A DNA stretch of 63,879 nt, filler included, from Phoronis australis (taxonomy: Eukaryota > Animalia > Phoronida), in assembly GCA_002633005.1 (NCBI GenBank). It is 8 parts of 8 records of this genome, joined end to end, with 100 filler letters (N's around TTAATTAATTAA, not from the genome) between each part and the next. Parts side by side here need not be neighbours in the genome. Positions count along the whole stretch, not along the records: positions 1 to 27,158 come from NMRA01000882.1; 7 more parts are not named here. The stretch is one strand, 5' to 3'. Below are positions 1 through 63,879 of this stretch, piece after piece. A model generated the notes under the pieces. It worked only from the letters and a program-made list of their open reading frames with translations. It was not told the DNA's origin and searched no databases. The position numbers were made by a program, and so were the translations under genes. Every line of letters starts with the position of its first letter. Position 1 is the stretch's first letter.

Positions 1-254
1 ATGAACTGATTTTTGAAATGTTTCTGGTTTTTAAGATTTTGATATTTCACTTACGTTCACTTATTTTAAGGAACTAGTGTATTTTAGGAAATGCATTTTA
101 TTTTCTGCAATTAATCACTGTTAATGAAATCTTAATAGAATTCCAGTTTGTTAAATCTTGATGAGAATCATTAAATTTGTTACTGTACTCCACCCTTGTT
201 TTAGTGAAAATCGAAATTTTTGAATGCCTGTCCTATTGAAACTTATTGCTTTTA

Positions 255-656
255 GAAAACTTTAGTTTCAAAAAGTTAGTTCCTTGAAAGCGGATGTTCG
301 GAAAACTTAGTTTCAAAAACTTAAGTTTTGATGACTTATGTTTTTTACTAAAAACTTGCTCCAAAATTTAACTTTTTCAAAAAGTTAAGTTTCTGAAACT
401 TAAGTTTTCCAAAATTTTAAGTAATTTGGAAAAAAATTTTGCCACAAACTTAAGTTTTTAAAATTTAAGTTTTCAGAAAACTTAAGTTTTTTAAAACTGA
501 AGCTTTTAGAATAAGTTTTTGAAATTTAAGTTATGAAAACTTAAGTTGGTTCCAAAAAACTTGTTCCAAAATACTAAGTTTTCAGCAAAAACTTAAGTTT
601 TCGCGAATCAAAACTTAAGTTTTTCGATGAAAACTTAATTTCATTTTGGTAAGGGT
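255..656. repeat. Array of degenerate palindromic AAACTTAAGTTT motifs, probably the end of a non-autonomous DNA transposon
   Basis: Many spaced copies of AAACTTAAGTTT-like palindromes. The array ends in TTCATTTTGGTAAGGG, where sequence shared with the large repeat module begins abruptly. Confidence 0.55.
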
Positions 657-2872
657 AGGGTTTGACGCAAACGCGGGCTGATACCGTCAAGTGAAATCCC
701 AGTCACTCTGTCTAACCTAAACACGACCAAACTTTAAAGAAACAATATAACAAGAAGAGAGTACAACACTAGAATACAGTTTACTATTTTTGCAATTCAC
801 ATGTGTTAGGTCGGCATAGTCAAACCTTAGAGAGACTACCTTCAAAAGGTAAAAGCCTATCATGCAAAAACGGCGATTAAACAAACTGGAGGATAAAATT
901 GAAATATTTGACGCTAGTTACTGAATAATGTTTAATGAAAGATTTTCAGCATGATGATGAAAGCATATACATTCATGCCCGGTGACAACACGTGCATCTC
1001 TGAATACTTTCAATTCAATAAATGCAAGTGGTAATGACAACTTGTGTTAATTAAAGTGTATGCAAATGACTATAAAGCATTGTGCCAGAAACCATTGACG
1101 CATCTCCATTGTAATCCGAAGTAAATGCTTAGGAAATGTCAGTCACTCAGCAAAACTCGATTATGTTATCAACGTGAATTTTGTTTTAGTTTCCTGCCAA
1201 ATGATGTAAAGGTTGGAAGACGGCATTTGGTTACAAGACTATCAATTGCAATGACAGAATTCATCAAATTGGCAGATGAGGATTCTGAGCGAGAACTGGA
1301 GAAGTCTTACGCAGACAGAGAGGAGAGTGGAGACGGGCATTAAACCGAAGTACCGGAAGAATCAGAAAATGAATTTGACTTCCAGTCAGCGAACTTTAAT
1401 CGGCTTTGTGCCGGCTCGGCCAACTTGCAGGAGAAATGATGCAGTCATAAGTGAGCCCCAATCAACTGAACCAAGGAATCGTCAACATTAACAAAACAAA
1501 CACTCAGTAATCAATGACGAGGGTTACAGTAAACCCGAGTAACTTGTGGTTGTCATGATAGAATGAGCACGGCGAGGCTAAAAAAAATTGGCCAAATCAC
1601 AATCAAGGTCCATATTCGGTGGCAAGTAACAAGCTTTATAAACAACATGTCCTATAAAAATTATATCATTATTTTGACCCTTCCCGTGAAAATATCAAGA
1701 AGTCTACTATCTGATATCTTCCCTATATCTATTTTGTGGTCTTCAAGGTACTTGAAAATGAGTACAACAGGAACAATATTTAATATACACATGCAATATG
1801 AACGATTGCGTCTGCAGTAACAATAGCTATTATGGAATATGGTCCCTATGTGTCTTATGTATTTCTATAACATTTTACATGATAAACTGCTTACGTTTGA
1901 CCTACATGTATTGATTTGGCACGTGTCAGAACTCAACTGTCTCCATCAACTTTCAACTACGACGACACTCAGTTCAAAAGTATCCTGCAGCTGCATGCCA
2001 CCAGGTCCTCTAGCAAATACGCTGACCATAGTAACTCATGGTATATGTATATAGGATATATTGACTTGCTTGATGACTACATGTACTAGAGAGTCCACTT
2101 AGATAAATCACGATACATCGGACAGATAGTGGCATCTTAACTGGCCTCTAGGTTCATCTATATAAATTAAGAGTAACTCATTATATATCGGATACATTGA
2201 CTTTTCTAATGCCCGTTAGGATCGCACATACAAAGCCTCCTATTTGTGGTGAATTTGGAAACATTTAATATACTGACCTCTTTACTTATCACCAAGAACA
2301 CATATAATATCGGATGCATCGATTCCCGTACTAGCCACTAGGATAGTACATGCTTTTTCAAGGCCCTATTTACAAAACATTATTTAACCAGTGCCACCAG
2401 TGGGTAAGGCTTCTAGTTCGAACTTACGCTATAACGGATACATTCTATGCATGTGTTTCTTAGGCTTGTGGCCGGTACGCCGCCTGTTGGTTTGATCGCA
2501 AAAACAAGGAACTCTTTAATGTACTCTGTCAGGGTACATGTATATCGGATATGTATATGCGTACACTGTAGATTATACAGGTCCATATCGATAACTTGTG
2601 ACCGATAGCTTTGGCTTGCAGCTAAATGTCAAGTCAAGTCAGGATATACATGTATCTGATACCGAGATGATTTATTGAATTGGACCGAGTTTTTAATTAC
2701 AGCACCACAATGTGATAGGACGCAAATGTTTTATGTAAACACGATTGATACGGAACAAGTTGAAACCATTTCGACACCTGCTTGAGAAGTAGAGTGAGTT
2801 GCACTCCATCAGTAACTCTGGAGAAAGACAGTGGTAACATACTTCAGAATTTGATTGGCACACTTATCTTAC

Positions 2873-2971
2873 CGTATTGGGAACTGTGGCATCGGCACCC
2901 TTTTTTAGAAGGAGTTCAACAACAGCTAACTGGCCACACGAAGACGCTTCGTGTAGGGGCGTGTCGCCTTT
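2873..2971 (-). CDS. Ankyrin-repeat exon A (99 nt, phase 0): [33 protein letters not shown]
   Basis: Manual reverse-strand translation gives the G-x-TPLH...G...VVELLL..GAD consensus. Acceptor TTGTTGTAG, donor GTAAGA, no stop. Confidence 0.9.
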
Positions 2972-4158
2972 CTACAACAAGCATTAAAAGCGACTGACAA
3001 ACCATCAAGATAATTACACCATTTCAATGTGTTTGGTGAACAATTCGTGTAAATGAAAACGAGAATGAACTAATTGAAGTCAAAATATCAAAGAATATTT
3101 TATCAAAAATAAAACTAAGTTCAACACGAAGCAGATATGATATCAAACATTATATGATTATTTTCATGCACATAGTAAAAGCAAAAGGAAAATATTTTGG
3201 AAGATTTTAACAACAATTTGGAAATCACGTGCTCAGGAAATAAAATCTGATAGGAAATAAAATCTGATCATATTATGGGAACCATGGTTTTGGTATCAAC
3301 GCACCTTTCCTTCTTTCTTAAACCTTAATAACGATATGTTCACGTGACTCAAATAATGAAAGATAAGTAAACGGTGAAAAATCCAATTCAGCAGTTCCCT
3401 TAATGAGACCCAAATGTGTGTGTAAACACGACTGATACGGAACAAGTTAAAACTATTTTGACACATGCTTGAGAAGTAGAGCGAGTTGCACTCCATCAGT
3501 AAGTCTGGAGAAAGACAGTGACAACGTACGTGTGTTACCGACCGACAAGTTATGGTTCGTAAAAAGAGAACAGTTCTGTGTTAGTCGACTTCAACGGATA
3601 ACTTATAGTGCATCATCAGAAATTAAAGGACTACGAACAAATTTGTTTTTATATCGACGATTTCAATTAAATGTTACTTTGAAGGAGCTTCATTAGAAAC
3701 AATTTTGACAGCCATATACGTGCGTATTTAGCGAATGCGCCAATAACGCGTCTTACTACCAATTTTTTTTTTTGCTCTAGTATTTCGCATGTAGGTATAA
3801 CTAATTTTCACTTGGTTGTTTTATGTCATGAGCCAATTATTTGTACTTTTCATTTTAAGCTAATATTGAGTTAAGAACACCACAGCGTCTATCGTTGTGA
3901 GTGTATAATCAGGCTCCAGTCATATTTATTTTTAGAAACTTGACTTTACAATTATGGACACCCAAATCCCACTACTAATCCTCACATTAACGACGCTTCA
4001 ACAAAGTTTCGAAATTTTTAAAAATTCGATGTAATTTCAGTGACAATAAGACAAAAAATGTACATTTTGACACTTGCTTGAGAGTTACACTCCATCAGTA
4101 AGTCTGGAGAAAGACAGTGATAACATACTTCAGAATTTGATTGGCACACTTATCTTAC

Positions 4159-4257
4159 CGTATTGGTAGCTGTGGCATCGGCACCCTTTTTTAGAAGGAG
4201 TTCAACAACCTCTAGCTCGCCAGACAAAGACGCAGAGTGCAGGGGCGTATCGCCTTC
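4159..4257 (-). CDS. Ankyrin-repeat exon B (99 nt): [33 protein letters not shown]
   Basis: Intact ankyrin consensus and donor GTAAGA. The acceptor is TTGTTGAAG (AAG rather than YAG, so weaker). Confidence 0.8.
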
Positions 4258-4835
4258 CTTCAACAAGCATTAAAAGCGATTGACAATCCATAAACATAAT
4301 TACACCATCTCCATGTGTTTGGTGAACTACAAGTGTAAATGAAAACGAGGTTGACCTAATTAAAATCAAAATGTCAAAGAATATTATCAAAACTAAAACT
4401 GAGTTCAACATGAAGCAGATATGATATAAAACATTATATGATTATTTTCATACACATAGTAAAAGCAAAAGGGAAATATTTTAGAAAATTGTAACCACAT
4501 TTTTGAAATTTTGTGCTCAAGATTGATAGGAAATAAAATCTAATCATATTATGGGAAATATGGTTTTGGTATCAACGCACCTTTCCTTCATTCTTCAATC
4601 TTAATAACGATATGTTCACGTGACTCAAATAATGAGAGATAAGTAAACGGTGAAAAATCCAATTCAGCAGTTCCCTTAATGAAACCCAAATGTGTGTGTA
4701 AACACGACTGATACGGAACAAGTTGAAACCAATTTGACACCTGATTGAGAAGTAGAGTGAGTTGCACTCCATCAGTAAGTCTGGAGAAAGACAGTGATAA
4801 CACACTTCAGAATTTGATTGGCACACTTATCTTAC

Positions 4836-4934
4836 CGTATTGGTAGCTGTGGCATCGGCACCCTTTTCTAGAAGGAGTTTAACAACATCTAGCTCGCCAT
4901 CCTTAGACGCGAAGTGCAGGGGCGTGTCGCCTTC
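4836..4934 (-). CDS. Ankyrin-repeat exon C (99 nt): [33 protein letters not shown]
   Basis: Intact ankyrin consensus, TAG acceptor, GTAAGA donor. Confidence 0.9.
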
Positions 4935-5058
4935 CTACAACAAGCATTAAAACGATTGACAAACCATAAATATAATTACACAATTTCAATGTGTTTGGTG
5001 AACAACTCGTGTAAATGAAAACGAGGTTGACCTAATTAAAATCAAAATGTCAAAGAAT

Positions 5059-5350
5059 NNNNNNNNNNNNNNNNNNNNNNNNNNNNNNNNNNNNNNNNNN
5101 NNNNNNNNNNNNNNNNNNNNNNNNNNNNNNNNNNNNNNNNNNNNNNNNNNNNNNNNNNNNNNNNNNNNNNNNNNNNNNNNNNNNNNNNNNNNNNNNNNNN
5201 NNNNNNNNNNNNNNNNNNNNNNNNNNNNNNNNNNNNNNNNNNNNNNNNNNNNNNNNNNNNNNNNNNNNNNNNNNNNNNNNNNNNNNNNNNNNNNNNNNNN
5301 NNNNNNNNNNNNNNNNNNNNNNNNNNNNNNNNNNNNNNNNNNNNNNNNNN
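5059..5350. other. Plain assembly gap (292 N) inside the ankyrin-exon array
   Basis: N run without the linker. Both flanks are short-unit intron sequence, so further exon copies may be hidden. Confidence 0.95.
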
Positions 5351-5406
5351 TCTGGAGAAAGACAGTGATAACATACTTCAGAATTTGATTGGCACACTTA
5401 TCTTAC

Positions 5407-5505
5407 CGTATTGGTTGCTGTGGCATCGACACCCTTTTTTAGAAGGATTTCAACAACATCTAGCTTGCCATACCTAGACGCAAAGTGCAGGGGCGTGTCG
5501 CCTTT
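5407..5505 (-). CDS. Ankyrin-repeat exon D (99 nt): KGDTPLHFASRYGKLDVVEILLKKGVDATATNT
   Basis: Intact ankyrin consensus, TAG acceptor, GTAAGA donor. Confidence 0.9.
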
Positions 5506-8500
5506 CTACAACAAGCATTAAAACGATTGACAAACCATAAATATAATTACACCATTTCAATGTGTTTGGTGAACAACTCGTGTAAATGAAAACGAGGTTG
5601 ACCTAACTGAAGTCAAAGTGCCAAAGAATATTATCAAAAATAAAACTGAGTTCAACATGAAGCAGATATGATATCAAACAGTATATGATTATTTTCATAC
5701 ACATAGTAAAAGCAAAATGGAAATATTTTAGAAAATTGTATCCACATTTTTGACGTTTCGTGTTCAAGATTGATAGGCAATAAAATCTGATCATATGATG
5801 AGAACCATTGTTTTGGTCAGCAGTTCCCTTAATAAAACCCTATATGTACAATAACAGTTTTGATGTCCACAGTTTTTAAGCATTATTCATAATACGAAAA
5901 ATGGTCTACATACAAAACCTTAACACAAGCATTGTGCACTGTGAGCAAAACAGACGCGGTACAGCATGGGAAGTAACAAGACACTAACACTTTTAAAACA
6001 GTGGTTTGTAATACAATCACGTGACTCGTCTTCAAGTCGCGGACAGGGGGGCGGTTGCTTGGAAACTTTCAGTACGGTGTACCGTAACATAGGTGTCAAT
6101 CCTCAGCACCTGAAGCACCATCAGGCAAAGTTTTTTTCGATTGTGTGCCAAACAAAAACCACAAAGTTACCCATAGCCGTTCTGGTGACACCTGATGGAC
6201 CGTCGGTTGACCAGAGTGATGCTGCCATGGGTTTACAATATCGATTGTTGTCGCGTCAGAACGTTGGTTTGCATCTTAACAATACATGTACCTGAATCAA
6301 ATATCAAGCGAAGCTCGGTCTAAACCCCGCCAACTGAATTCGGTCAACTTTTTGTCGCAGTGAGAATAGCCATCAAGAAACAATCTCTTGCGTTTCAGTA
6401 ATACACAATATGCACTCAGATTCCAAGTGACATTTATTTGACCACCTGAGCATACACCGTATGCAATATATTTATTGAACACATTGCAATGAACATTACT
6501 CCTAAAGAGGAACAACCAGAACGAACATTTGTAAGAGCAGAAACATGTAAACCATTGCAGATCAGTGGAATGCGACGCGTAACCAGGCACATGCTTCTAC
6601 ATGTATATCTGCTGTTTGTAAAATACGGACATTTTCCAACTGAGGTGGGTCCCATATGCCTGGTGTTACATTTGCTAGCGCGGGTAGATATCCTGTGTAT
6701 CAGTGGATGCGTTTTCTGTGCTTTGTAATTATTTAATTCAACGCAAGGTTGTAAATACTCTCAGATACAGTGCGATAAAGATATAAGAAAACCCAAGACA
6801 CATTGGCCAGTTCTTAGTTAATTTTAAGTTTGTATAAGGATGCCAATAAAATCTTTACTGACATCACACTTATTGTCTCAACTGTACAAAATGCTTCGGA
6901 TCTTTCTGACAATAGTCTGTTCCCACGACAATCTTAGTGTCTTTACCTGTAAGCAAGCCCCCTTAATAACCAACGAAATGTCCATGTGCATTATCAATAT
7001 TATGTTGCGGCCTGCAACGGAAATGTATCAGTAAAAGAACCGTTATTCCTACATTTGAAGAGCACACCAAAATTGAAATGTTAAACAAATTTAAGTAAAT
7101 TTTGACATGACGATGTGCCGTAGCACAGTTTCGCTGACTTGCGTACTTAATCTTATTGAGAAGCGTGGAATAAGCACCACTCCAAGCTACTTTGTGGTGC
7201 CACTCTACGGGAAGTATAAAAATCGGTTACTTACACAAGCACTGCCTCAGCAACTTTTGGATTGCCATGATCAACAGGATCGCATAAGAGCAGCAAGAAT
7301 CAGGGGAATTTTTCCATTCATGTGTTTCACGTATGTAGCCCTTATGCACTCCATTGTAAGTTCATGTATACATGTATATCTTTTGGATTAGTGCATGGTT
7401 GTAAGTCTTCATGTATTTTTGGGTCTAGGCTTTGCCGTAAACACGGGCTGATACCGTCAAGTGAAATCCCAGTCACTCTGGCTAAGCTGTGGACGGAAAT
7501 CATTAAACAAGACGAAACTTTTACTGATATTACATAACAAGAAGAGAGTACAACACTAGATTGCAGTTCGCTATTTTTGCATTTCACGTGTTTTAGGTCG
7601 GCATCGTCAAACCATAGAGATATTACAATCAAAGGTAAAAAAATATTAATGCAAAAACAACGATTATACCAACTGGAGGATAAAATTGACATATTTGACG
7701 CTAGTTACTGAAATATGTTAAACGAAATATTTTCAGCATGATCATGAAAGCATATACACTTATGCCCGGTGGCAACACGTGCATCTCTGAATACTTTCAA
7801 TTCAATAAATGCAAGTGGTACTGACAACTTGTGTTAATTAAAGTGTATGCAAACCTTATATAAACATTGTGCCAGAAACCATTGATGCATCTCCATTGTA
7901 AAACGAATCAATGTTTAGGAAAGGTCAGTCATTCAGCAAAACGCGATTACACTGCCCAACATGAATTTTCTTAGTTTCCTGCAAATGATGTGAAGGGTGG
8001 AAGACGGCATTTGGTTACAAGACAATCAAGTGCAATGAAAGAATACATCAAATTGGAAGAAGAGGATTTTGAGCGAGAACTGAACAAGTCTTAGGCAGAC
8101 AGAGAGGAGAGTGGAGACAAGCATTAAACCGAAGTACCGGAAGAATCAGAAAATGAATTTGACTTCCAGTCAGCGAACTTTATTCGGCTTTGGGGCCGGC
8201 TCGGACAACTTGCAGGAGAAATGATGCAGTCATATGTGAGCCCCAATCAACTGAACCAAGGAATGGTCAACATTAACAAAACAGACACTCAGTAATCAAT
8301 GACGAGGGTTACAGTAAACCCGAGTCACTTGTGGTTGTCATGATAGAATGAGCACGGCGAGGCTAAAAACGATCGTATCATATAACTGCAATATCTGGGT
8401 TGTTTTAAAGTAGCGTCTTACTAGGTTTGTAATGTAAAATATTTTTGCACAAGAACCACCGAATAAAATTCCATAGCCTAATGCATCACAGTTGTATAAA

Positions 8501-10490
8501 AGGGTTAGTACACTACAACATGTGGTCACAACTCACTTCTATCATGCAACAATACCTAAGGTTGCGGTTAATTGAATACGTTCTTGATCAGACGGAGGAA
8601 GTATCAAAAGTTTTTCTAGACGGTGACACATTGCATATCTTAACACAGTATAATTAGAACTTCTTCTTTTGCAATGTGATTCTTACAAAAAGAAAATAGT
8701 AAGTAGCTACTTTTTACAAAAACCTTATCGGTGGTATTTGCCCAGTTTGTAATACATTCATCAGTTGTTCAAATGGATTAGCAATGCTGGGCCCAGTGTT
8801 CAAATTGTGAACAGTAAAAAATGGTACTGTTGGGGGGTACGTACACTGCGCAGTCAATCAACGTGAAATTTGACTAAGTTACAAATGTATGGGATGGTCT
8901 CGAGTTTTGTGCTGCATCTACTAGTTTGTTTGTTACAAGTTGTCTTGAGAGGTAGAGAAAATTCCTCTGTAACATCAGTTGTCACATGACGTGTCTTCTA
9001 GGATGTTACTGGCTAACCCCTGTGTGTCATTTTATTGTCAGCGAACTTGACAATGTCTATGCTTTTTGTCATACTGGATGCATTTTGGAAATACCAGTAT
9101 TCAGTTCAAGAGAACCGCGGGTACGAAAAAACACATTAGGGCAATACTTTATAGTACACTACACGGGTTTACGTACAATGCACTTCAATGACTTGTCAGG
9201 TTAATAAAAATTCCTTAGATTATACTGAGAGTAAGTTCATTTACCAAATGTATTCAGAGAGAATAAATAAAAAGTACAGCATACACGTCCATTTCTGCCT
9301 GTCAATCTTTGAAAACAGGCACATGTTAAAATATAGGGGTAGTTGCACTACATAAATCCTAATATTTCACTCAAAACAAATGTATTTGTAAGTAACACGC
9401 TTTAACCTAGCTTTTTAATTGAGGAAGCTGTCTGTGACAAGTGTTGCTTACTTACCGTGTAATGTTTTTGCTTCATGGTATATGTTCATATCGGCGTACG
9501 TACACTACATGTCAATGACATGTCAGGTTTGTAACGAAATACTGAGAATCTATTGAGAGATAGCTGATTTACTAAGTCAATTAATTCAAAGAGGAAAAAA
9601 AAAAGCACACATATCTACCATACTTTGAAAATCAAAATAATCGGGTATGTAAGCTGCACAAATGCTAAAAATTCACTCAAAACAAATGTATTTGCAATAA
9701 ACACCCATTCAACCTAACATTTGAAGGAAGGACACTGTGTATAACCAATGCTGCTCACTTACCAATTTTAAGTTCATGGCATTTGTAAATATTGGGGTAC
9801 GTACATGTACACTACATCACCTTTTCTGCATCACATGGTAACACAATGCTGTATGACAATTTATTTTTCTTTGGTTTTAATAAGCACCATGTTGTTATTT
9901 AAAAGGCAATAATTTTATTTGAAATGACAATTTGTGTTAATGATTTCCACATGGGGGTACGTACACTACATTCTTATACTAGCCTTTTGGCCCATTTTCA
10001 GCAGAGCAGAACCCAGTCGATATCAAAACCTTTGGTTTGTTCAGATATTGAATAATTTGCTGTGTTGCCTAGGCTAACATATTCTACAGTTCATTTTAGT
10101 ACATAGTGTGTCTTTAACCTTCTTTTCAGTGAGAATTAAACAACATAATTGATAAATTGCGTAACGAGTACCTGTTTTATGATGAACCCTACCATTCCCC
10201 AATGATTAATCATAACTTCATCTAAGTGAATACGAAAGTGACTCAAATTGTTCCCAGCCGTATCAAAGCAATTGCTTACTTAATAAAATGCATTTCTATT
10301 CTGCTGTAGACAGTTAAAAATTGTAATTTTTAAAATGGCCACTCGTATCGCAAAAATGCATGAATTTCATAGATAAAAACATGCATACATTTCTCAAACA
10401 ATGTCCGATTTTTTATTTTCACAGCTATACAACTCTTTGCATGAGACTCGGTTGGCATTTGGTGAGTGTCCAACAATTTTATTTTTTGTC

Positions 10491-11238
10491 AACGGGTGAT
10501 TGGATTCACAAACTAGGCGTGATTAGAACGTTGGATTATCGAGCGAGAACCATCTCCAACACAGAGGAGGACATTGATTTTGACTTAGAACACAACAGAA
10601 CAGTGCTGAAAAGATGTGGGTACCCGAAGTGGTCTTTCCACAAGGCAAACCATGACAGAGTCAGGCCTCAGAACACGCAGCCGGACAATAGGGGAAACAT
10701 CAGGGTAACATTGCCTTTTGTGCCAGGGATCGCTGATCAGATCAAATCACATATGAGGGGACATGGCATTGCTGTTGTATTCAAACCTGTTAACACCATA
10801 AGGAGTCAATTGTTAAATGTGAAAGACAAAACCAACAAAGAGAAAACATCAAATGTGGTGTATGGTATTTCATGCTCGGAACTGGGGTGTGGAGCAGCAT
10901 ATATTGGGGAAACCAAACAAGCCCTGAAAAGTCGTTTCAACCAACTTTGGATGTCCAGTTATGGGGACTGCTATGATTCTGCAGTTTTTACTCACATGGC
11001 TTCCACAGACCATTCTTTCGCCATGGAAGATGTGAAGATCCTGGACAGAGAAGAAAATTGGTTTCGGAGAGGGGTCAAAGAAGCTATCTACGAGAGAATC
11101 GAGCATCCTAGCCTCAATAGACAGGGGCGCTGCGGTTTCACTTACCTAGGACATGAGATAGGGCTCTGAAGAGAATCCCGCAGAAACTGTACGACGGATC
11201 ACATGACAAGTCACGTGACAACTCAGTGGCCTGATGAA
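10491..11238 (+). mobile_element. 5'-truncated Penelope-like retroelement fragment (RT C-terminal region + GIY-YIG endonuclease)
   Basis: ORF 10360-11169 contains HKLGVIRTL..RA, CGYPKW, VTLPFVPG, NVVYGISC..CGAAYIGETKQ.L..R, SAVFTH, ILDREENWFRRGVKEAIY and PSLNR. It is frameshifted near the end. The first ~44 aa of the ORF are read-in from flanking repeat sequence (compare 18433 ff). Confidence 0.9.
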
Positions 11239-13414
11239 ATAAGTTCCCTACCATTTCCCCTAGTTGTCGTTTTATTGCTCAGGCACGTTCGCGCAACTTC
11301 CAGGTTGCCGAACAACGCGTTCAAAGAACTTGTGGCTACTGCAGTTACAGCAAATTTAGCTTTTGGTTCTTTAAGTAAACCATAAAAACTTAAAATGGAT
11401 AATTTTATGTTGAATCCACGTAAATAAAGAAACGGTGGTATCTTTCCTAATGTTAGCCCAACTACTTCACTTGTCTATAAGTGCCGGCGAAACGTGGTTA
11501 TGCAATGACCAGGACATATTTAAAACACATATTTTTAAACAAGCATCAGACACACTGTGTGTATCGGGGTATCGAAACATTGCAGGGTTCATTGCTTCAC
11601 CAAAGATGTCGCGGTGCTCAAACGAACGAAACCTTGTGTATGCAGTTGGTGGTCGACCTTAGTGCTCCACACTGTATAAAGGTTTGCGTTTAAAAGTCAC
11701 ATGAGTAATGCAAATTGTTTTCAAAACCGTGTGCTAAAGTTGTGGTCTCAACATATGAAATATTGACAAGGGACTTTGTTAGAATTGTTGTTGAAGCTCC
11801 ATGTACACGTACGATTCAATGTACGTTCGATAGTGAAAACACTGAGAATCGGGAGGTGCACGTGCAGGGTGGCACTCTCCTGGACTCTCGTGGGATTATT
11901 AAGAGACTTAGCCTGTAACTGTGTATTGACAAAAAATAACAGTCTCAAAGATATTTACTGCCCAATGAATATGACAAAAAACAGTGTTTGATAGTTTTGA
12001 AAGGAGATTTCACCGTGCTCACAACGAAAACACAATTCACACAAGGCATCAAAAATATGATGCTAGTTTTCAACCACATTGCCGAAGAAACTAATTGAAT
12101 TATAATACAACATGTAACCACTAAGACGGTTGTCATTATATCAGGTCATTCATTGAGGTTATAAAGTGTAACACGAATAAATATTTTAATAACAAACATT
12201 ACTCAAAAGGCGATTGCCTGTTTCACATATTTACCAAAGGAGTTTTATAACTTCCACCTTCTCCACAGAATACATTCATTGTAAATATGATGGGAAGTGT
12301 TATGTTTAAGAACTCAAAATCTCACAATTTGAAACCACCAAACTGCACTTCTCACTATATTGTTGAAGTTCCAGCAAACTCGTCAAAATCACTACGATTC
12401 ATTTTCCGTTTAAACATATAATAAATGTTTTGAATTATGACTTTGTCTCATCCTTTTCGAAAATAAGAAATCTTCTGTTCATTCGTTTGGGTTTTTGTGT
12501 TTTGTATAGTGTACACGCTGTTTTTGACGCGCTGTGTCTTGAATAATGTCGTGGTACCCAAAATAAGATTGTCGTGTGAGGGGTGAACCAAACTTATTGG
12601 GTGGGTCCAGACTATAGTGTTTACGTAATCTTTACTTTTGTGGTGAAGATCCACAAGACCACGCATTGTGATTTAGTCTTGTCACTTTTATCCCATTGTC
12701 AACTGTCGCATCAACATTTTTTGAGACGGAAATTCACAACTCGTACAGTGTAGTACTTTATTTGATTATGATCAAAAAATTGCAATTTCTAAAAAGACGA
12801 TGGGATTCGACACTTTTACATGGGCGGCGCAGCACTGAAAAAAGTGGGGGCAAAAGGGCCCAGACCCCTGTGGTGCACCGCAAATAGACCATGGGTGGCG
12901 GAACTTTGAAAAAGTGGGAGCTACAACACCCCAGCCACCCACGGGGCGGCGACCGTGAGATAAGTTGAGAATGGGAATAGCTATTGAAAAGGAGTGTAGG
13001 GAATATTTAGATAACCAAACATTCCATGCCGCCTGTTGGTTTGATCGCAAAAACAAGGAACTCTTTTATGTACTCTGTCAGGGTACATGTATATCGGATA
13101 GGTATATGCGTACACTCTAGATTATACAGGTCCATATCGATAACTTGTGATCGATAGCTTTGGCTTGCAGCTAAATCTTAAATCAAGTCAGAATATATCT
13201 GATACCGAAATGACATCTCGAATTGGACCGAGTTTGCTATTACCGCACCATATTTTGATAGGACGCAAATTTGTGCGTAAACACGATTGAGACGGAACAA
13301 GTTGAAACCATTTTGACACCTGCTTGCGAAGTAGAGTGAGTTGCAGTCCATCAGTAATACTGGAGAAAGACAGTGGTAAAATACTTAAGAATTTGATTGG
13401 CACACTTATCTTAC

Positions 13415-13513
13415 CGTATTGGGAGCTGTGGCATCGGCACCCTTTTTTAGAAGGAGTTCAACAACATCTAGCTTGCCACGCATAGACGCGAAGTGCAGGG
13501 GCGTGTCGCCTTT
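13415..13513 (-). CDS. Ankyrin-repeat exon E (99 nt): [33 protein letters not shown]
   Basis: Intact ankyrin consensus, TAG acceptor, GTAAGA donor. Confidence 0.9.
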
Positions 13514-16368
13514 CTACAACAAGCATTAAAAGCGACTGACAAACTATGAATCTAATTACACCATTTCCATGTGTTTGGTGAACAACTCGTGTAAATGAAA
13601 ACGAGGTTGACCTAATTAAAGTCAAAATGTCAAAGAATATTATCAAAACTAAAACTGAGTTCAACATGAAGCAGATATGATATCAAACATTATATGATTA
13701 TTTTCATACACATTGTAAAAGCAAAAGGGAAATATTTTAGAAGATTGTAACAACATTTTTGAAATGTCGTGCTCAAGACTGATAGGAAATAAAATACGAT
13801 CATATTATGGCAACCGTGGTTTTCGTATCAACGCACCTTTCCTTCTTTCCTAAACCTTAATAACGATATGTTATATATAACTCAAATAATGAAAGCTAAC
13901 GGTGAAAAATCGAATTCAGCAGTTCCCTTAATGAAACCCTATATGTACATTAACAGGGTTGATGTCCACAGTTCTTAGACATTCTTGATAATGCGGAAAA
14001 TGGTCAACATGCAAAACCCAAAAACAAGCGTTGTGCAAGGCGAGCCAAACAGACGCGGTACAGGATGGAAGTATCAAGACATTAACACTTTTAAAACAGG
14101 GTTATGTAATACAATCACGTGACTCGTGTTCATGTCGCGGACAGGCGGGCGGTTGTTTGGAAACTTTCAGTTCGGTGTACCGTAACATAGGCGTCAATCC
14201 TCAGCAACTGAAGCACCATCAGGCACATTTTTTTTTCGATTGTGTGCCAAACAAAAAACACAGAGTTATCCATAGGCGTTCTGTTGACAAATGATGGACC
14301 GTCGGTTGACCAGACTGATGCTGCCATGGGTTTACAATATCGATTGTTGTCGCGTCAGAACGTTGGTTTGCATCTTAACAATACATGTACCTGAATCAAA
14401 TATCAAGCGAAGCTCGGTCTATACCCCGCCAACTGAATTCGGTCAACTTTTTGTCGCTGTGAGAATAGCCATCAGGAATCAATCTCTTGCGTTTCAGTAA
14501 TACACAACATGCACTCAGATATCAGCTGACATTTATTCGACCATCTGAGCATACACTGTATGCAGTAGATGTATTGAACACATTGCAATGAACATTACTC
14601 CTCAAGAGGAACAATCAGAACGAACATTTTTAAGAGCAGAAACATGTAAAGCATTGCAGATCAGTGGAATGCGACGAGTAACCAGGCACATGCTTCTATA
14701 TCTGCTGTTTGGAAATACGGACATTTTCCAACTGAGGTGGGTCATATATGCCTGGTGTTACATTTGCTAGCGCGGGTAGATATCCTGTGTATAAGTGGAT
14801 GCGTTTTTCTGTGTTTTGTAATTATTTAAATACCCTCAGATACAGTGCGATAAAGATATAAGAGAGATAAAGACACATGGGCCTGTTCTTAATTGTTTTA
14901 AGTTTGTATAAGGAAGCCAATCCAATCTTTACTGACATCACGATTATTGTCTCAACTGTACAAAATGCTTCGGATCTTTCTGACAATAGTCTGTTCCTAC
15001 GACAAGCTTAGTGTCTTTACATATAAGCAAGCCCCGTTAATAACCACCCACATGTCCATGTGCATTGTCAATATTATGTTGCGGCTTGCAATGGACATGT
15101 ATCAGTAAAAGAACCGTTATAACTCCAGAACCACTCCAAGCTGCTTTGTGTTGCCACCCTACGGGAAGTATAAAAAGCGGTCAATTACATGTACACAAGC
15201 ACTGTCTCAGCAACTTTAGGATTGCCATACTCAACAGGATCGCACAAAAGTAAATGAAGAGCGGTGCAGCAAGAATCAGGGAAAATTTTCCATTCATGTG
15301 TTTCACTTATATATGTATCCCTTATGCACTCCATTGTAAGTGCACGTATACATGTATTTCCTTTGGATTAGTGCTTGGTTGTAAGTGTCCATGTATTTTT
15401 GGGTCTAGGCTTTGCCGTAAACACGGGCTGATACCGTCAAGTGCGATCCCAGTCACTCTGGCCAACCTGTGGACGGAAATCATTAAACAAGACCAAACTT
15501 TTACTGATACTACATAACAAGAAGAGAGTACAACACTAGAATGCAGTTCGCAATTTTTGCAATTCACGTGTGTTAGCTCGGCATAGTCAAACCTTAGAGA
15601 GATTACCTTCAAAGGTAAACAATATCAATGCAAAAACAACGATTACACAAACTGGAGGATAAAATTGACATATTTGACGCTACTTACTGAAATATGTTTA
15701 ACGAAAGATTTTCAGCATTATCATGAAAGCATATACATTTGTGCCCGGTGGCAACACGTGCATCTCTGAATACTTTCAATTCAATAAATGCAAGTGGTAC
15801 TGACAACTTGTGTTAATTAAAGTGTATGCAAACGTAATATAAAGCATTGTGCCAGAAACCATTGATGCATCTCCATTGTAAAACGAATCAATGTTTAGGA
15901 AAGGTCAGTCATTCAGCAAAACGCGATTACACTGCCCAACATGAATTTTCTTAGTTTCCTGCAAATGATGTGAAGGGTGGAAGACGGCATTTGGTTACAA
16001 GACAATCAAGTGCAATGACAGAATACATCAAATTGGAAGACTAGGATTTTAAACGAGAACTAGACAAGTCTTATGCAGTCAGAGAAGAGAGTGGAGACGG
16101 GTATTAAACCGAAGTACCGGAAGAATCAGAAAATGAATTTGACTTCCAGTCAGCGAACTTTAATCGGCTTTGGTGCCGGCTCAGTCAACTTGCAGGAGAA
16201 ATGATGGACTCTTATGTGAGCCCCAATCAAATGAACGAAGGAATGGTCAACATTAACAAAACATACACTCAGTAATCACTGGCGAGGGTTACAGTAAACC
16301 CGAGTCACTTGTGGTTGTCACGATAGAATGAGCACGGCGAGGCTAAAAACAATCGGCCAAATCACAAC

Positions 16369-18592
16369 CAAGGTCCATATTCGGTGGCAACTTTTGGTGA
16401 AGAGTGAAAGTTGTCATGTAACTTTAAAAGCTGGATTGTTTTAAAGTACCGTCTTCCCAGGTTTGTATTCTAAAATATTTTGCACAAGAAACATCGAATA
16501 AAATTTCATGACCTAATGCATCACAGTTGTATAAAAGGGTACGTACACTACAACTTGCGGTCACAGCTCACTTCTATCATGCAACAATTCATAAGGTTGT
16601 GGTTAATTTAATACGTTCTTGATCAGATTGAGGAAGTATCACATATTAAAGTTGTTCAAGTTGTTCTAGACGATGATATATTGCATATCTTAACGCACTA
16701 TCATGAGAACTTCTTCTCTTGCAATGTGATTCTTACAAAAAGGAAATGGCAAGTAGCTCCTTTTTCAAAAACTTTATTGGTGCTATTTGCCTAGTTTTCA
16801 ACACATGCACCAGTTGGTCAAAATATCTAGGCAATGCTCGGCCCAGTTTTCAACTTGTAAACTGTAAAAAATGGTACTGTTGGAGGGGTACGTACACTGT
16901 GCAGTCAATCAACGAGAAATTTGACTAAGTTACAAATGTATGGGATGGTCTCGAGTTTTGTGCTGCATCTACATGTACTCGTTGGTTTGTTGCAAGTTGT
17001 CTTGAGAGGTAGAGAACCTTCCTCTGCAACATCAGTTGTCACGTGACGTGTCTTCTAGGCTGTTACTGGCTAGCCCCTGTGTGTCATTTTATTGCCAGCG
17101 AACATGTTAATGACCATTGTTTTTGTCATACTTGATGCATTTTGGAAATACCAGTATTCAGTTCATGAGAACTGCGGGTATGTAAAAATAATTGTGGGCA
17201 ATACTTTATAGCACAGTGGTTGAAGGTACGTACACTACACAGGCTTACGTGCGCTACACTTCAATGACTCGTAAGGTTAATAAAAAGTTCTTAGAATATA
17301 CTGAGAGTTTGTTCATTTACCAAATGTATTCAGAGAGAACAAATAAAAAGTACAGCATACACGTGCATTTCTGCCTGCCATTCTGTGATAACAGGAAAAT
17401 TTTAAAATATAAGGGTAGTTGCACTACATCAATCCTAATATTTCGCTCAAAACAAATGTATTTGTAATTAACACCCTTTGACCTGGCATTTTAATTGAGG
17501 AACCTGTCTGTGACAAGTGTTGCTTACTTACTGTGTAATGTGTATGCTTCATGGTATTTGTTCATATCGGGGTACGTACACTACATGTCAATGACATGTC
17601 AGGTTTGTAACGAAATACTAAGAATCTATTGAGAGATAGCTGATTTATTAAGTCAATTCAAAGAGGAAAAATAAAAAGCACACACATCTGCCATACTTTG
17701 AAAATCAAAATAATGGGGTATGTACGCTACCCAAATGCGAAAATTTTACTCCAAATAAATGTATTTGCAACAAACACCCATTCAACCTAACATTTGAAGG
17801 AAGGACACTGTGCATGATGAATGCTGCTCACTTACCAAGTGATATTTCAATGTCATGGCATTGGGGTACGTACACTACATGTACATCACTTTTTCTGCAT
17901 CACATCGTAACACAATGCTGTATGGCCATTTAGTTAACTTTGGTGATAATAAGCACCATGTTGTTATTTAAATGGCATTAATTTCATTTGCAATGACCAT
18001 TTGTGTTACTGAATTCCACATGGGGGTACGTACACTACATTCTTCTAGCCTTTTGGCCCATTTTCAGCATAGCAGAGCCCAGTCGATATCAAAACCTTTG
18101 GTTTGTTCAGATATTGAATAGTTTGCTGTGTTTCCTAGGCTAACATATTCTACAGTTCTTTTTAGTACACTGTGTGTCTTTAACCTTCTTTTCAGTAGGT
18201 GAGGGTTAAAAAACAAAATTGATAAATTGCGTAACGAGTACCTGTTTTATGATGAACCCTACCATTCCTCAAAGATTAATCACTACTTCCTCTGCAAGTC
18301 AATATGAAAGTGACTCAAATTGTCCCCAGCCGTATCAAAGCAATTGCTTACTTAATAACATACATTTCTTTTCTGCTGTTGACAGTTAAAAATTTTAATA
18401 TTTAAATGGGCCACTCGTAACGCAAAAAATGCATGAAATTCATAGACAAAAACATGCATACATTTCTTAAACATTGTCCGATTTTTTTATTTCCACAGCT
18501 ATACAACTCTTTGCATGAGACTCGGTTGGCATTTGGTGAGTGTCCAACAATTTTATTTTTTGTCGGTAACACAGTCTCGAATATGGGTCTTG
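16369..18592. mobile_element. Putative ~2.2-kb non-autonomous DNA transposon within the intronic module
   Basis: Imperfect terminal inverted repeats CAAGGTCCATATTCG / CGAATATGGGTCTTG (13/15) and repeated internal GGGTACGTACACTAC motifs. Truncated copies at ~1604, ~8370-10490 and ~23548-24775. Confidence 0.5.
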
Positions 18593-20743
18593 ATAATGAT
18601 TTACCCGAATACATACATGCAAGCCTAGTACATGTAGGTGGCTTAGCACTTCATCTAGACCGGGGTCGAGTGCCTGGCATCGAGTGCCCTAGAATGAAAG
18701 CAGTTAGCTTGTTATTGGTAAAATTTGATAGTACACTTGCAAGGAAGCGAGTCCTTTATCGTAACCCCACCAGTGTGCTTGGTCGAAGTGCAATTCCTTG
18801 AAATGTGTCGAACAAAGTATGGTTCCCGACTGAATCGCATGTTCCAAAATGACATTCCACACTCTCGTGCGGACGATAAACCGATGTCATTTCTGTTCAA
18901 CTTTCACGTTTTTTTTGAAATATGAAAATTCAGAGACGTTCTCAGTCAAGTTGCAGTTACTATAGCGTCCACTAACACACCTTTTAATATCTACAAAGGC
19001 AGTTCTCCGCCAACGTTCCTCCAAACTCAGTTTCGCACTGGTGAAAACTACAACGACTAACTGTCTTCCAGCCACTACGTACATTTACATGTACATGCAC
19101 AACAACAATCGAAATGTTTTGCTTGTTTCCTAGCAACAGCTATACTAAAGGCTACTAAATGCCTTCAGATGTATTAATAAAAATGTTTTTGAGACACAGG
19201 GTCTTGGTTGAAACTTATTATGGACAGTGATTAAGAGACTTAGGCTGTAACTGTGTATTGACACGAGATAACAGTCTCAAAGATATTTACTGCTCAATGA
19301 ACATGACGAAAACAGTGTTTGATAGTTTTGAATGGAGATTTCACCGTGCTCACAACGAAAACACAATTCACACAAGGCATCAAGAATTTGATGCTAGTTT
19401 TCAATCACATTGCCGAAGAAAATGATTGAATTATAATACAACATGTAACCACTAAGACGGTTGTCATTATATCAGGTCATTCACTTGAGGTTATAAAGTG
19501 TAACCCGAATAAATATTTTAAAAACAAACATTACTCAAAAGGCGATTGCTTGTTTCATATAATTACCAAAGGAGTTTTATAACTTCCTTCTTCTCCAAAG
19601 AATACATTCATTCTAAATATAATGGGAAGTGTCATGTTCAACCACTCAAAATCTCACAACTTGAAACCCCCAAACTGCACTTCTCACTGTATTGTTGAAG
19701 TTCCAGCAAACTCGTCAAAATCACTACGATTCATTTTCCGTTTAAACATATAATAAATGTTTTGAATTATGACTTTGTCTCATCCTTTTCGAAAATAAGA
19801 AATCATTTGTTCATTCGTTTAGGTTTTTATGTTTTGTAGAGTGTACACGCTGTTTTTGACGCGCTGTGTCTTGAATAATGTCGTGGTACCCGAAATAAGA
19901 TTGTCGTGTGAGGGGTGAACCAAACTTATTGGGTGGGTCCAGACTATAGTGTTTACGTAATTTTTACTTTTGTGGTGAAGATGCACAAGACCACGAATTG
20001 TGATTTAGTCTTGTCACTTTTATCTAAATTTCAACCGTCGCATCAACATTTTTTGAGACGGAAATTCACAAGTCGTGCAGTGTAGTACTTGATTATGATC
20101 AAACGATTGCAATTTCTAAAAAGACGATGAGATTCGACACTTTTACATGGGCGGCGCAGGACTGAAAAAAGTAGGGGCAAAAGGGCCCAGACCCTTGTGG
20201 TGCACCGCAAATAGACCATGGATGGCCCCACCTTAAAAAGTGGGAGCTACAACAACCCAGCCACCCATGGTGTGGCGCCCGTGAGAGAAGTTGAGAATGG
20301 GAATAGCTATTCAAAAGGAATATAGGAATATTTAGATAACCAAACATTCCATGCCGCCTGATGGTTTGATCGCAAAAACAAGGAACTCTTTCATGTACTC
20401 TGTCAGGATACATGTATATCGGCTAAGTATATGCGTACACTCTAGATTATACAGGTCTATATCGATAACTTGTGATCGATAGCTTTGCCTTGTAGCTAAA
20501 TCTCAAGTCAAGTCAGGATATATCTGATACCGAGATGATATATCGAATTGGACCGAGTTTGCTACGTATTACCGCACCATATTTTGATAGGACGCAAATT
20601 TGTGCCTAAACACGATTGACACGGAACAAATTGAAACCATTTCGACACCTGCTTGAGAAATAGAGTGAGTTGCACTAAATCAGTAACACTGGAGAAAGAC
20701 AGTGGTAACATACTTCAGAATTTGATTGGCACACTTATCTTAC

Positions 20744-20842
20744 CGTATTGACAATTGTGGCACCGGCACCCTTTTTTAGAAGGAGTTCAACAACATCTAG
20801 CTTGCCACCCATAGACGCGATGTGCAGGGGTGTGTCGCCTTG
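20744..20842 (-). CDS. Ankyrin-repeat exon F (99 nt): [33 protein letters not shown]
   Basis: Intact ankyrin consensus (GAD changed to GAG), TAG acceptor, GTAAGA donor. Confidence 0.88.
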
Positions 20843-21428
20843 CTACAACAAGCATTAAAAACGACTGACAAACTATAAAGATAATTACAGCATTTCCATG
20901 CGTTTGGTGAACAACTCGTGTAAATGAAAACGAGGTTGACCTAATTAAAGTCAAAATGTCAAAGAATATTATCAAAACTAAAACTGAGTTCAACATGAAG
21001 CAGATATGATATCAAACATTATATGATTATTTTCATACACATTGTAAAAGCAAAAGGGAAATATTTTAGAGGACTGTAACAACATTTTTGAAATCTCGTG
21101 CTCAAGATTGATAGGAAATAAAATCTGATCATATTATGGGAAACATGGTTTTGGTATCACCGCACCTTTCCTTCTTTCCTAATCCTTAGTAACGATATGT
21201 TCACGCGACTCAAATAATGAAAGATAAGTAAACGGTGAAAAATCAAATTCAGCAGTTCCCTTAATGAAACCCAAATGTGTGTGTAAACACGACAGGTACG
21301 GAACAAGTTGAAACCATTTTGACTCCTGCTTGAGAAGTAGAGCGAATTGCAATCCAGAGAAAGACTCTAATAACAGACCTCATCATTTGATTACATACTT
21401 CAGATTTTGATTGGCACACTTATCTTAC

Positions 21429-21527
21429 CGTATTGACAACTGTGGCATAGGCACCCTTTATTAGCAGGAGTTCAACAACATCTAGCTTGTCAAACATAGA
21501 CGCGATTTGCAGGGGCGTGTCGCCTTT
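21429..21527 (-). CDS. Ankyrin-repeat exon G (99 nt, framework-degenerate): KGDTPLQIASMFDKLDVVELLLIKGAYATVVNT
   Basis: Open frame and intact splice sites, but TPLH->TPLQ, G13D and GAD->GAY. Confidence 0.75.
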
Positions 21528-24500
21528 CTACAACGAGCATTAAAAGCGACTGACAAACCATAAACATAATTACACCATTTTTATGTGTTTGGTGAACGAC
21601 TCGTGTAAATGAAAACGAGCTGACCTAATTAAAGTCAAAATGTCAAAGAATATTATCAAAACTAAAACTGAGTTCAACATGAAGCAGATATGATATCAAA
21701 CATTATATGATTATTTGTATACACATTGTAAAAGCAACCATGGTTTTGGTATCAACGCACCTTTCCTTCTTTCCTAAACCTTAGTAACGATATGTCATAG
21801 AGTGTACATGACTCAAATAATGAAAGCTAAGTAAACGGTGAAAAATCAAATTCAGCAGTTCCCTTAATGAAACCCTATATGTACATTAACAGGGTTGATG
21901 TCCACAGTTTTTAGACATTCTTCATTATACGGAAAATGGTCAACATGCAAAACCCAAAAAACAAGCGTTGTGCACGGTGAGCCAAACAGACGCGGTACAG
22001 GATGGAAGTATCAAGACACTAACACTTTTAAAACAGTGTTATGTAATACAATCACGTGACTCGTGTTCATGTCGCGGACAGGCGGGCGGTTGTTTGGAAA
22101 CTTTCGGTACGGTGTACCGTAATATAGGCGTCATTCCTCAGCACCTGAAGCACCATCAGGCACAGTTTTTTTTCGATTGTGTGCCAAACAAAAACCACAG
22201 AGTTATCCATAGGCGTTCTGTTGACACCTGATGGACCGTCGGTTGACCAGAGTGATGCTGCCATGGGTTTACAATATCGATTGTTGTCGCGTCAGAACGT
22301 CGGTTTGCATCTTAACAATACATGTACCTGAATCAAATATCAAGCGAACTGAATCCGGTCAACTTTTTGTTGCAGTGAGAATAGTCATCAGGAATCAATC
22401 TCTTGCGTTTCAGTAATACACAACATGCACTCAGATTTCAACTGACATTTATTCGACCATCTGAGCATACACTGTATGCAGTATATTTTTTGAACACATT
22501 GCAATGAACATTACTCCTAAAGAGGAACAGTCCGAACGAACATTTGTAAGAGCAGAAACATGTAAACCATTGCAGATCAGTGGGATGCAACGCGTAACCA
22601 GGCACATGCTTCTATATCTGCTGATTGGAAAATACGGACATTTTCCAACTGAGGTGGGTCATATACATGCCTGGTGTTACAATTGCTGGCGCGGGTAGAT
22701 ATCCTGTGTATAAGTGGATGCGTTTTTCTTTTGGATTGCCATGATCAACAGGAACGCATAAAAGTAAATGAAGAGCGGTGCAGCAAGAATCAGGGAAAAT
22801 TTTCAATTCATGTGTTTCACTTATATATGTATACCTTATGCACTCCATTGTAAGTGCATGTATACATGTATTTCCTTTGGATTAGTGCATGGTTGTAAGT
22901 CTTCATGTACTTTTGGGTCTAGGCCTTGCCGTAAACACGGGCTGATACCGTCAAGTGAAATCCCAGTCACTCTGGCTAACGTGTGGACCGAAATCATTAA
23001 ACAAGACCAAACGTTTACTGATACTACATAACAAGAAGAGAGTACAACACTAGAATGCAGTTCGCTATTTTTGAAATTCACGTGTGTTAGCTCGGCATAG
23101 TCAAACCTTAGAGAGATTATCTTCAAAGGTAAAACAATATTAATGATGTGAAGGGTGGAAGACGGCTTTTGGTTACAAGACAATCAAGTGCAATGACAGA
23201 ATACATCAAATTGGACGATTAGGATTTTAAGCGAAAACTAGACAAGTCTTATGCAGTCAGAGAGGAGAGTTGAGACGGGTATTAAACCGAAGTACCGGAA
23301 GAATCAGAAAATGAATTTGACTTCCAGTCAGCGAACTTTAATCGGCTTTGGGGCCGGCTCGGCCAACTTGCAGGAGAAATGATGCAGTCATACGTGAGCC
23401 CCAATCAAATGAACCAAGGAATGGTCAACATTAACAAAACAGACACTCAGTAATCACTGACGAGGGTTAAAGTAAACCCGAGTCACTTGTGGTTGTCATG
23501 ATAGAATGAGCACGGCGAGGCTAAAAACAATCGGCCAAATCACAATCAAGGTCCATATTCGGTGGCAACTTTTGGTGAAGAGTGAAGGTTATCATATAAC
23601 TGTCAAAGCTCGGTTGTTTTAAAGTACCGTCTTCCCAGGTTTTTATTCTAAATAGTTTTGCACAAGAACCACCGAATAAAATTTCATAACCTAATGCATC
23701 ACAGTTGTAGAAAACGGTACGTACATTACAACTTGTGGTAACAGCTCACTTCTATCATGCAACAATACATAAGGTTGCGGTTAATTGAATGCGTTCTAGA
23801 TCAGATTCATCAAGTATCACATATTAAAGTTGTTCAAGTTGTTCTAGACGATGATACATTGCATATCTTAACACAGTATAATGAAAATTTCTTCTTTTGC
23901 AATGTGATTCTTACAAATAGAAAATGGCAAGTAGCTACTTCTTTCAAAAGCTTGATTGGTGGTATTTGCCCAGTTTGTAATACATTCACCAGTTAGTCAA
24001 AATATTTTAGCAATGCTCGGCCCCTTGTTCAACTTGTAAACAGTAAAAAATGGTACTGGTTGGGGAGTACGTACACTGCGCAGTCAATCAACGTGAAATT
24101 TGACTAAGTTACAAATGTATGGGATGGTCTCGAGTTTTGTGCTGCATCTACTAGTTTGTTTGTTGCAAGTTGTCTTGAGAGGTAGAGAACCTTCCTCTGT
24201 AACATCAGTTGTCACGTGACGTGTCTTCTAGGATGTTACTGGCTAACCCCTGTGTGTCATTGTATTGCCAGCGAACTTGATAATGTCCATTGCTTTTTGT
24301 CATACTGGATGCATTTTGGAAATACCAGTATTCAGTTCATGAGAACAGCGGGTATGTAAAAATACTTGTCGGCAATACTTTATAGCACAGGGGTTGAAGG
24401 TACATGTACGTACACTACACGGGTTTACGTACACTGCACTTCAATGACTTGTCAGGTTAATAAAAATTCCTTAGAATATACTGAAAGTTAGTTCATTTAC

Positions 24501-24828
24501 CAAATGTATTCAAGGAGAACAAATAAAAAGTACATCATACACGTGCATTTCTGTCTATCATTTTTTGAAAACAGGCACAAGTTAAAATATAAGGTTAGTT
24601 GCACTACATAAATGCTAATATTTCACTCAAAACAAATGTATTTGTAAGTAACACCCTTTAACCTATCTTTTTAATTGAGGAAGCTGTCTGTGACAAGTGT
24701 TGCTTACATACCGTATAATGTTTTTGCTTCATGTTGTTTGTTCACATCGGGGTACGTACACTACATGTCAATGACAGAGAAAGACACTAATGACAGACCT
24801 CGCAATTTGATTGACACTCTTATCTTAC

Positions 24829-24927
24829 CATATTAACAACCGTGGCATCGACGCCCTTTTCTAGAAGAAGTTCAACAACTGCTAGCTGGCCACGTGAAGA
24901 CGCTTCGTGTAGGGGTGTGTCGCCTTC
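24829..24927 (-). CDS. Ankyrin-repeat exon H (99 nt): EGDTPLHEASSRGQLAVVELLLEKGVDATVVNM
   Basis: Intact ankyrin consensus, TAG acceptor, GTAAGA donor. Confidence 0.9.
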
Positions 24928-27158
24928 CTACAACAAGCATTAAAAGTGACTGACAAACCATGAAAATATTAAAACCAGTTCCATTTGTTGAATGAAGAAC
25001 TCGTGTAAATGAAACATGGTTGACCTAATTAAAGTCAAAGTGTCAAACAATATTATCAAAAATAAAACTGAGTTCAACATGAAGGAGATATGATATCAAA
25101 CACTATATGATTATTTTCATCAACGTTTTAAAAGCAAAAGGGAAATATTTTAGAAGATTGTACCAACAACATTTTTGAAATCTCGTGCTCAAGATTGATA
25201 GGAAATAAAATCTGATCATATTATGGGAGCCATGGTTTTGGTATCGACGCACCTTTCTTTCTTTCCTGAACCTTAATAACGATATGTTATATATGACTCA
25301 AATAATGAAAGCTAAGTAAACGGTGAAAAATCAAATTCAGCAGTTCCCTTAATGAAACCCTATATGTACATTATCAAGGTTGATATCCACAGTTCTTAGA
25401 CATTCTTCATAAAACGGAAAATGGTCAACATTGAAAACCCAAAAAACAAGCGTTGTGCATGGTGAGCCAAACAGACGCGGTACAGGATGGAAGTATCAAG
25501 ACACTAACACTTTTAAAACAGTGTTATGTAATACAATCACGTGGCTCGTGTTCATGTCGCGGACAGGAGGGCGGTTGTTTGGAAACTTTCGGTACGGTGT
25601 TCCGTAACATAGGCGTCAATCCTCAGCACCTGAAGCACCATCAGGCACAGTTTTTTTTTCGATTGTGTGCCAAACAAAAACCACAGAGTTATCCACAGGC
25701 GTTCTGTTGACACCTGATGGACCGTCGGTTGACCAGAGTGATGCTGCCATGGGTTTACAATATCGATTGTTGTCGCGTCAGAACGTCGGTTTGCATCTTA
25801 ACAATACATGTACCTGAATCAAATATCAAGCGAACTGAATTCGGTCAACTGTTTGTCGCAGTGAGAATAGCCATCAGGAATCAATCCCTTGCGTTTCAGT
25901 AATACACAACATGCACGCAGATTTCAACTGACATTTATTCGACCATCTGAGCATACACTGTATGCAGTATATTTATTGAACAAATTGCAATGAACATTAC
26001 TCCTAAAGAGGAACAATCAGAACGAACATTTGTAAGAGCATAAACATGTAAACCATTGCAGATCTGTGGAATGCGACGCGTAACCAGGCACATGCTTCTA
26101 TATCTGCTGATTGGAAAATACGGACATTTTCCAACTGAGGTGGGTCACATATGCCTGGTGTTACAATTGCTGGCGCGGGTAGATATCCTGTGTATAAGTG
26201 GATGCGTTTTTCTGTGTTTTGTAATTATTTAAATACGCTCTGATACGGTGCGATAAAGATATAAGAGACCCCAAGACACATTGTCCTGCTCTTAAATGTT
26301 TTAAGTTTGTATAAGGAAGCCAATCAAATCTTTACTGACATCACACTTATTGTCAAGTGCATTGTCAATATTATGTTGCGGCCTGCAATGGAAATGTATC
26401 AGTAAAAGAACCATTATAACTCCATTTGAAGAGCACACCAAAATTGAAATGTTAAACAAATTTAAGTAATTTTATAAATTTTGACATGACGATGTGCCGT
26501 AGCACAGTTTCGCTGACTTGCGTACTTAGTCTTATTGAGAAGCGTGGCATCAGCACCACTCCAAGCTGCTTTGTGTTGCCACCCTACGGGAAGTATAAAA
26601 ATCGGTCACTTATACAAGCACTGCCTCAGAAACTTTTGCATTGCCATGATCAACAGGAACGCATAAAAGTAAATGAAGAGCGGTGCAGCAAGAATCAGGG
26701 AAAATTTTCAATTCATGTGTTTCACTTATATATGTATCCCTTATGCACTCCATTGTAAGTGCATGTATACATGTATTTCCTTTGGATTAGTGCATGGTTG
26801 TAAGTCTTCATGTACTTTTGGGTCTAGGCCTTGCCGTAAACACGGGCTGATACCGTCAAGTGAAATCCCAGTCACTCTGGCTAACCTGTGGACGGAAATC
26901 ATTAAACAAGACCAAACTTTTACTGATACTACATAACAAGAAGAGAGTACAACACTAGAATGCAGTTCGCTATTTTTGCAATTCACGTGTGTTAGCTCGG
27001 CATAGTCAAACCTTAGAGAGATTATCTTCAAAGGTAAAACAATATTAATGATGTGAAGGGTGGAAGACGGCTTTTGGTTACAAGACAATCAAGTGCAATG
27101 ACAGAATACATCAAATTGGACGATTAGGATTTTAAGCGAGAACTAGACAAGTCTTATG

Positions 27159-27258
27159 NNNNNNNNNNNNNNNNNNNNNNNNNNNNNNNNNNNNNNNNNN
27201 NNTTAATTAATTAANNNNNNNNNNNNNNNNNNNNNNNNNNNNNNNNNNNNNNNNNNNN
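27159..27258. other. Artificial contig-joining spacer (N44-TTAATTAATTAA-N44); also at 30671-30770, 32264-32363, 36002-36101, 55548-55647, 58754-58853 and 62118-62217
   Basis: Seven identical 100-nt spacers. TTAATTAATTAA places stop codons in all six frames. Confidence 0.97.
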
Positions 27259-29779
27259 TTTTTGTCTGTAAGACGTCCAGAAAGTCGGAAATTCGAGCCC
27301 GCCATATTAAAGGCTGGGTGCGCACATGTTGTGTATTTTGTTAAAATTTCAGTTCTAGTGGTCTGTCTTTACGCGGCACAACCTAACAAGGATAGTTCTT
27401 TATTAGTGAAAATATAAATTTCGCAAGTTCACGATCATTCCACATCAGCTGAGCAACACAAGTACATGTATACCCAAACAGTGGCACGTGCCCGGAGGTG
27501 CAAATATAGTATCCAGTCCGATCTATCATCTAATAGTTGCCATGGCAAATGAGGCAAGAAAGAGAAAACTACTCATTTATAATGTAAAAACAGATACCAA
27601 GTGAAACAACAATTTTCAAGTTACAGTTAGTAATGTCCTTTTGCTTTGTTGATGGAAAAAGCAATCAAACTGTTCAAAATAAATTTCAACAAATAATGTT
27701 TTTGATGAAGTTTAAAAAAAAACATTGCTAAAAGAATGCCACATTAGTCAAATAGTGCTTCATAGTAAAGAGAAAGGTTAAGTGTTGGAAAAAGAAAAAT
27801 TCTCTGAGTAAAGATCGACGCAAATACACAAAATATTTAGGTGCCTGACCCTTTTTGGATTTTTTATGCAACTGGGCACAAGCGACTTCGCAACATTTAT
27901 GGAATTACTTTGTAGTAAGTTACAAAATATGTGATTTTGCTATGCTGTTCGTATTGGGTCATGTCGACACTGTTACTGGAAATATACTCTTTGAGCTAAA
28001 ACTACATGTACAACTCTGACTTGTATCAAGGAGTGTTGTATTACACTCCTTTCCTGAAAATGCATCACTCTAATTATGTGTCCATCTGCACTAAACACAA
28101 GTGTCTTTCATTTTGTGCTCGGGTATATCTCTACTATAATTCCATACATGTAATTACTGTTTTAAACTTCATTTTCATGCAAATGGTAGGCCAACGACAT
28201 TGGTGACATTTACACAGTTAAGTAAATGTACTGACAACCAAGGAAAAATAAAAAAAAACTGTCAAAGCAACTTCCATTTGTTTCTTTATTGCTGCATTTC
28301 TCGCACCTATGGGTGTACATGTAGATGGCTGCAAGTTTGGGTTTTTATCACGTTCAAAACGAGATTTTAGCATAGAATAGCCTCGCTGAGTGGACAACTG
28401 AACATTGACTGCTTGGGTAAGCGTTGGTATCAGATTCGCCAACAGACATGAATGAGTTTTTGGGGATGTATCTTGTGTGGAAAATTTTTGGACTGTTCAC
28501 GATGTACCGAGTGTCTAACGAGCTAAGTGCGCACCAATCTGCAGCGTACAAAGAAATATCATTTTTGGGCGATTGTGACACAAAACTCTCACGACTTTGA
28601 GAACTTCAAATTACTAACATTTGTCACCTACAAATTGTTCTCAATAATCTTCCTAAACCCATTCAGAAGTGGTGTTGTTATATTGAAAGAATTGGAAGAT
28701 CGTTATTGCTTTAAACCAAGTTTAAGTGTTTTCAAGTTGTCTTGTTAAGACGAGGTTATTTAAGCACCGTGCTCGAAAGAACTGCCAATCTAATTAAACC
28801 CAGCATTCACTTCTCGTCTGAGTAAGGAACAAGTTTAGGTCAAAGGTCGTACACCAATTATGGGATCAACCAAATCTTAATTTCTTTGCCGGAATGTGGT
28901 TTACATAGTCGGTGGGCCAGATTTTGTAGGGCCTCTAGAAAATGGTTTTTGTGAGTACTTTAGGGGGGCAATTTTATTTTGGTGTTTTTTAATTCATTTA
29001 TTAGAGTGTTTTTAAAATCTAAAAAGTTCCCACATATAATGTTGCATATTTTTGAGAAATTTGAGTTTGAAGTTACATAATAATCACCAAAGAGCTTAGT
29101 AAACTTATATTTGTAAAAACAACAGTTTTGGTGATTTTTTTGTAAAACAAGGAATATGGTCCCATCAGTGCCATTGTATTGAACAATATTAAACTCACAT
29201 TACACGTTTTACTATTGTAAATTAATTGTAAAAAGTGAAATTTAAAAAACGTAAAGAGACTCCTAGTGGCAAAAAATCAAACTAAGTCTGATTGTTACTA
29301 GGAAGTTATTCTGGCATTGTCAGGCAATAAAAATAACACAAAACACTTGAGACATAATTGTAAACAGTGAAATTTAAAAAACGTAAAGAGACACCTAGTG
29401 GCAAAAATGCAAACTAAGTCTGAATGTTACCAGGAAGTTATTCTGGCATTGTCAGGCAATAAAAATAACACAAAACACTTGAGACTGGGCAAAATTTGTG
29501 CCTCAATGACTAAAACATTGACTAATAGTGTAAAATACAGCTTCTTTGCATAATACACCAGAAATATGTTATAGTACAAAACAATATATTTGAATGATTT
29601 CTGTGAATGTGCACAAAGACTGTATGAAAATAATAGATTATTCTGACAGCGTTTATCAAGCAGTATGATACAAATACATGACAATGATCAAAGTATGTAC
29701 TTTCTATGACTTACTCAACAAATAAAATTAACTTTTTAATACAAAAAAGGAAATAACGGGGTAAGGTTGGAGGTCTATT

Positions 29780-30670
29780 TAGATTACTTGTCAAAGAACT
29801 ATCCAATGTTATGCAGTCAGTGTTGCTGATGTTACTACAGTTGTCACAGCTGCACATTTCTGTACAGTTTGACCCAGCATTGCAGCGCAAACTCAGTTTC
29901 CCAGCACACATGTTCTTTTTGCACTTGCAGCATTCTGTCAATGGAGATGCGGTCATTGGCATACATATTTTAATATTAAAACTGCAAAGCTCCACCGCCA
30001 AGGGGCCAACTATGGTCGATTAGAGAGGGTTCAACACTGCACACTGGTGATTAGCCCGCAGGCAATGAAGGGTCAAACACTAAGTCCTTGTTTGGAGGCG
30101 GGCACTAAGTACATCGTTTAGTACTGTCAATGGAGATGCGGTCATTGCTATACATATTAAGTGCAAAGCTCCACCGCCAAGGAGCCAACTATGGTTGATT
30201 AGAGAGGGTACAGCACTGCACACTGGTGATTAGTCCGCAGGCAATGAAGGGTCAAACACTAAGTCCTTGTTTGGAGGCAGGCACTATTTGGGCAAACGTT
30301 TGATTCAAAATATGTTATAATGGGCAGTGTTAATTAGAGTCAGCAAGTGAATTATTGAACATTAGCCTCAATTCAATTTCGTATCTCTTAGTCGGGCACA
30401 AACTACAACAGTGAGCAGCTTCAACAATATTTCTTAAGATTGCCTGTCCAAATAACTCCATGCACACCCAGCTTTCTGAAGAACAGCTTCAAAGTCTTGC
30501 TTTAGTTTTGAAAGGCAAATGACATCTCCTTGTGTTAGAAGCTTCAATTCAATGAACTCCAAACAAAACTGTAGAAAAAACATCTCTGAAAACTGTGAAT
30601 TCGTCACTCTTCACAATCGTTGTCTTTCTATTTTTTGTAGCATGATGATCTGTGGTACTTGGCTTCTAAG
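29780..30670 (-). mobile_element. Decayed DNA-transposon coding fragment with a C-terminal Cys-rich (CXC/Cys8-like) zinc finger; Academ-like
   Basis: Reverse strand reads, with stops and frameshifts: INTAHYNIF...CLPPNKD...LHCLRANHQCAV...HSWLL...CKCKKNMC...C..GSNCTEMCSCDNCSN. There is an internal duplication (~29933-30107 vs ~30124-30286). The family assignment is from recalled motif similarity. Confidence 0.55.
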
Positions 30671-31082
30671 NNNNNNNNNNNNNNNNNNNNNNNNNNNNNN
30701 NNNNNNNNNNNNNNTTAATTAATTAANNNNNNNNNNNNNNNNNNNNNNNNNNNNNNNNNNNNNNNNNNNNTTGAACTCATTGAATTGAGACAAGAACTAC
30801 AGAGGTTCACAAGTGCTGAACATTCCACACAATCAAGCTTCCCTTCCACACAATCAAGCTTCCCTTCAACACAATCAAGCCTCCCTTCCCCACTGTCAAG
30901 TTCCTGTGCATAATTCTGCTGTACATGTCATCTAAAAGATGTCGGCAATAAAATATTGGTGGAATAAAAACTATTCACACAACCTCTAAGTTTGTCCATG
31001 CAGGTAGTCGGTAGGAAGCCATTAACGTATTGGTGTGTTATGAAACTAGTAACATGAAATTCCTTCACAAGTTTTACTTGAG

Positions 31083-31228
31083 AGGTAGCATGGTCTAACT
31101 GTAAAACATGCCTTCCTGAACATTGTAGACATAAATACCACCACATCACACTAAGGTAGCATGGTCTAACTGTATAACATGCCTTCCTGAACATTGTAGA
31201 CATAAATACCACCACATCACACTAAGGT
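31083..31228. repeat. 71-bp direct tandem repeat x2
   Basis: AGGTAGCATGGTCTAACTGT...CATCACACTA repeated with one mismatch. Confidence 0.9.
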
Positions 31229-31624
31229 CCTAGCATTCTTAACTCGCGCTTAAATTTGTGTCCACAAACGTAGATGTAAATGATTCTCAGGGTCACAGAA
31301 GTCCACAATACTGTCAACATTCTAATGTGTACACACTTCACCTGTCATTGAGGCCTTATATATCCTGTTGTTGCGACATTATTGACTGGCCAGTTACAAG
31401 TCACAAGAAAACATCTCATCTCATGCTTCAAAGAGATTGAACATGACAATGAATGCATGCAGATAACATTTCTCCTCGTATCACGTCTTGTCTAAGCGAC
31501 GATCCAACCTATCCGTCCTTTGAAACAAGGCAAGTTGAGGGCTCCTTTCTAGTGCCACAGTTATTCTAGGTGAAGAGCTTGTACCTATATTTAGGTTCAA
31601 AGATGGCCATCATGATGGCCTAAA

Positions 31625-31813
31625 ATGGAGCAGAGTCCAAAAGGATCCTTGAAGCACATCATGATGGAGCAGAGTCCAAAAGGATCCTTGAAGCACATCA
31701 TGATGGAGCAGAGTCCAAAAGGATCCTTGAAGCACATCATGATGGAGCAGAGTCCAAAAGGATCCTTGAAGCACATCATGGAGCAGAGTCCAAAAGGATC
31801 CTTGAAGCACATC
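31625..31813. repeat. 36/39-bp minisatellite x5 in the predicted PKN 3' UTR
   Basis: (ATG)ATGGAGCAGAGTCCAAAAGGATCCTTGAAGCACATC in five copies, identical apart from the optional leading ATG. Confidence 0.95.
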
Positions 31814-31937
31814 AGCACCAATGTGGCATGATCACCAACATACAACATTCGTAGAACACTCCTCAGAATGCATAAAACATGCAAGCCTACATCCCACGAC
31901 CAGAGATTGATTTTAGGCCATTAGATTGTTCCCAATG

Positions 31938-32081
31938 CTAGCACCAGTCAGCCATGTATGTGAAGTCTTGGAAGAGAGTCTGATCAGTGCCTGAAATAGG
32001 TCGCGTGTCTTTGGGAGGGGTCAGGATGGGCTTTTCACATGTGAACTCCTCGTCAAAGTTAGACACATCTTCAGCAGAACG
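31938..32081 (-). CDS. PKN: Terminal exon of serine/threonine-protein kinase N (PKN/PRK; AGC-kinase C-tail)
   Basis: RSAEDVSNFDEEFTCEKPILTPPKDTRPISGTDQTLFQDFTYMADWC* has the NFD motif, the turn motif (LTPP), the hydrophobic motif and the PKN-type ADWC end. Acceptor TTTCAG. Confidence 0.92.
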   Translation of the reverse strand, partial: RSAEDVSNFDEEFTCEKPILTPPKDTRPISGTDQTLFQDFTYMADWC

Positions 32082-33065
32082 CTGAAACGGAACCATGAAA
32101 AGTTAAACCAATTGGGTTAAAATTTTTGCCGGAAAGAGATAAATGAAACATCCCAGAGGTGAAAAGGAAGTTTCCCCATGTCAGTTCTGGGATGCATGGG
32201 ATATTTTCGAAAGCCATAGATAACAACAGGATGGCTTGAACAAATAGAAAACGGGATGGCTTGNNNNNNNNNNNNNNNNNNNNNNNNNNNNNNNNNNNNN
32301 NNNNNNNTTAATTAATTAANNNNNNNNNNNNNNNNNNNNNNNNNNNNNNNNNNNNNNNNNNNNTGGTGACGTGCTCTCACGGAAATATATGTTTTTTCCT
32401 GGAGATTAATGCCATAGCAGAGGTATTTGAAACGACAAAGATGTTATAGTTACACAGTATACAGTATCTTTGGATACGTGTTGCGCAGAAGGGCGTACTT
32501 TTTCACTACCACTTTCTTTGCTAAAGTGTGCCTTTCCGACACAATTCTCTGTAAAAGGGTTCACTGTGGGAGTTCAGAACTCAAGGTTTCTTTTTCCAGC
32601 TACACAAATTTATAAAAAAGTTTCTTTACGGTGAATGTTACCTTTAACGATATTTAAAAAAACTTTGGTTGGAAATGACGTACTTATTTTTGACTACATG
32701 CTAACTCTTTTTGTACTGTTACAGATTACATTTCAGACGCCTAAGAATCACTACAGTAGGTGGCGTTTCAGGAACAGAACCCTTCAAAAGGATATTTCAT
32801 GGAAGCTTTCTACAAATGGATCTCTTTTAGTGTCTGCTGGGGTTGTATTCTGAGTTTGCAACCCCAGAAAAATATTTAGCCGAGCAAGCCCCCGGGAAAA
32901 TATTTAGCCGAACAACCCCCGGGAAAACACTCATTCAAATAACCGAGAGATACCTTTGCAAGATTTAACCACGGAATCTTTGACGGCATAGACACACAAA
33001 GCTTCTCTCTAGTGGAAGTGCGTGCTTCCAGTCGATAGAATACAATGGGTGTTAAACACATCGTC

Positions 33066-33272
33066 CAGGACACTTGATGTCCACCTCCGTCAGGACAGTA
33101 GAGGTCCGCCTACGTCAAGACAACTAAGGCCCATTTTCGCAAGGACAACTGAGGTCCGCCTTGGCCAGGACAACTAGTGAGGTCCGCTTCCGCCTGGACA
33201 GTTGAGGTCTGCCTCCGTCAGGACAGTTGAGGTCTGCCTCTGCCAGGACAGTTGAGGTGTGCCTCTGCCAGG
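33066..33272. repeat. Degenerate 25-bp minisatellite, ~8 copies
   Basis: Consensus TGAGGTCYGCCTCYGYCAGGACAGT. Confidence 0.85.
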
Positions 33273-36200
33273 TCAAGATTGTTTCTTTAATCTCGGTAGT
33301 AGATTCGCATTAAAACTGGAACCACTGAGGTAGGGGACACCAATCATCGTTTACAAAAGTAAAATGACTATTCATCGTTGTATGCTTCCTCCAGAACAGC
33401 CCTTCGACGAATTTTTGGACATGTGACAGGCTCTTTCTGATAGCCAGAAAATTGATCATTGAGACGGAGGCAGTCTGGCACATTAAGAAAATCTTGTTAA
33501 CATTAACTTTACTTGTTGGATATGCTTGATAATGTTACAAGGGTGTTTATTCTCTGAACGCACTGGCGTATATCACATTATTTGCTGTTACTTGGGGCGT
33601 TGTAAGATAGCGGAGCTCAGTGAGTAGCCACTTATTTGTCTGCCCCTCCCATGATCGCCACTAATTTCGCACCGACTTGCCAAAATGAACAGTACCAGCG
33701 AGTGTCAGTCAAAGATAAATAGGGTTTGTCAACGTTTACATTCTAGCTGTCATCGGGACAGACAGTTGTTTTAGAAGTCCATGTTTAATAGTTGCGTCGT
33801 TTTTAGAAAATTGCAACCAAGGCAACTCCCAACGGGATCTATACAACTTCAACATTTATTTTCGGTTCATAGCCAACACCTAATTAGTGTCTGAAAGTAT
33901 ATCTGTGATCGTATTCTCAACAAACTTTCCATTTGTCAGACTAAAAAGCTATTTGTAAATGAGCTTCACATGTACTTATTAGCATTATGGTTAGCTATGG
34001 CATCTTTTCCGGTACGAAATGCTTACCAACAGACGTTGCTGTCTCCGCAGAAGGCTTGATGTCGGAATGGCAGGAAGAAGTGTTCAATTACCGACAGACG
34101 GCGCTCATGTCGCCAAGGGCAGTAATACAAGACAAAAATTGAGGCCCAACTTGCAATAGAGGAATACATAGATTTCTGTCGGTTTAAGGGAGAAACACTT
34201 CTTACTTCAAGCTACATTCGCCTTGTTTAGTCAAATAAAAACAGAAATCGAATTAGACCAAATACTCTCGTAAAATCGGTCTCACAATATTCGAATTCTT
34301 ACCGTGATGTAGGCGTGATAGATGTCGATTTTCGTTACCAACTCAAGTCATACGTCATTTTCAAATTCACAATTTTACGGTTGGCCAATCTCTTACGGAA
34401 ATAGATAGCTATCGCGACAAGGAACGAGACCAATGTTATGGGCGTAAAAGCCCAATTCGGTTTTTCGCTTTTTATCCCGCTAATCAGGGCAACATGCACG
34501 ACAGTGATTGGTAGATAGATGTATAGATTATTTAGCCACTCCACATGGTGTTACATTGTATTGCTTCTTGAGCCACTCTACATAGTGTTACAGTGTGACC
34601 GGTGATTGGTAGATAGATGTATAGTTTACTGAGCCACTCTACATGGTGTTATAGTGTGACCAGCTTGAAGGCCAAGAGACTGACAGAAAGCTTTGGGAGG
34701 CATTTATACATGTACAAAAGATATCTTTGAAAATTATAAGGATTGTTATTGTTCAAAAGATAGAAAATTAATTACTACGAAGTGTAGTTGCATAATTCAA
34801 TTCTATTTAAGTACTTAAACAAAGTAATGTTAGCACAGTGGACAGTCAGTGATGGGATTTTGAATTTTCATCAGACTTGCAGCCACAGTAAGTGATCGCT
34901 AACACGGTTAGTAAATAATTAATTCTTAGCACTAATGTAAGCAGTCTTGTGTTGTGCATGCCATATTGTAACTCGATATCATCAACTTTTTAAATGCACG
35001 CAGTCGAACAATCCTTGAAATCAATGCGTGGGAGTGTTTCTATTTTTCCTACTATGGTTAATAGGGATCGATTGCTGTTTACCAATTTTGGAATTAAGTG
35101 TCCTAGACAGTTATGTATTAATGCGTTATTTCTTACACTGAATGGGTTGTGAAACCGACGGACTTACATTTAACTACGGGTTTGCTGTGATACACGGATT
35201 CAAATGAGCAGGGGTTGTGGCTGTTTTCCGAGTAATTATTGTCAAATAAATGTTTTAAGCATGAAAGCTCTTGTGAAAGCAGTAATGCATTTCCGTTGGT
35301 AATTTTGCCAATGAATTTAAAACAGATTCAGTGCTGCATTTATTCTAACAAGGGTTTTGTGTCAGCCTTAGACTTGCTGTGGTCCGACGTGTGGCGAAGT
35401 TAGTGCTTTATGTATGATTTCTATTTTGTTGGACATGACATCTTGAAGATGTCGGAGAATTAAGGCACCATAAATGAAGACTAGGAAGATAGTCTTGTAA
35501 AGAAGACAAGAACCACGTGTTTTAGACAACCCATCGTCAACGCCTTGAGTGTGAAACTTGGATTGCTATTAAAAGTTTTATTCCTATGACTCATGTTGTG
35601 ACAAATTTCAGCTCAGAACCATTAAATTGAAGTTAAGATATTCGGTTTTCATCGAAATGTTTTTGTAAAAGGTGAAAAATAACACATTTCGCTCTGTAAA
35701 TATTTAAGGACAGCTTAAGTCAATCAATCACAAAGTTCACGGTTCTGGAAATTGGAGTTGAAACTGTTGGAACAAATGACACACGTGACGTCAGCGCCCA
35801 TTATGATCTCGAGATTTGGTTGTCATTAACATAAACAACGAAGCGGCACAAGTATTGACTGACTACTGTGGGGGACTGTCTTTCGACCCAGAAAAGGCTG
35901 TAACCAAGTGCATTCCAACTTTTGGAACGAACGGATCACTGAGGTGCGGAGTTCGAAAGCGCGTGAACGTAAACAAAAACAAAGTAGTCCCCAGGGGCAC
36001 TNNNNNNNNNNNNNNNNNNNNNNNNNNNNNNNNNNNNNNNNNNNNTTAATTAATTAANNNNNNNNNNNNNNNNNNNNNNNNNNNNNNNNNNNNNNNNNNN
36101 NGTTGTGGTCATGTAGTTTTTTTTTTGCTGGCAATAGAAAGCACTTTGGTTACTAAATCAAGCTGTAGAGAAGGTCAATTTTTATTTTACAATCATGTTT

Positions 36201-36885
36201 GGCTCTGTGTGGTTTGCAATGAATTTTTGTGCTGAACGGAATTTTATGTGTCCAACATAACTGGCCTAAACAGACTGACTTTTAGTAAACCTATTGCACT
36301 TCTAACAAATTGTCATTTTACTTCATATTGTTCTAACATCTGATTGAAGTCTAGTTTACTTCAATGTCTATAGAGGGCGCCGCATAGTGGTGATTGTCAG
36401 CTATATGATGAAGCTATGGTTGAATCAACCTGTCCACACCTCGGGACAACTCGGGACATTCATTTGCTTAATACGAACTAGGAACAAATTGATGTCCAGT
36501 TAGTTCAAAAAAGTGTGAATTGCTACAACGGCAAACCTTGAATAACAATATATTTTTAATCCGAATTGCGCTTTTCGTTATGGTCATTTTATTGCTAGTC
36601 TTCTGCATTTATCTTTCTGGGATGTAATTAACCTCTGCACACATACTGCTGATAGTCCATATTGTTAACATCTGCCCCTCCACACTATAGACTGTAGTGC
36701 TGAATACTTATTAAATTGACAGGAGTTAGGGAAGATTGGCTTGTGAACACCTGCAGCCATTAATGATGTGCTTGGACATTGTTTTGAATATTGATCCAAA
36801 ATGCAAAATTTGTTACCTTGCTATAAATACAGTGCAAAATCTATAACTTCTGCATATTCTACACTTACACGTTTATTGTCATTTT

Positions 36886-37018
36886 CAGGGGCAGATTCAG
36901 AATTTTGAGTAAGAGGGGGCCAGGGCAGACATTCGCCACTCCCGAACTTCCAAATGAAATGTGGAAGAATTTTAGGAGGCCATGGCCCCCTTGCCCCCCC
37001 TCCCTAAATCTGACACTG
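36886..37018. mobile_element. Short MITE of the CAGGGGCGGAT...ATCCGCCCCTG family; relatives at 37675-37837, ~46686 (partial) and 49367-49448
   Basis: Terminal inverted repeats CAG(G/T)GGC(A/G)GAT with G-run/C-run interiors, seen several times in the window. Confidence 0.65.
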
Positions 37019-37200
37019 CTTTTCTGTCCCAACGTGTCTAGGCAAGTGATTGTATTATATGCGCCACAAACTTGGTTGCTAGTGTCATCCGCCGTCGCCA
37101 GGACCGTGAGAGACAACCACTGAATATGTTGTTTGTTCGCATTAACGCCACCGTAATAAATTTGTCATCTTCAGCTTTAGAAAGCTAACAAGAAAGAATG

Positions 37201-37316
37201 GTACAGCTGTACGCTGTACACATGCTATAATGGGAACAATACAGAGAAAGTTAGCGTGGCCCCTGATCGCAAGGATGACTTGCAAAATCGTGAAGCGTTC
37301 TAAATTAAATTTTTTT
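37201..37316 (+). ncRNA. U6: Divergent U6 snRNA gene or pseudogene
   Basis: ACAGAGA box (37241-37247), AGC triad, GGCCCCTG..CGCAAGGATGAC, AAATCGTGAAGCGTTC and a terminal T-run. A 19-nt 5' hairpin sits at the expected position. Confidence 0.85.
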
Positions 37317-38296
37317 GTTTAACAGCCGTTTAGGGTGACGTTGGTTGCAAAATCGTTGATATGATGTAATCGAATGAGTAATTACTTTCACTTGCCACAT
37401 TCTACACATAACAAATGAATAGTGATTCAATTCTGGAATGACTGTGCATATAGGGTTGTAGTATAGTACAGCCTGAAGTTATTACAGGCAAGTTTTTATG
37501 TCACTCAACGACAATTCTGGAGGCTGGGACAATGTGAGCCTGCATTGTTTTCCATAGCTGTGCTACTCGTTATATCCCAGAGCAAATGGAAGGACGCAGT
37601 AGAGAAAGGTCGACCAGGCAAGAGCAAATGGCATGTCTAGCTGAACTGATGAATTGTTCTAAAGAAATCTAGTACACGGGCGGATCCACGATTTTGAGTT
37701 AGGGGAGGACAGGGCAAAATATTAGCCAGGATTTTGCCTGGCAGACATTCGCACCCCTGAAGTGACAAATGTCATCTGGGAGAATTTTTTTTTGGGGGGG
37801 GCATGGCCCTCTTGGCCCCTCTCTACATCCGCCACTGATTTGTAATATGTGTGGTATTATAGTATGGGCTCCATCAATCTGTCTATCCATTCATTGTCCA
37901 TTCATCCATTGTCCTTGCATTCGTCATTCATACATCCGTTTGTGATCGACATATGTACCAAGAATAAAAGGTACTATGTGCATCTCAAGCTCATTACTAG
38001 GGATGAAAAGAAGACCGAGGTTGGCAAAATAATGTCTTTTATTATGACAGAATACAAGTACAAAAAATAGGGTTGGGAATGAAATACAATATATAAAAAA
38101 GAATACCCTCAATTATAAAAAGCACAACTTGAGAGGCACAAGAGGGTGCCAAAAGTGAGAGGAATGAGTGGGTGGGTGTAAGTGAAGAGTTTTTGGATAT
38201 CTACGTCTGTATAACTGACATAACGACATTGAACTGAAACGTGAGGATGTGCCATCGTGTGACCTTTGTGTGTCCTTCAGGCGTAAACTACTCTAA

Positions 38297-38809
38297 AGGC
38301 CCTTTCGTACTAAGCTGAGCGTCGATGTAAACTGCGAAGTTAGTTGAACCATTCGTACCAGCTCCGGGAGTTAACGGCATCCAAGTAAATGGTATGTGAT
38401 GCTGCCATCATCAAAGCAATCGCAAGATGGCGCTGATGCATCCCATGGTGTTAAAACTTTTTATTGTGACAATTTGAGAACATTTACGAGTGATAGTTAA
38501 CATAAAACTTATTTCTAATTCGATTGGTGATTATTAAAGCAAAATATTTTTTAGCAAATATTAATAACGACACTACCCTTTAATGAAATTTTAGATGATA
38601 ACAGTGGCTGCTGGCAATAACTTTGATGAGACCGACGTTGACCGTTCATACCGTACTGCAGTGTCAACGCTCTGCTGTTAAATCCACCTGTTTACTGCAA
38701 AGTTAACTGGCACTCATCTGTGAACTTCGATCCAAGACCGAGGTTTACCGTTCATACTGACCACAGCTCCCCAAAACATCGACGCATCGATGTTAGTATG
38801 AAAGGGCCT
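38297..38809. mobile_element. PIF/Harbinger-like MITE
   Basis: Terminal inverted repeats AGGCCCTTTCGTACTAA / TTAGTATGAAAGGGCCT, subterminal GCGTCGATGT / ACATCGACGC, and TAA/AAA flanks. Confidence 0.7.
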
Positions 38810-39139
38810 AAAGACAATTAATAATGATAAACCTGTTAGAGCCAGGAGCTGACCAAACTCATGGAGTGGAATAACATAGAACAATTAGAATAAATGTCAT
38901 GTTGCCTTGCACAAGGGAATTGGTGGACCATTTCGAATTTAGAAAAAAGGGACTGCAAGATAAGATCCATATGATCAAATGAATATGTTTAACAAGTGAA
39001 ATATCATTTATGTTTGACATATGTTCCAATGATAAATGATACGTGCGTCATGACTGCTTACCAGAGATGAAAGAGAGAGCCAGGTTGGCAAAAATATATG
39101 GTCATTTATTACACACAATACAATTAGTTTAAGCATAGG

Positions 39140-39245
39140 GATCCATTGCCCATCCATCTATTGCCCATACATCCATTGCACATCCATCTATTACCCACAC
39201 ACCCATTGCACATTCATCCATCTTCTATCCATCCATCGTACATCT
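39140..39245. repeat. CATC/ATCC-rich simple tandem repeat
   Basis: Repeated CATCCATTGC / CATCCATCTATT units. Confidence 0.7.
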
Positions 39246-40445
39246 GTTGGTCTGGAAATGCAGTTTAATAAGATATATCTGTCCTGGAACCAAGATGGAG
39301 AGATTATTGATTATTCGGATTATAGTTTGGAGTTCAGCAGGAATGTCAGTTGTCCCTGTTTTTATTTTCATTGTTTATCAATAATTTCAAGCAAGTGTGC
39401 CCACATTTTGGTTAACATGAATTCACTTTTATAGGCATATGGTAAATGACCCGCACCACTACAGCTCACCCAGGGGTCATTTTGGTCTCAACAAGGGGCT
39501 TTTTCAGTGTTTTTGGATGGAAGAGTGTTATCTGCATGATAACTAAGAACCCTTCTTCTTTCAGCTATCCCATGTTCGTATCTCTCAACCATCCTATCTT
39601 CATATCTCTCAGCCTGTCTGTGTTTTTTTGAAGCCCTGTGCCAAGTGCTAGTTAAATTTCAGGACATCCAAGATCTGCTTCTATATACCAAGGCTGATTC
39701 ACTCTGAATAACTGTTTAACAAACATAAAAATCAATAGCAGAGACAAGCTTTGTGGACTTAGCTTTGGTTGTTGTAAGCAGCTGCTTTAAATAAACTGAT
39801 ATGGAGTATTCATCAATAATACAGTCAATTCCGTGAGTTTTCTATGCCAGCTCATCTTTCGTCGGGATTTGTTGTTTATATTAAATGAATTATTGGTGAA
39901 TAATTTTGTCTGCATAGAGGCATCCCAAGCAGCTGAAATATTTTTTGAAAATGCATTGTATTCTGCTCTTGCAGCCATTCTCAAAAAATGACTGTAGGTG
40001 GCGCTAGGTGATCTGTGAACTCTGCATCTTCATACTTTGTTTTTCTTGACATAGTGGTTAAGTCGCCCCATTTTCGGACGGCTCGCCTTTTTGGGACAAA
40101 AATAAGTATTTCCAAAATTAGTTGTCCATGGTCCACGAAAAGTGTCCAAGGTCCAGAACTGTTTTCTTGAAACGATTTAGCTCAGGAAAGGCAAATTTTG
40201 GAGGTCGGCCAAGTTTGAACACCACAAAAATCTTGTCCCGCAAGATTCGTCCCAGAATGAATTTGTTCTACAATTGGAGTTAATTTTGAGTGTCTGAAAA
40301 TGGCTTGACTTTACTGTACCAATATGTGGCAGTAATAAATAAGCTGTCACAGTCCTGTAATTGGCTTTCATTATGGATCACGACTAAGTTTTCTTATTCA
40401 AGCTGTGCTTTGATTTCATTGTTGCTTGATTCTTGTTTGATCTAG

Positions 40446-40561
40446 GTGAAATACAGTCTAAGGGGGTGTTGGGTCCCTATGCTAAAGAGGTCTATGGTAC
40501 TATGCTGAAGAGACTGGCACAAGAAGGCATTATTGCCTCTGAACATACAGTGGATAAATAG
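40446..40561 (+). CDS. AASS: Terminal exon of alpha-aminoadipic semialdehyde synthase (LKR/SDH; saccharopine dehydrogenase C-terminus)
   Basis: After a U-rich acceptor (TGTTTGATCTAG) it reads (G)EIQSKGVLGPYAKEVYGTMLKRLAQEGIIASEHTVDK*, matching the metazoan AASS C-terminus pattern GEI..KG..GP..KEIY.P.L.R...EGI. A UTR-like tract follows, with AATAAA at 42038 and 42049. Confidence 0.85.
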
Positions 40562-43500
40562 ATCAGTGACCATCAACCTAGACAATGGTTTGTAGGAAAT
40601 ATTCCTATTTTGGAGGCATTTTGGTGCAATGTGGCACATTTCACTTAGATATTTTGAACTTTTTAATCGATTTCTATAAAAATGATATTAATAATTCCTC
40701 AAATCTCTTGCTTTTTAATGTTCAACACTAGTCACAACCTGAGTTTGTAACAGTTTGCCGTGTGACTTGATCAGGTGCTCAGTCTAATGAAACAGCGATT
40801 CAGTTTATCAGTGTTTGCAATGTATGACTTGATCATAGCACAACACAGTATTTTTATTATTTTGTAATATAAATTTTGTTTCTATAGAAATTGTTTTAAA
40901 GGTTCAAGTTAACCTAAAATGACCCAAAATGCCTTTAAATTATTACTACCGTGGTAAAAAGACGGTAAATAACAAAGTGTGGTTGTCTAAATGGGTTCTT
41001 GTAAATTGTGTTATTGTTCAGAAGTGGGGTCCTGTTCAAAGGTGGTGTTATGCCCAAGTGTTGCATTTCGAGTACCATGACTGCTCTTTGGATGCCCCTG
41101 TGTAGGATTATATTGTCAACTGTCAACTTTTGTTTCCTTGAAAAGTGGTTGCGCAAGTATGTCAAAGTTCACACTTTTGGAAGAGAGAATCAATGCCAAT
41201 ACACATTGAATCGTATTAATTAAATATGAAACCTCGTCAAAATTATCTGTTTTCACCTATAAAAAGTTACAAGTTTGGAGGACACAAGAAAATCAATAGT
41301 AAAGCATTAGAGAATTAGCTGACTAGAATGTTAGTGACAACCCTGTTCATGTGGCTTCTGTCTATCAATAGGTAGACACATTCATATTTCATAAATTATG
41401 TGACTGGAGTCAGTCTTCTGTACCAACGTTAACACAGGATTGCAGTAGTTTGCATGGCTGCTTATATGGATGAACATGCAAAGTTTAAATGCTCACGGCA
41501 GTTTGTAGTGAACTGTAATATTCCTATATTGAACAAAATCTCGTTGGACAGGACATTTTATAACTCATTTACATTATTTTGTTAACCTAAGACTTATTAT
41601 AGTGCATTGTATACTCATCTCATTGTTGACAAGCTGATGTTGACTAATTATATTATCTCAGATTTAGGGAATGCTTTTGCTCACTAAGGTTTTTAGACTG
41701 GCATTGTTAAGGTTTTTATTATTTGTGCGGTAATATATTTTATGTGGCAGCATCTGTGAATTAATTGATGATTCACATACTTATTTGATATTTTCTCAAT
41801 TTCAATGTATTTCTGTTGATGAACAAAAGTCTATTTTATTATTCAGATATTGAAAGCCTGTTCGAATTTTGCATGAATTCTCTTGACAGTGTCGTATCTG
41901 TCTGTGTATTCTAGATGAACAATGTCATATCTGTTGTATTCTAGATGAACAAACGTTTGCAGTGTAGTGTGCCTGAGAGGGGCTATAAACCCGTGTTCTG
42001 TCGAAGAAAATAAGTTTTAATTCAGACCACTTATCACAATAAAATTAGAATAAACTTGTTCTTTACTCAGATTTATGGATTTGCAAAGAATTGAGAGTTC
42101 ATTATTCAGTGAGACATTGTTGGGTGAGACCATATTGCATGAAAATACCGGTCTTGGTGACCACTGAATTTGTAAAGTGGCCTCAAGCATCCACCAACTG
42201 TGAGATCTGTCCAATCCCAGAGGTCACACCTATTTTGACTAAGGAGAACATTTGGACCAAAAAGTGGCAAATATCATTTTTTGACAGAATGCAGCTTTAT
42301 AGCTGTTTTAACCTGTTATTCAACTGTCGTTATTCAGCTGTCATTATTCTCCATGTCACAGTTAGTAGATTTGTTATCCTTGTTTTTTGAATGTTTACAT
42401 AGGAATCAATTTGTTGTTTCGAAGTTATTAAGTGGCAGCTATTTGTGACTGGTGACTTTTTAAAGTATATAATGAAGTAGGTGTTTTACAACATTGCTGT
42501 GAGGTTTTAAACATTGTTTGCCACATAAGGATGTGAAGAAAATTTATTTACTTTTTGTTTTTAAGGAAACTTTAAAGTTTACATGCCCGTATTTGTATTA
42601 GAAAATGCCCAGTATGGTATTTCTTGAAATGGATAGGCCTGTGCTGATAAGCCATAGTTGTGTGTGCCCACATGCAATAGTTTTCAAAAAGGAACTCACA
42701 ACAAAAATCTCATCAAACTTTTCTGGTTTCGTCAAAATTGTCGTAAAATTATACCAGGAAGCAAGCAAAAAGTAATTGAAAACATTAGAAAGCAGTCCCA
42801 TGTCTTTGCTTTCCATTTTGCCGATTTCACAGCTGTGGTGCATGGGTAATGTTTGGAAACTATTGACCATGTCTGTGAGTCGCGTTCAGTGACGCTAGCA
42901 CCTTGTAAGAAAAGCAAGATCTCGCGAGATGTCACCCTGTATTTTCGATAAGAACATTTTGGCTAGATATTTCCCCGCGAGGTGACACCCTGGCTCACTC
43001 TTCCCGGTTGCTGCTGCGTCAAAATCCATGTAACAGAACAATGATATGACCTCTTCCTTCTTAATACGTGTTAGTCGTGGTGCGTCAAGTCGCATACGAA
43101 TCGCATAAGGCGATTGCGCGATGCGAATTAGTTAATGAAAACTGTTAAAACAGTAGAAATTTAAAATGCACATCATTGGAGAGCGAACAGTTTTACCTTC
43201 TCGGCAAACGGTCGTTTTATTTTCAAATGAAACAATGTGTCTATTATGCCCATCAGGGGGTTGAGGATATCATATGAAGATTTCAAAAACAGTATTATGA
43301 ACAAGATTTAGATGTTTCTTAGGGGTGTGGTGTGGTTAGGAATCTCACGAAAAAAATTGGAGTGAATACGTCGTGTTATGTATTAGAAGTGAAAACAAAT
43401 GTCAGGAAACCTGCAACCCGTGTTGATTCTTGGAGTGTTTAACAGTATCTGAGACGTAGAAGAAGTGATCAGTTTGTGGCCTTCACCGAGTGGACCGGCA

Positions 43501-44204
43501 AATGACGGGTTTCATTCAGCATTGGTCACTTAATAAGAATTTGAAAAAAATCGTACTCCGCCAAAGCGGAAGTCACGAGACAGACAACGGGGATGTGTTT
43601 CACCAAACGTTTTACCAATATCTGACCATTGGCCGTAACAGCAGGGAGTAACATGACTAAAGCTGTTCGGGACCTCTAGATTTGCCGTTACCTCTCTGCA
43701 TTGCAATGCCACAAAATGCTTAGGAAACGATTACATCTCAAAACCAACTCCAAACGAAGCAATGCATCCCCCAGACTGCGAAAGGCACGTGCCAGTCAAA
43801 TGTACTGGTGTAATGTTTTCGGTGGTATCACTGGTACGTATATCGGCCTAAGTTTGAGACATATGCTTATATTTGGACTTGGTATCTCTATGAATCTCCA
43901 GAAATGTTGCATTCATAGAGCGATATGAAAATTTATTAAAAGGCAACTCACAACCGATCAAGTTACCAGCAGAATCTTCTTAAGTCTTAGACATATCTGA
44001 CACCCTTGTCATCCCATTGTTTAATAAATATTGGTTTGTGAGCAATTTTGTTTAATGGATTACATCACAATGATGGTACAGAAGTTTAGAATCGCGATCT
44101 GAGAAAACCTCGACGTAAACTTTCTCACAAAATTCATTTTTGATTTTAGAGGTTACATTGTACCGATAATATATGTATATGTACGTTATATACATACACA
44201 GATA

Positions 44205-44260
44205 TATACACATTCAGACACAAACACGCACGCACGCACGCACACATGTACACACACACA
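44205..44260. repeat. (CA)n/(CACG)n microsatellite
   Basis: CACAAACACGCACGCACGCACGCACACATGTACACACACACA. Confidence 0.8.
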
Positions 44261-47200
44261 TGACCTTGGTGCTTCAGAAATTGTCTTAAAGTATCGAGCC
44301 AAAATAGATTTGATGTTGTTATCCCATACGCGTTGAGTAAGTTGAGTGGAATGGGGTATTGTTTTCCGTTTTACACTCCCAGGACTACTTTAGTAATAAG
44401 TGTGACAGAAAGTTCAAAAGGTCGGTCAATGTCGACGTCGTTAGCCGGTGTAGCATTAAATAATGACCCAGTGAGAAAATGAACAATGGGTCAATTTTTC
44501 ACTATTAAAAAGTGACCTCGGTTCACTTTTAATAATAAAAAATGGCTGGTAGCTTTTTGTTTTGCTCTTGAATATTTTTATTAGATAACCAAGTAAGTGA
44601 TTACATAACAAAAACAAGCCCTTACATACCTGTACCACCGTTTGTACGTAGCACAGCTAGAGCTGAGTAAGTCACATTCATACTTTTCACGCACGCACAC
44701 ATACGAAACCTGCTTACATTGTATACTAAATACTGTGGTAGAATATGGTTGTAAAAAGATTTGCCATTCGTTTTCAAAATGTTCTAAGCTTCCATTTTCG
44801 TGCAAATATACTTAAACTTTTTCAGATAATAAGCCAATTCAATTTTGAAGACTGTGATGGAAGGTACCTGGCTCCGCAATCGGCAGGAGAAGATGTGTCT
44901 TTCCTAAACATAAAACATTAAGTGACTTGCTCCTCTAAATCCAAATACCCGGTATAACAGTGAAAGCATCGAAATGTTTGTTTACAGAGTTGTTTACGGA
45001 TGATAGAATCTCCGATATTTTTGCCAGAAAGTTTTCACGAAAGAACAGTCAAAGAACAAATGAACAATTTCCTGACTTCGCATGACAGGAGCTACATAGA
45101 TCGGAATAACTAGCACCTATTTGTAACAACAGTGTGTTTGAGCCTATTATTCTATAGACAATTCTCATCTACAGCCGCTTTAGACGTACATGTATATCAT
45201 TGACTGGACTAAAGTCAAGCGTTACGTAAAATATCTTGCCACTGAAGTTCGGACTTTTCAATTACAAATTCAGCTTCCCATTTGATAAAAATTTTAGCCT
45301 TTTGTACAAATTTTCCAAAAAGTCTTGTAAGAAGCCCGAGTTCCCTTCTTATCACGTGTCATATTTTGTAGCACCAGTGGAAATAGTGGAAATATTGCTT
45401 GATAGTTGTTCATCTTTTTACGTTTACAGTAAGTAATTGTCAAATACTTTCCCGTCAGCTGTAAAAGATTAAGAAAGAAGACTTGAAGTTGAATTTTATG
45501 GAGAATTGAGTGTCCATTCTTATTAAATAAATCGCAAACAAATCTTACGCCTTATTCATTCCAGAATCGAATATAAACAGGTTCATGATCAATCAAGATA
45601 TTTTAAAAAAGTAAACCATAAAGGTTGATAAATTTAAAAACCTCCTGGCGTATTTGAAAGCGATAAATAATAAAATTCATATAATGAATTGAACACATCT
45701 GCCCAAAAATTTTTACATGTACCTGCTAAATGCTTGAAATAAGCATCTCCCATCTGACTGAAGTGTGCTTTGTTTTCCAAATAGTGTCCAAGCTGAACCA
45801 GAATTCTGTAAAGCTTTCCTTATCCACGAAATGACTTTATGAAAGATTCAATGTGTACCATGTTTGCGCCCCCTCTGGAGAAATTTTGATACATGAGATT
45901 TTGGGATTTTTTTTCATTTTTACATCCCCTAATATATTTGTAAAACGCAGGTAGGTCAATGTCGACTCGACGTTGTTAATATTAAAAAATGACCCAGGTC
46001 GCTTTTTAATGGAAGGGTCTAAATTTAATGTGAACTACTGTGAAAAATGACCCCATGGGATCGCTTTTTCTCGTATAAATAAATGACAGGTCTTCAAGGT
46101 TAAAGGCAAAGAACACACAATTCCTTTCCTGTGCATCGCTCGGGATTGCCAGCGTACAAACTAACATTCTTCTCTCACGCAGGCCATTCCTCTCTAATGG
46201 ATAAGAAGTACCCCCGATTTATCATCAGGCACTTTTCGGCGTTTTGTAGTATTGCTACACCGTATAGTTATTTGCTCGCAAAGAGCTACGCTTCCACACA
46301 TTATTTCAAACCACCTCGTTCCCTCCCGTTAATTCCTTTAATATTATAATCTGATGTATTGCGCGCCGCTCATTCGAGAGATTCAAAATTATCTCACGCA
46401 CACTTGACCCTCTCGCGGATTCAAATTTCCCAGATTCAACCAAGAAACTATTCTACCGCAACCAATTCCATTCACGTTATATTGAAGATGAACTGAGTTT
46501 TAAAACTGATCATCCATAATAATGTTAAGACCGTTAGCAATTTGAATTTAGGGGCCATCAAGTGCTAAATATACGTTATATAACGTAGGTGATGTAGTCG
46601 AAAGTTACTGTTTTACGTAAGACGGGCTTATAGCAATATAAAAACTCACTACGACATTTGACTTTTCATTTGTTTTCATTTTACGCATAGGCGGATTTAG
46701 GGGGTGGCCCATGCCCCCCCCCCCTTGGCTGCCGCAAAAAAATAAAACAGCAAGAGCGTAGGGAAATGTTGAGTTTATTAATTAACCCCGGTATTCAACA
46801 TTATACTGCTGAAACAAGATTTGAATGTGTGCAGCTTTAGTTTGGGGAGGAGGGNAACATAAAATCAGCAACACATACAATGCCATGCATCTATTTTGAA
46901 CAGGACACAGTATGTTTCGGAAGTTCCATAATTCACAACATGAACAAGTTTTCCCACAATTTCAGAACAGACTACCAAAATTTCATTTCTACAATTTAGT
47001 CAGTTTCCAAGCATGTCATGCAAAAACAACTTTGTGATTATTTTATATGGTCAAAAATTAGTACACCATGCATGTTGTTAGGTAACAAATTCTAAAAGGA
47101 TTTCTAACTAAGCTTCTAGTATTTTATTATGAAAGGCAAACGTAAAATGGACGTTAGTGTGACCAAAGTGATAGCTATTGTTTCACTCCTTTTACTTTTG

Positions 47201-48320
47201 ACAGTCATATGATAACAAGAGCTTGTAACCAATCACCATAACACACAACAACTCTGTCGTGATTCAAGAATCCGTGTTCAGTCATTGGTATATCTTGAGA
47301 TCACATGACTTGCATTCCATATGTCACAGAACAGAAGTTATTACCCCCAAAACCATCATTACAGTCGGCTCATTAAACAGGGACAATAAGTCAATGGTTG
47401 CAAGCAGTTTATACCGTTTAATGATTGTGACAAAAAATCTACCATGCGGCACAGCAAACTATAAGATAAGCCCCAAAATAGACAATTTGTTATACTCTAA
47501 CAAGAATCAACCCAATGAGTGGTAAAACGTCGAGGCGAAAAAATAGCAAGTAAAACCATTTGTGGAACAAATGCTCATGGTAAAAGACCTCTAAAACAGC
47601 ATTGGCTATTAGAGGCACCCATTATGATTTCAGGAACAATTCTAAATTTTTAATTGTTTGTCATGCAAAATCAATATCGGCGTGGATGGAATGCGTGAGA
47701 GAGGCCAGCATGCAAGCATACTTCTGAGCATGCACTAACTGCCAATACCTCGACAAAATACGATTTCCTTTTCCCACACTAATGGAAGAGAAAAGTAACC
47801 GAAGCGGTAGTCAGAGTAAATGTAAAGAGCAGAAGCCTCTGGCTCCATCCTGTCTAGAGGTTCTACCTAACACAATCATCAATAGTAAAGTATTGGGCAG
47901 CCCAAGCTGGTCGTAAAGATGAAGATGCTACCAAAGTGCTGCAGTTTGAGCCAACAGCCACATGGATTCTATATAACAGCTTGTAGGCAAGCAAGTGATT
48001 AAGTTACTAGATTTATGAAATGACTTAACACTATCCGTATTCAAATGGATTAATGCTCAACTTTTCAACAATTTCAACACACCCTCTGCTTCTCAGTTTA
48101 AACACCCGTGGCATTAACCAGGACAGATACATTAATTGCATTCATAAATTTTAAATAACAAATCTGTGCAAGGTTATGTTCACAAAAGCCGGTCTTAGAT
48201 AAGCAATCCCTTCCCTTCCTTGCACCAGATCTCCGGTACATTTATTTAGTGACATCAACACCTGCAAGTAGAAAATATTCCTTATCGATTGCATGAACAT
48301 AATACGTGGATAAACATTAC

Positions 48321-48524
48321 ATTGTTCATATACTCTGTCAGCAAGTCCTGAAGAGCTTGTCTGACAGCGTTGCACTCCTGAACGATGCGTTCCCGACGCT
48401 CATTACGCGTACACGACGAGTCGGCCATCAGAGCGGCGCCACTGATGATACTCTCCAGCCTCTCTTCCAGCGATGGACGGGCGCGACCATCATTGTACTG
48501 GCTCGGGTCCATGATGATCTTGTC
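48321..48524 (-). CDS. CTNNA: Alpha-catenin coding exon 6 (last one visible)
   Basis: DKIIMDPSQYNDGRARPSLEERLESIISGAALMADSSCTRNERRERIVQECNAVRQALQDLLTEYMNN; AG/GT boundaries, 204 nt. Confidence 0.96.
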
Positions 48525-48835
48525 CTATAGCAAAATAAGTTTAATTGTAATGTTAGATTAAAGCAGGTTAAGAGTACAAGTGCAATCTACATACCGGTGA
48601 TATACCAGCATTTCATGATAATCACAGTGATGATTTTGAACTAAGACGATGCATATATCGGCTTCTTCGAACCCTGTGGATAGCCAACATTTCAGTATAA
48701 ATTGCGAGCTTTTCCCAGCCAAGTTAAAGATTCAATTGCGTCCAGATTTTTTCCAGTTGTATAAAAACTATAAGTTTGTGGGTCATTAAAACTCTACTTT
48801 CCCAAGAAACAAAACAAAACAAAACAATGTCTTAC

Positions 48836-49009
48836 ATCAAACTCATCCAGAGCAGCAGCCAGTTCACCAGCACCCTCAAAGGGGTGTGGCTCAGATGGCC
48901 CGCCCGCTTGGGCCACATCTCCTATAGTGTGCACAGCATCACACACTTCTTTGTAGATGAAGTCACGGTTTGCCTTGGCAGCAGCCAACTCAGGGTGACG
49001 CACGTAAGC
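48836..49009 (-). CDS. CTNNA: Alpha-catenin coding exon 5
   Basis: AYVRHPELAAAKANRDFIYKEVCDAVHTIGDVAQ...GAGELAAALDEFD; 174 nt, AG/GT. Confidence 0.95.
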
Positions 49010-49473
49010 CTAAAATGAAGGTAACGAGGAAAATGGATATTGCATTTTGTTTAAAAAATGCATCAGTTTGAGATGTTTTCCAAAATTCTCATAACATGGC
49101 AGCCATATCATTGGCAAAAAATCAATCCAAAAGCCGCCGAAATGTTTCATCTGGACGTCTGCAAGATTTAACTACTCAGACCTTGAACCACATTCAAAGG
49201 TTTACCTTAAAATCGGAAAATGTTTTCGAGTCAACACCAAGACATTCGAAAACATGGGGTGTTACGATATTTTGTCAAGATGGGCAAAATACTTTTGGAT
49301 ACATATCATGTCAAGCACGTGCAAATTGAACATTCAGCATCAGGTCAGAAATCAAATTAAAGGATCCAGTGGCGGATTTAGAGGGGGNAAAATCCTGGTT
49401 AATAATCTGCCCTGGCCCCCCTAACTAAAAATCCTGGATCCGCCCCTGCAACCCCCACCCCAAACAACAGTAC

Positions 49474-49683
49474 CTTGGATGTAGTCAGCAGCATCATACT
49501 GTTTTTCTTCAGAGTGGCCCTTGCAGCAGCGATGTCATCTCTGCGGCGAGGATCCTTTAAGTCCATTTGTCTTCGGCCTGCCTTGTCCGACAGGTCCACA
49601 ACGCTGTGTCCAAAGTCCTTGAAGCTGTTCATCAGCTCCTGTTGGCTGGCAGCATTACGTATTTTGTCCAGATCTTCCTCAAC
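49474..49683 (-). CDS. CTNNA: Alpha-catenin coding exon 4
   Basis: VEEDLDKIRNAASQQELMNSFKDFG...RRQMDLKDPRRRDDIAAARATLKKNSMMLLTTSK; 210 nt, AG/GT. Confidence 0.95.
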
Positions 49684-50608
49684 CTAAACGCCCAACAAGA
49701 GTTCAAGGTAAGTCTTGACTATTAATTCTTCTGATTACTTTTATGGAACTGAAAATTCTTTGCTAAAACAAGGCATTCCCTGTATGAAACGAGAACAGCA
49801 ACTACTCCATCATGAAACAAACTTCACAGCTAAAGCAATAACGTGTGTTTTAACACTTTTGTTGCAACAATACTAAAAAGGTCAGAATTGGAGTATAAGA
49901 TCAATAATGAAAAGGTCAAGAAGAACTGTCCAATTCATCCAGTACTCATGGTAGTTTACCGCACTTCACCAATAGCTTTATAGATATTATTTTCAGCGTC
50001 TCTCAAATATAGAAAAACGGTGCCAAATTGAAGTGACGCACACGGGTTTTGGTACTGGAAGCGCACTTTTGGGATCATAGTTAGATGGGAAAGACTTCTT
50101 GAAATTATTAACATGACCAGAGGCATAAAACAACAAAATCCCTTGTGTTTTTGTGACTTTGTTACAATTTGCGAATTCTCATCATAGGATGCCAATCATG
50201 CACTGAAATCAGGCCCGTGACTTCATTTTAATACGCCTAAAATACTGTGTCATTGAAATGAGTGGAGTTAAGCTCTGCTAGTAAAGTGTGGTTCGGTAAC
50301 CACCGAGGTCATCAGACTGAATCCATCTTGGGGCTGATCTCAAAAAAATTTTTTCTTGCCAAATGTAATACTTTAAAGACCTGTTACAGAGAAGTAAGTA
50401 TTTAACTAAGACGAACACATCCAGCATTGCTTCAAACTTTTCCTAATCAGAATGAAGAAAGGAAAAAACAACAAATAAAGTAACAATTTTTAAATGAATA
50501 GTTAGTAATTAATATATTTTAGAGTCGCTCTACTGGTATTGTTGATGAGTGTATCCCAAAACTGACATAAAGAAACAGGAACTTAACATAATTATTTAAA
50601 TTTCTTAC

Positions 50609-50775
50609 CAGCCTGAGAGACTGCAACAGTAGATAAATGTCTACCAGATCGGCCAAGATGAGTAGGCGGGTGACTGCAGACAAGAGCGCGCGTGCAGCTC
50701 GCACCATTGTCGCACGCTTGGCTGAGGAACACGGGTCATCAGCAAACTCACTGGATGCAACCCTCATTGTTTCAC
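50609..50775 (-). CDS. CTNNA: Alpha-catenin coding exon 3
   Basis: (G)ETMRVASSEFADDPCSSAKRATMVRAARALLSAVTRLLILADLVDIYLLLQSLRL; 167 nt, phase consistent with exon 2. Confidence 0.96.
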
Positions 50776-51139
50776 CTGCAGGCAAAACCCGGAAGTGTGG
50801 GTCAAATAAACTAGATAAAACATTATTGCAACAGAAAAGTGCATAATTACCGTCAATGTGCCAAATATTCAGACTACTCCGTAGGAAATTTGTGTTTATT
50901 AGACAGGAAACTACCCAGAGATCTATCTTTTTCAGCAACACGGCACAAATTAAATGTGCCCCGTGGACTCTTAAGCCCATTGCACAGCTGACTGGGTCTC
51001 ACTTCGCTCAACATATTTCATTTAAGGAAGAATGCTAGACAATGTGAGACAAGAGTACGCATACACTACATCAGTCCATGCAAGAAATTGTCCCAACTCT
51101 TAAATGTGAACAAATTTGTGACAACAATAATGACCTTAC

Positions 51140-51329
51140 CTGTTGACTTAACATCGTCAACAGCAGCCAACATTTCATTTCTGATCTCAGGATTCTCCTG
51201 CGCAATTTCCTCTCCCTTCTCAATGAAGTTGTGTGTAGCCTTCTGTACAGCCGCACTGAGCACGTGTGCTTTCTTAGAACGACCCTTCTTCTTATTAGAT
51301 GGGCCCTTCTGATTGACCAAAGTGGTCAC
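51140..51329 (-). CDS. CTNNA: Alpha-catenin coding exon 2
   Basis: VTTLVNQKGPSNKKKGRSKKAHVLSAAVQKATHNFIEKGEEIAQENP...; 190 nt, AG/GT. Confidence 0.96.
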
Positions 51330-52208
51330 CTGAACATCAAAAGAAACAATGTTACACGACAGACCATCAAACACAGCTCCTGGTCTACCGCCAGTCAATC
51401 TGGCTGTCTCAACACCTACAATAATATTAAGTAACATACAGGCTTACAGTGGAGGCTCATATTATCTGGATAGTTAGGCACAGCTAGTACAGTACAGGTA
51501 CACAAGTTTCTGTCCAGACAGTTATATGGCCCCAAAATCGAGGGCCCTGAAGTGAAACCTTGCAGATTCTCAAAACATGGTCTAGTGATAGCTATTGGCA
51601 TTACGGTGAAACATTAATTTGGAGCAACTTGCCCTTTTAAGCTGAATTTAGCCCTGTTTAGCTGTCAAGTAATTCAAGTTGTTAAACAAAGAGAAACAGA
51701 GTTTAAAATGTTATGTCTAAGCATCCCTGAATTGGTGATGAATGAGTGAGTGCGTAAATTTCTACATATTGCTCATGAGCATGGGCAACAGGATATCTGT
51801 CATTAACCTCTGTGTGAACAAAACGCGGTATGTAAAGTGGGGTCAGTCATATGTATTCACTGAAATGGTCACTATCGTGACATGTGTTTTCAACTGATTT
51901 CCCGGCAAGCCACTTTCAAATTTCAGGGTTTGCCAACAGCAATAAAATTAGTGATATTCCGATGTTTTTGATCTGTTGCACTTTATTAGTACAACCATAT
52001 TTGACATCCTTTATTAAGAGTAAAAGGCCAAACTTGATTTTAGTTTTGTAGTCAGCTAAAAAGGATGAAATAGGGCTTTGAGAAAAATTGGGATTTTCAA
52101 AAACTTTCATTTCTTCTAAACTGGTGAAATTTTAACGTATTCATTTGGGAAAGTGTCAAGTGCTAAACATATAGAGAACTAGCCATCAATGTCTAAAACT
52201 CGTCATAC

Positions 52209-52310
52209 TTGTGTAACAAGTGGTTCCAATGTCTTCTCTACAGACTTTGTGCGAATCTCCAAATTTTTTGGGTCCCATCGGACACCAAGAGAGCCAATTG
52301 GCTGGCTCAT
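52209..52310 (-). CDS. CTNNA: Alpha-catenin first coding exon
   Basis: MSQPIGSLGVRWDPKNLEIRTKSVEKTLEPLVTQ. Acceptor at 52333-52335; a probable upstream non-coding exon ends at 52634 (donor GTGAGT). Confidence 0.95.
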
Positions 52311-53059
52311 GGTTTCAATCTGGTGAAACTCCCTGCAAAACAAGGCAGTAAAATGACTCAGAAATGTAACCTATAAAGTGAATTGAAAGGAAAATTGTAT
52401 ACAATCAGTGTGTCAAAACATGAAATGTGGAGTGCTGCAACTTTTACAGCGCACACAGACTAACTACTTTTAAAAACAGTTAAAGTGAACTATTGTATAC
52501 ATCAACATACCACATTATCAAACATTAAATGTACAGCTTGTATGTAATGAAAGGAGTAGGTCTAACTGGCATATAAACAGCTAATGGCCTTTGAGATATC
52601 TGCCCAGCATTTGTCATCGAGGGAGTGACTCACCAAGAAGGAATTCAAATAACAAACACCAGGACCAGTTTCAGAAAACCCTCTCCAGTCTCCGAAAACT
52701 TCGTCGTTAGCAAAAAAATGATTAACCTGTTATATATAAAGAGTTCAAAAAGCCTTGTGTCGAAATGACGACAAAGTGTATGACAAGATTGTTGACTGCA
52801 GTACATCACTGCACACCTGTGTCTGTGAGTGCTAGGGCTGCTAGGCCCATCAGGCATCGATGCGATTGAATCAAACCGGTGAATCCAATAACCCAGAGCA
52901 CTATATGAAACCGGTATACTTTGAGATGATTATGAATCTGCTTGTGTCGAGGTAATAATGGTTTATACCTTATGAACAAACATTCTCTGACCAATAAAAC
53001 AAAACGCTTTTATACAAACCGTTAAAGAGCTCACTATGAAGCTGGATTTGGCCTCTCAA

Positions 53060-53470
53060 CTGAGCCGGTCGATGAGTCAAACGCACTCCCCAAAACTGCT
53101 TAAGCTAACAACTTTTCAACAATGTTTCGAAAACAAAATGTTAAATATCTTGGCAAATATCTTCAACGTACAAATTAAAAATTTGAGTGTATTTTCTAGT
53201 GGTTGTTGGTCATTATTTTTTAATTGGTCATTATTTTTTAACCAGGAGTACATTTACTGTAAATATTAGCGGGTAATGTACAATAGATAGAACAGCTGTA
53301 CACAAGTTGGAATGTGGTCACGTGATTTTATTATGGAATCTCTAATGTTGAAGAACAATTTGTCTTATACCGGAACAGAGGTTGCGAACAGAGAACGCAT
53401 TCCCTTGCCGGTGTCCGATGTTCGTCACCATATCGAGTCGACTGTTTTCCGTTTTGTCTGTGAGTACATG
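53060..53470. promoter_or_regulatory. Probable alpha-catenin promoter region, possibly bidirectional
   Basis: CpG-containing stretch with E-box GTCACGTGAT (53317), ETS-like CCGGAA (53370) and a plus-strand GTGAGT donor-like site at 53460. Confidence 0.35.
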
Positions 53471-54680
53471 ATGTCTGCACCGTCCACAGGTGATATCATA
53501 CCTCCATAAAAAGTACACGTGTTCTTGTTAGGCAGTACCACCCTCTCAACTGACTGTGGAGTCGGCTGTCGGCATAGCCATAGCCTCGCGTAGCGGGCGG
53601 TGCCTAGCCTAGGCTATGTAGGCCTGTAGGGAGGACAACGTTTTTTAAATTTTTTTTACAATACCCATGTGTCATACATTTTTGAAAAGCCCTTGGTGTG
53701 AGAAAAGAAATGGTGCAAAAATCAGAAAAATTGGATGAGCGGTTGACGAGAAAATGGCCGTTGAAGTGCGACGTTTATGCGCAAAATATCTGCCTTTTTA
53801 AGTTTTTACATAATTTCGTAAAAAATAAAAGAATACACATGTGCTGCATATAAAAAGATTCGACTCATTGAGATAAACATGGTGGTGTGTATTATATAAA
53901 ATTTGGATCGATTTCTACAGAGATATTGCTGTTTAAGTGTGTTGTTATAGCATATATAGTCCGATTACCTCTCGTCGTCAGTCTCCAAAGGTCGTCCGCC
54001 ATCTTGTTTCGCGTGCAGCGCTGCCACGCGGGACTTAGCGTTCCAATTTGGAACGCTCGTCTGCACGNTTAGGTACTAACCTCTCGGGAGAAACACGCGT
54101 GGAAGAACTGAGACTAAAATTAATGCATTTACCAACTGTTTTTTGAGACCACTTAAAAACTTGTTGATTTTACTAATTAATGCACTTTTTTGTTCATTTT
54201 CAGAAGATATTTTCGAAATTAAATTTTCTTCAGACGGAACAAAAAGCAACCCAGGGATTGTTTATGCAATGTATCTATTTGTCCCAGGCACTAACCGACA
54301 TCATGGGTTGCAACAATACATGTACCTCTGACCTCTCTCTGCAGTTTCTTTGTCAGTACGGCATGTGGAAAATTTACTGATGCCAGCTTTCTACTTGATA
54401 TGTACTTGTATTGGCTATAAAAAGTTTCAACAGCACTACCCTTCAACTGCAGTCGAGAAATGTCGTACCCTGGTGTGAAAATCCTGGCACAAGGCTTTGA
54501 ATGAGAATACACAGATTAGTATCAGATTGTAGGTCTGAAAGGAAACAATGAAAACACTCTTGTATTTGTTGTTGCATTATGCAACTTCCAGCAGCGTCCT
54601 CAAATTGGACTTAACACAGGCTGAAGTGTGCATAACTTCCCGATGCTTTACATATGTAGCAGTAATTGTAGCTATCACGT

Positions 54681-55083
54681 GGGCCCGGTCTCCAATCTTT
54701 TTACTCGAAATGGAACTCGAAATTAGGTTTGGCATTTTCTACTCTATTTTTGGGCGAACTCAAGATAAGTGTCTATTATTCTATGCTCGAGTACACAATA
54801 ACTTACGTAGATAATTTATTGTCCTTAGTTCACAGTTTGTAAACCCAATATTAAAGCAATAAGTTCGAGTTTGAACTCGAAATTTCGAGTTTTTACTCGA
54901 GTTTGTAGCACGAATATAAGGGTCTTCAAGGGCAAACTTGAACTTGAAACTCCTATGCATAAACTATAATGTATTCGAGCACAGTCTGATAACCAATTAA
55001 CTTAAGTTCGCACAAAAAGAGCAGAGAAATTGCCAAAAATAGTTTCGAGTTCGTTTCGAGTACAAAGATTAGAGACCGGGCCC
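54681..55083. mobile_element. Foldback MITE with ~85-bp imperfect terminal inverted repeats (PIF/Harbinger-like GGGCCC ends)
   Basis: GGGCCCGGTCTCCAATCTTTTTACTCGAAA... mirrored by ...TTTCGAGTACAAAGATTAGAGACCGGGCCC, with internal ACTCGA/TCGAGT repeats. Confidence 0.85.
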
Positions 55084-55895
55084 TGGATTTCAAAAAGGCA
55101 AGGTTGCCTGTACACAATTTAAGGTAAAAGAGTAGCTTGTACATTAGCAGTTTTCACGTGTAGAATGGTTTTTGTTTTCTGAGGTCATTTAGTCTGAATT
55201 TGTGAGTAATTTCTTATCTTTGTGATTGCTAGGCCAAATTACTGAGAAACATTGTGCATATAAAGTTGGTTGAAAATTGTCTTATGTTTTTAAGAACAAG
55301 TTTTGTAGGGAAAATGATCCGCCATATTCAGTAAGTATCGTGACGTGCTATTTGAGCCTGCGAGGCGCGAGGTATGTCATTAGTGCAAAGGTCACCTATT
55401 TGCAGAATTTTTTTTCACATTTACATGTACAAGGTGTCATTGAATACAGGTGCACTTAGTTGATATTCAAAAGGCATTGTTGTTTAGTTCCTGTAATACA
55501 TTAGCGCAGTTAGGAGCATGCAATTACATCTTTAAGAGCAGAGGCGGNNNNNNNNNNNNNNNNNNNNNNNNNNNNNNNNNNNNNNNNNNNNTTAATTAAT
55601 TAANNNNNNNNNNNNNNNNNNNNNNNNNNNNNNNNNNNNNNNNNNNNATGGCTTATGGGGGGCTCACAAACCACGGTTTTCGCACTCAAAAACACGTTTC
55701 ACGGACATGGCTCACTGCAAACGAAGCACCTAGAAAAATTTATGTTTCCTTTGTGCCATCTGTCAACAAAGAGCTTTGAGATTACATTTAATTTCAGTTA
55801 TGTATTTTACTGTAATTTAGTATCTTTTTGTGTTAAACGACAAATAAGATAGTATAAAAATTTTTGTTTTCGTTTTTAATCAAAAACAAAATCTA

Positions 55896-56110
55896 GGGCC
55901 CATTCCAAGAAAACTGACTTTATAGCCAACTAAAGACAAATCTTAAATTTAAGTCAATTTTAAGATAAAATTTTCATGTGTCTTTAGTCCGTTCCAAAGT
56001 GATCTTAAGTTTGACTGAAGTTTTTGACTTAAGTTCGAATAAGTTACTGGATGTGGAAGTTTCAAAGTTTGGAAGTCAAAAATGAACTTAGTCAGTTTCT
56101 TGGACCCCCC
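55896..56110. mobile_element. Small MITE-like inverted-repeat element
   Basis: GGGCCCATTCCAAGAAAACTGACT ... AGTCAGTTTCTTGGACCCCCC. Confidence 0.5.
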
Positions 56111-57023
56111 TGTTTCATTGAAATGTATCCTCAACACTTCTTCAAATATTCATTCATCCCAGTAGTTGAGCGTCGTAGACTCTGTGGCCTAAGTTAAACA
56201 GGCACTAGGCCCCTGTGGGCAGTGTGTGACCTATTTTCCAGTGGACGAGTCTGCTATTGTTTGATCATGCTGAAACCTTTAGATTTTGTTCATTCGACGT
56301 GCCAAGATGTAGATGGGCTATTTCCACGTGCCAGTCGATTTTGGTGACCTCAACCTCACAGCAAGAAAACAAAAAAAAATGTTGGGGTTAATTTCAAGAA
56401 GCAAGCTTCAGATTTTGTTCAATGCGGGTGGGGTATTATCAGGCATCAGATGATTTTTGGTGAACTTAGTCTCATTTTCAAGGTCACAGTACGGAAATCA
56501 GGTCGATTTTAATAATTGTACAACACCAGGTGAATGTGTAGTCGCACTGTGACAAATGCTTGAAATTTTGGCGATACTGCTTAAGACTGGTAGTGAAAAA
56601 TATTTTCCCCCTTTAGGTGTTCTGATTTTTGACTTCTAACTGAAATTGTTTGGTTGACAATAAGTTGTTGATGCATTCTAAAATTTCATACTCCTTTCAT
56701 GGTTGTGGTCAAGTATTTCAATTCTTGCATTAGAGAAAAGTGCCAAGAATCCTTTAAGTTTATGTTTGCAAAGCACCAATATGGAGCACTCTTCAACACC
56801 TTTTGCATGTGAGCAAGATCTAATTGAAAGTTAAAATTGCTGTTGATCTTGTATAGAATTTTCTTCTGCAATTGTGTGGATGTTAAGGTAGTTTTTACCG
56901 AATTTCAAAGCTAAAATTTCAGGCCAGTTTTCAAATGATCTAGTGTTTTTATCTGTGGTTTTGTCATAACTTTGATAAAGTTTCGTGTACTTTTACACAG
57001 AGATGTTTTTTTTTTCATTGTAG

Positions 57024-57089
57024 GATTCTGATCAAGGACCGAAGAAGAAGAAGGCGAGAGTTGTTAGTGACGATGAGGAAGAAGACTAG
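57024..57089 (+). CDS. Terminal exon of an unidentified nuclear protein (basic NLS-like run + acidic tail; weakly LEO1-like)
   Basis: Strong acceptor (T10 CATTGTAG), DSDQGPKKKKARVVSDDEEED*, and AATAAA at 57169. Confidence 0.65.
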   Translation, partial: DSDQGPKKKKARVVSDDEEED

Positions 57090-57681
57090 AAGTGATCGTT
57101 TTGTGATAGAAATCAGCAAAATATTTTATTTGTAATGCTTTGAGAATGCATGTTGTACAAAAATGTCTAATAAACCATGTGTTTTTACCCATTTCTTTTG
57201 ATTTCAACACTGTATCACATAATAGCTATCATTTCTGGAAAGTGGCATGGCAGTAAAGCTTGCGCAAGTTGGATCCAACTTTACCGGCAGATTTTATCTG
57301 CGCACTGGACAAAATATGATAGATTTCAAGGACCAAGTGAACAACGATCACGGAACTATGACCAAGTTGAATAAAGTCCTGATTGAACTTCTCGAGAACC
57401 GTTACTTTCAAACAAATAACTCGCAGCTTCACAGCTAAACCACTAAACTTCACCCATAGCCTCAATTCACTAAAGAACAACTACAGTCCCTGTTTGCTCT
57501 ATCATGATTCACATATCTCTGGGACAGATTAACAGCTTCGCTGGTAAACCACAACTTAACCCGCGACCTAAATTCACCAAAAATCTATTCTCCTGAGTTT
57601 CTTCCACATATTTACTCTGACAACTCCATGATAACCTCATATACTGAGTGTATACCGCTGCACTGAAATCCACACGACTGG

Positions 57682-57918
<237 letters not shown>

Positions 57919-58300
57919 TTAAATTCATATGATCACATTACATCATTTGGGAAACTTCAGAGGAAAACGTAAGCACTAAGATACAGGTGATCATACAAGT
58001 CAATTAACCCTTGGGTCACACCATTATGACCCAATTAATGCGAAACACAAAAATTCTCACACGTGCTTTGTAAGCAGCAGTTTTTACAAACTATTTTTTT
58101 ACAGGTAAATGGTATTAAAACAGAAACAATGAAAGACTTGACAATCACTGGGTGTTGCTACAAATAACAAAATTTTTCTCTCTACAACCTGAAAAATTGA
58201 GAACAAGAAACTGTTCAACAGCACAAGAATACAAGTGAGATAGTTGTCCCACGTGATCGGTGTTTCACTTGCTCCCTTGATGGACTCCTGCAGATACTTA

Positions 58301-58486
<186 letters not shown>

Positions 58487-58639
58487 TCAATAAAAAACTG
58501 AACATTTGACACCAAAAACTACGAAACACAGGTAAAAGAAGAAACTTTGAACAATGACAAAAATACGTGGATTTAGGTCCGCAAACACTTTTTTTCAAAT
58601 GCTTTTTAACTGGAGATATGCTATCTATGTTTAACATCA

Positions 58640-58738
<99 letters not shown>

Positions 58739-59715
58739 CTAAACAGATAGAAANNNNNNNNNNNNNNNNNNNNNNNNNNNNNNNNNNNNNNNNNNNNTTA
58801 ATTAATTAANNNNNNNNNNNNNNNNNNNNNNNNNNNNNNNNNNNNNNNNNNNNATCGCTGAACATAAGTCGGTAGCAATATACGCAAAAAAAAAACAAGC
58901 TACAAATAGCTATAAATGTTTATTCGCATTTACAGCTTGTGTGACATGTGCAACGTGTGAATTTCAACATATTAAGATATTAAGTTTAAGCTCATGTAAT
59001 TTGGTCAGTGCACACACCGCTTACTTTTGAGGTTGAACCGAACGGTGCCTATGTTCAGCCACACGTGTCAATAAATGCAACCACAAATTAACTGATATGA
59101 CAAAATTAATACTCAAATAAATTAATAAAACTGTTCTAAAATGTTTACAATAGAGATTCTCCAAAACACGACGCGTTTCCCAAAAATGACGTCGAAATTT
59201 TGTTCTTAATTCCTATCCAATCTCCTCATTGACGCACAAACAAAACACGCAGTCACGTGATGGGAGTTTACGGTTGTTTAATACCAGGGAAAGACAGGAA
59301 GCAAATGTACTATCGTTATTATTATCTGTCTCACTTAAACCAGTTGACCCCTACTTGCAACCCCACTTTCAACAAGTGTTTTTCACTGTGATGACAATGA
59401 CAGCTCAGTGCCAACTGCGGGAAATGTTCCACGAAGCATTGGAGCGCCCTATGCATCTACACGTACTCCATATGTTGAGACTTGACCAGAATAATTCAGG
59501 ATGTGAACTAAAAAACGTACCATCTCAGGAACGTTTTGTACTTTGATAATCAAAATAGCATTCTTTAAGAAATTTGCAATTACTATACATTTTTTCTGAA
59601 ATATTTCATTTTGATTGGTATGCTTTACATGTACATGTATATTCAGCAGTACTGATGATTGCATATTCCAACTGCTACGCAGTACAGTACATACGGCGAA
59701 GATATATGTTCATAC

Positions 59716-59857
59716 CTTAACCACGAGACCCTGCGCCGGGGGCTCCGGTATGGGATGATCTTCTAGCTTGAGTGGTTCCGACGGTACGTGGATCTCAGCT
59801 CGACGCATGATGCTGGTTTTCCTCGTGCACAGTTTGGGCTGCGAGTCGCGAGACTGC
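59716..59857 (-). CDS. 5' exon of a zinc-dependent alcohol dehydrogenase-like (MDR, GroES-like N-terminus) gene
   Basis: ...MRRAEIHVPSEPLKLEDHPIPEPPAQGLVVK followed by donor GTATGA. This resembles the MDR start MxA.......PL.LEE.P.PEP...EVLVKV. Acceptor TTCTCACGTAG. Confidence 0.65.
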
Positions 59858-60609
59858 CTACGTGAGAACCATTTTATATCTACACTAACTTATGATCTAC
59901 GGAAGAGAATTCGAGCCACGCAAAAAAATTCTGTACCATGCAAATGCGTATATCAATGGTCAACTTATCTTAACTACAAACGTTTTAGTATGTGACAGCC
60001 AGTTATTAGCCAAGTGTGCTTAGAGACGAATCATTTTCATTAGAAATACTTCAATTTTTTAATACTAATTCACCAGAATTAAACATTTTTTCCAATTTTA
60101 CTATCTTAGCCTAATGGAAGTTCAGGCCCCACATGGTGTTGATTGCGGATTATTTAATCCCGTGATAATGACGTGAGCGGTTTCGTCTCCCATGGCATAG
60201 GCACTTACTCAAAAAAATCATGATTTTGCCGAATGGAGTTGCTACTATTTTGTAGCGTTAAAACGCTCAATATATTTTCTTTATCAAGGCGCCTCCTATT
60301 CAGCGAAGAAACTGGGTACCCGTTATATATGTTTGATAATACCACGTGACGCATCAATGCCGACTGTTATGGAGGGCGCTGGAGTAGCGATGCACAAAAC
60401 TTTTGCCGGGAAAAATTTGCAGTGCTATATCCGTTGAACCACTGTTCGAGCTTGGATTCAGCGTTGATACGGATTTCTTGCTTTTTATCGAAACTTCCGC
60501 CTTTTCAACTGAGGAGTCTCTTTTTTTTGTTCTCGAATGTTGCCAAATATCTGGCTGAAATCAACTTTTTCATTTTTGAATTCTTCAGTGTTTTTACCCA
60601 GGTTCCTAC

Positions 60610-60638
60610 CTCATCCACCCATACAACGTAAAATTCAT
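60610..60638 (-). CDS. Candidate upstream start exon of the ADH-like gene (exon 60610-60714; MNFTLYGWM-R)
   Basis: Strong polypyrimidine acceptor at 60715 and a GTAGGA donor. It splices in frame (phase 2) to 59857. Confidence 0.4.
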
Positions 60639-60919
60639 GTCTTTACAAAGCACTTGAATTGATCAACTTCTCCAAATTCTTCTTGCATCTATGGAACGCA
60701 GCTTTTCCCAAATGCTAGAAAAAAGAACGAAGGAAAAAGAAAATGTGGTAACATGTACTGCAACAGAGGTATCTAGTACTCCTATAAAATACGTATCGAA
60801 TAAAATACTCTGATCATATTTACAATGTCACTTCGCTGTATTTCGCAGGTAAGATGGAATTGTGCGCTCGGATCCTTATTAATTTGCAAGGAATGCTCAG
60901 TTGCGAGGTAATTACTCTA

Positions 60920-61553
60920 TGTGTACATGATGAGGAATGAGCTAAAATATGATTTTGAAGATACATAATGTACAAAATAAAAAAACGCCGAGCCGGGCGG
61001 ATTCCCAATAAAATTCTTTTTTTGGACGATCCAACAATTTTCCTCATAAGATCGTTTATTTATGTGACTCGGGACCTTATCATCCAGCCAAAAACGAGAT
61101 GTTATACACTGCAGCTGTCATTCCTAAAGACAATAAATTCGAATAATACTTGGTTAGCTGACTTCCAAAGGCAAAATATCCCTGGGGAGCTTGATATCTA
61201 TTTCCTTGCAAAGTCTTACCGGACTGTGTTGCTCACCGTATTAAGGTTTCCTCGATTCATTGATTGCAAGACTCAGACAGCGAGATTCATAGGTAAAAAC
61301 AGCGCAGGACTATTTTTTACATCATGCATTACACTGACAGTCATAACATCCTAGCTCTGCTGGTGTTGGTAGATTTTGGGAAAGCTTTTGATTCTGTGTC
61401 CAGAAATTTCATTCACAAAGTTTTAGCTTTTTCAAGTTAAGACACTGTCTAAATAAGTTCGTCCGTTTGTTAAACAGATGCACTGGTGTGATTCAACACG
61501 GATTCACCTCAGAATACTCCCCTGTCAACCGGGGATGTCGTCAAAGTTCCCCG
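60920..61553 (+). mobile_element. Decayed L1/Tx1-clade non-LTR retrotransposon reverse transcriptase fragment
   Basis: Frameshifted motifs RFIGKN, LLVLVDFGKAFDSVSRNFIHKVL and HGFTSEYSPVNRGCRQSSP, matching DFxKAFDSV and RGxRQGxP. Confidence 0.85.
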
Positions 61554-63163
61554 TCAAAATTGGAAACTACGAATAGCACTTTTGAGTTAACACGGAGCTT
61601 AAATTGAACAGCTCAAATGAGTTAATAAAGAGATATTTGATGTTCTAGACCAACTTCATGAATAACCAGGCTTCAAATAAAATATGGGAAAGACGCATTG
61701 TGCGTGGATTAGCAGAATTGAATTAATTCTCACTAAGAGTTCATGTTCAGGTAAAATGGGAGTGGTTTACCTGTACATCGATTTTGGTATCAGCATGGAT
61801 GTCACTATGGACCTATTTTTGTGTCAGGTACTGTGTCATATTTATAGTCGGGTACTGAAACTTGAATATATTTTCTGATATAGGATTACGAATTGGGTGG
61901 CGCTTTCCAACGATTCATAGGAAATGAAATGGGTATACTTCTAATCGACAACTGTTGATAAACAAAGGTTCATTCGGTGATTTAATCTTCGCACACAACC
62001 GCTCATCAAGCAATTCCGTGAACATCGGTAGCCTATTACAGCAAAGGTGGACCAATTTGGTGTAGTGGACAAAACTTTATATCCCAGCACCCCAATGGGA
62101 GATTGTTGTCAATGCTGNNNNNNNNNNNNNNNNNNNNNNNNNNNNNNNNNNNNNNNNNNNNTTAATTAATTAANNNNNNNNNNNNNNNNNNNNNNNNNNN
62201 NNNNNNNNNNNNNNNNNTGTAGAAACTCTGCCATAGGTTAAACAGAGCGTAAATTTGATGAATTCTAGCTTACGATTTCACCAGTTTCGGAGACCGGGTT
62301 TCAACCACTTTTGGGCTATAATAAGCGCCCCCCATTCTGAAGCGAATTTTTCTAAGCGCCCTGGGCGCTTATTAGGACCTGCTTTGAACATGAACGTTTT
62401 AACTTTACAATTGCTTCTGCAGGCACCCGGGGTGCTCTTCCATAGAAGAGGTACATGGGACGTGTTGCTCACTGAGAATGGAGGGATCGGACTTTCACGA
62501 CCTGTTTCCTTGGGACAGGGCTGAGTTTCTGACAAAATTCCCTTTGTAAAAGGGCACTTTAACTATCCCATGTGACACAGTTCCCTTTAAGTCTGGAAAC
62601 ACTACAAAGGCTCACCTTCAGTTCCAACTACTACACAAAACTAAAAGTATTTTTTAAAATAATCTGTATTGAACTTTATTGAGTTACAAATGATGTACTT
62701 GTTTTTGATGAAAATCTCTAAAAGTCAAGTTTTCAGTGGCGTAATGGCTTGAAACTTCTGCTGTTCCCTATTTACGAAAGGGTCCGGGGGTCAGAGAAAC
62801 CGGCATCTGGTGACACGCAGAGGCTTTGTGTGTGCACCGGAGAACTCGACAGGCGGATATAGCTTGTTGCACAGGGGAAGGCAAGCCATAATAATTGCTC
62901 GACTGTGAAAATGTTCGCGTACAAGGGAATTCTGCATCCGGCCGGGAGGGAACGCCACTAAGTCGTGCTTTCTGGAAACGTTGCAGTGCGTGAACTTAGA
63001 ATCCTTAAAAGATCGCGAATGCGTGAACTTGGAATACACGAGGATACTTCAAGTTCGTGGTGATACTCCTCTGAACTAAACAAATCTCAAGTTATAAGAA
63101 ATATCAATTTTAACCAACCTTCATTGGCTTTATATTTATTAACCAAACAAAAGCATTCACATA

Positions 63164-63310
63164 CATGGGCGGCGCTTAGGGGGCTGGGGGGAGGGTGGGG
63201 CTATAGCTCCCCACTTTTTTTCAGCGCCACGTCGCACATGGTCTATAGGTGGTGCGTAGGCTACAGGGGGCTGAGGGGGCTTTAGCCTGATGAGTGCTGC
63301 GCCGCCCCTG
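63164..63310. mobile_element. MITE with termini CATGGGCGGCGC / GCGCCGCCCCTG; related copies at ~12819 and ~20146 in the array module
   Basis: 12-bp terminal inverted repeat (one mismatch) flanked by the direct repeat ACATA. Confidence 0.7.
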
Positions 63311-63879
63311 ACATAGTCAGGCCTCTAACTGTGACACGTTACGGTAAACCGGGCAAAAGTGGAGTGATCGTGGGGGCCAATAATTACATAACACGTGTTA
63401 TGAAACTGAACTGCCAACAAACGTCACCAGATTTCTTTAATGACTGTTTAATTCCAAGTTCACACGTATATGCGATCTTCGGGTAAAGCAGGATTACAAG
63501 CTCACGCGCCGAAGCAATGCTACTTGAACGGTTGCGGCGAATTCGAACATGAAATTCGGAAAATTACATAAAATACCCTTCTCCACCGTATGGGTCCAGT
63601 TGTGCCTATGCGTGCAGCGCTGACTCATTATTGTAACCAAATATTGCATAAGCGTTGAGTACGTACTTTTGTTGACTGAAGGGCATCGCCGGCGGGAAGT
63701 TGTGTGGCCATGTGCTGCTAACACAAAAGCCGAGTACAACGGAAATAACTAGGTGGGATGACTTGGAGGATGTAAGCACTTTGATTTCTGATGAGGCGAT
63801 AAACTGAGCGAAAGTGAAATGGACTACTCATGCTTGCCAGTCGGCATGAGATCTTCAGTGCTCGTTGAGCCTTAGAGCG

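Follow-up and report, generated by a model that had tools for sequence, protein, structure and literature searches.

A tandem array of one-ankyrin-repeat exons with four positively selected codons in Phoronis australis

The stretch of Phoronis australis DNA analysed here (the window, 63,879 nucleotides) consists of pieces strung together by 100-nt linkers (N/TTAATTAATTAA). The array described below lies on a piece that stops at position 27158, and therefore the sequence to the right of 27158 cannot be read as the neighbourhood of the array. Alpha-catenin was rejected as a neighbour, because its exons sit on a different linker-bounded piece. The total scores of those exons against bryozoan, hemichordate and echinoderm proteins are similar and point to nothing narrower than, probably, a bilaterian invertebrate. 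Exactly eight ankyrin exons were found in the window, all of them on the minus strand, 99 nt long, open and in phase 0: exon A (2873-2971), B (4159-4257), C (4836-4934), D (5407-5505), E (13415-13513), F (20744-20842), G (21429-21527) and H (24829-24927). Each is bordered by an AG acceptor and a GTAAGA donor, the acceptor being AAG in exon B and TAG in the other seven. One profile fits all eight exons, and the two that were scanned with Pfam Ank (PF00023) scored 37.6 bits (A) and 34.8 bits (H) at a cut-off of 21.1; exon anatomy and Pfam Ank thus confirm the sequence-only reading that each exon encodes one ankyrin repeat. Neither a ninth or decayed copy (protein and DNA profiles) nor an inverted or inactivated repeat exon (profile search of both strands) was found in the window, and none of the 22 further splice-bounded open candidates in the array's piece was convincing by sequence.

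The encoded repeats share 17 invariant residues out of 33, with a mean column identity of 82% and an identity to exon A of 70-82%. Exon E is the nearest of the eight to the remaining copies, and exon H, whose helix 1 is A-like, is the furthest diverged. Exon G carries the framework changes H7Q and G13D and is possibly decaying. The residues given in the sequence-only reading for positions 1, 8, 11-12 and 30-31 are exact in all eight exons.

The eight exons come from recent tandem duplication of exon-plus-intron units. The two long introns (5506..20743; E-D, 7.9 kb, and F-E, 7.2 kb) contain transposon debris and are duplicates of one another over about 6.4 kb at 88% identity. Of the 2231 bases upstream of exon H (24928..27158), 2105 align with the F-E intron at 92%, suggesting that this sequence is probably a further intra-array intron cut at the piece end. 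Downstream of exon A (1..2872), 1364 of 2872 bases match the same intron at 89%, and the array or gene probably runs on beyond the left edge of the window; the array would thus probably be open at both ends. The introns had been described as full of indels and transposon debris, which applies to the deeper parts of the long introns and not to the sequence near the exons, where conservation of the adjoining flanks is good, with 4 small indel events over about 250 columns. Summed over contigs, DNA depth was 39 on a unique stretch; five exon bins had 320-834 and another had 42.8, which hints at tens of copies, although summed contig depth is no copy number. In addition, tree comparison shows a one-sided conflict, in that the intron tree is incompatible with the exon data (AU P 0.004) and the exon tree is compatible with the intron data (P 0.22); this is too weak to serve as proof of conversion.

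In two of three RNA runs from the same species (X5 and X7), reads lie on the exons but not on the adjoining intron bins: five exon bins have depths of 3.4-9.6, compared with 0-1.4 for the intron bins next to them. The first mate is on the plus strand in nearly all reads; exon reads are almost absent from run X6. Twelve RNA reads link repeat to repeat, in frame and at exon borders: joint 2970>4158 (one read in X5, three in X7), joint 2972>4162 (three in X5), joint 4933>4835, which goes back 99 (three in X5), and joint 4933/4836 (two in X7). No exon-border joint was seen in DNA run X4. The junctions that the sequence-only reading had proposed to look for are therefore present, for the exon family. 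Moreover, nine X7 reads pass from a B-like 3' end to a capping-type sequence, in frame, reading EGKTAYDVCG, which resembles the start of a designed C-cap (KFGKTPFDLA); a profile and motif search found no exon with this motif in the window. The B-like end splices directly to the cap, although exon A comes after exon B in the window. A-like reads lie on exon A and splices enter at its 5' border, RNA on exon B is mostly over the 3' part with little depth over the 5' part, the reads placed on exon C have D/E-like letters, and exon D has three reads from X7. Because none of 232 reads is at least 99% alike to the window, the reads stem from paralogs or different alleles, and none can be traced to one of these copies. 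Expression and in-frame splicing thus hold for the exon family, not for these eight copies. For the stretch from D to H, no exon-exon joint was seen among the 15 joints listed of 154, and some intron bins match exon bins in minus-strand RNA, read placement there being swamped by repeat-element reads.

The eight exons were also subjected to codon-based tests. The M1a/M2a comparison gave a likelihood ratio of 17.1 (P 2e-4) with an omega of about 8.5 on 12% of codons, M8a/M8 concurred, and the sites identified were exon codons 8, 11, 12 and 31. Leaving out one exon at a time left the ratio at 11.4-17.4 in all eight runs. None of six intron pseudo-codon controls was significant, and one of two off-frame controls gave P 0.036. 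Among 62 null simulations with conversion and double-base changes, none attained the observed 15.2, and five exceeded the nominal 5% line. Diversifying selection therefore acts on exon codons 8, 11, 12 and 31, and the suggested check for dN/dS above 1 at the variable sites came out in favour at these four. The overall omega is 1.18 and an omega of 1 fits 55% of codons, indicating that constraint is loose. Parsimony places six to seven changes at each of positions 8, 11, 12 and 31 and two to three at each of positions 1, 14, 16 and 23. The claim that variation focuses on a short list of positions accordingly stands for 8, 11, 12 and 31, while 14, 16 and 23 rival position 1. Position 1 was overstated as a diversified site: its posterior is under 0.3 on the combined flank-plus-exon tree, where it is unselected, and 0.66 on the intron tree. 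Further position 8 variants, beyond those of the eight copies, are present in a DNA contig and in X7 reads.

The four selected codons correspond to positions 10, 13, 14 and 33 of designed ankyrin libraries, and exon position 1 to position 3, according to two library papers (PMC3308923, PMC4308713). The proposed match with randomised DARPin positions thus holds for codons 8, 11, 12 and 31, and fails at two others: randomised position 5 is fixed here (exon position 3 is always D) and position 2 nearly so (exon position 33 is T in 7 of 8). In one of these papers position 33 does not count as part of the direct binding surface, and in the other position 14 is kept constant. Neither a list of positions nor a statement on ankyrin exons in particular is given in the available parts of PMC8602657, PMC8229355 and PMC1553488. 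Seven library-defined positions hold 31 of the 58 changes (permutation P 3e-4), and the six that are left after removal of position 8 hold 24 of 58 (P 0.005). Variation at these positions is not peculiar to this locus, being the rule across 69 natural ankyrin arrays with internal conservation. The model of a single repeat has low confidence (pLDDT 68, pTM 0.31), and the surface mapping consequently relies on library numbering rather than on a model; by that numbering, the four selected residues are predicted to sit on the concave, binding face.

No effector domain and no ROC-COR exon were found in the window, in agreement with the sequence-only reading, which had placed the effector domains elsewhere. 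A search of 251 + 114 database proteins yielded no close homolog, the best repeat sharing 23 of 33 residues. Only generic ankyrin proteins were recovered in a metagenome scan that kept 80 loci, the best at 73% across part of one repeat, among the best 150 matches listed in a search of representatives, in Atlas and PDB searches, and in two word-index searches that were skewed to fungal NLRs by the seed row. The suggestion of a rapidly diversifying recognition protein is borne out as far as an expressed family with selected sites goes; with neither an effector domain nor a close homolog found, its immune or allorecognition part is an inference.

Tandemly copied exons, in-frame RNA and four residues that outpace silent sites together suggest a gene for an intracellular non-self receptor: the array would be its variable sensor, and its signalling domain would lie beyond the assembled piece, a reading to which we give a probability of roughly 0.55. 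A likely candidate for that domain is a STAND-type or ROCO-type NTPase, or else a death fold. In such a scheme, units of 0.6-0.7 kb and 3-8 kb with one phase-0 exon each were copied head to tail, as observed here, and because every exon is 99 nt and in phase 0, gain, loss or skipping of an exon preserves the frame. Transcripts would then be spliced from repeat to repeat and from repeat to a capping-type exon, as seen for the exon family, while codons 8, 11, 12 and 31 would diversify under the selection detected statistically. By analogy with binder libraries and fungal NLRs, the selected sites may line the concave groove, so that each new copy would alter the binding surface while the scaffold is kept. 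Unequal crossing-over and conversion among units that are 85-95% identical might shift the number and order of repeats. Finally, analogy suggests that the ligand could be a fast-changing foreign or allelic protein, and that its binding could switch a cell-death or immune signalling domain.

The same exons might belong to a young ankyrin expansion in a non-immune protein, for example a reproductive, adhesion or other conflict-related one, passing through relaxed constraint and some positive selection before settling. We see a real but minor chance of this. No immune domain is in view, the overall omega is about 1.2, and the same positions are the most tolerant in any ankyrin array; in addition, PMC5120217 treats rapid divergence of newly formed repeats as a general phase in repeat proteins, whether the protein is immune or not. 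However, an omega of about 8.5 at four sites and repeated multi-base changes exceed tolerance, and further variants exist in DNA and RNA. Internally conserved ankyrin arrays are moreover found mostly on NACHT, nSTAND3 and Roc proteins, in a sample biased by the fungal seed. Alternatively, and rather improbably, the eight exons could be partly a silent reservoir, likened to the intronic LRR exons of brown-algal ROCO genes, in which only some exons reach the mRNA, the others being decaying duplicates or donors that are skipped, and the reads perhaps being paralogous. This would fit the lack of reads at least 99% alike, the D/E-like letters on exon C, the weak AAG acceptor and low 5' depth of exon B together with the direct splice from a B-like end to the cap, the lack of a D-H joint among the 15 of 154 listed, and the framework changes of exon G. 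Yet frame and both splice sites are kept in all eight exons with no inverted or broken copy in the window, A-like and D-like reads exist, and RNA and DNA come from different samples, which by itself would lower identity.

It is very unlikely that the array is a pseudo-exon with mutation hot spots whose segment was duplicated neutrally, or an assembly artefact in which alleles were strung together. Exon divergence is about like that of the flanks (0.153 vs 0.112), the assembly is fragmented, and there is a gap between exons C and D. All eight exons stayed intact in 2.9% of neutral-decay simulations, and intactness alone is only modest evidence. Against a neutral or artefactual origin, the RNA is exon-limited, spliced and strand-specific, with in-frame joints that largely refute it, the intron controls lack such a site class, and in seven framework codons all changes are silent; in addition, the eight copies differ by 8-26% and so cannot be two alleles.

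A bolder extension of the sensor reading, which we regard as speculative and unlikely, is a natural DARPin-like repertoire in a bilaterian invertebrate, in which tens of frame-neutral, groove-diversified ankyrin exons would give many distinct intracellular binders per animal. Unequal crossing-over and exon skipping would combine these exons onto the cap and a signalling domain, so that ankyrin repeats would play the part that LRRs play in brown-algal ROCO genes, in a parallel also to variable lymphocyte receptors.

Natural selection picks largely the same positions that protein engineers randomise, in a family that also shares a cap-like end exon with the designed libraries. If the missing part is an NTPase or a death domain, the gene would represent a new class of invertebrate intracellular receptor overlooked by gene predictors, in which four to five residues per exon are predicted to set binding specificity.

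Fast-diversifying repeat sensors are known from fungi (ANK, TPR and WD) and from brown algae, where each exon holds a single LRR or TPR. For animals, no earlier description of an array with one ankyrin repeat to the exon and positive selection was found, a weak negative in a searched literature with few subscription journals. According to a 2014 study (PMC4986451), fungal NLRs carry highly conserved, near-identical ankyrin repeats in which positive selection acts on a few sites of the inner helix and the hairpin or loop, as here, and a change in repeat number is proposed. The mean column identity of the array (82%) falls just short of the value above which that study calls repeats highly conserved (85% identity across 100 aa). 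Unlike the fungal genes, the array has an exon of its own for each repeat and kilobase duplication units, is animal, and shows no NACHT or NB-ARC in the window. The brown-algal ROCO-LRR and NB-ARC-TPR genes (Zambounis et al. 2012, PMC3341825; Teng et al. 2024, PMC11378527) likewise have one repeat per symmetric exon (here 8 of 8), serial splicing and positive selection on the concave face, which here is assigned by library numbering. In contrast to them, the repeats are ankyrin rather than LRR or TPR, in 99-nt, phase 0 exons, no ROC-COR or NB-ARC core was found in the window, and the inverted and inactivated intronic repeat copies described there are absent from this window.

Molluscan nSTAND3-ankyrin proteins (P0151 of Crassostrea, P0188 of Mytilus, with a CARD, and P0185 of Haliotis) and an ANK-Roc protein (P0195) resemble the array in their long, internally similar, NTPase-linked ankyrin arrays. 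They are not orthologs, no repeat sharing more than 21 of its 33 residues, and show what the missing part may look like. As in Dscam1, tandemly duplicated exons would be a source of receptor diversity. The Dscam exons are mutually exclusive, whereas the repeat exons here are joined one to the next, as 12 reads show.

We regard exons A-H as a real animal array of ankyrin exons that is under positive selection and is expressed at the family level. These minus-strand exons, which run from 2873 (A) to 24927 (H) and are transcribed in the order H to A, were all recovered by a six-frame scan and by protein and DNA profiles, bearing out the coordinates of the sequence-only reading. The window contains exactly eight ankyrin exons, and the protein and DNA profiles gave no ninth copy within it, decayed or inverted. 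All eight are 99 nt long, of phase 0 and open, preceded by AG and followed by GTAAGA, and 17 of the 33 residues are invariant across the repeats; the residues listed as variable from the sequence alone proved exact on re-reading. Exons A and H, the two scanned, exceed the Pfam Ank cut-off. The intron flanks are otherwise conserved, but about 40 nt upstream of every exon acceptor, near the expected branch-point region, a few positions vary.

The array occupies its own piece (1-27158) of the window, which is eukaryotic DNA of about 37% GC. Seven 100-nt linkers (44 N, TTAATTAATTAA, 44 N), at 27159 (-27258), 30671, 32264, 36002, 55548, 58754 and 62118, join unrelated pieces. In addition, a 292-N gap (5059-5350) lies in the D-C intron. 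A separate linker-bounded piece carries six alpha-catenin exons (48324-52313, minus strand) for the N-terminal third of the protein, whose identity to 13 proteins used for comparison is 55-67%; the exons' best matches are invertebrate bilaterians, with no clear winner. A cysteine-rich open frame at 29711-30019 (minus strand) has no Pfam match, and by resemblance it may be a CXC motif carried by a transposon. Ordinary tandem repeats (period 15-132 nt) lie at 360-640, 29223-29485, 31083-31228, 31625-31814, 33065-33272 and 39141-39236.

Exon and intron were copied together, in short units of about 0.6-0.7 kb and long ones of 3-8 kb that match one another at 79-98%. The F-E and E-D introns, for example, have about 6.4 kb in common at 88%. 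Moreover, 2105 of the 2231 bases upstream of H and 1364 of the 2872 bases downstream of A match the F-E intron, and because of this resemblance we infer that further exons lie past both ends. Judged by DNA depth, the long introns consist over long distances of high-copy repeats. One of these is inside the E-D intron: on the plus strand and thus opposite to the exons, lies a Penelope-type retroelement fragment (10327-11169, or about 10489-11169 in one reading), for which the top Atlas cluster was HTH_animal 55%, GIY-YIG 22% (score 0.96), with no Pfam match above the cut-off; RNA of this element family on the fragment has its first mate mostly on the minus strand. A short element with G/C runs, at 12817-12865 and about 20190, is very deeply covered by both DNA and RNA reads, stands next to many different flanks, and is a small high-copy repeat. 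Short repeat-element fragments in the small units (about 3440-3500, 4476-4512 and 4687-4731) attract reads with unrelated flanks.

Across the eight exons, pairwise pN was 0.157 and pS 0.142, and the one-ratio omega was 1.18; our own codon likelihood equalled the IQ-TREE GY value (-410.73). In the site model, omega was 0 for 34% of codons, 1 for 55% and about 8.5 for 12% (M1a/M2a LRT 17.1, P 2e-4, with M8a/M8 in agreement). The codons under selection were 8, 11, 12 and 31 (posteriors 0.83, 0.85, 1.0 and 1.0). With the intron tree the LRT rose to 38.9, and codons 30, 14, 16 and 1 were added at posteriors of 0.98-0.66. The signal persisted in all eight leave-one-exon-out analyses. Intron pseudo-codon control frames were significant in none of six cases, and one of the two off-frame exon readings gave P 0.036. 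Under nulls with conversion and double-base changes, none of 62 matched the observed value and five passed the nominal 5% line. Parsimony requires 6-7 changes per codon at 8, 11, 12 and 31, and at most 5 in intron triplets. Under simulated neutral decay all eight exons stayed intact in 2.9% of simulations, and their intactness by itself is modest support. In ordinary animal ankyrin genes, single-repeat exons of 99 nt may well be frequent; if so, exon size alone is not novel, and the distinctive part is recent copying together with selection.

Library numbering is exon position plus 2, from the consensus DxxGxTPLHxAAxNG..., so that codons 8, 11, 12 and 31 are library positions 10, 13, 14 and 33. 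The six-position set first applied (2, 3, 5, 13, 14, 33) was chosen ahead of the lists in the library papers. Those papers describe randomisation of 2, 3, 5, 10, 13 and 14 (PMC3308923) or, alternatively, of 2, 3, 5, 10, 13 and 33 (PMC4308713). The seven library-randomised positions carry 31 of the 58 changes (permutation P 3e-4); positions 5 and 2, however, which the designed libraries randomise, are fixed or nearly so in the array. In 69 internally conserved arrays, from 251 database matches, the most variable positions were 11, 1, 33, 12, 8 and 32, and by this comparison (Spearman 0.50 to A-H) the variability pattern of A-H is typical of its kind. Variants beyond the eight are present in DNA and RNA. 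Among the matches listed, one DNA contig would carry M8, T10, M11, Y12 and K14, as a shared depth value suggests, and codon 8 of an A-like exon is shifted towards K in 5 of 6 X7 reads versus 0 of 6 X5 reads (both RNA runs).

The run index gave four DNA runs, all of one sample, that contain the stretch, three RNA runs from 2026 that carry its species label, and one possible RNA run sharing next to none of its words. The region 2780-5058 was mapped at a likeness of 80%, using 18-19% of the reads in each RNA run. In X5 and X7, depth was 3.4-9.6 in five exon bins versus 0-1.4 in adjoining intron bins, and the first mate of exon reads was nearly always on the plus strand, the orientation that minus-strand RNA should give. 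In the sixth exon bin (with the first 34 bases of B) the depths were 0 and 0.43, and exon depth in the third RNA run, X6, was at most 1.1. Joints were found at 2970>4158 (one X5 and three X7 reads), at 2972>4162 with two letters between (three X5 reads), at 4933>4835, going back 99 (three X5 reads), and at 4933/4836 with one letter between (two X7 reads). Read by hand, every joint is a splice from exon to exon, exact and in frame, and each has one variant letter where the exons meet; none of these joints was seen in the DNA run X4. Nine X7 reads pass from a B-like 3' end in frame into EGKTAYDVCG, a motif that does not occur in the window and that resembles a designed C-cap start (PMC4308713). 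None of the 232 mapped RNA reads is at least 99% alike to the window, reads on exon C carry D/E-like letters, and over D-H some intron bins equal exon bins in depth, with no exon joint among the 15 of 154 joints listed; splicing is therefore demonstrated at the family level and not per copy. At about 12316 / 19652, ten X7 reads (first mate on the plus strand) cross between the two intron paralogs in a form also present in DNA; they are minus-strand intronic RNA, and the form is probably a further unit copy or an allele.

On the array piece (1-27158), domain scan, profiles and exon search found no other domain, in keeping with the suggestion that effector domains lie outside the window. Four sequence searches and Atlas gave generic ankyrin repeats only and no close homolog; the best identity among the proteins scored was 23 of 33 residues. 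Invertebrate nSTAND3, CARD-nSTAND3 or Roc proteins with similar arrays are analogies to A-H, not orthologs. Among them, P0151 (Crassostrea), P0188 (Mytilus) and P0185 (Haliotis) are molluscan nSTAND3-ankyrin proteins, one with a CARD, whose long, internally similar arrays are variable at these positions too; they may form a class of invertebrate receptors that is under-described. A metagenome locus whose match ranked second (L002, 2475-6014, plus strand) encodes a 1179-aa NACHT-like and ankyrin protein of the fungal NLR type with near-identical repeats.

An immune role, raised in the sequence-only reading, is by analogy likely but unproven. Without its NTPase, the locus can be assigned to neither the fungal NLR nor the brown-algal family. 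Early rapid divergence of repeats is also general (PMC5120217). The algal genes have inverted intronic copies, whereas the A-H locus has none in the window. The A-H locus is built like the brown-algal ROCO and NB-ARC genes, with one repeat per exon (PMC3341825, PMC11378527), and works as do the ANK arrays under positive selection in fungal NLRs (PMC4986451).

Follow-up and report, generated by a model that had tools for sequence, protein, structure and literature searches.

Among duplicated exons of one gene, why should a few codons carry a new amino acid in almost every copy while the codons next to them stay identical? This question is raised by a tandem exon array of Phoronis australis, contained in a window of 63,879 nucleotides (the whole stretch of DNA that was analysed, filler included). 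A sequence-only reading had drawn attention to codons 11 and 12 of eight exon copies, A to H, and the alignment returned the codons it had listed. In the order A to H, codon 12 reads TGT, TCT, GAT, TAT, CGT, GGT, TTT and CGT, i.e., seven amino acids in eight copies, and codon 11 reads TCG, TTG, AAG, AGG, ATG, ATG, ATG and TCA. The adjoining codons 9-10 are GCG TCT in all eight. Our analysis reveals a real, expressed array of ankyrin exons, with diversifying selection likely on a predicted binding face and probable conversion among the copies.

Ankyrin-repeat exons in tandem

The exon structure and the ankyrin identity of the array could be observed directly. Each exon is 99 nt long, free of stops, bordered by AG and GT and in phase 0-0, and all eight lie on the minus strand between positions 2873 and 24927 (Table 1). 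Taking as an ankyrin repeat any 33-residue repeat that scores above the curated Pfam cut-off, PF00023 matched every exon (27.8-40.6 bits; cut-off 21.1), and one repeat per symmetrical exon was found in eight of eight cases. The copies have a mean column identity of 82% (70-82% against copy A), which is above the looser threshold for highly internally conserved (HIC) repeats (0.7; PMC13449251) and just below the stricter one (85% over 100 residues; PMC4986451), as given in excerpts of both papers. Exon G carries the framework changes H7Q, G13D, K23I and D27Y. A six-frame profile scan of the window yielded no ninth ankyrin exon.

The exons are carried by nested tandem duplications, whose units are mostly 84-95% identical and which extend up to the assembly gap at 27159. 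Haplotypes assembled in tandem were rejected as the source of the exon copies, because these differ from each other by 8-26 of 99 bases. The only candidate for such haplotypes is a pair of segments beside the gap, 22728-23253 and 26633-27158 (98.7%), which might have arisen in this way. Further along the window, sequences of alpha-catenin and of a MYST acetyltransferase are present. The catenin exon matched best to proteins mainly of nemerteans, annelids, brachiopods and molluscs, with a single hemichordate among them and no identical sequence, which points to a probable spiralian.

Table 1 Features of the ankyrin exon array, in positions of the window
Feature	Position	Strand	Basis
Ankyrin-repeat exon A, most 3' copy in the window	2873..2971	-	PF00023, E 2e-9
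Ankyrin-repeat exon B; acceptor AAG (TAG in the other seven)	4159..4257	-	Exon borders and Pfam
Ankyrin-repeat exon C	4836..4934	-	Exon borders and Pfam
Ankyrin-repeat exon D	5407..5505	-	Exon borders and Pfam
Ankyrin-repeat exon E, reference for the pooled RNA reads	13415..13513	-	Borders, Pfam and RNA reads
Hypervariable codons 11-12 of exon E; register shared by all copies	13478..13483	-	Alignment, codon models, reads
Ankyrin-repeat exon F	20744..20842	-	Exon borders and Pfam
Ankyrin-repeat exon G, weakest Pfam match	21429..21527	-	Pfam and codon alignment
Ankyrin-repeat exon H, most 5' copy seen, most divergent	24829..24927	-	Borders, Pfam, codon alignment
Nested tandem duplications carrying the exons	656..27158	.	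Units of ~7-8 kb and ~0.6-1.3 kb

Transcription and splicing of the exon family

The exon family is transcribed from the minus strand and spliced from repeat to repeat. Three raw RNA runs (X5, X6 and X7) and one DNA run, all with the same species label, were aligned to exon E at 80% likeness; the aligned reads pool alleles and paralogues, and all eight reads of X6 were less than 90% alike. RNA depth, reaching 19, 6 and 28 in the three runs, does not extend past the splice sites. Every first mate fell on the plus strand, which in a usual stranded library means minus-strand RNA. Splicing within the family was observed directly, with the end of one family exon joined to the start of another in six reads of X5 and six reads of X7 (none listed in X6). 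The codon pattern of the window recurs in these other samples, though from pooled alleles and paralogues. Sites with three other letters in the pooled reads comprised only bases 1-2 of codon 12, base 2 of codon 11 and base 1 of codon 8, and the pooled reads listed no variant at base 3 of codons 11-12 or anywhere in codons 9-10.

Reads and contigs also show copies or alleles that are absent from the window. As judged from by-eye translation of loose read ends, a divergent ankyrin exon ending in SGCDINTVNE lies upstream of the family and an exon starting with EGKTAYDVCG, which looks like a terminal half repeat, lies downstream; in a further case an H-like exon is joined to an exon starting with EGWTP. 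Short motifs from these neighbouring exons were absent from the window, so that the ends of the gene and any signalling domain should lie in the gaps, beyond the edge or in paralogues. Among the ORFs of the window, inspected by eye and with 12 translations profile-scanned, no NACHT, NB-ARC or ROC-COR exon was recognised, the flanking exons being outside the window.

If all eight exons were constantly included, one in eight reads at an exon 5' boundary would be expected to enter a non-family exon. We counted 11 of 27 such reads (7/13 in X7 and 4/14 in X5), in which alleles and paralogues are unseparated and the loose ends of X5 are a mixed consensus. The excess has a p of 4e-4 in X7, 0.09 in X5 and 0.005 for both runs with mates halved. 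With reads placed on 2700-22000, where dispersed repeats swamp the result, no joints between named exons were found among the best 15 of 73 rows. One reading of the excess is a natural DARPin library, in which transcripts would splice two or three interchangeable ankyrin exons, their binding faces diversified, between fixed capping exons. We regard this as rather doubtful, and in the same measure it is doubtful that one gene yields a combinatorial receptor repertoire in this way; shorter alleles, paralogous genes or missed joints explain the excess equally well. If subset splicing were true, the locus would represent a combinatorial receptor whose scaffold was also chosen, independently, by engineers.

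Amino-acid turnover at the variable codons

The sequence-only reading had given weight to the fixed third base, which turned out to be unremarkable: base 3 is invariant in 20 of 33 codons, and in 10 of the 16 codons whose base 1 or 2 varies. The informative signal is instead the turnover of amino acids at bases 1-2. At codon 12, parsimony counts seven steps at these two bases and zero at base 3. Codons 11-12 are indeed hot, but the variation is not confined to a few codons as had been supposed, since codons 1, 8, 14, 16, 30 and 31 also vary, codon 8 at all three bases.

The introns provide a built-in neutral control. Their mean pairwise difference is 0.086 (200 upstream columns), and that of codon bases 1, 2 and 3 is 0.175, 0.154 and 0.130, respectively. 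Columns with at least three alleles make up 8/66 at exon bases 1-2 versus 10/250 in introns (p 0.03). The comparison of synonymous and nonsynonymous change with intron divergence, which had been put forward as a check, was made here on eight copies; it revealed the excess of the exons over the introns, but over the whole exon pN (0.157) is close to pS (0.142). Framework codons gave a pN of 0.053 versus a pS of 0.111, with the variable codons excluded after inspection.

For neutral nulls, exons were simulated and the per-run maximum over all 33 codons was taken for two statistics, namely the two-codon allele count and seven amino acids at one codon. On the intron tree at the intron rate, 0/1500 simulations reached either statistic, and the diversity of bases 1 and 2 is thus beyond chance. 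Doubling the rate gave 1/1500 for the two-codon statistic and 8/1500 for seven amino acids. Star trees with a divergence of 0.10-0.20, used as a stand-in for free recombination, gave 0-30/4000 and 3-86/4000, respectively. The excess of amino-acid change is in this sense a direct observation.

Codon models (custom code with naive empirical Bayes, run on 8 copies x 33 codons) favoured a class with an omega of ~8-10 at p 4e-9 to 2e-4, in tests that can be inflated by recombination, which is present among the copies. M1a versus M2a yielded an LRT of 38.9 when the intron tree was used and of 17.1 with the exon tree, and the class with an omega of 8.5-9.3 comprised 12-23% of sites; F3x4 frequencies gave an LRT of 21.6, and M8a versus M8 gave 16.6. 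Every run with codon 12 in the data flagged it, and the eight-copy runs usually flagged codons 8, 11 and 31 as well. When A and H were left out, the LRT for the six remaining copies was 16.7 and codon 12 alone stayed flagged. With codons 11-12 removed, the selection test fell to p 0.067. Selection, or else targeted mutation or micro-conversion, had been proposed as the cause. The codon models argue for selection and exon-limited conversion probably contributes, but a targeted mutation process is unsupported, as the copies are fixed in the assembly and the hot codons have no sequence motif in common.

The case for conversion comes from the histories of exons and introns. With the exon alignment, the AU test rejects the intron tree (p 0.005, or 0.018 after removal of codons 8, 11, 12 and 31), and the exon tree is not rejected by the intron alignment (p 0.20). 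Copies A and H, which lie at opposite ends of the array, exclusively share 7/99 exon columns within codons 6-16, one of them synonymous, versus 1/414 columns of the upstream intron (five copies compared; p 6e-5). Judging from the conflict of the trees and the sharing between A and H, exon cores and introns are likely of different history. Short conversion tracts, or introns homogenised around retained exon variants, would be expected to leave such a difference.

Why codons 8, 11 and 12 in particular vary can be understood from the context of an ankyrin binding face. In a solved DARPin (PDB 6MOL), the TPLHxAA helix start is followed by two residues that vary from repeat to repeat; codons 11-12 correspond to these in the alignment, and codon 8 corresponds to another residue varying among the repeats. 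In DARPins, according to excerpts of PMC8683736 and PMC8229355, the variable positions make up the concave surface used for binding. Codons 8, 11, 12 and 31 are predicted to lie on the binding face of the repeat; as in HIC repeats, the sites flagged as positively selected are few and, as positioned by the alignment, fall on this face. For comparison we employed those 6 of 34 fungal-type NACHT-ankyrin proteins in which six or more repeats reach an identity of at least 65%. When positions are ranked by variability, codons 1, 8, 11 and 12 come within the first seven in this set as well as in the present array. However, the variability profile correlates equally well with the fungal NACHT-ankyrin proteins (0.44) and with vertebrate ankyrin-1 (0.47), which varies at these positions too. 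Position alone therefore shows only tolerance and fits low constraint, and consequently the case for selection rests on rate.

Taken together, we consider it probable that these are duplicated ankyrin exons, transcribed and spliced as a family, whose codons 8, 11, 12 and 31 are under diversifying selection on a predicted binding face that meets a fast-changing partner. Duplication would add repeats to the array; single ankyrin repeats do not fold alone. Unequal exchange and conversion would keep the framework and the introns alike and move exon cores between copies, and selection would retain new residues on the predicted binding face. The diversifying selection is likely explained by recognition of a fast-changing partner, e.g., a pathogen or a non-self molecule. 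Since no other part of the gene falls within the window, we can only infer an immune role.

Alternatively, the hot codons could be unconstrained surface positions into which conversion imports old variation, with an omega above 1 as an artefact of recombination or of the small sample. The variability of ankyrin-1 at the same positions would fit this, as would the exclusive sharing between A and H, the copies missing from the window that appear in reads and contigs, and a synonymous diversity of the exons (four-fold 0.124, pS 0.14) that exceeds the intron diversity. Imported tracts, however, would bring third-base changes, which codon 12 lacks, and codons 9-10 are invariant. Moreover, no more than 30/4000 star-tree simulations attain the two-codon statistic at divergences as high as 0.20, and the signal at codon 12 persists without A and H. 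On balance this alternative appears unlikely.

A local mutational hot spot, e.g., CpG decay, is a very improbable driver of codons 11-12 and is already largely refuted. In its favour, two copies carry CGT at codon 12 and one carries TGT, the CpG observed/expected ratio of the window is 0.73, and exon CpG columns are more diverse (0.27 vs 0.13, by a definition biased towards variable columns). Yet 9/18 exon CpG columns are invariant, including that of codon 9, a single CpG transition from CGT does not produce five of the seven codon-12 states, most states need transversions, and all four bases occur at base 2 of codon 11. A null with tenfold CpG rates reached the two-codon statistic in 5/1500 simulations and seven amino acids in 86/1500; a generous null (rate x2 and fivefold CpG) gave 27/1500 and 97/1500. 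CpG decay, which the sequence-only reading had itself named as a possible refutation, does not account for codons 11-12. Least credible of all is a somatic process that mutates or converts the hot codons within an animal's life: reads carry letters absent from the eight window copies at seven positions, but the RNA and DNA runs come from different samples and new letters also appear in the DNA run, which leaves alleles and paralogues as a sufficient explanation. The pattern is already fixed among the genomic copies, and neither a shared motif nor nearby machinery was seen.

Related receptor systems

Fungal NLRs and brown algal receptors already provide examples of a pattern such as that of these ankyrin exons, for which we favour diversifying selection on a binding face, as described in excerpts of the papers cited in this section. 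By comparison, the locus appears like fungal NLRs in protein terms and built like brown algal ROCO genes. In fungal NLRs the ankyrin repeats are near-identical, and five positions, most of them on the concave face, are positively selected (PMC4986451). Shared with them are near-identical 33-residue ankyrin repeats, few selected sites on the (here predicted) concave face and exchange between repeats; the present array differs in belonging to an animal, in having one exon per repeat and in its introns of 0.5-8 kb, and neither a NACHT nor any other ATPase domain was found in the window. In animals, near-identical ankyrin repeats are rare (0.8% of surveyed repeats) and enriched in ATPase-bearing proteins (PMC13449251).

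Profile searches gave generic ankyrin proteins only, with neither an effector domain nor a close protein relative. The best single repeat among 270 proteins scored 38.7 bits, compared to 79-87 for the window's own exons, and among the best 120 of 5482 matches, none of them close, fungal NACHT-ankyrin proteins and vertebrate ankyrin-1 made up the majority. In the literature searched, which covers few subscription journals, we found no animal array with one exon per hypervariable ankyrin repeat.

Brown algal ROCO genes have one LRR per exon and exhibit shuffling, selection and alternative splicing (PMC11378527), and LRR-ROCO and NB-ARC-TPR genes of these algae are candidate immune receptors (PMC11378527, PMC3341825). 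The likeness lies in a single repeat per in-phase exon, in exon duplication and shuffling and in diversifying selection. Unlike the algal LRR and TPR repeats, those found here are ankyrin repeats, and their exons are in phase 0 instead of phase 2 (LRR exons). Alternative splicing is reported for the algal genes and only hinted at here, by the excess of reads from family into non-family exons. With this array, the ankyrin design of fungal NLRs, a constant scaffold with a variable binding face, would be extended to animals such as this one, and the layout of one exon per repeat is one described elsewhere for LRR and TPR receptors of brown algae. Ankyrin sensors of such kind, acting inside the cell, would be an overlooked source of invertebrate recognition diversity.

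Arthropod Dscam also has tandem duplicated exons and variation in putative binding epitopes; its Ig exons are spliced in a mutually exclusive manner, and the excerpt reports that no positive selection or conversion was found among paralogous exons (PMC3236188). In contrast, the transcripts studied here link one family exon to another, and the direct joints in X5 and X7, from reads whose locus is not fixed, depart from strict mutual exclusivity. DARPins, finally, share a constant consensus framework and variable residues on the concave face (PMC8683736, PMC8229355), but are engineered. Codon 3 varies in the DARPin of PDB 6MOL and is an invariant Asp here, whereas codons 14, 16 and 30 vary here, unlike in that DARPin.

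Divergent exons and possible further copies

Among the eight 99-base ankyrin-repeat exons, A to H, exon B is preceded by an AAG acceptor (4258-4260), whereas the remaining seven of the eight carry TAG. This acceptor may be weaker, and skipping of exon B may be commoner. In exon G (21429-21527) a number of framework residues are replaced (H7Q, G13D and D27Y), and comparison of reads with 2700-22000 showed the lowest read depth at this exon, which may be decaying or seldom used.

A contig of the sequencing run X1 carries an H-like exon end and donor site without an equal among the window copies; it would represent either a ninth copy or another allele. Furthermore, 22728-23253 and 26633-27158 share 98.7% identity, and the second member abuts an assembly gap. 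Either the segment was duplicated very recently, or this pair represents haplotypes that were set in tandem.

Insertion between exons E and D

Comparison of the duplicated units revealed that 10490-11220, within the intron between exons E and D, is an insertion that the matching unit near 18564 lacks. The YIGET motif of its ORF resembles the GIY-YIG nuclease of Penelope-like retroelements; a Pfam scan of this ORF returned no match. Comparing reads with 2700-22000, we found transcripts for relatives of the insertion.

Gaps and surrounding features

The scaffold gap at 27159-27258 and six further gaps span 100 bases each, with TTAATTAATTAA filler at the centre. This filler is an artefact of the assembly rather than a palindrome.

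Coordinates of the insertion ORF, minisatellites and neighbouring genes
Feature	Position	Strand	Remark
ORF with YIGET motif, at insertion	10327-11169	+	ORF reading
Minisatellite, 132 bases	29223-29485		
Minisatellite, 39 bases	31625-31814		
Minisatellite, 25 bases	33065-33272		
Alpha-catenin exons	48000-51450	-	ordinary conserved gene
MYST-family acetyltransferase, last exon	57682-57918	-	ordinary conserved gene
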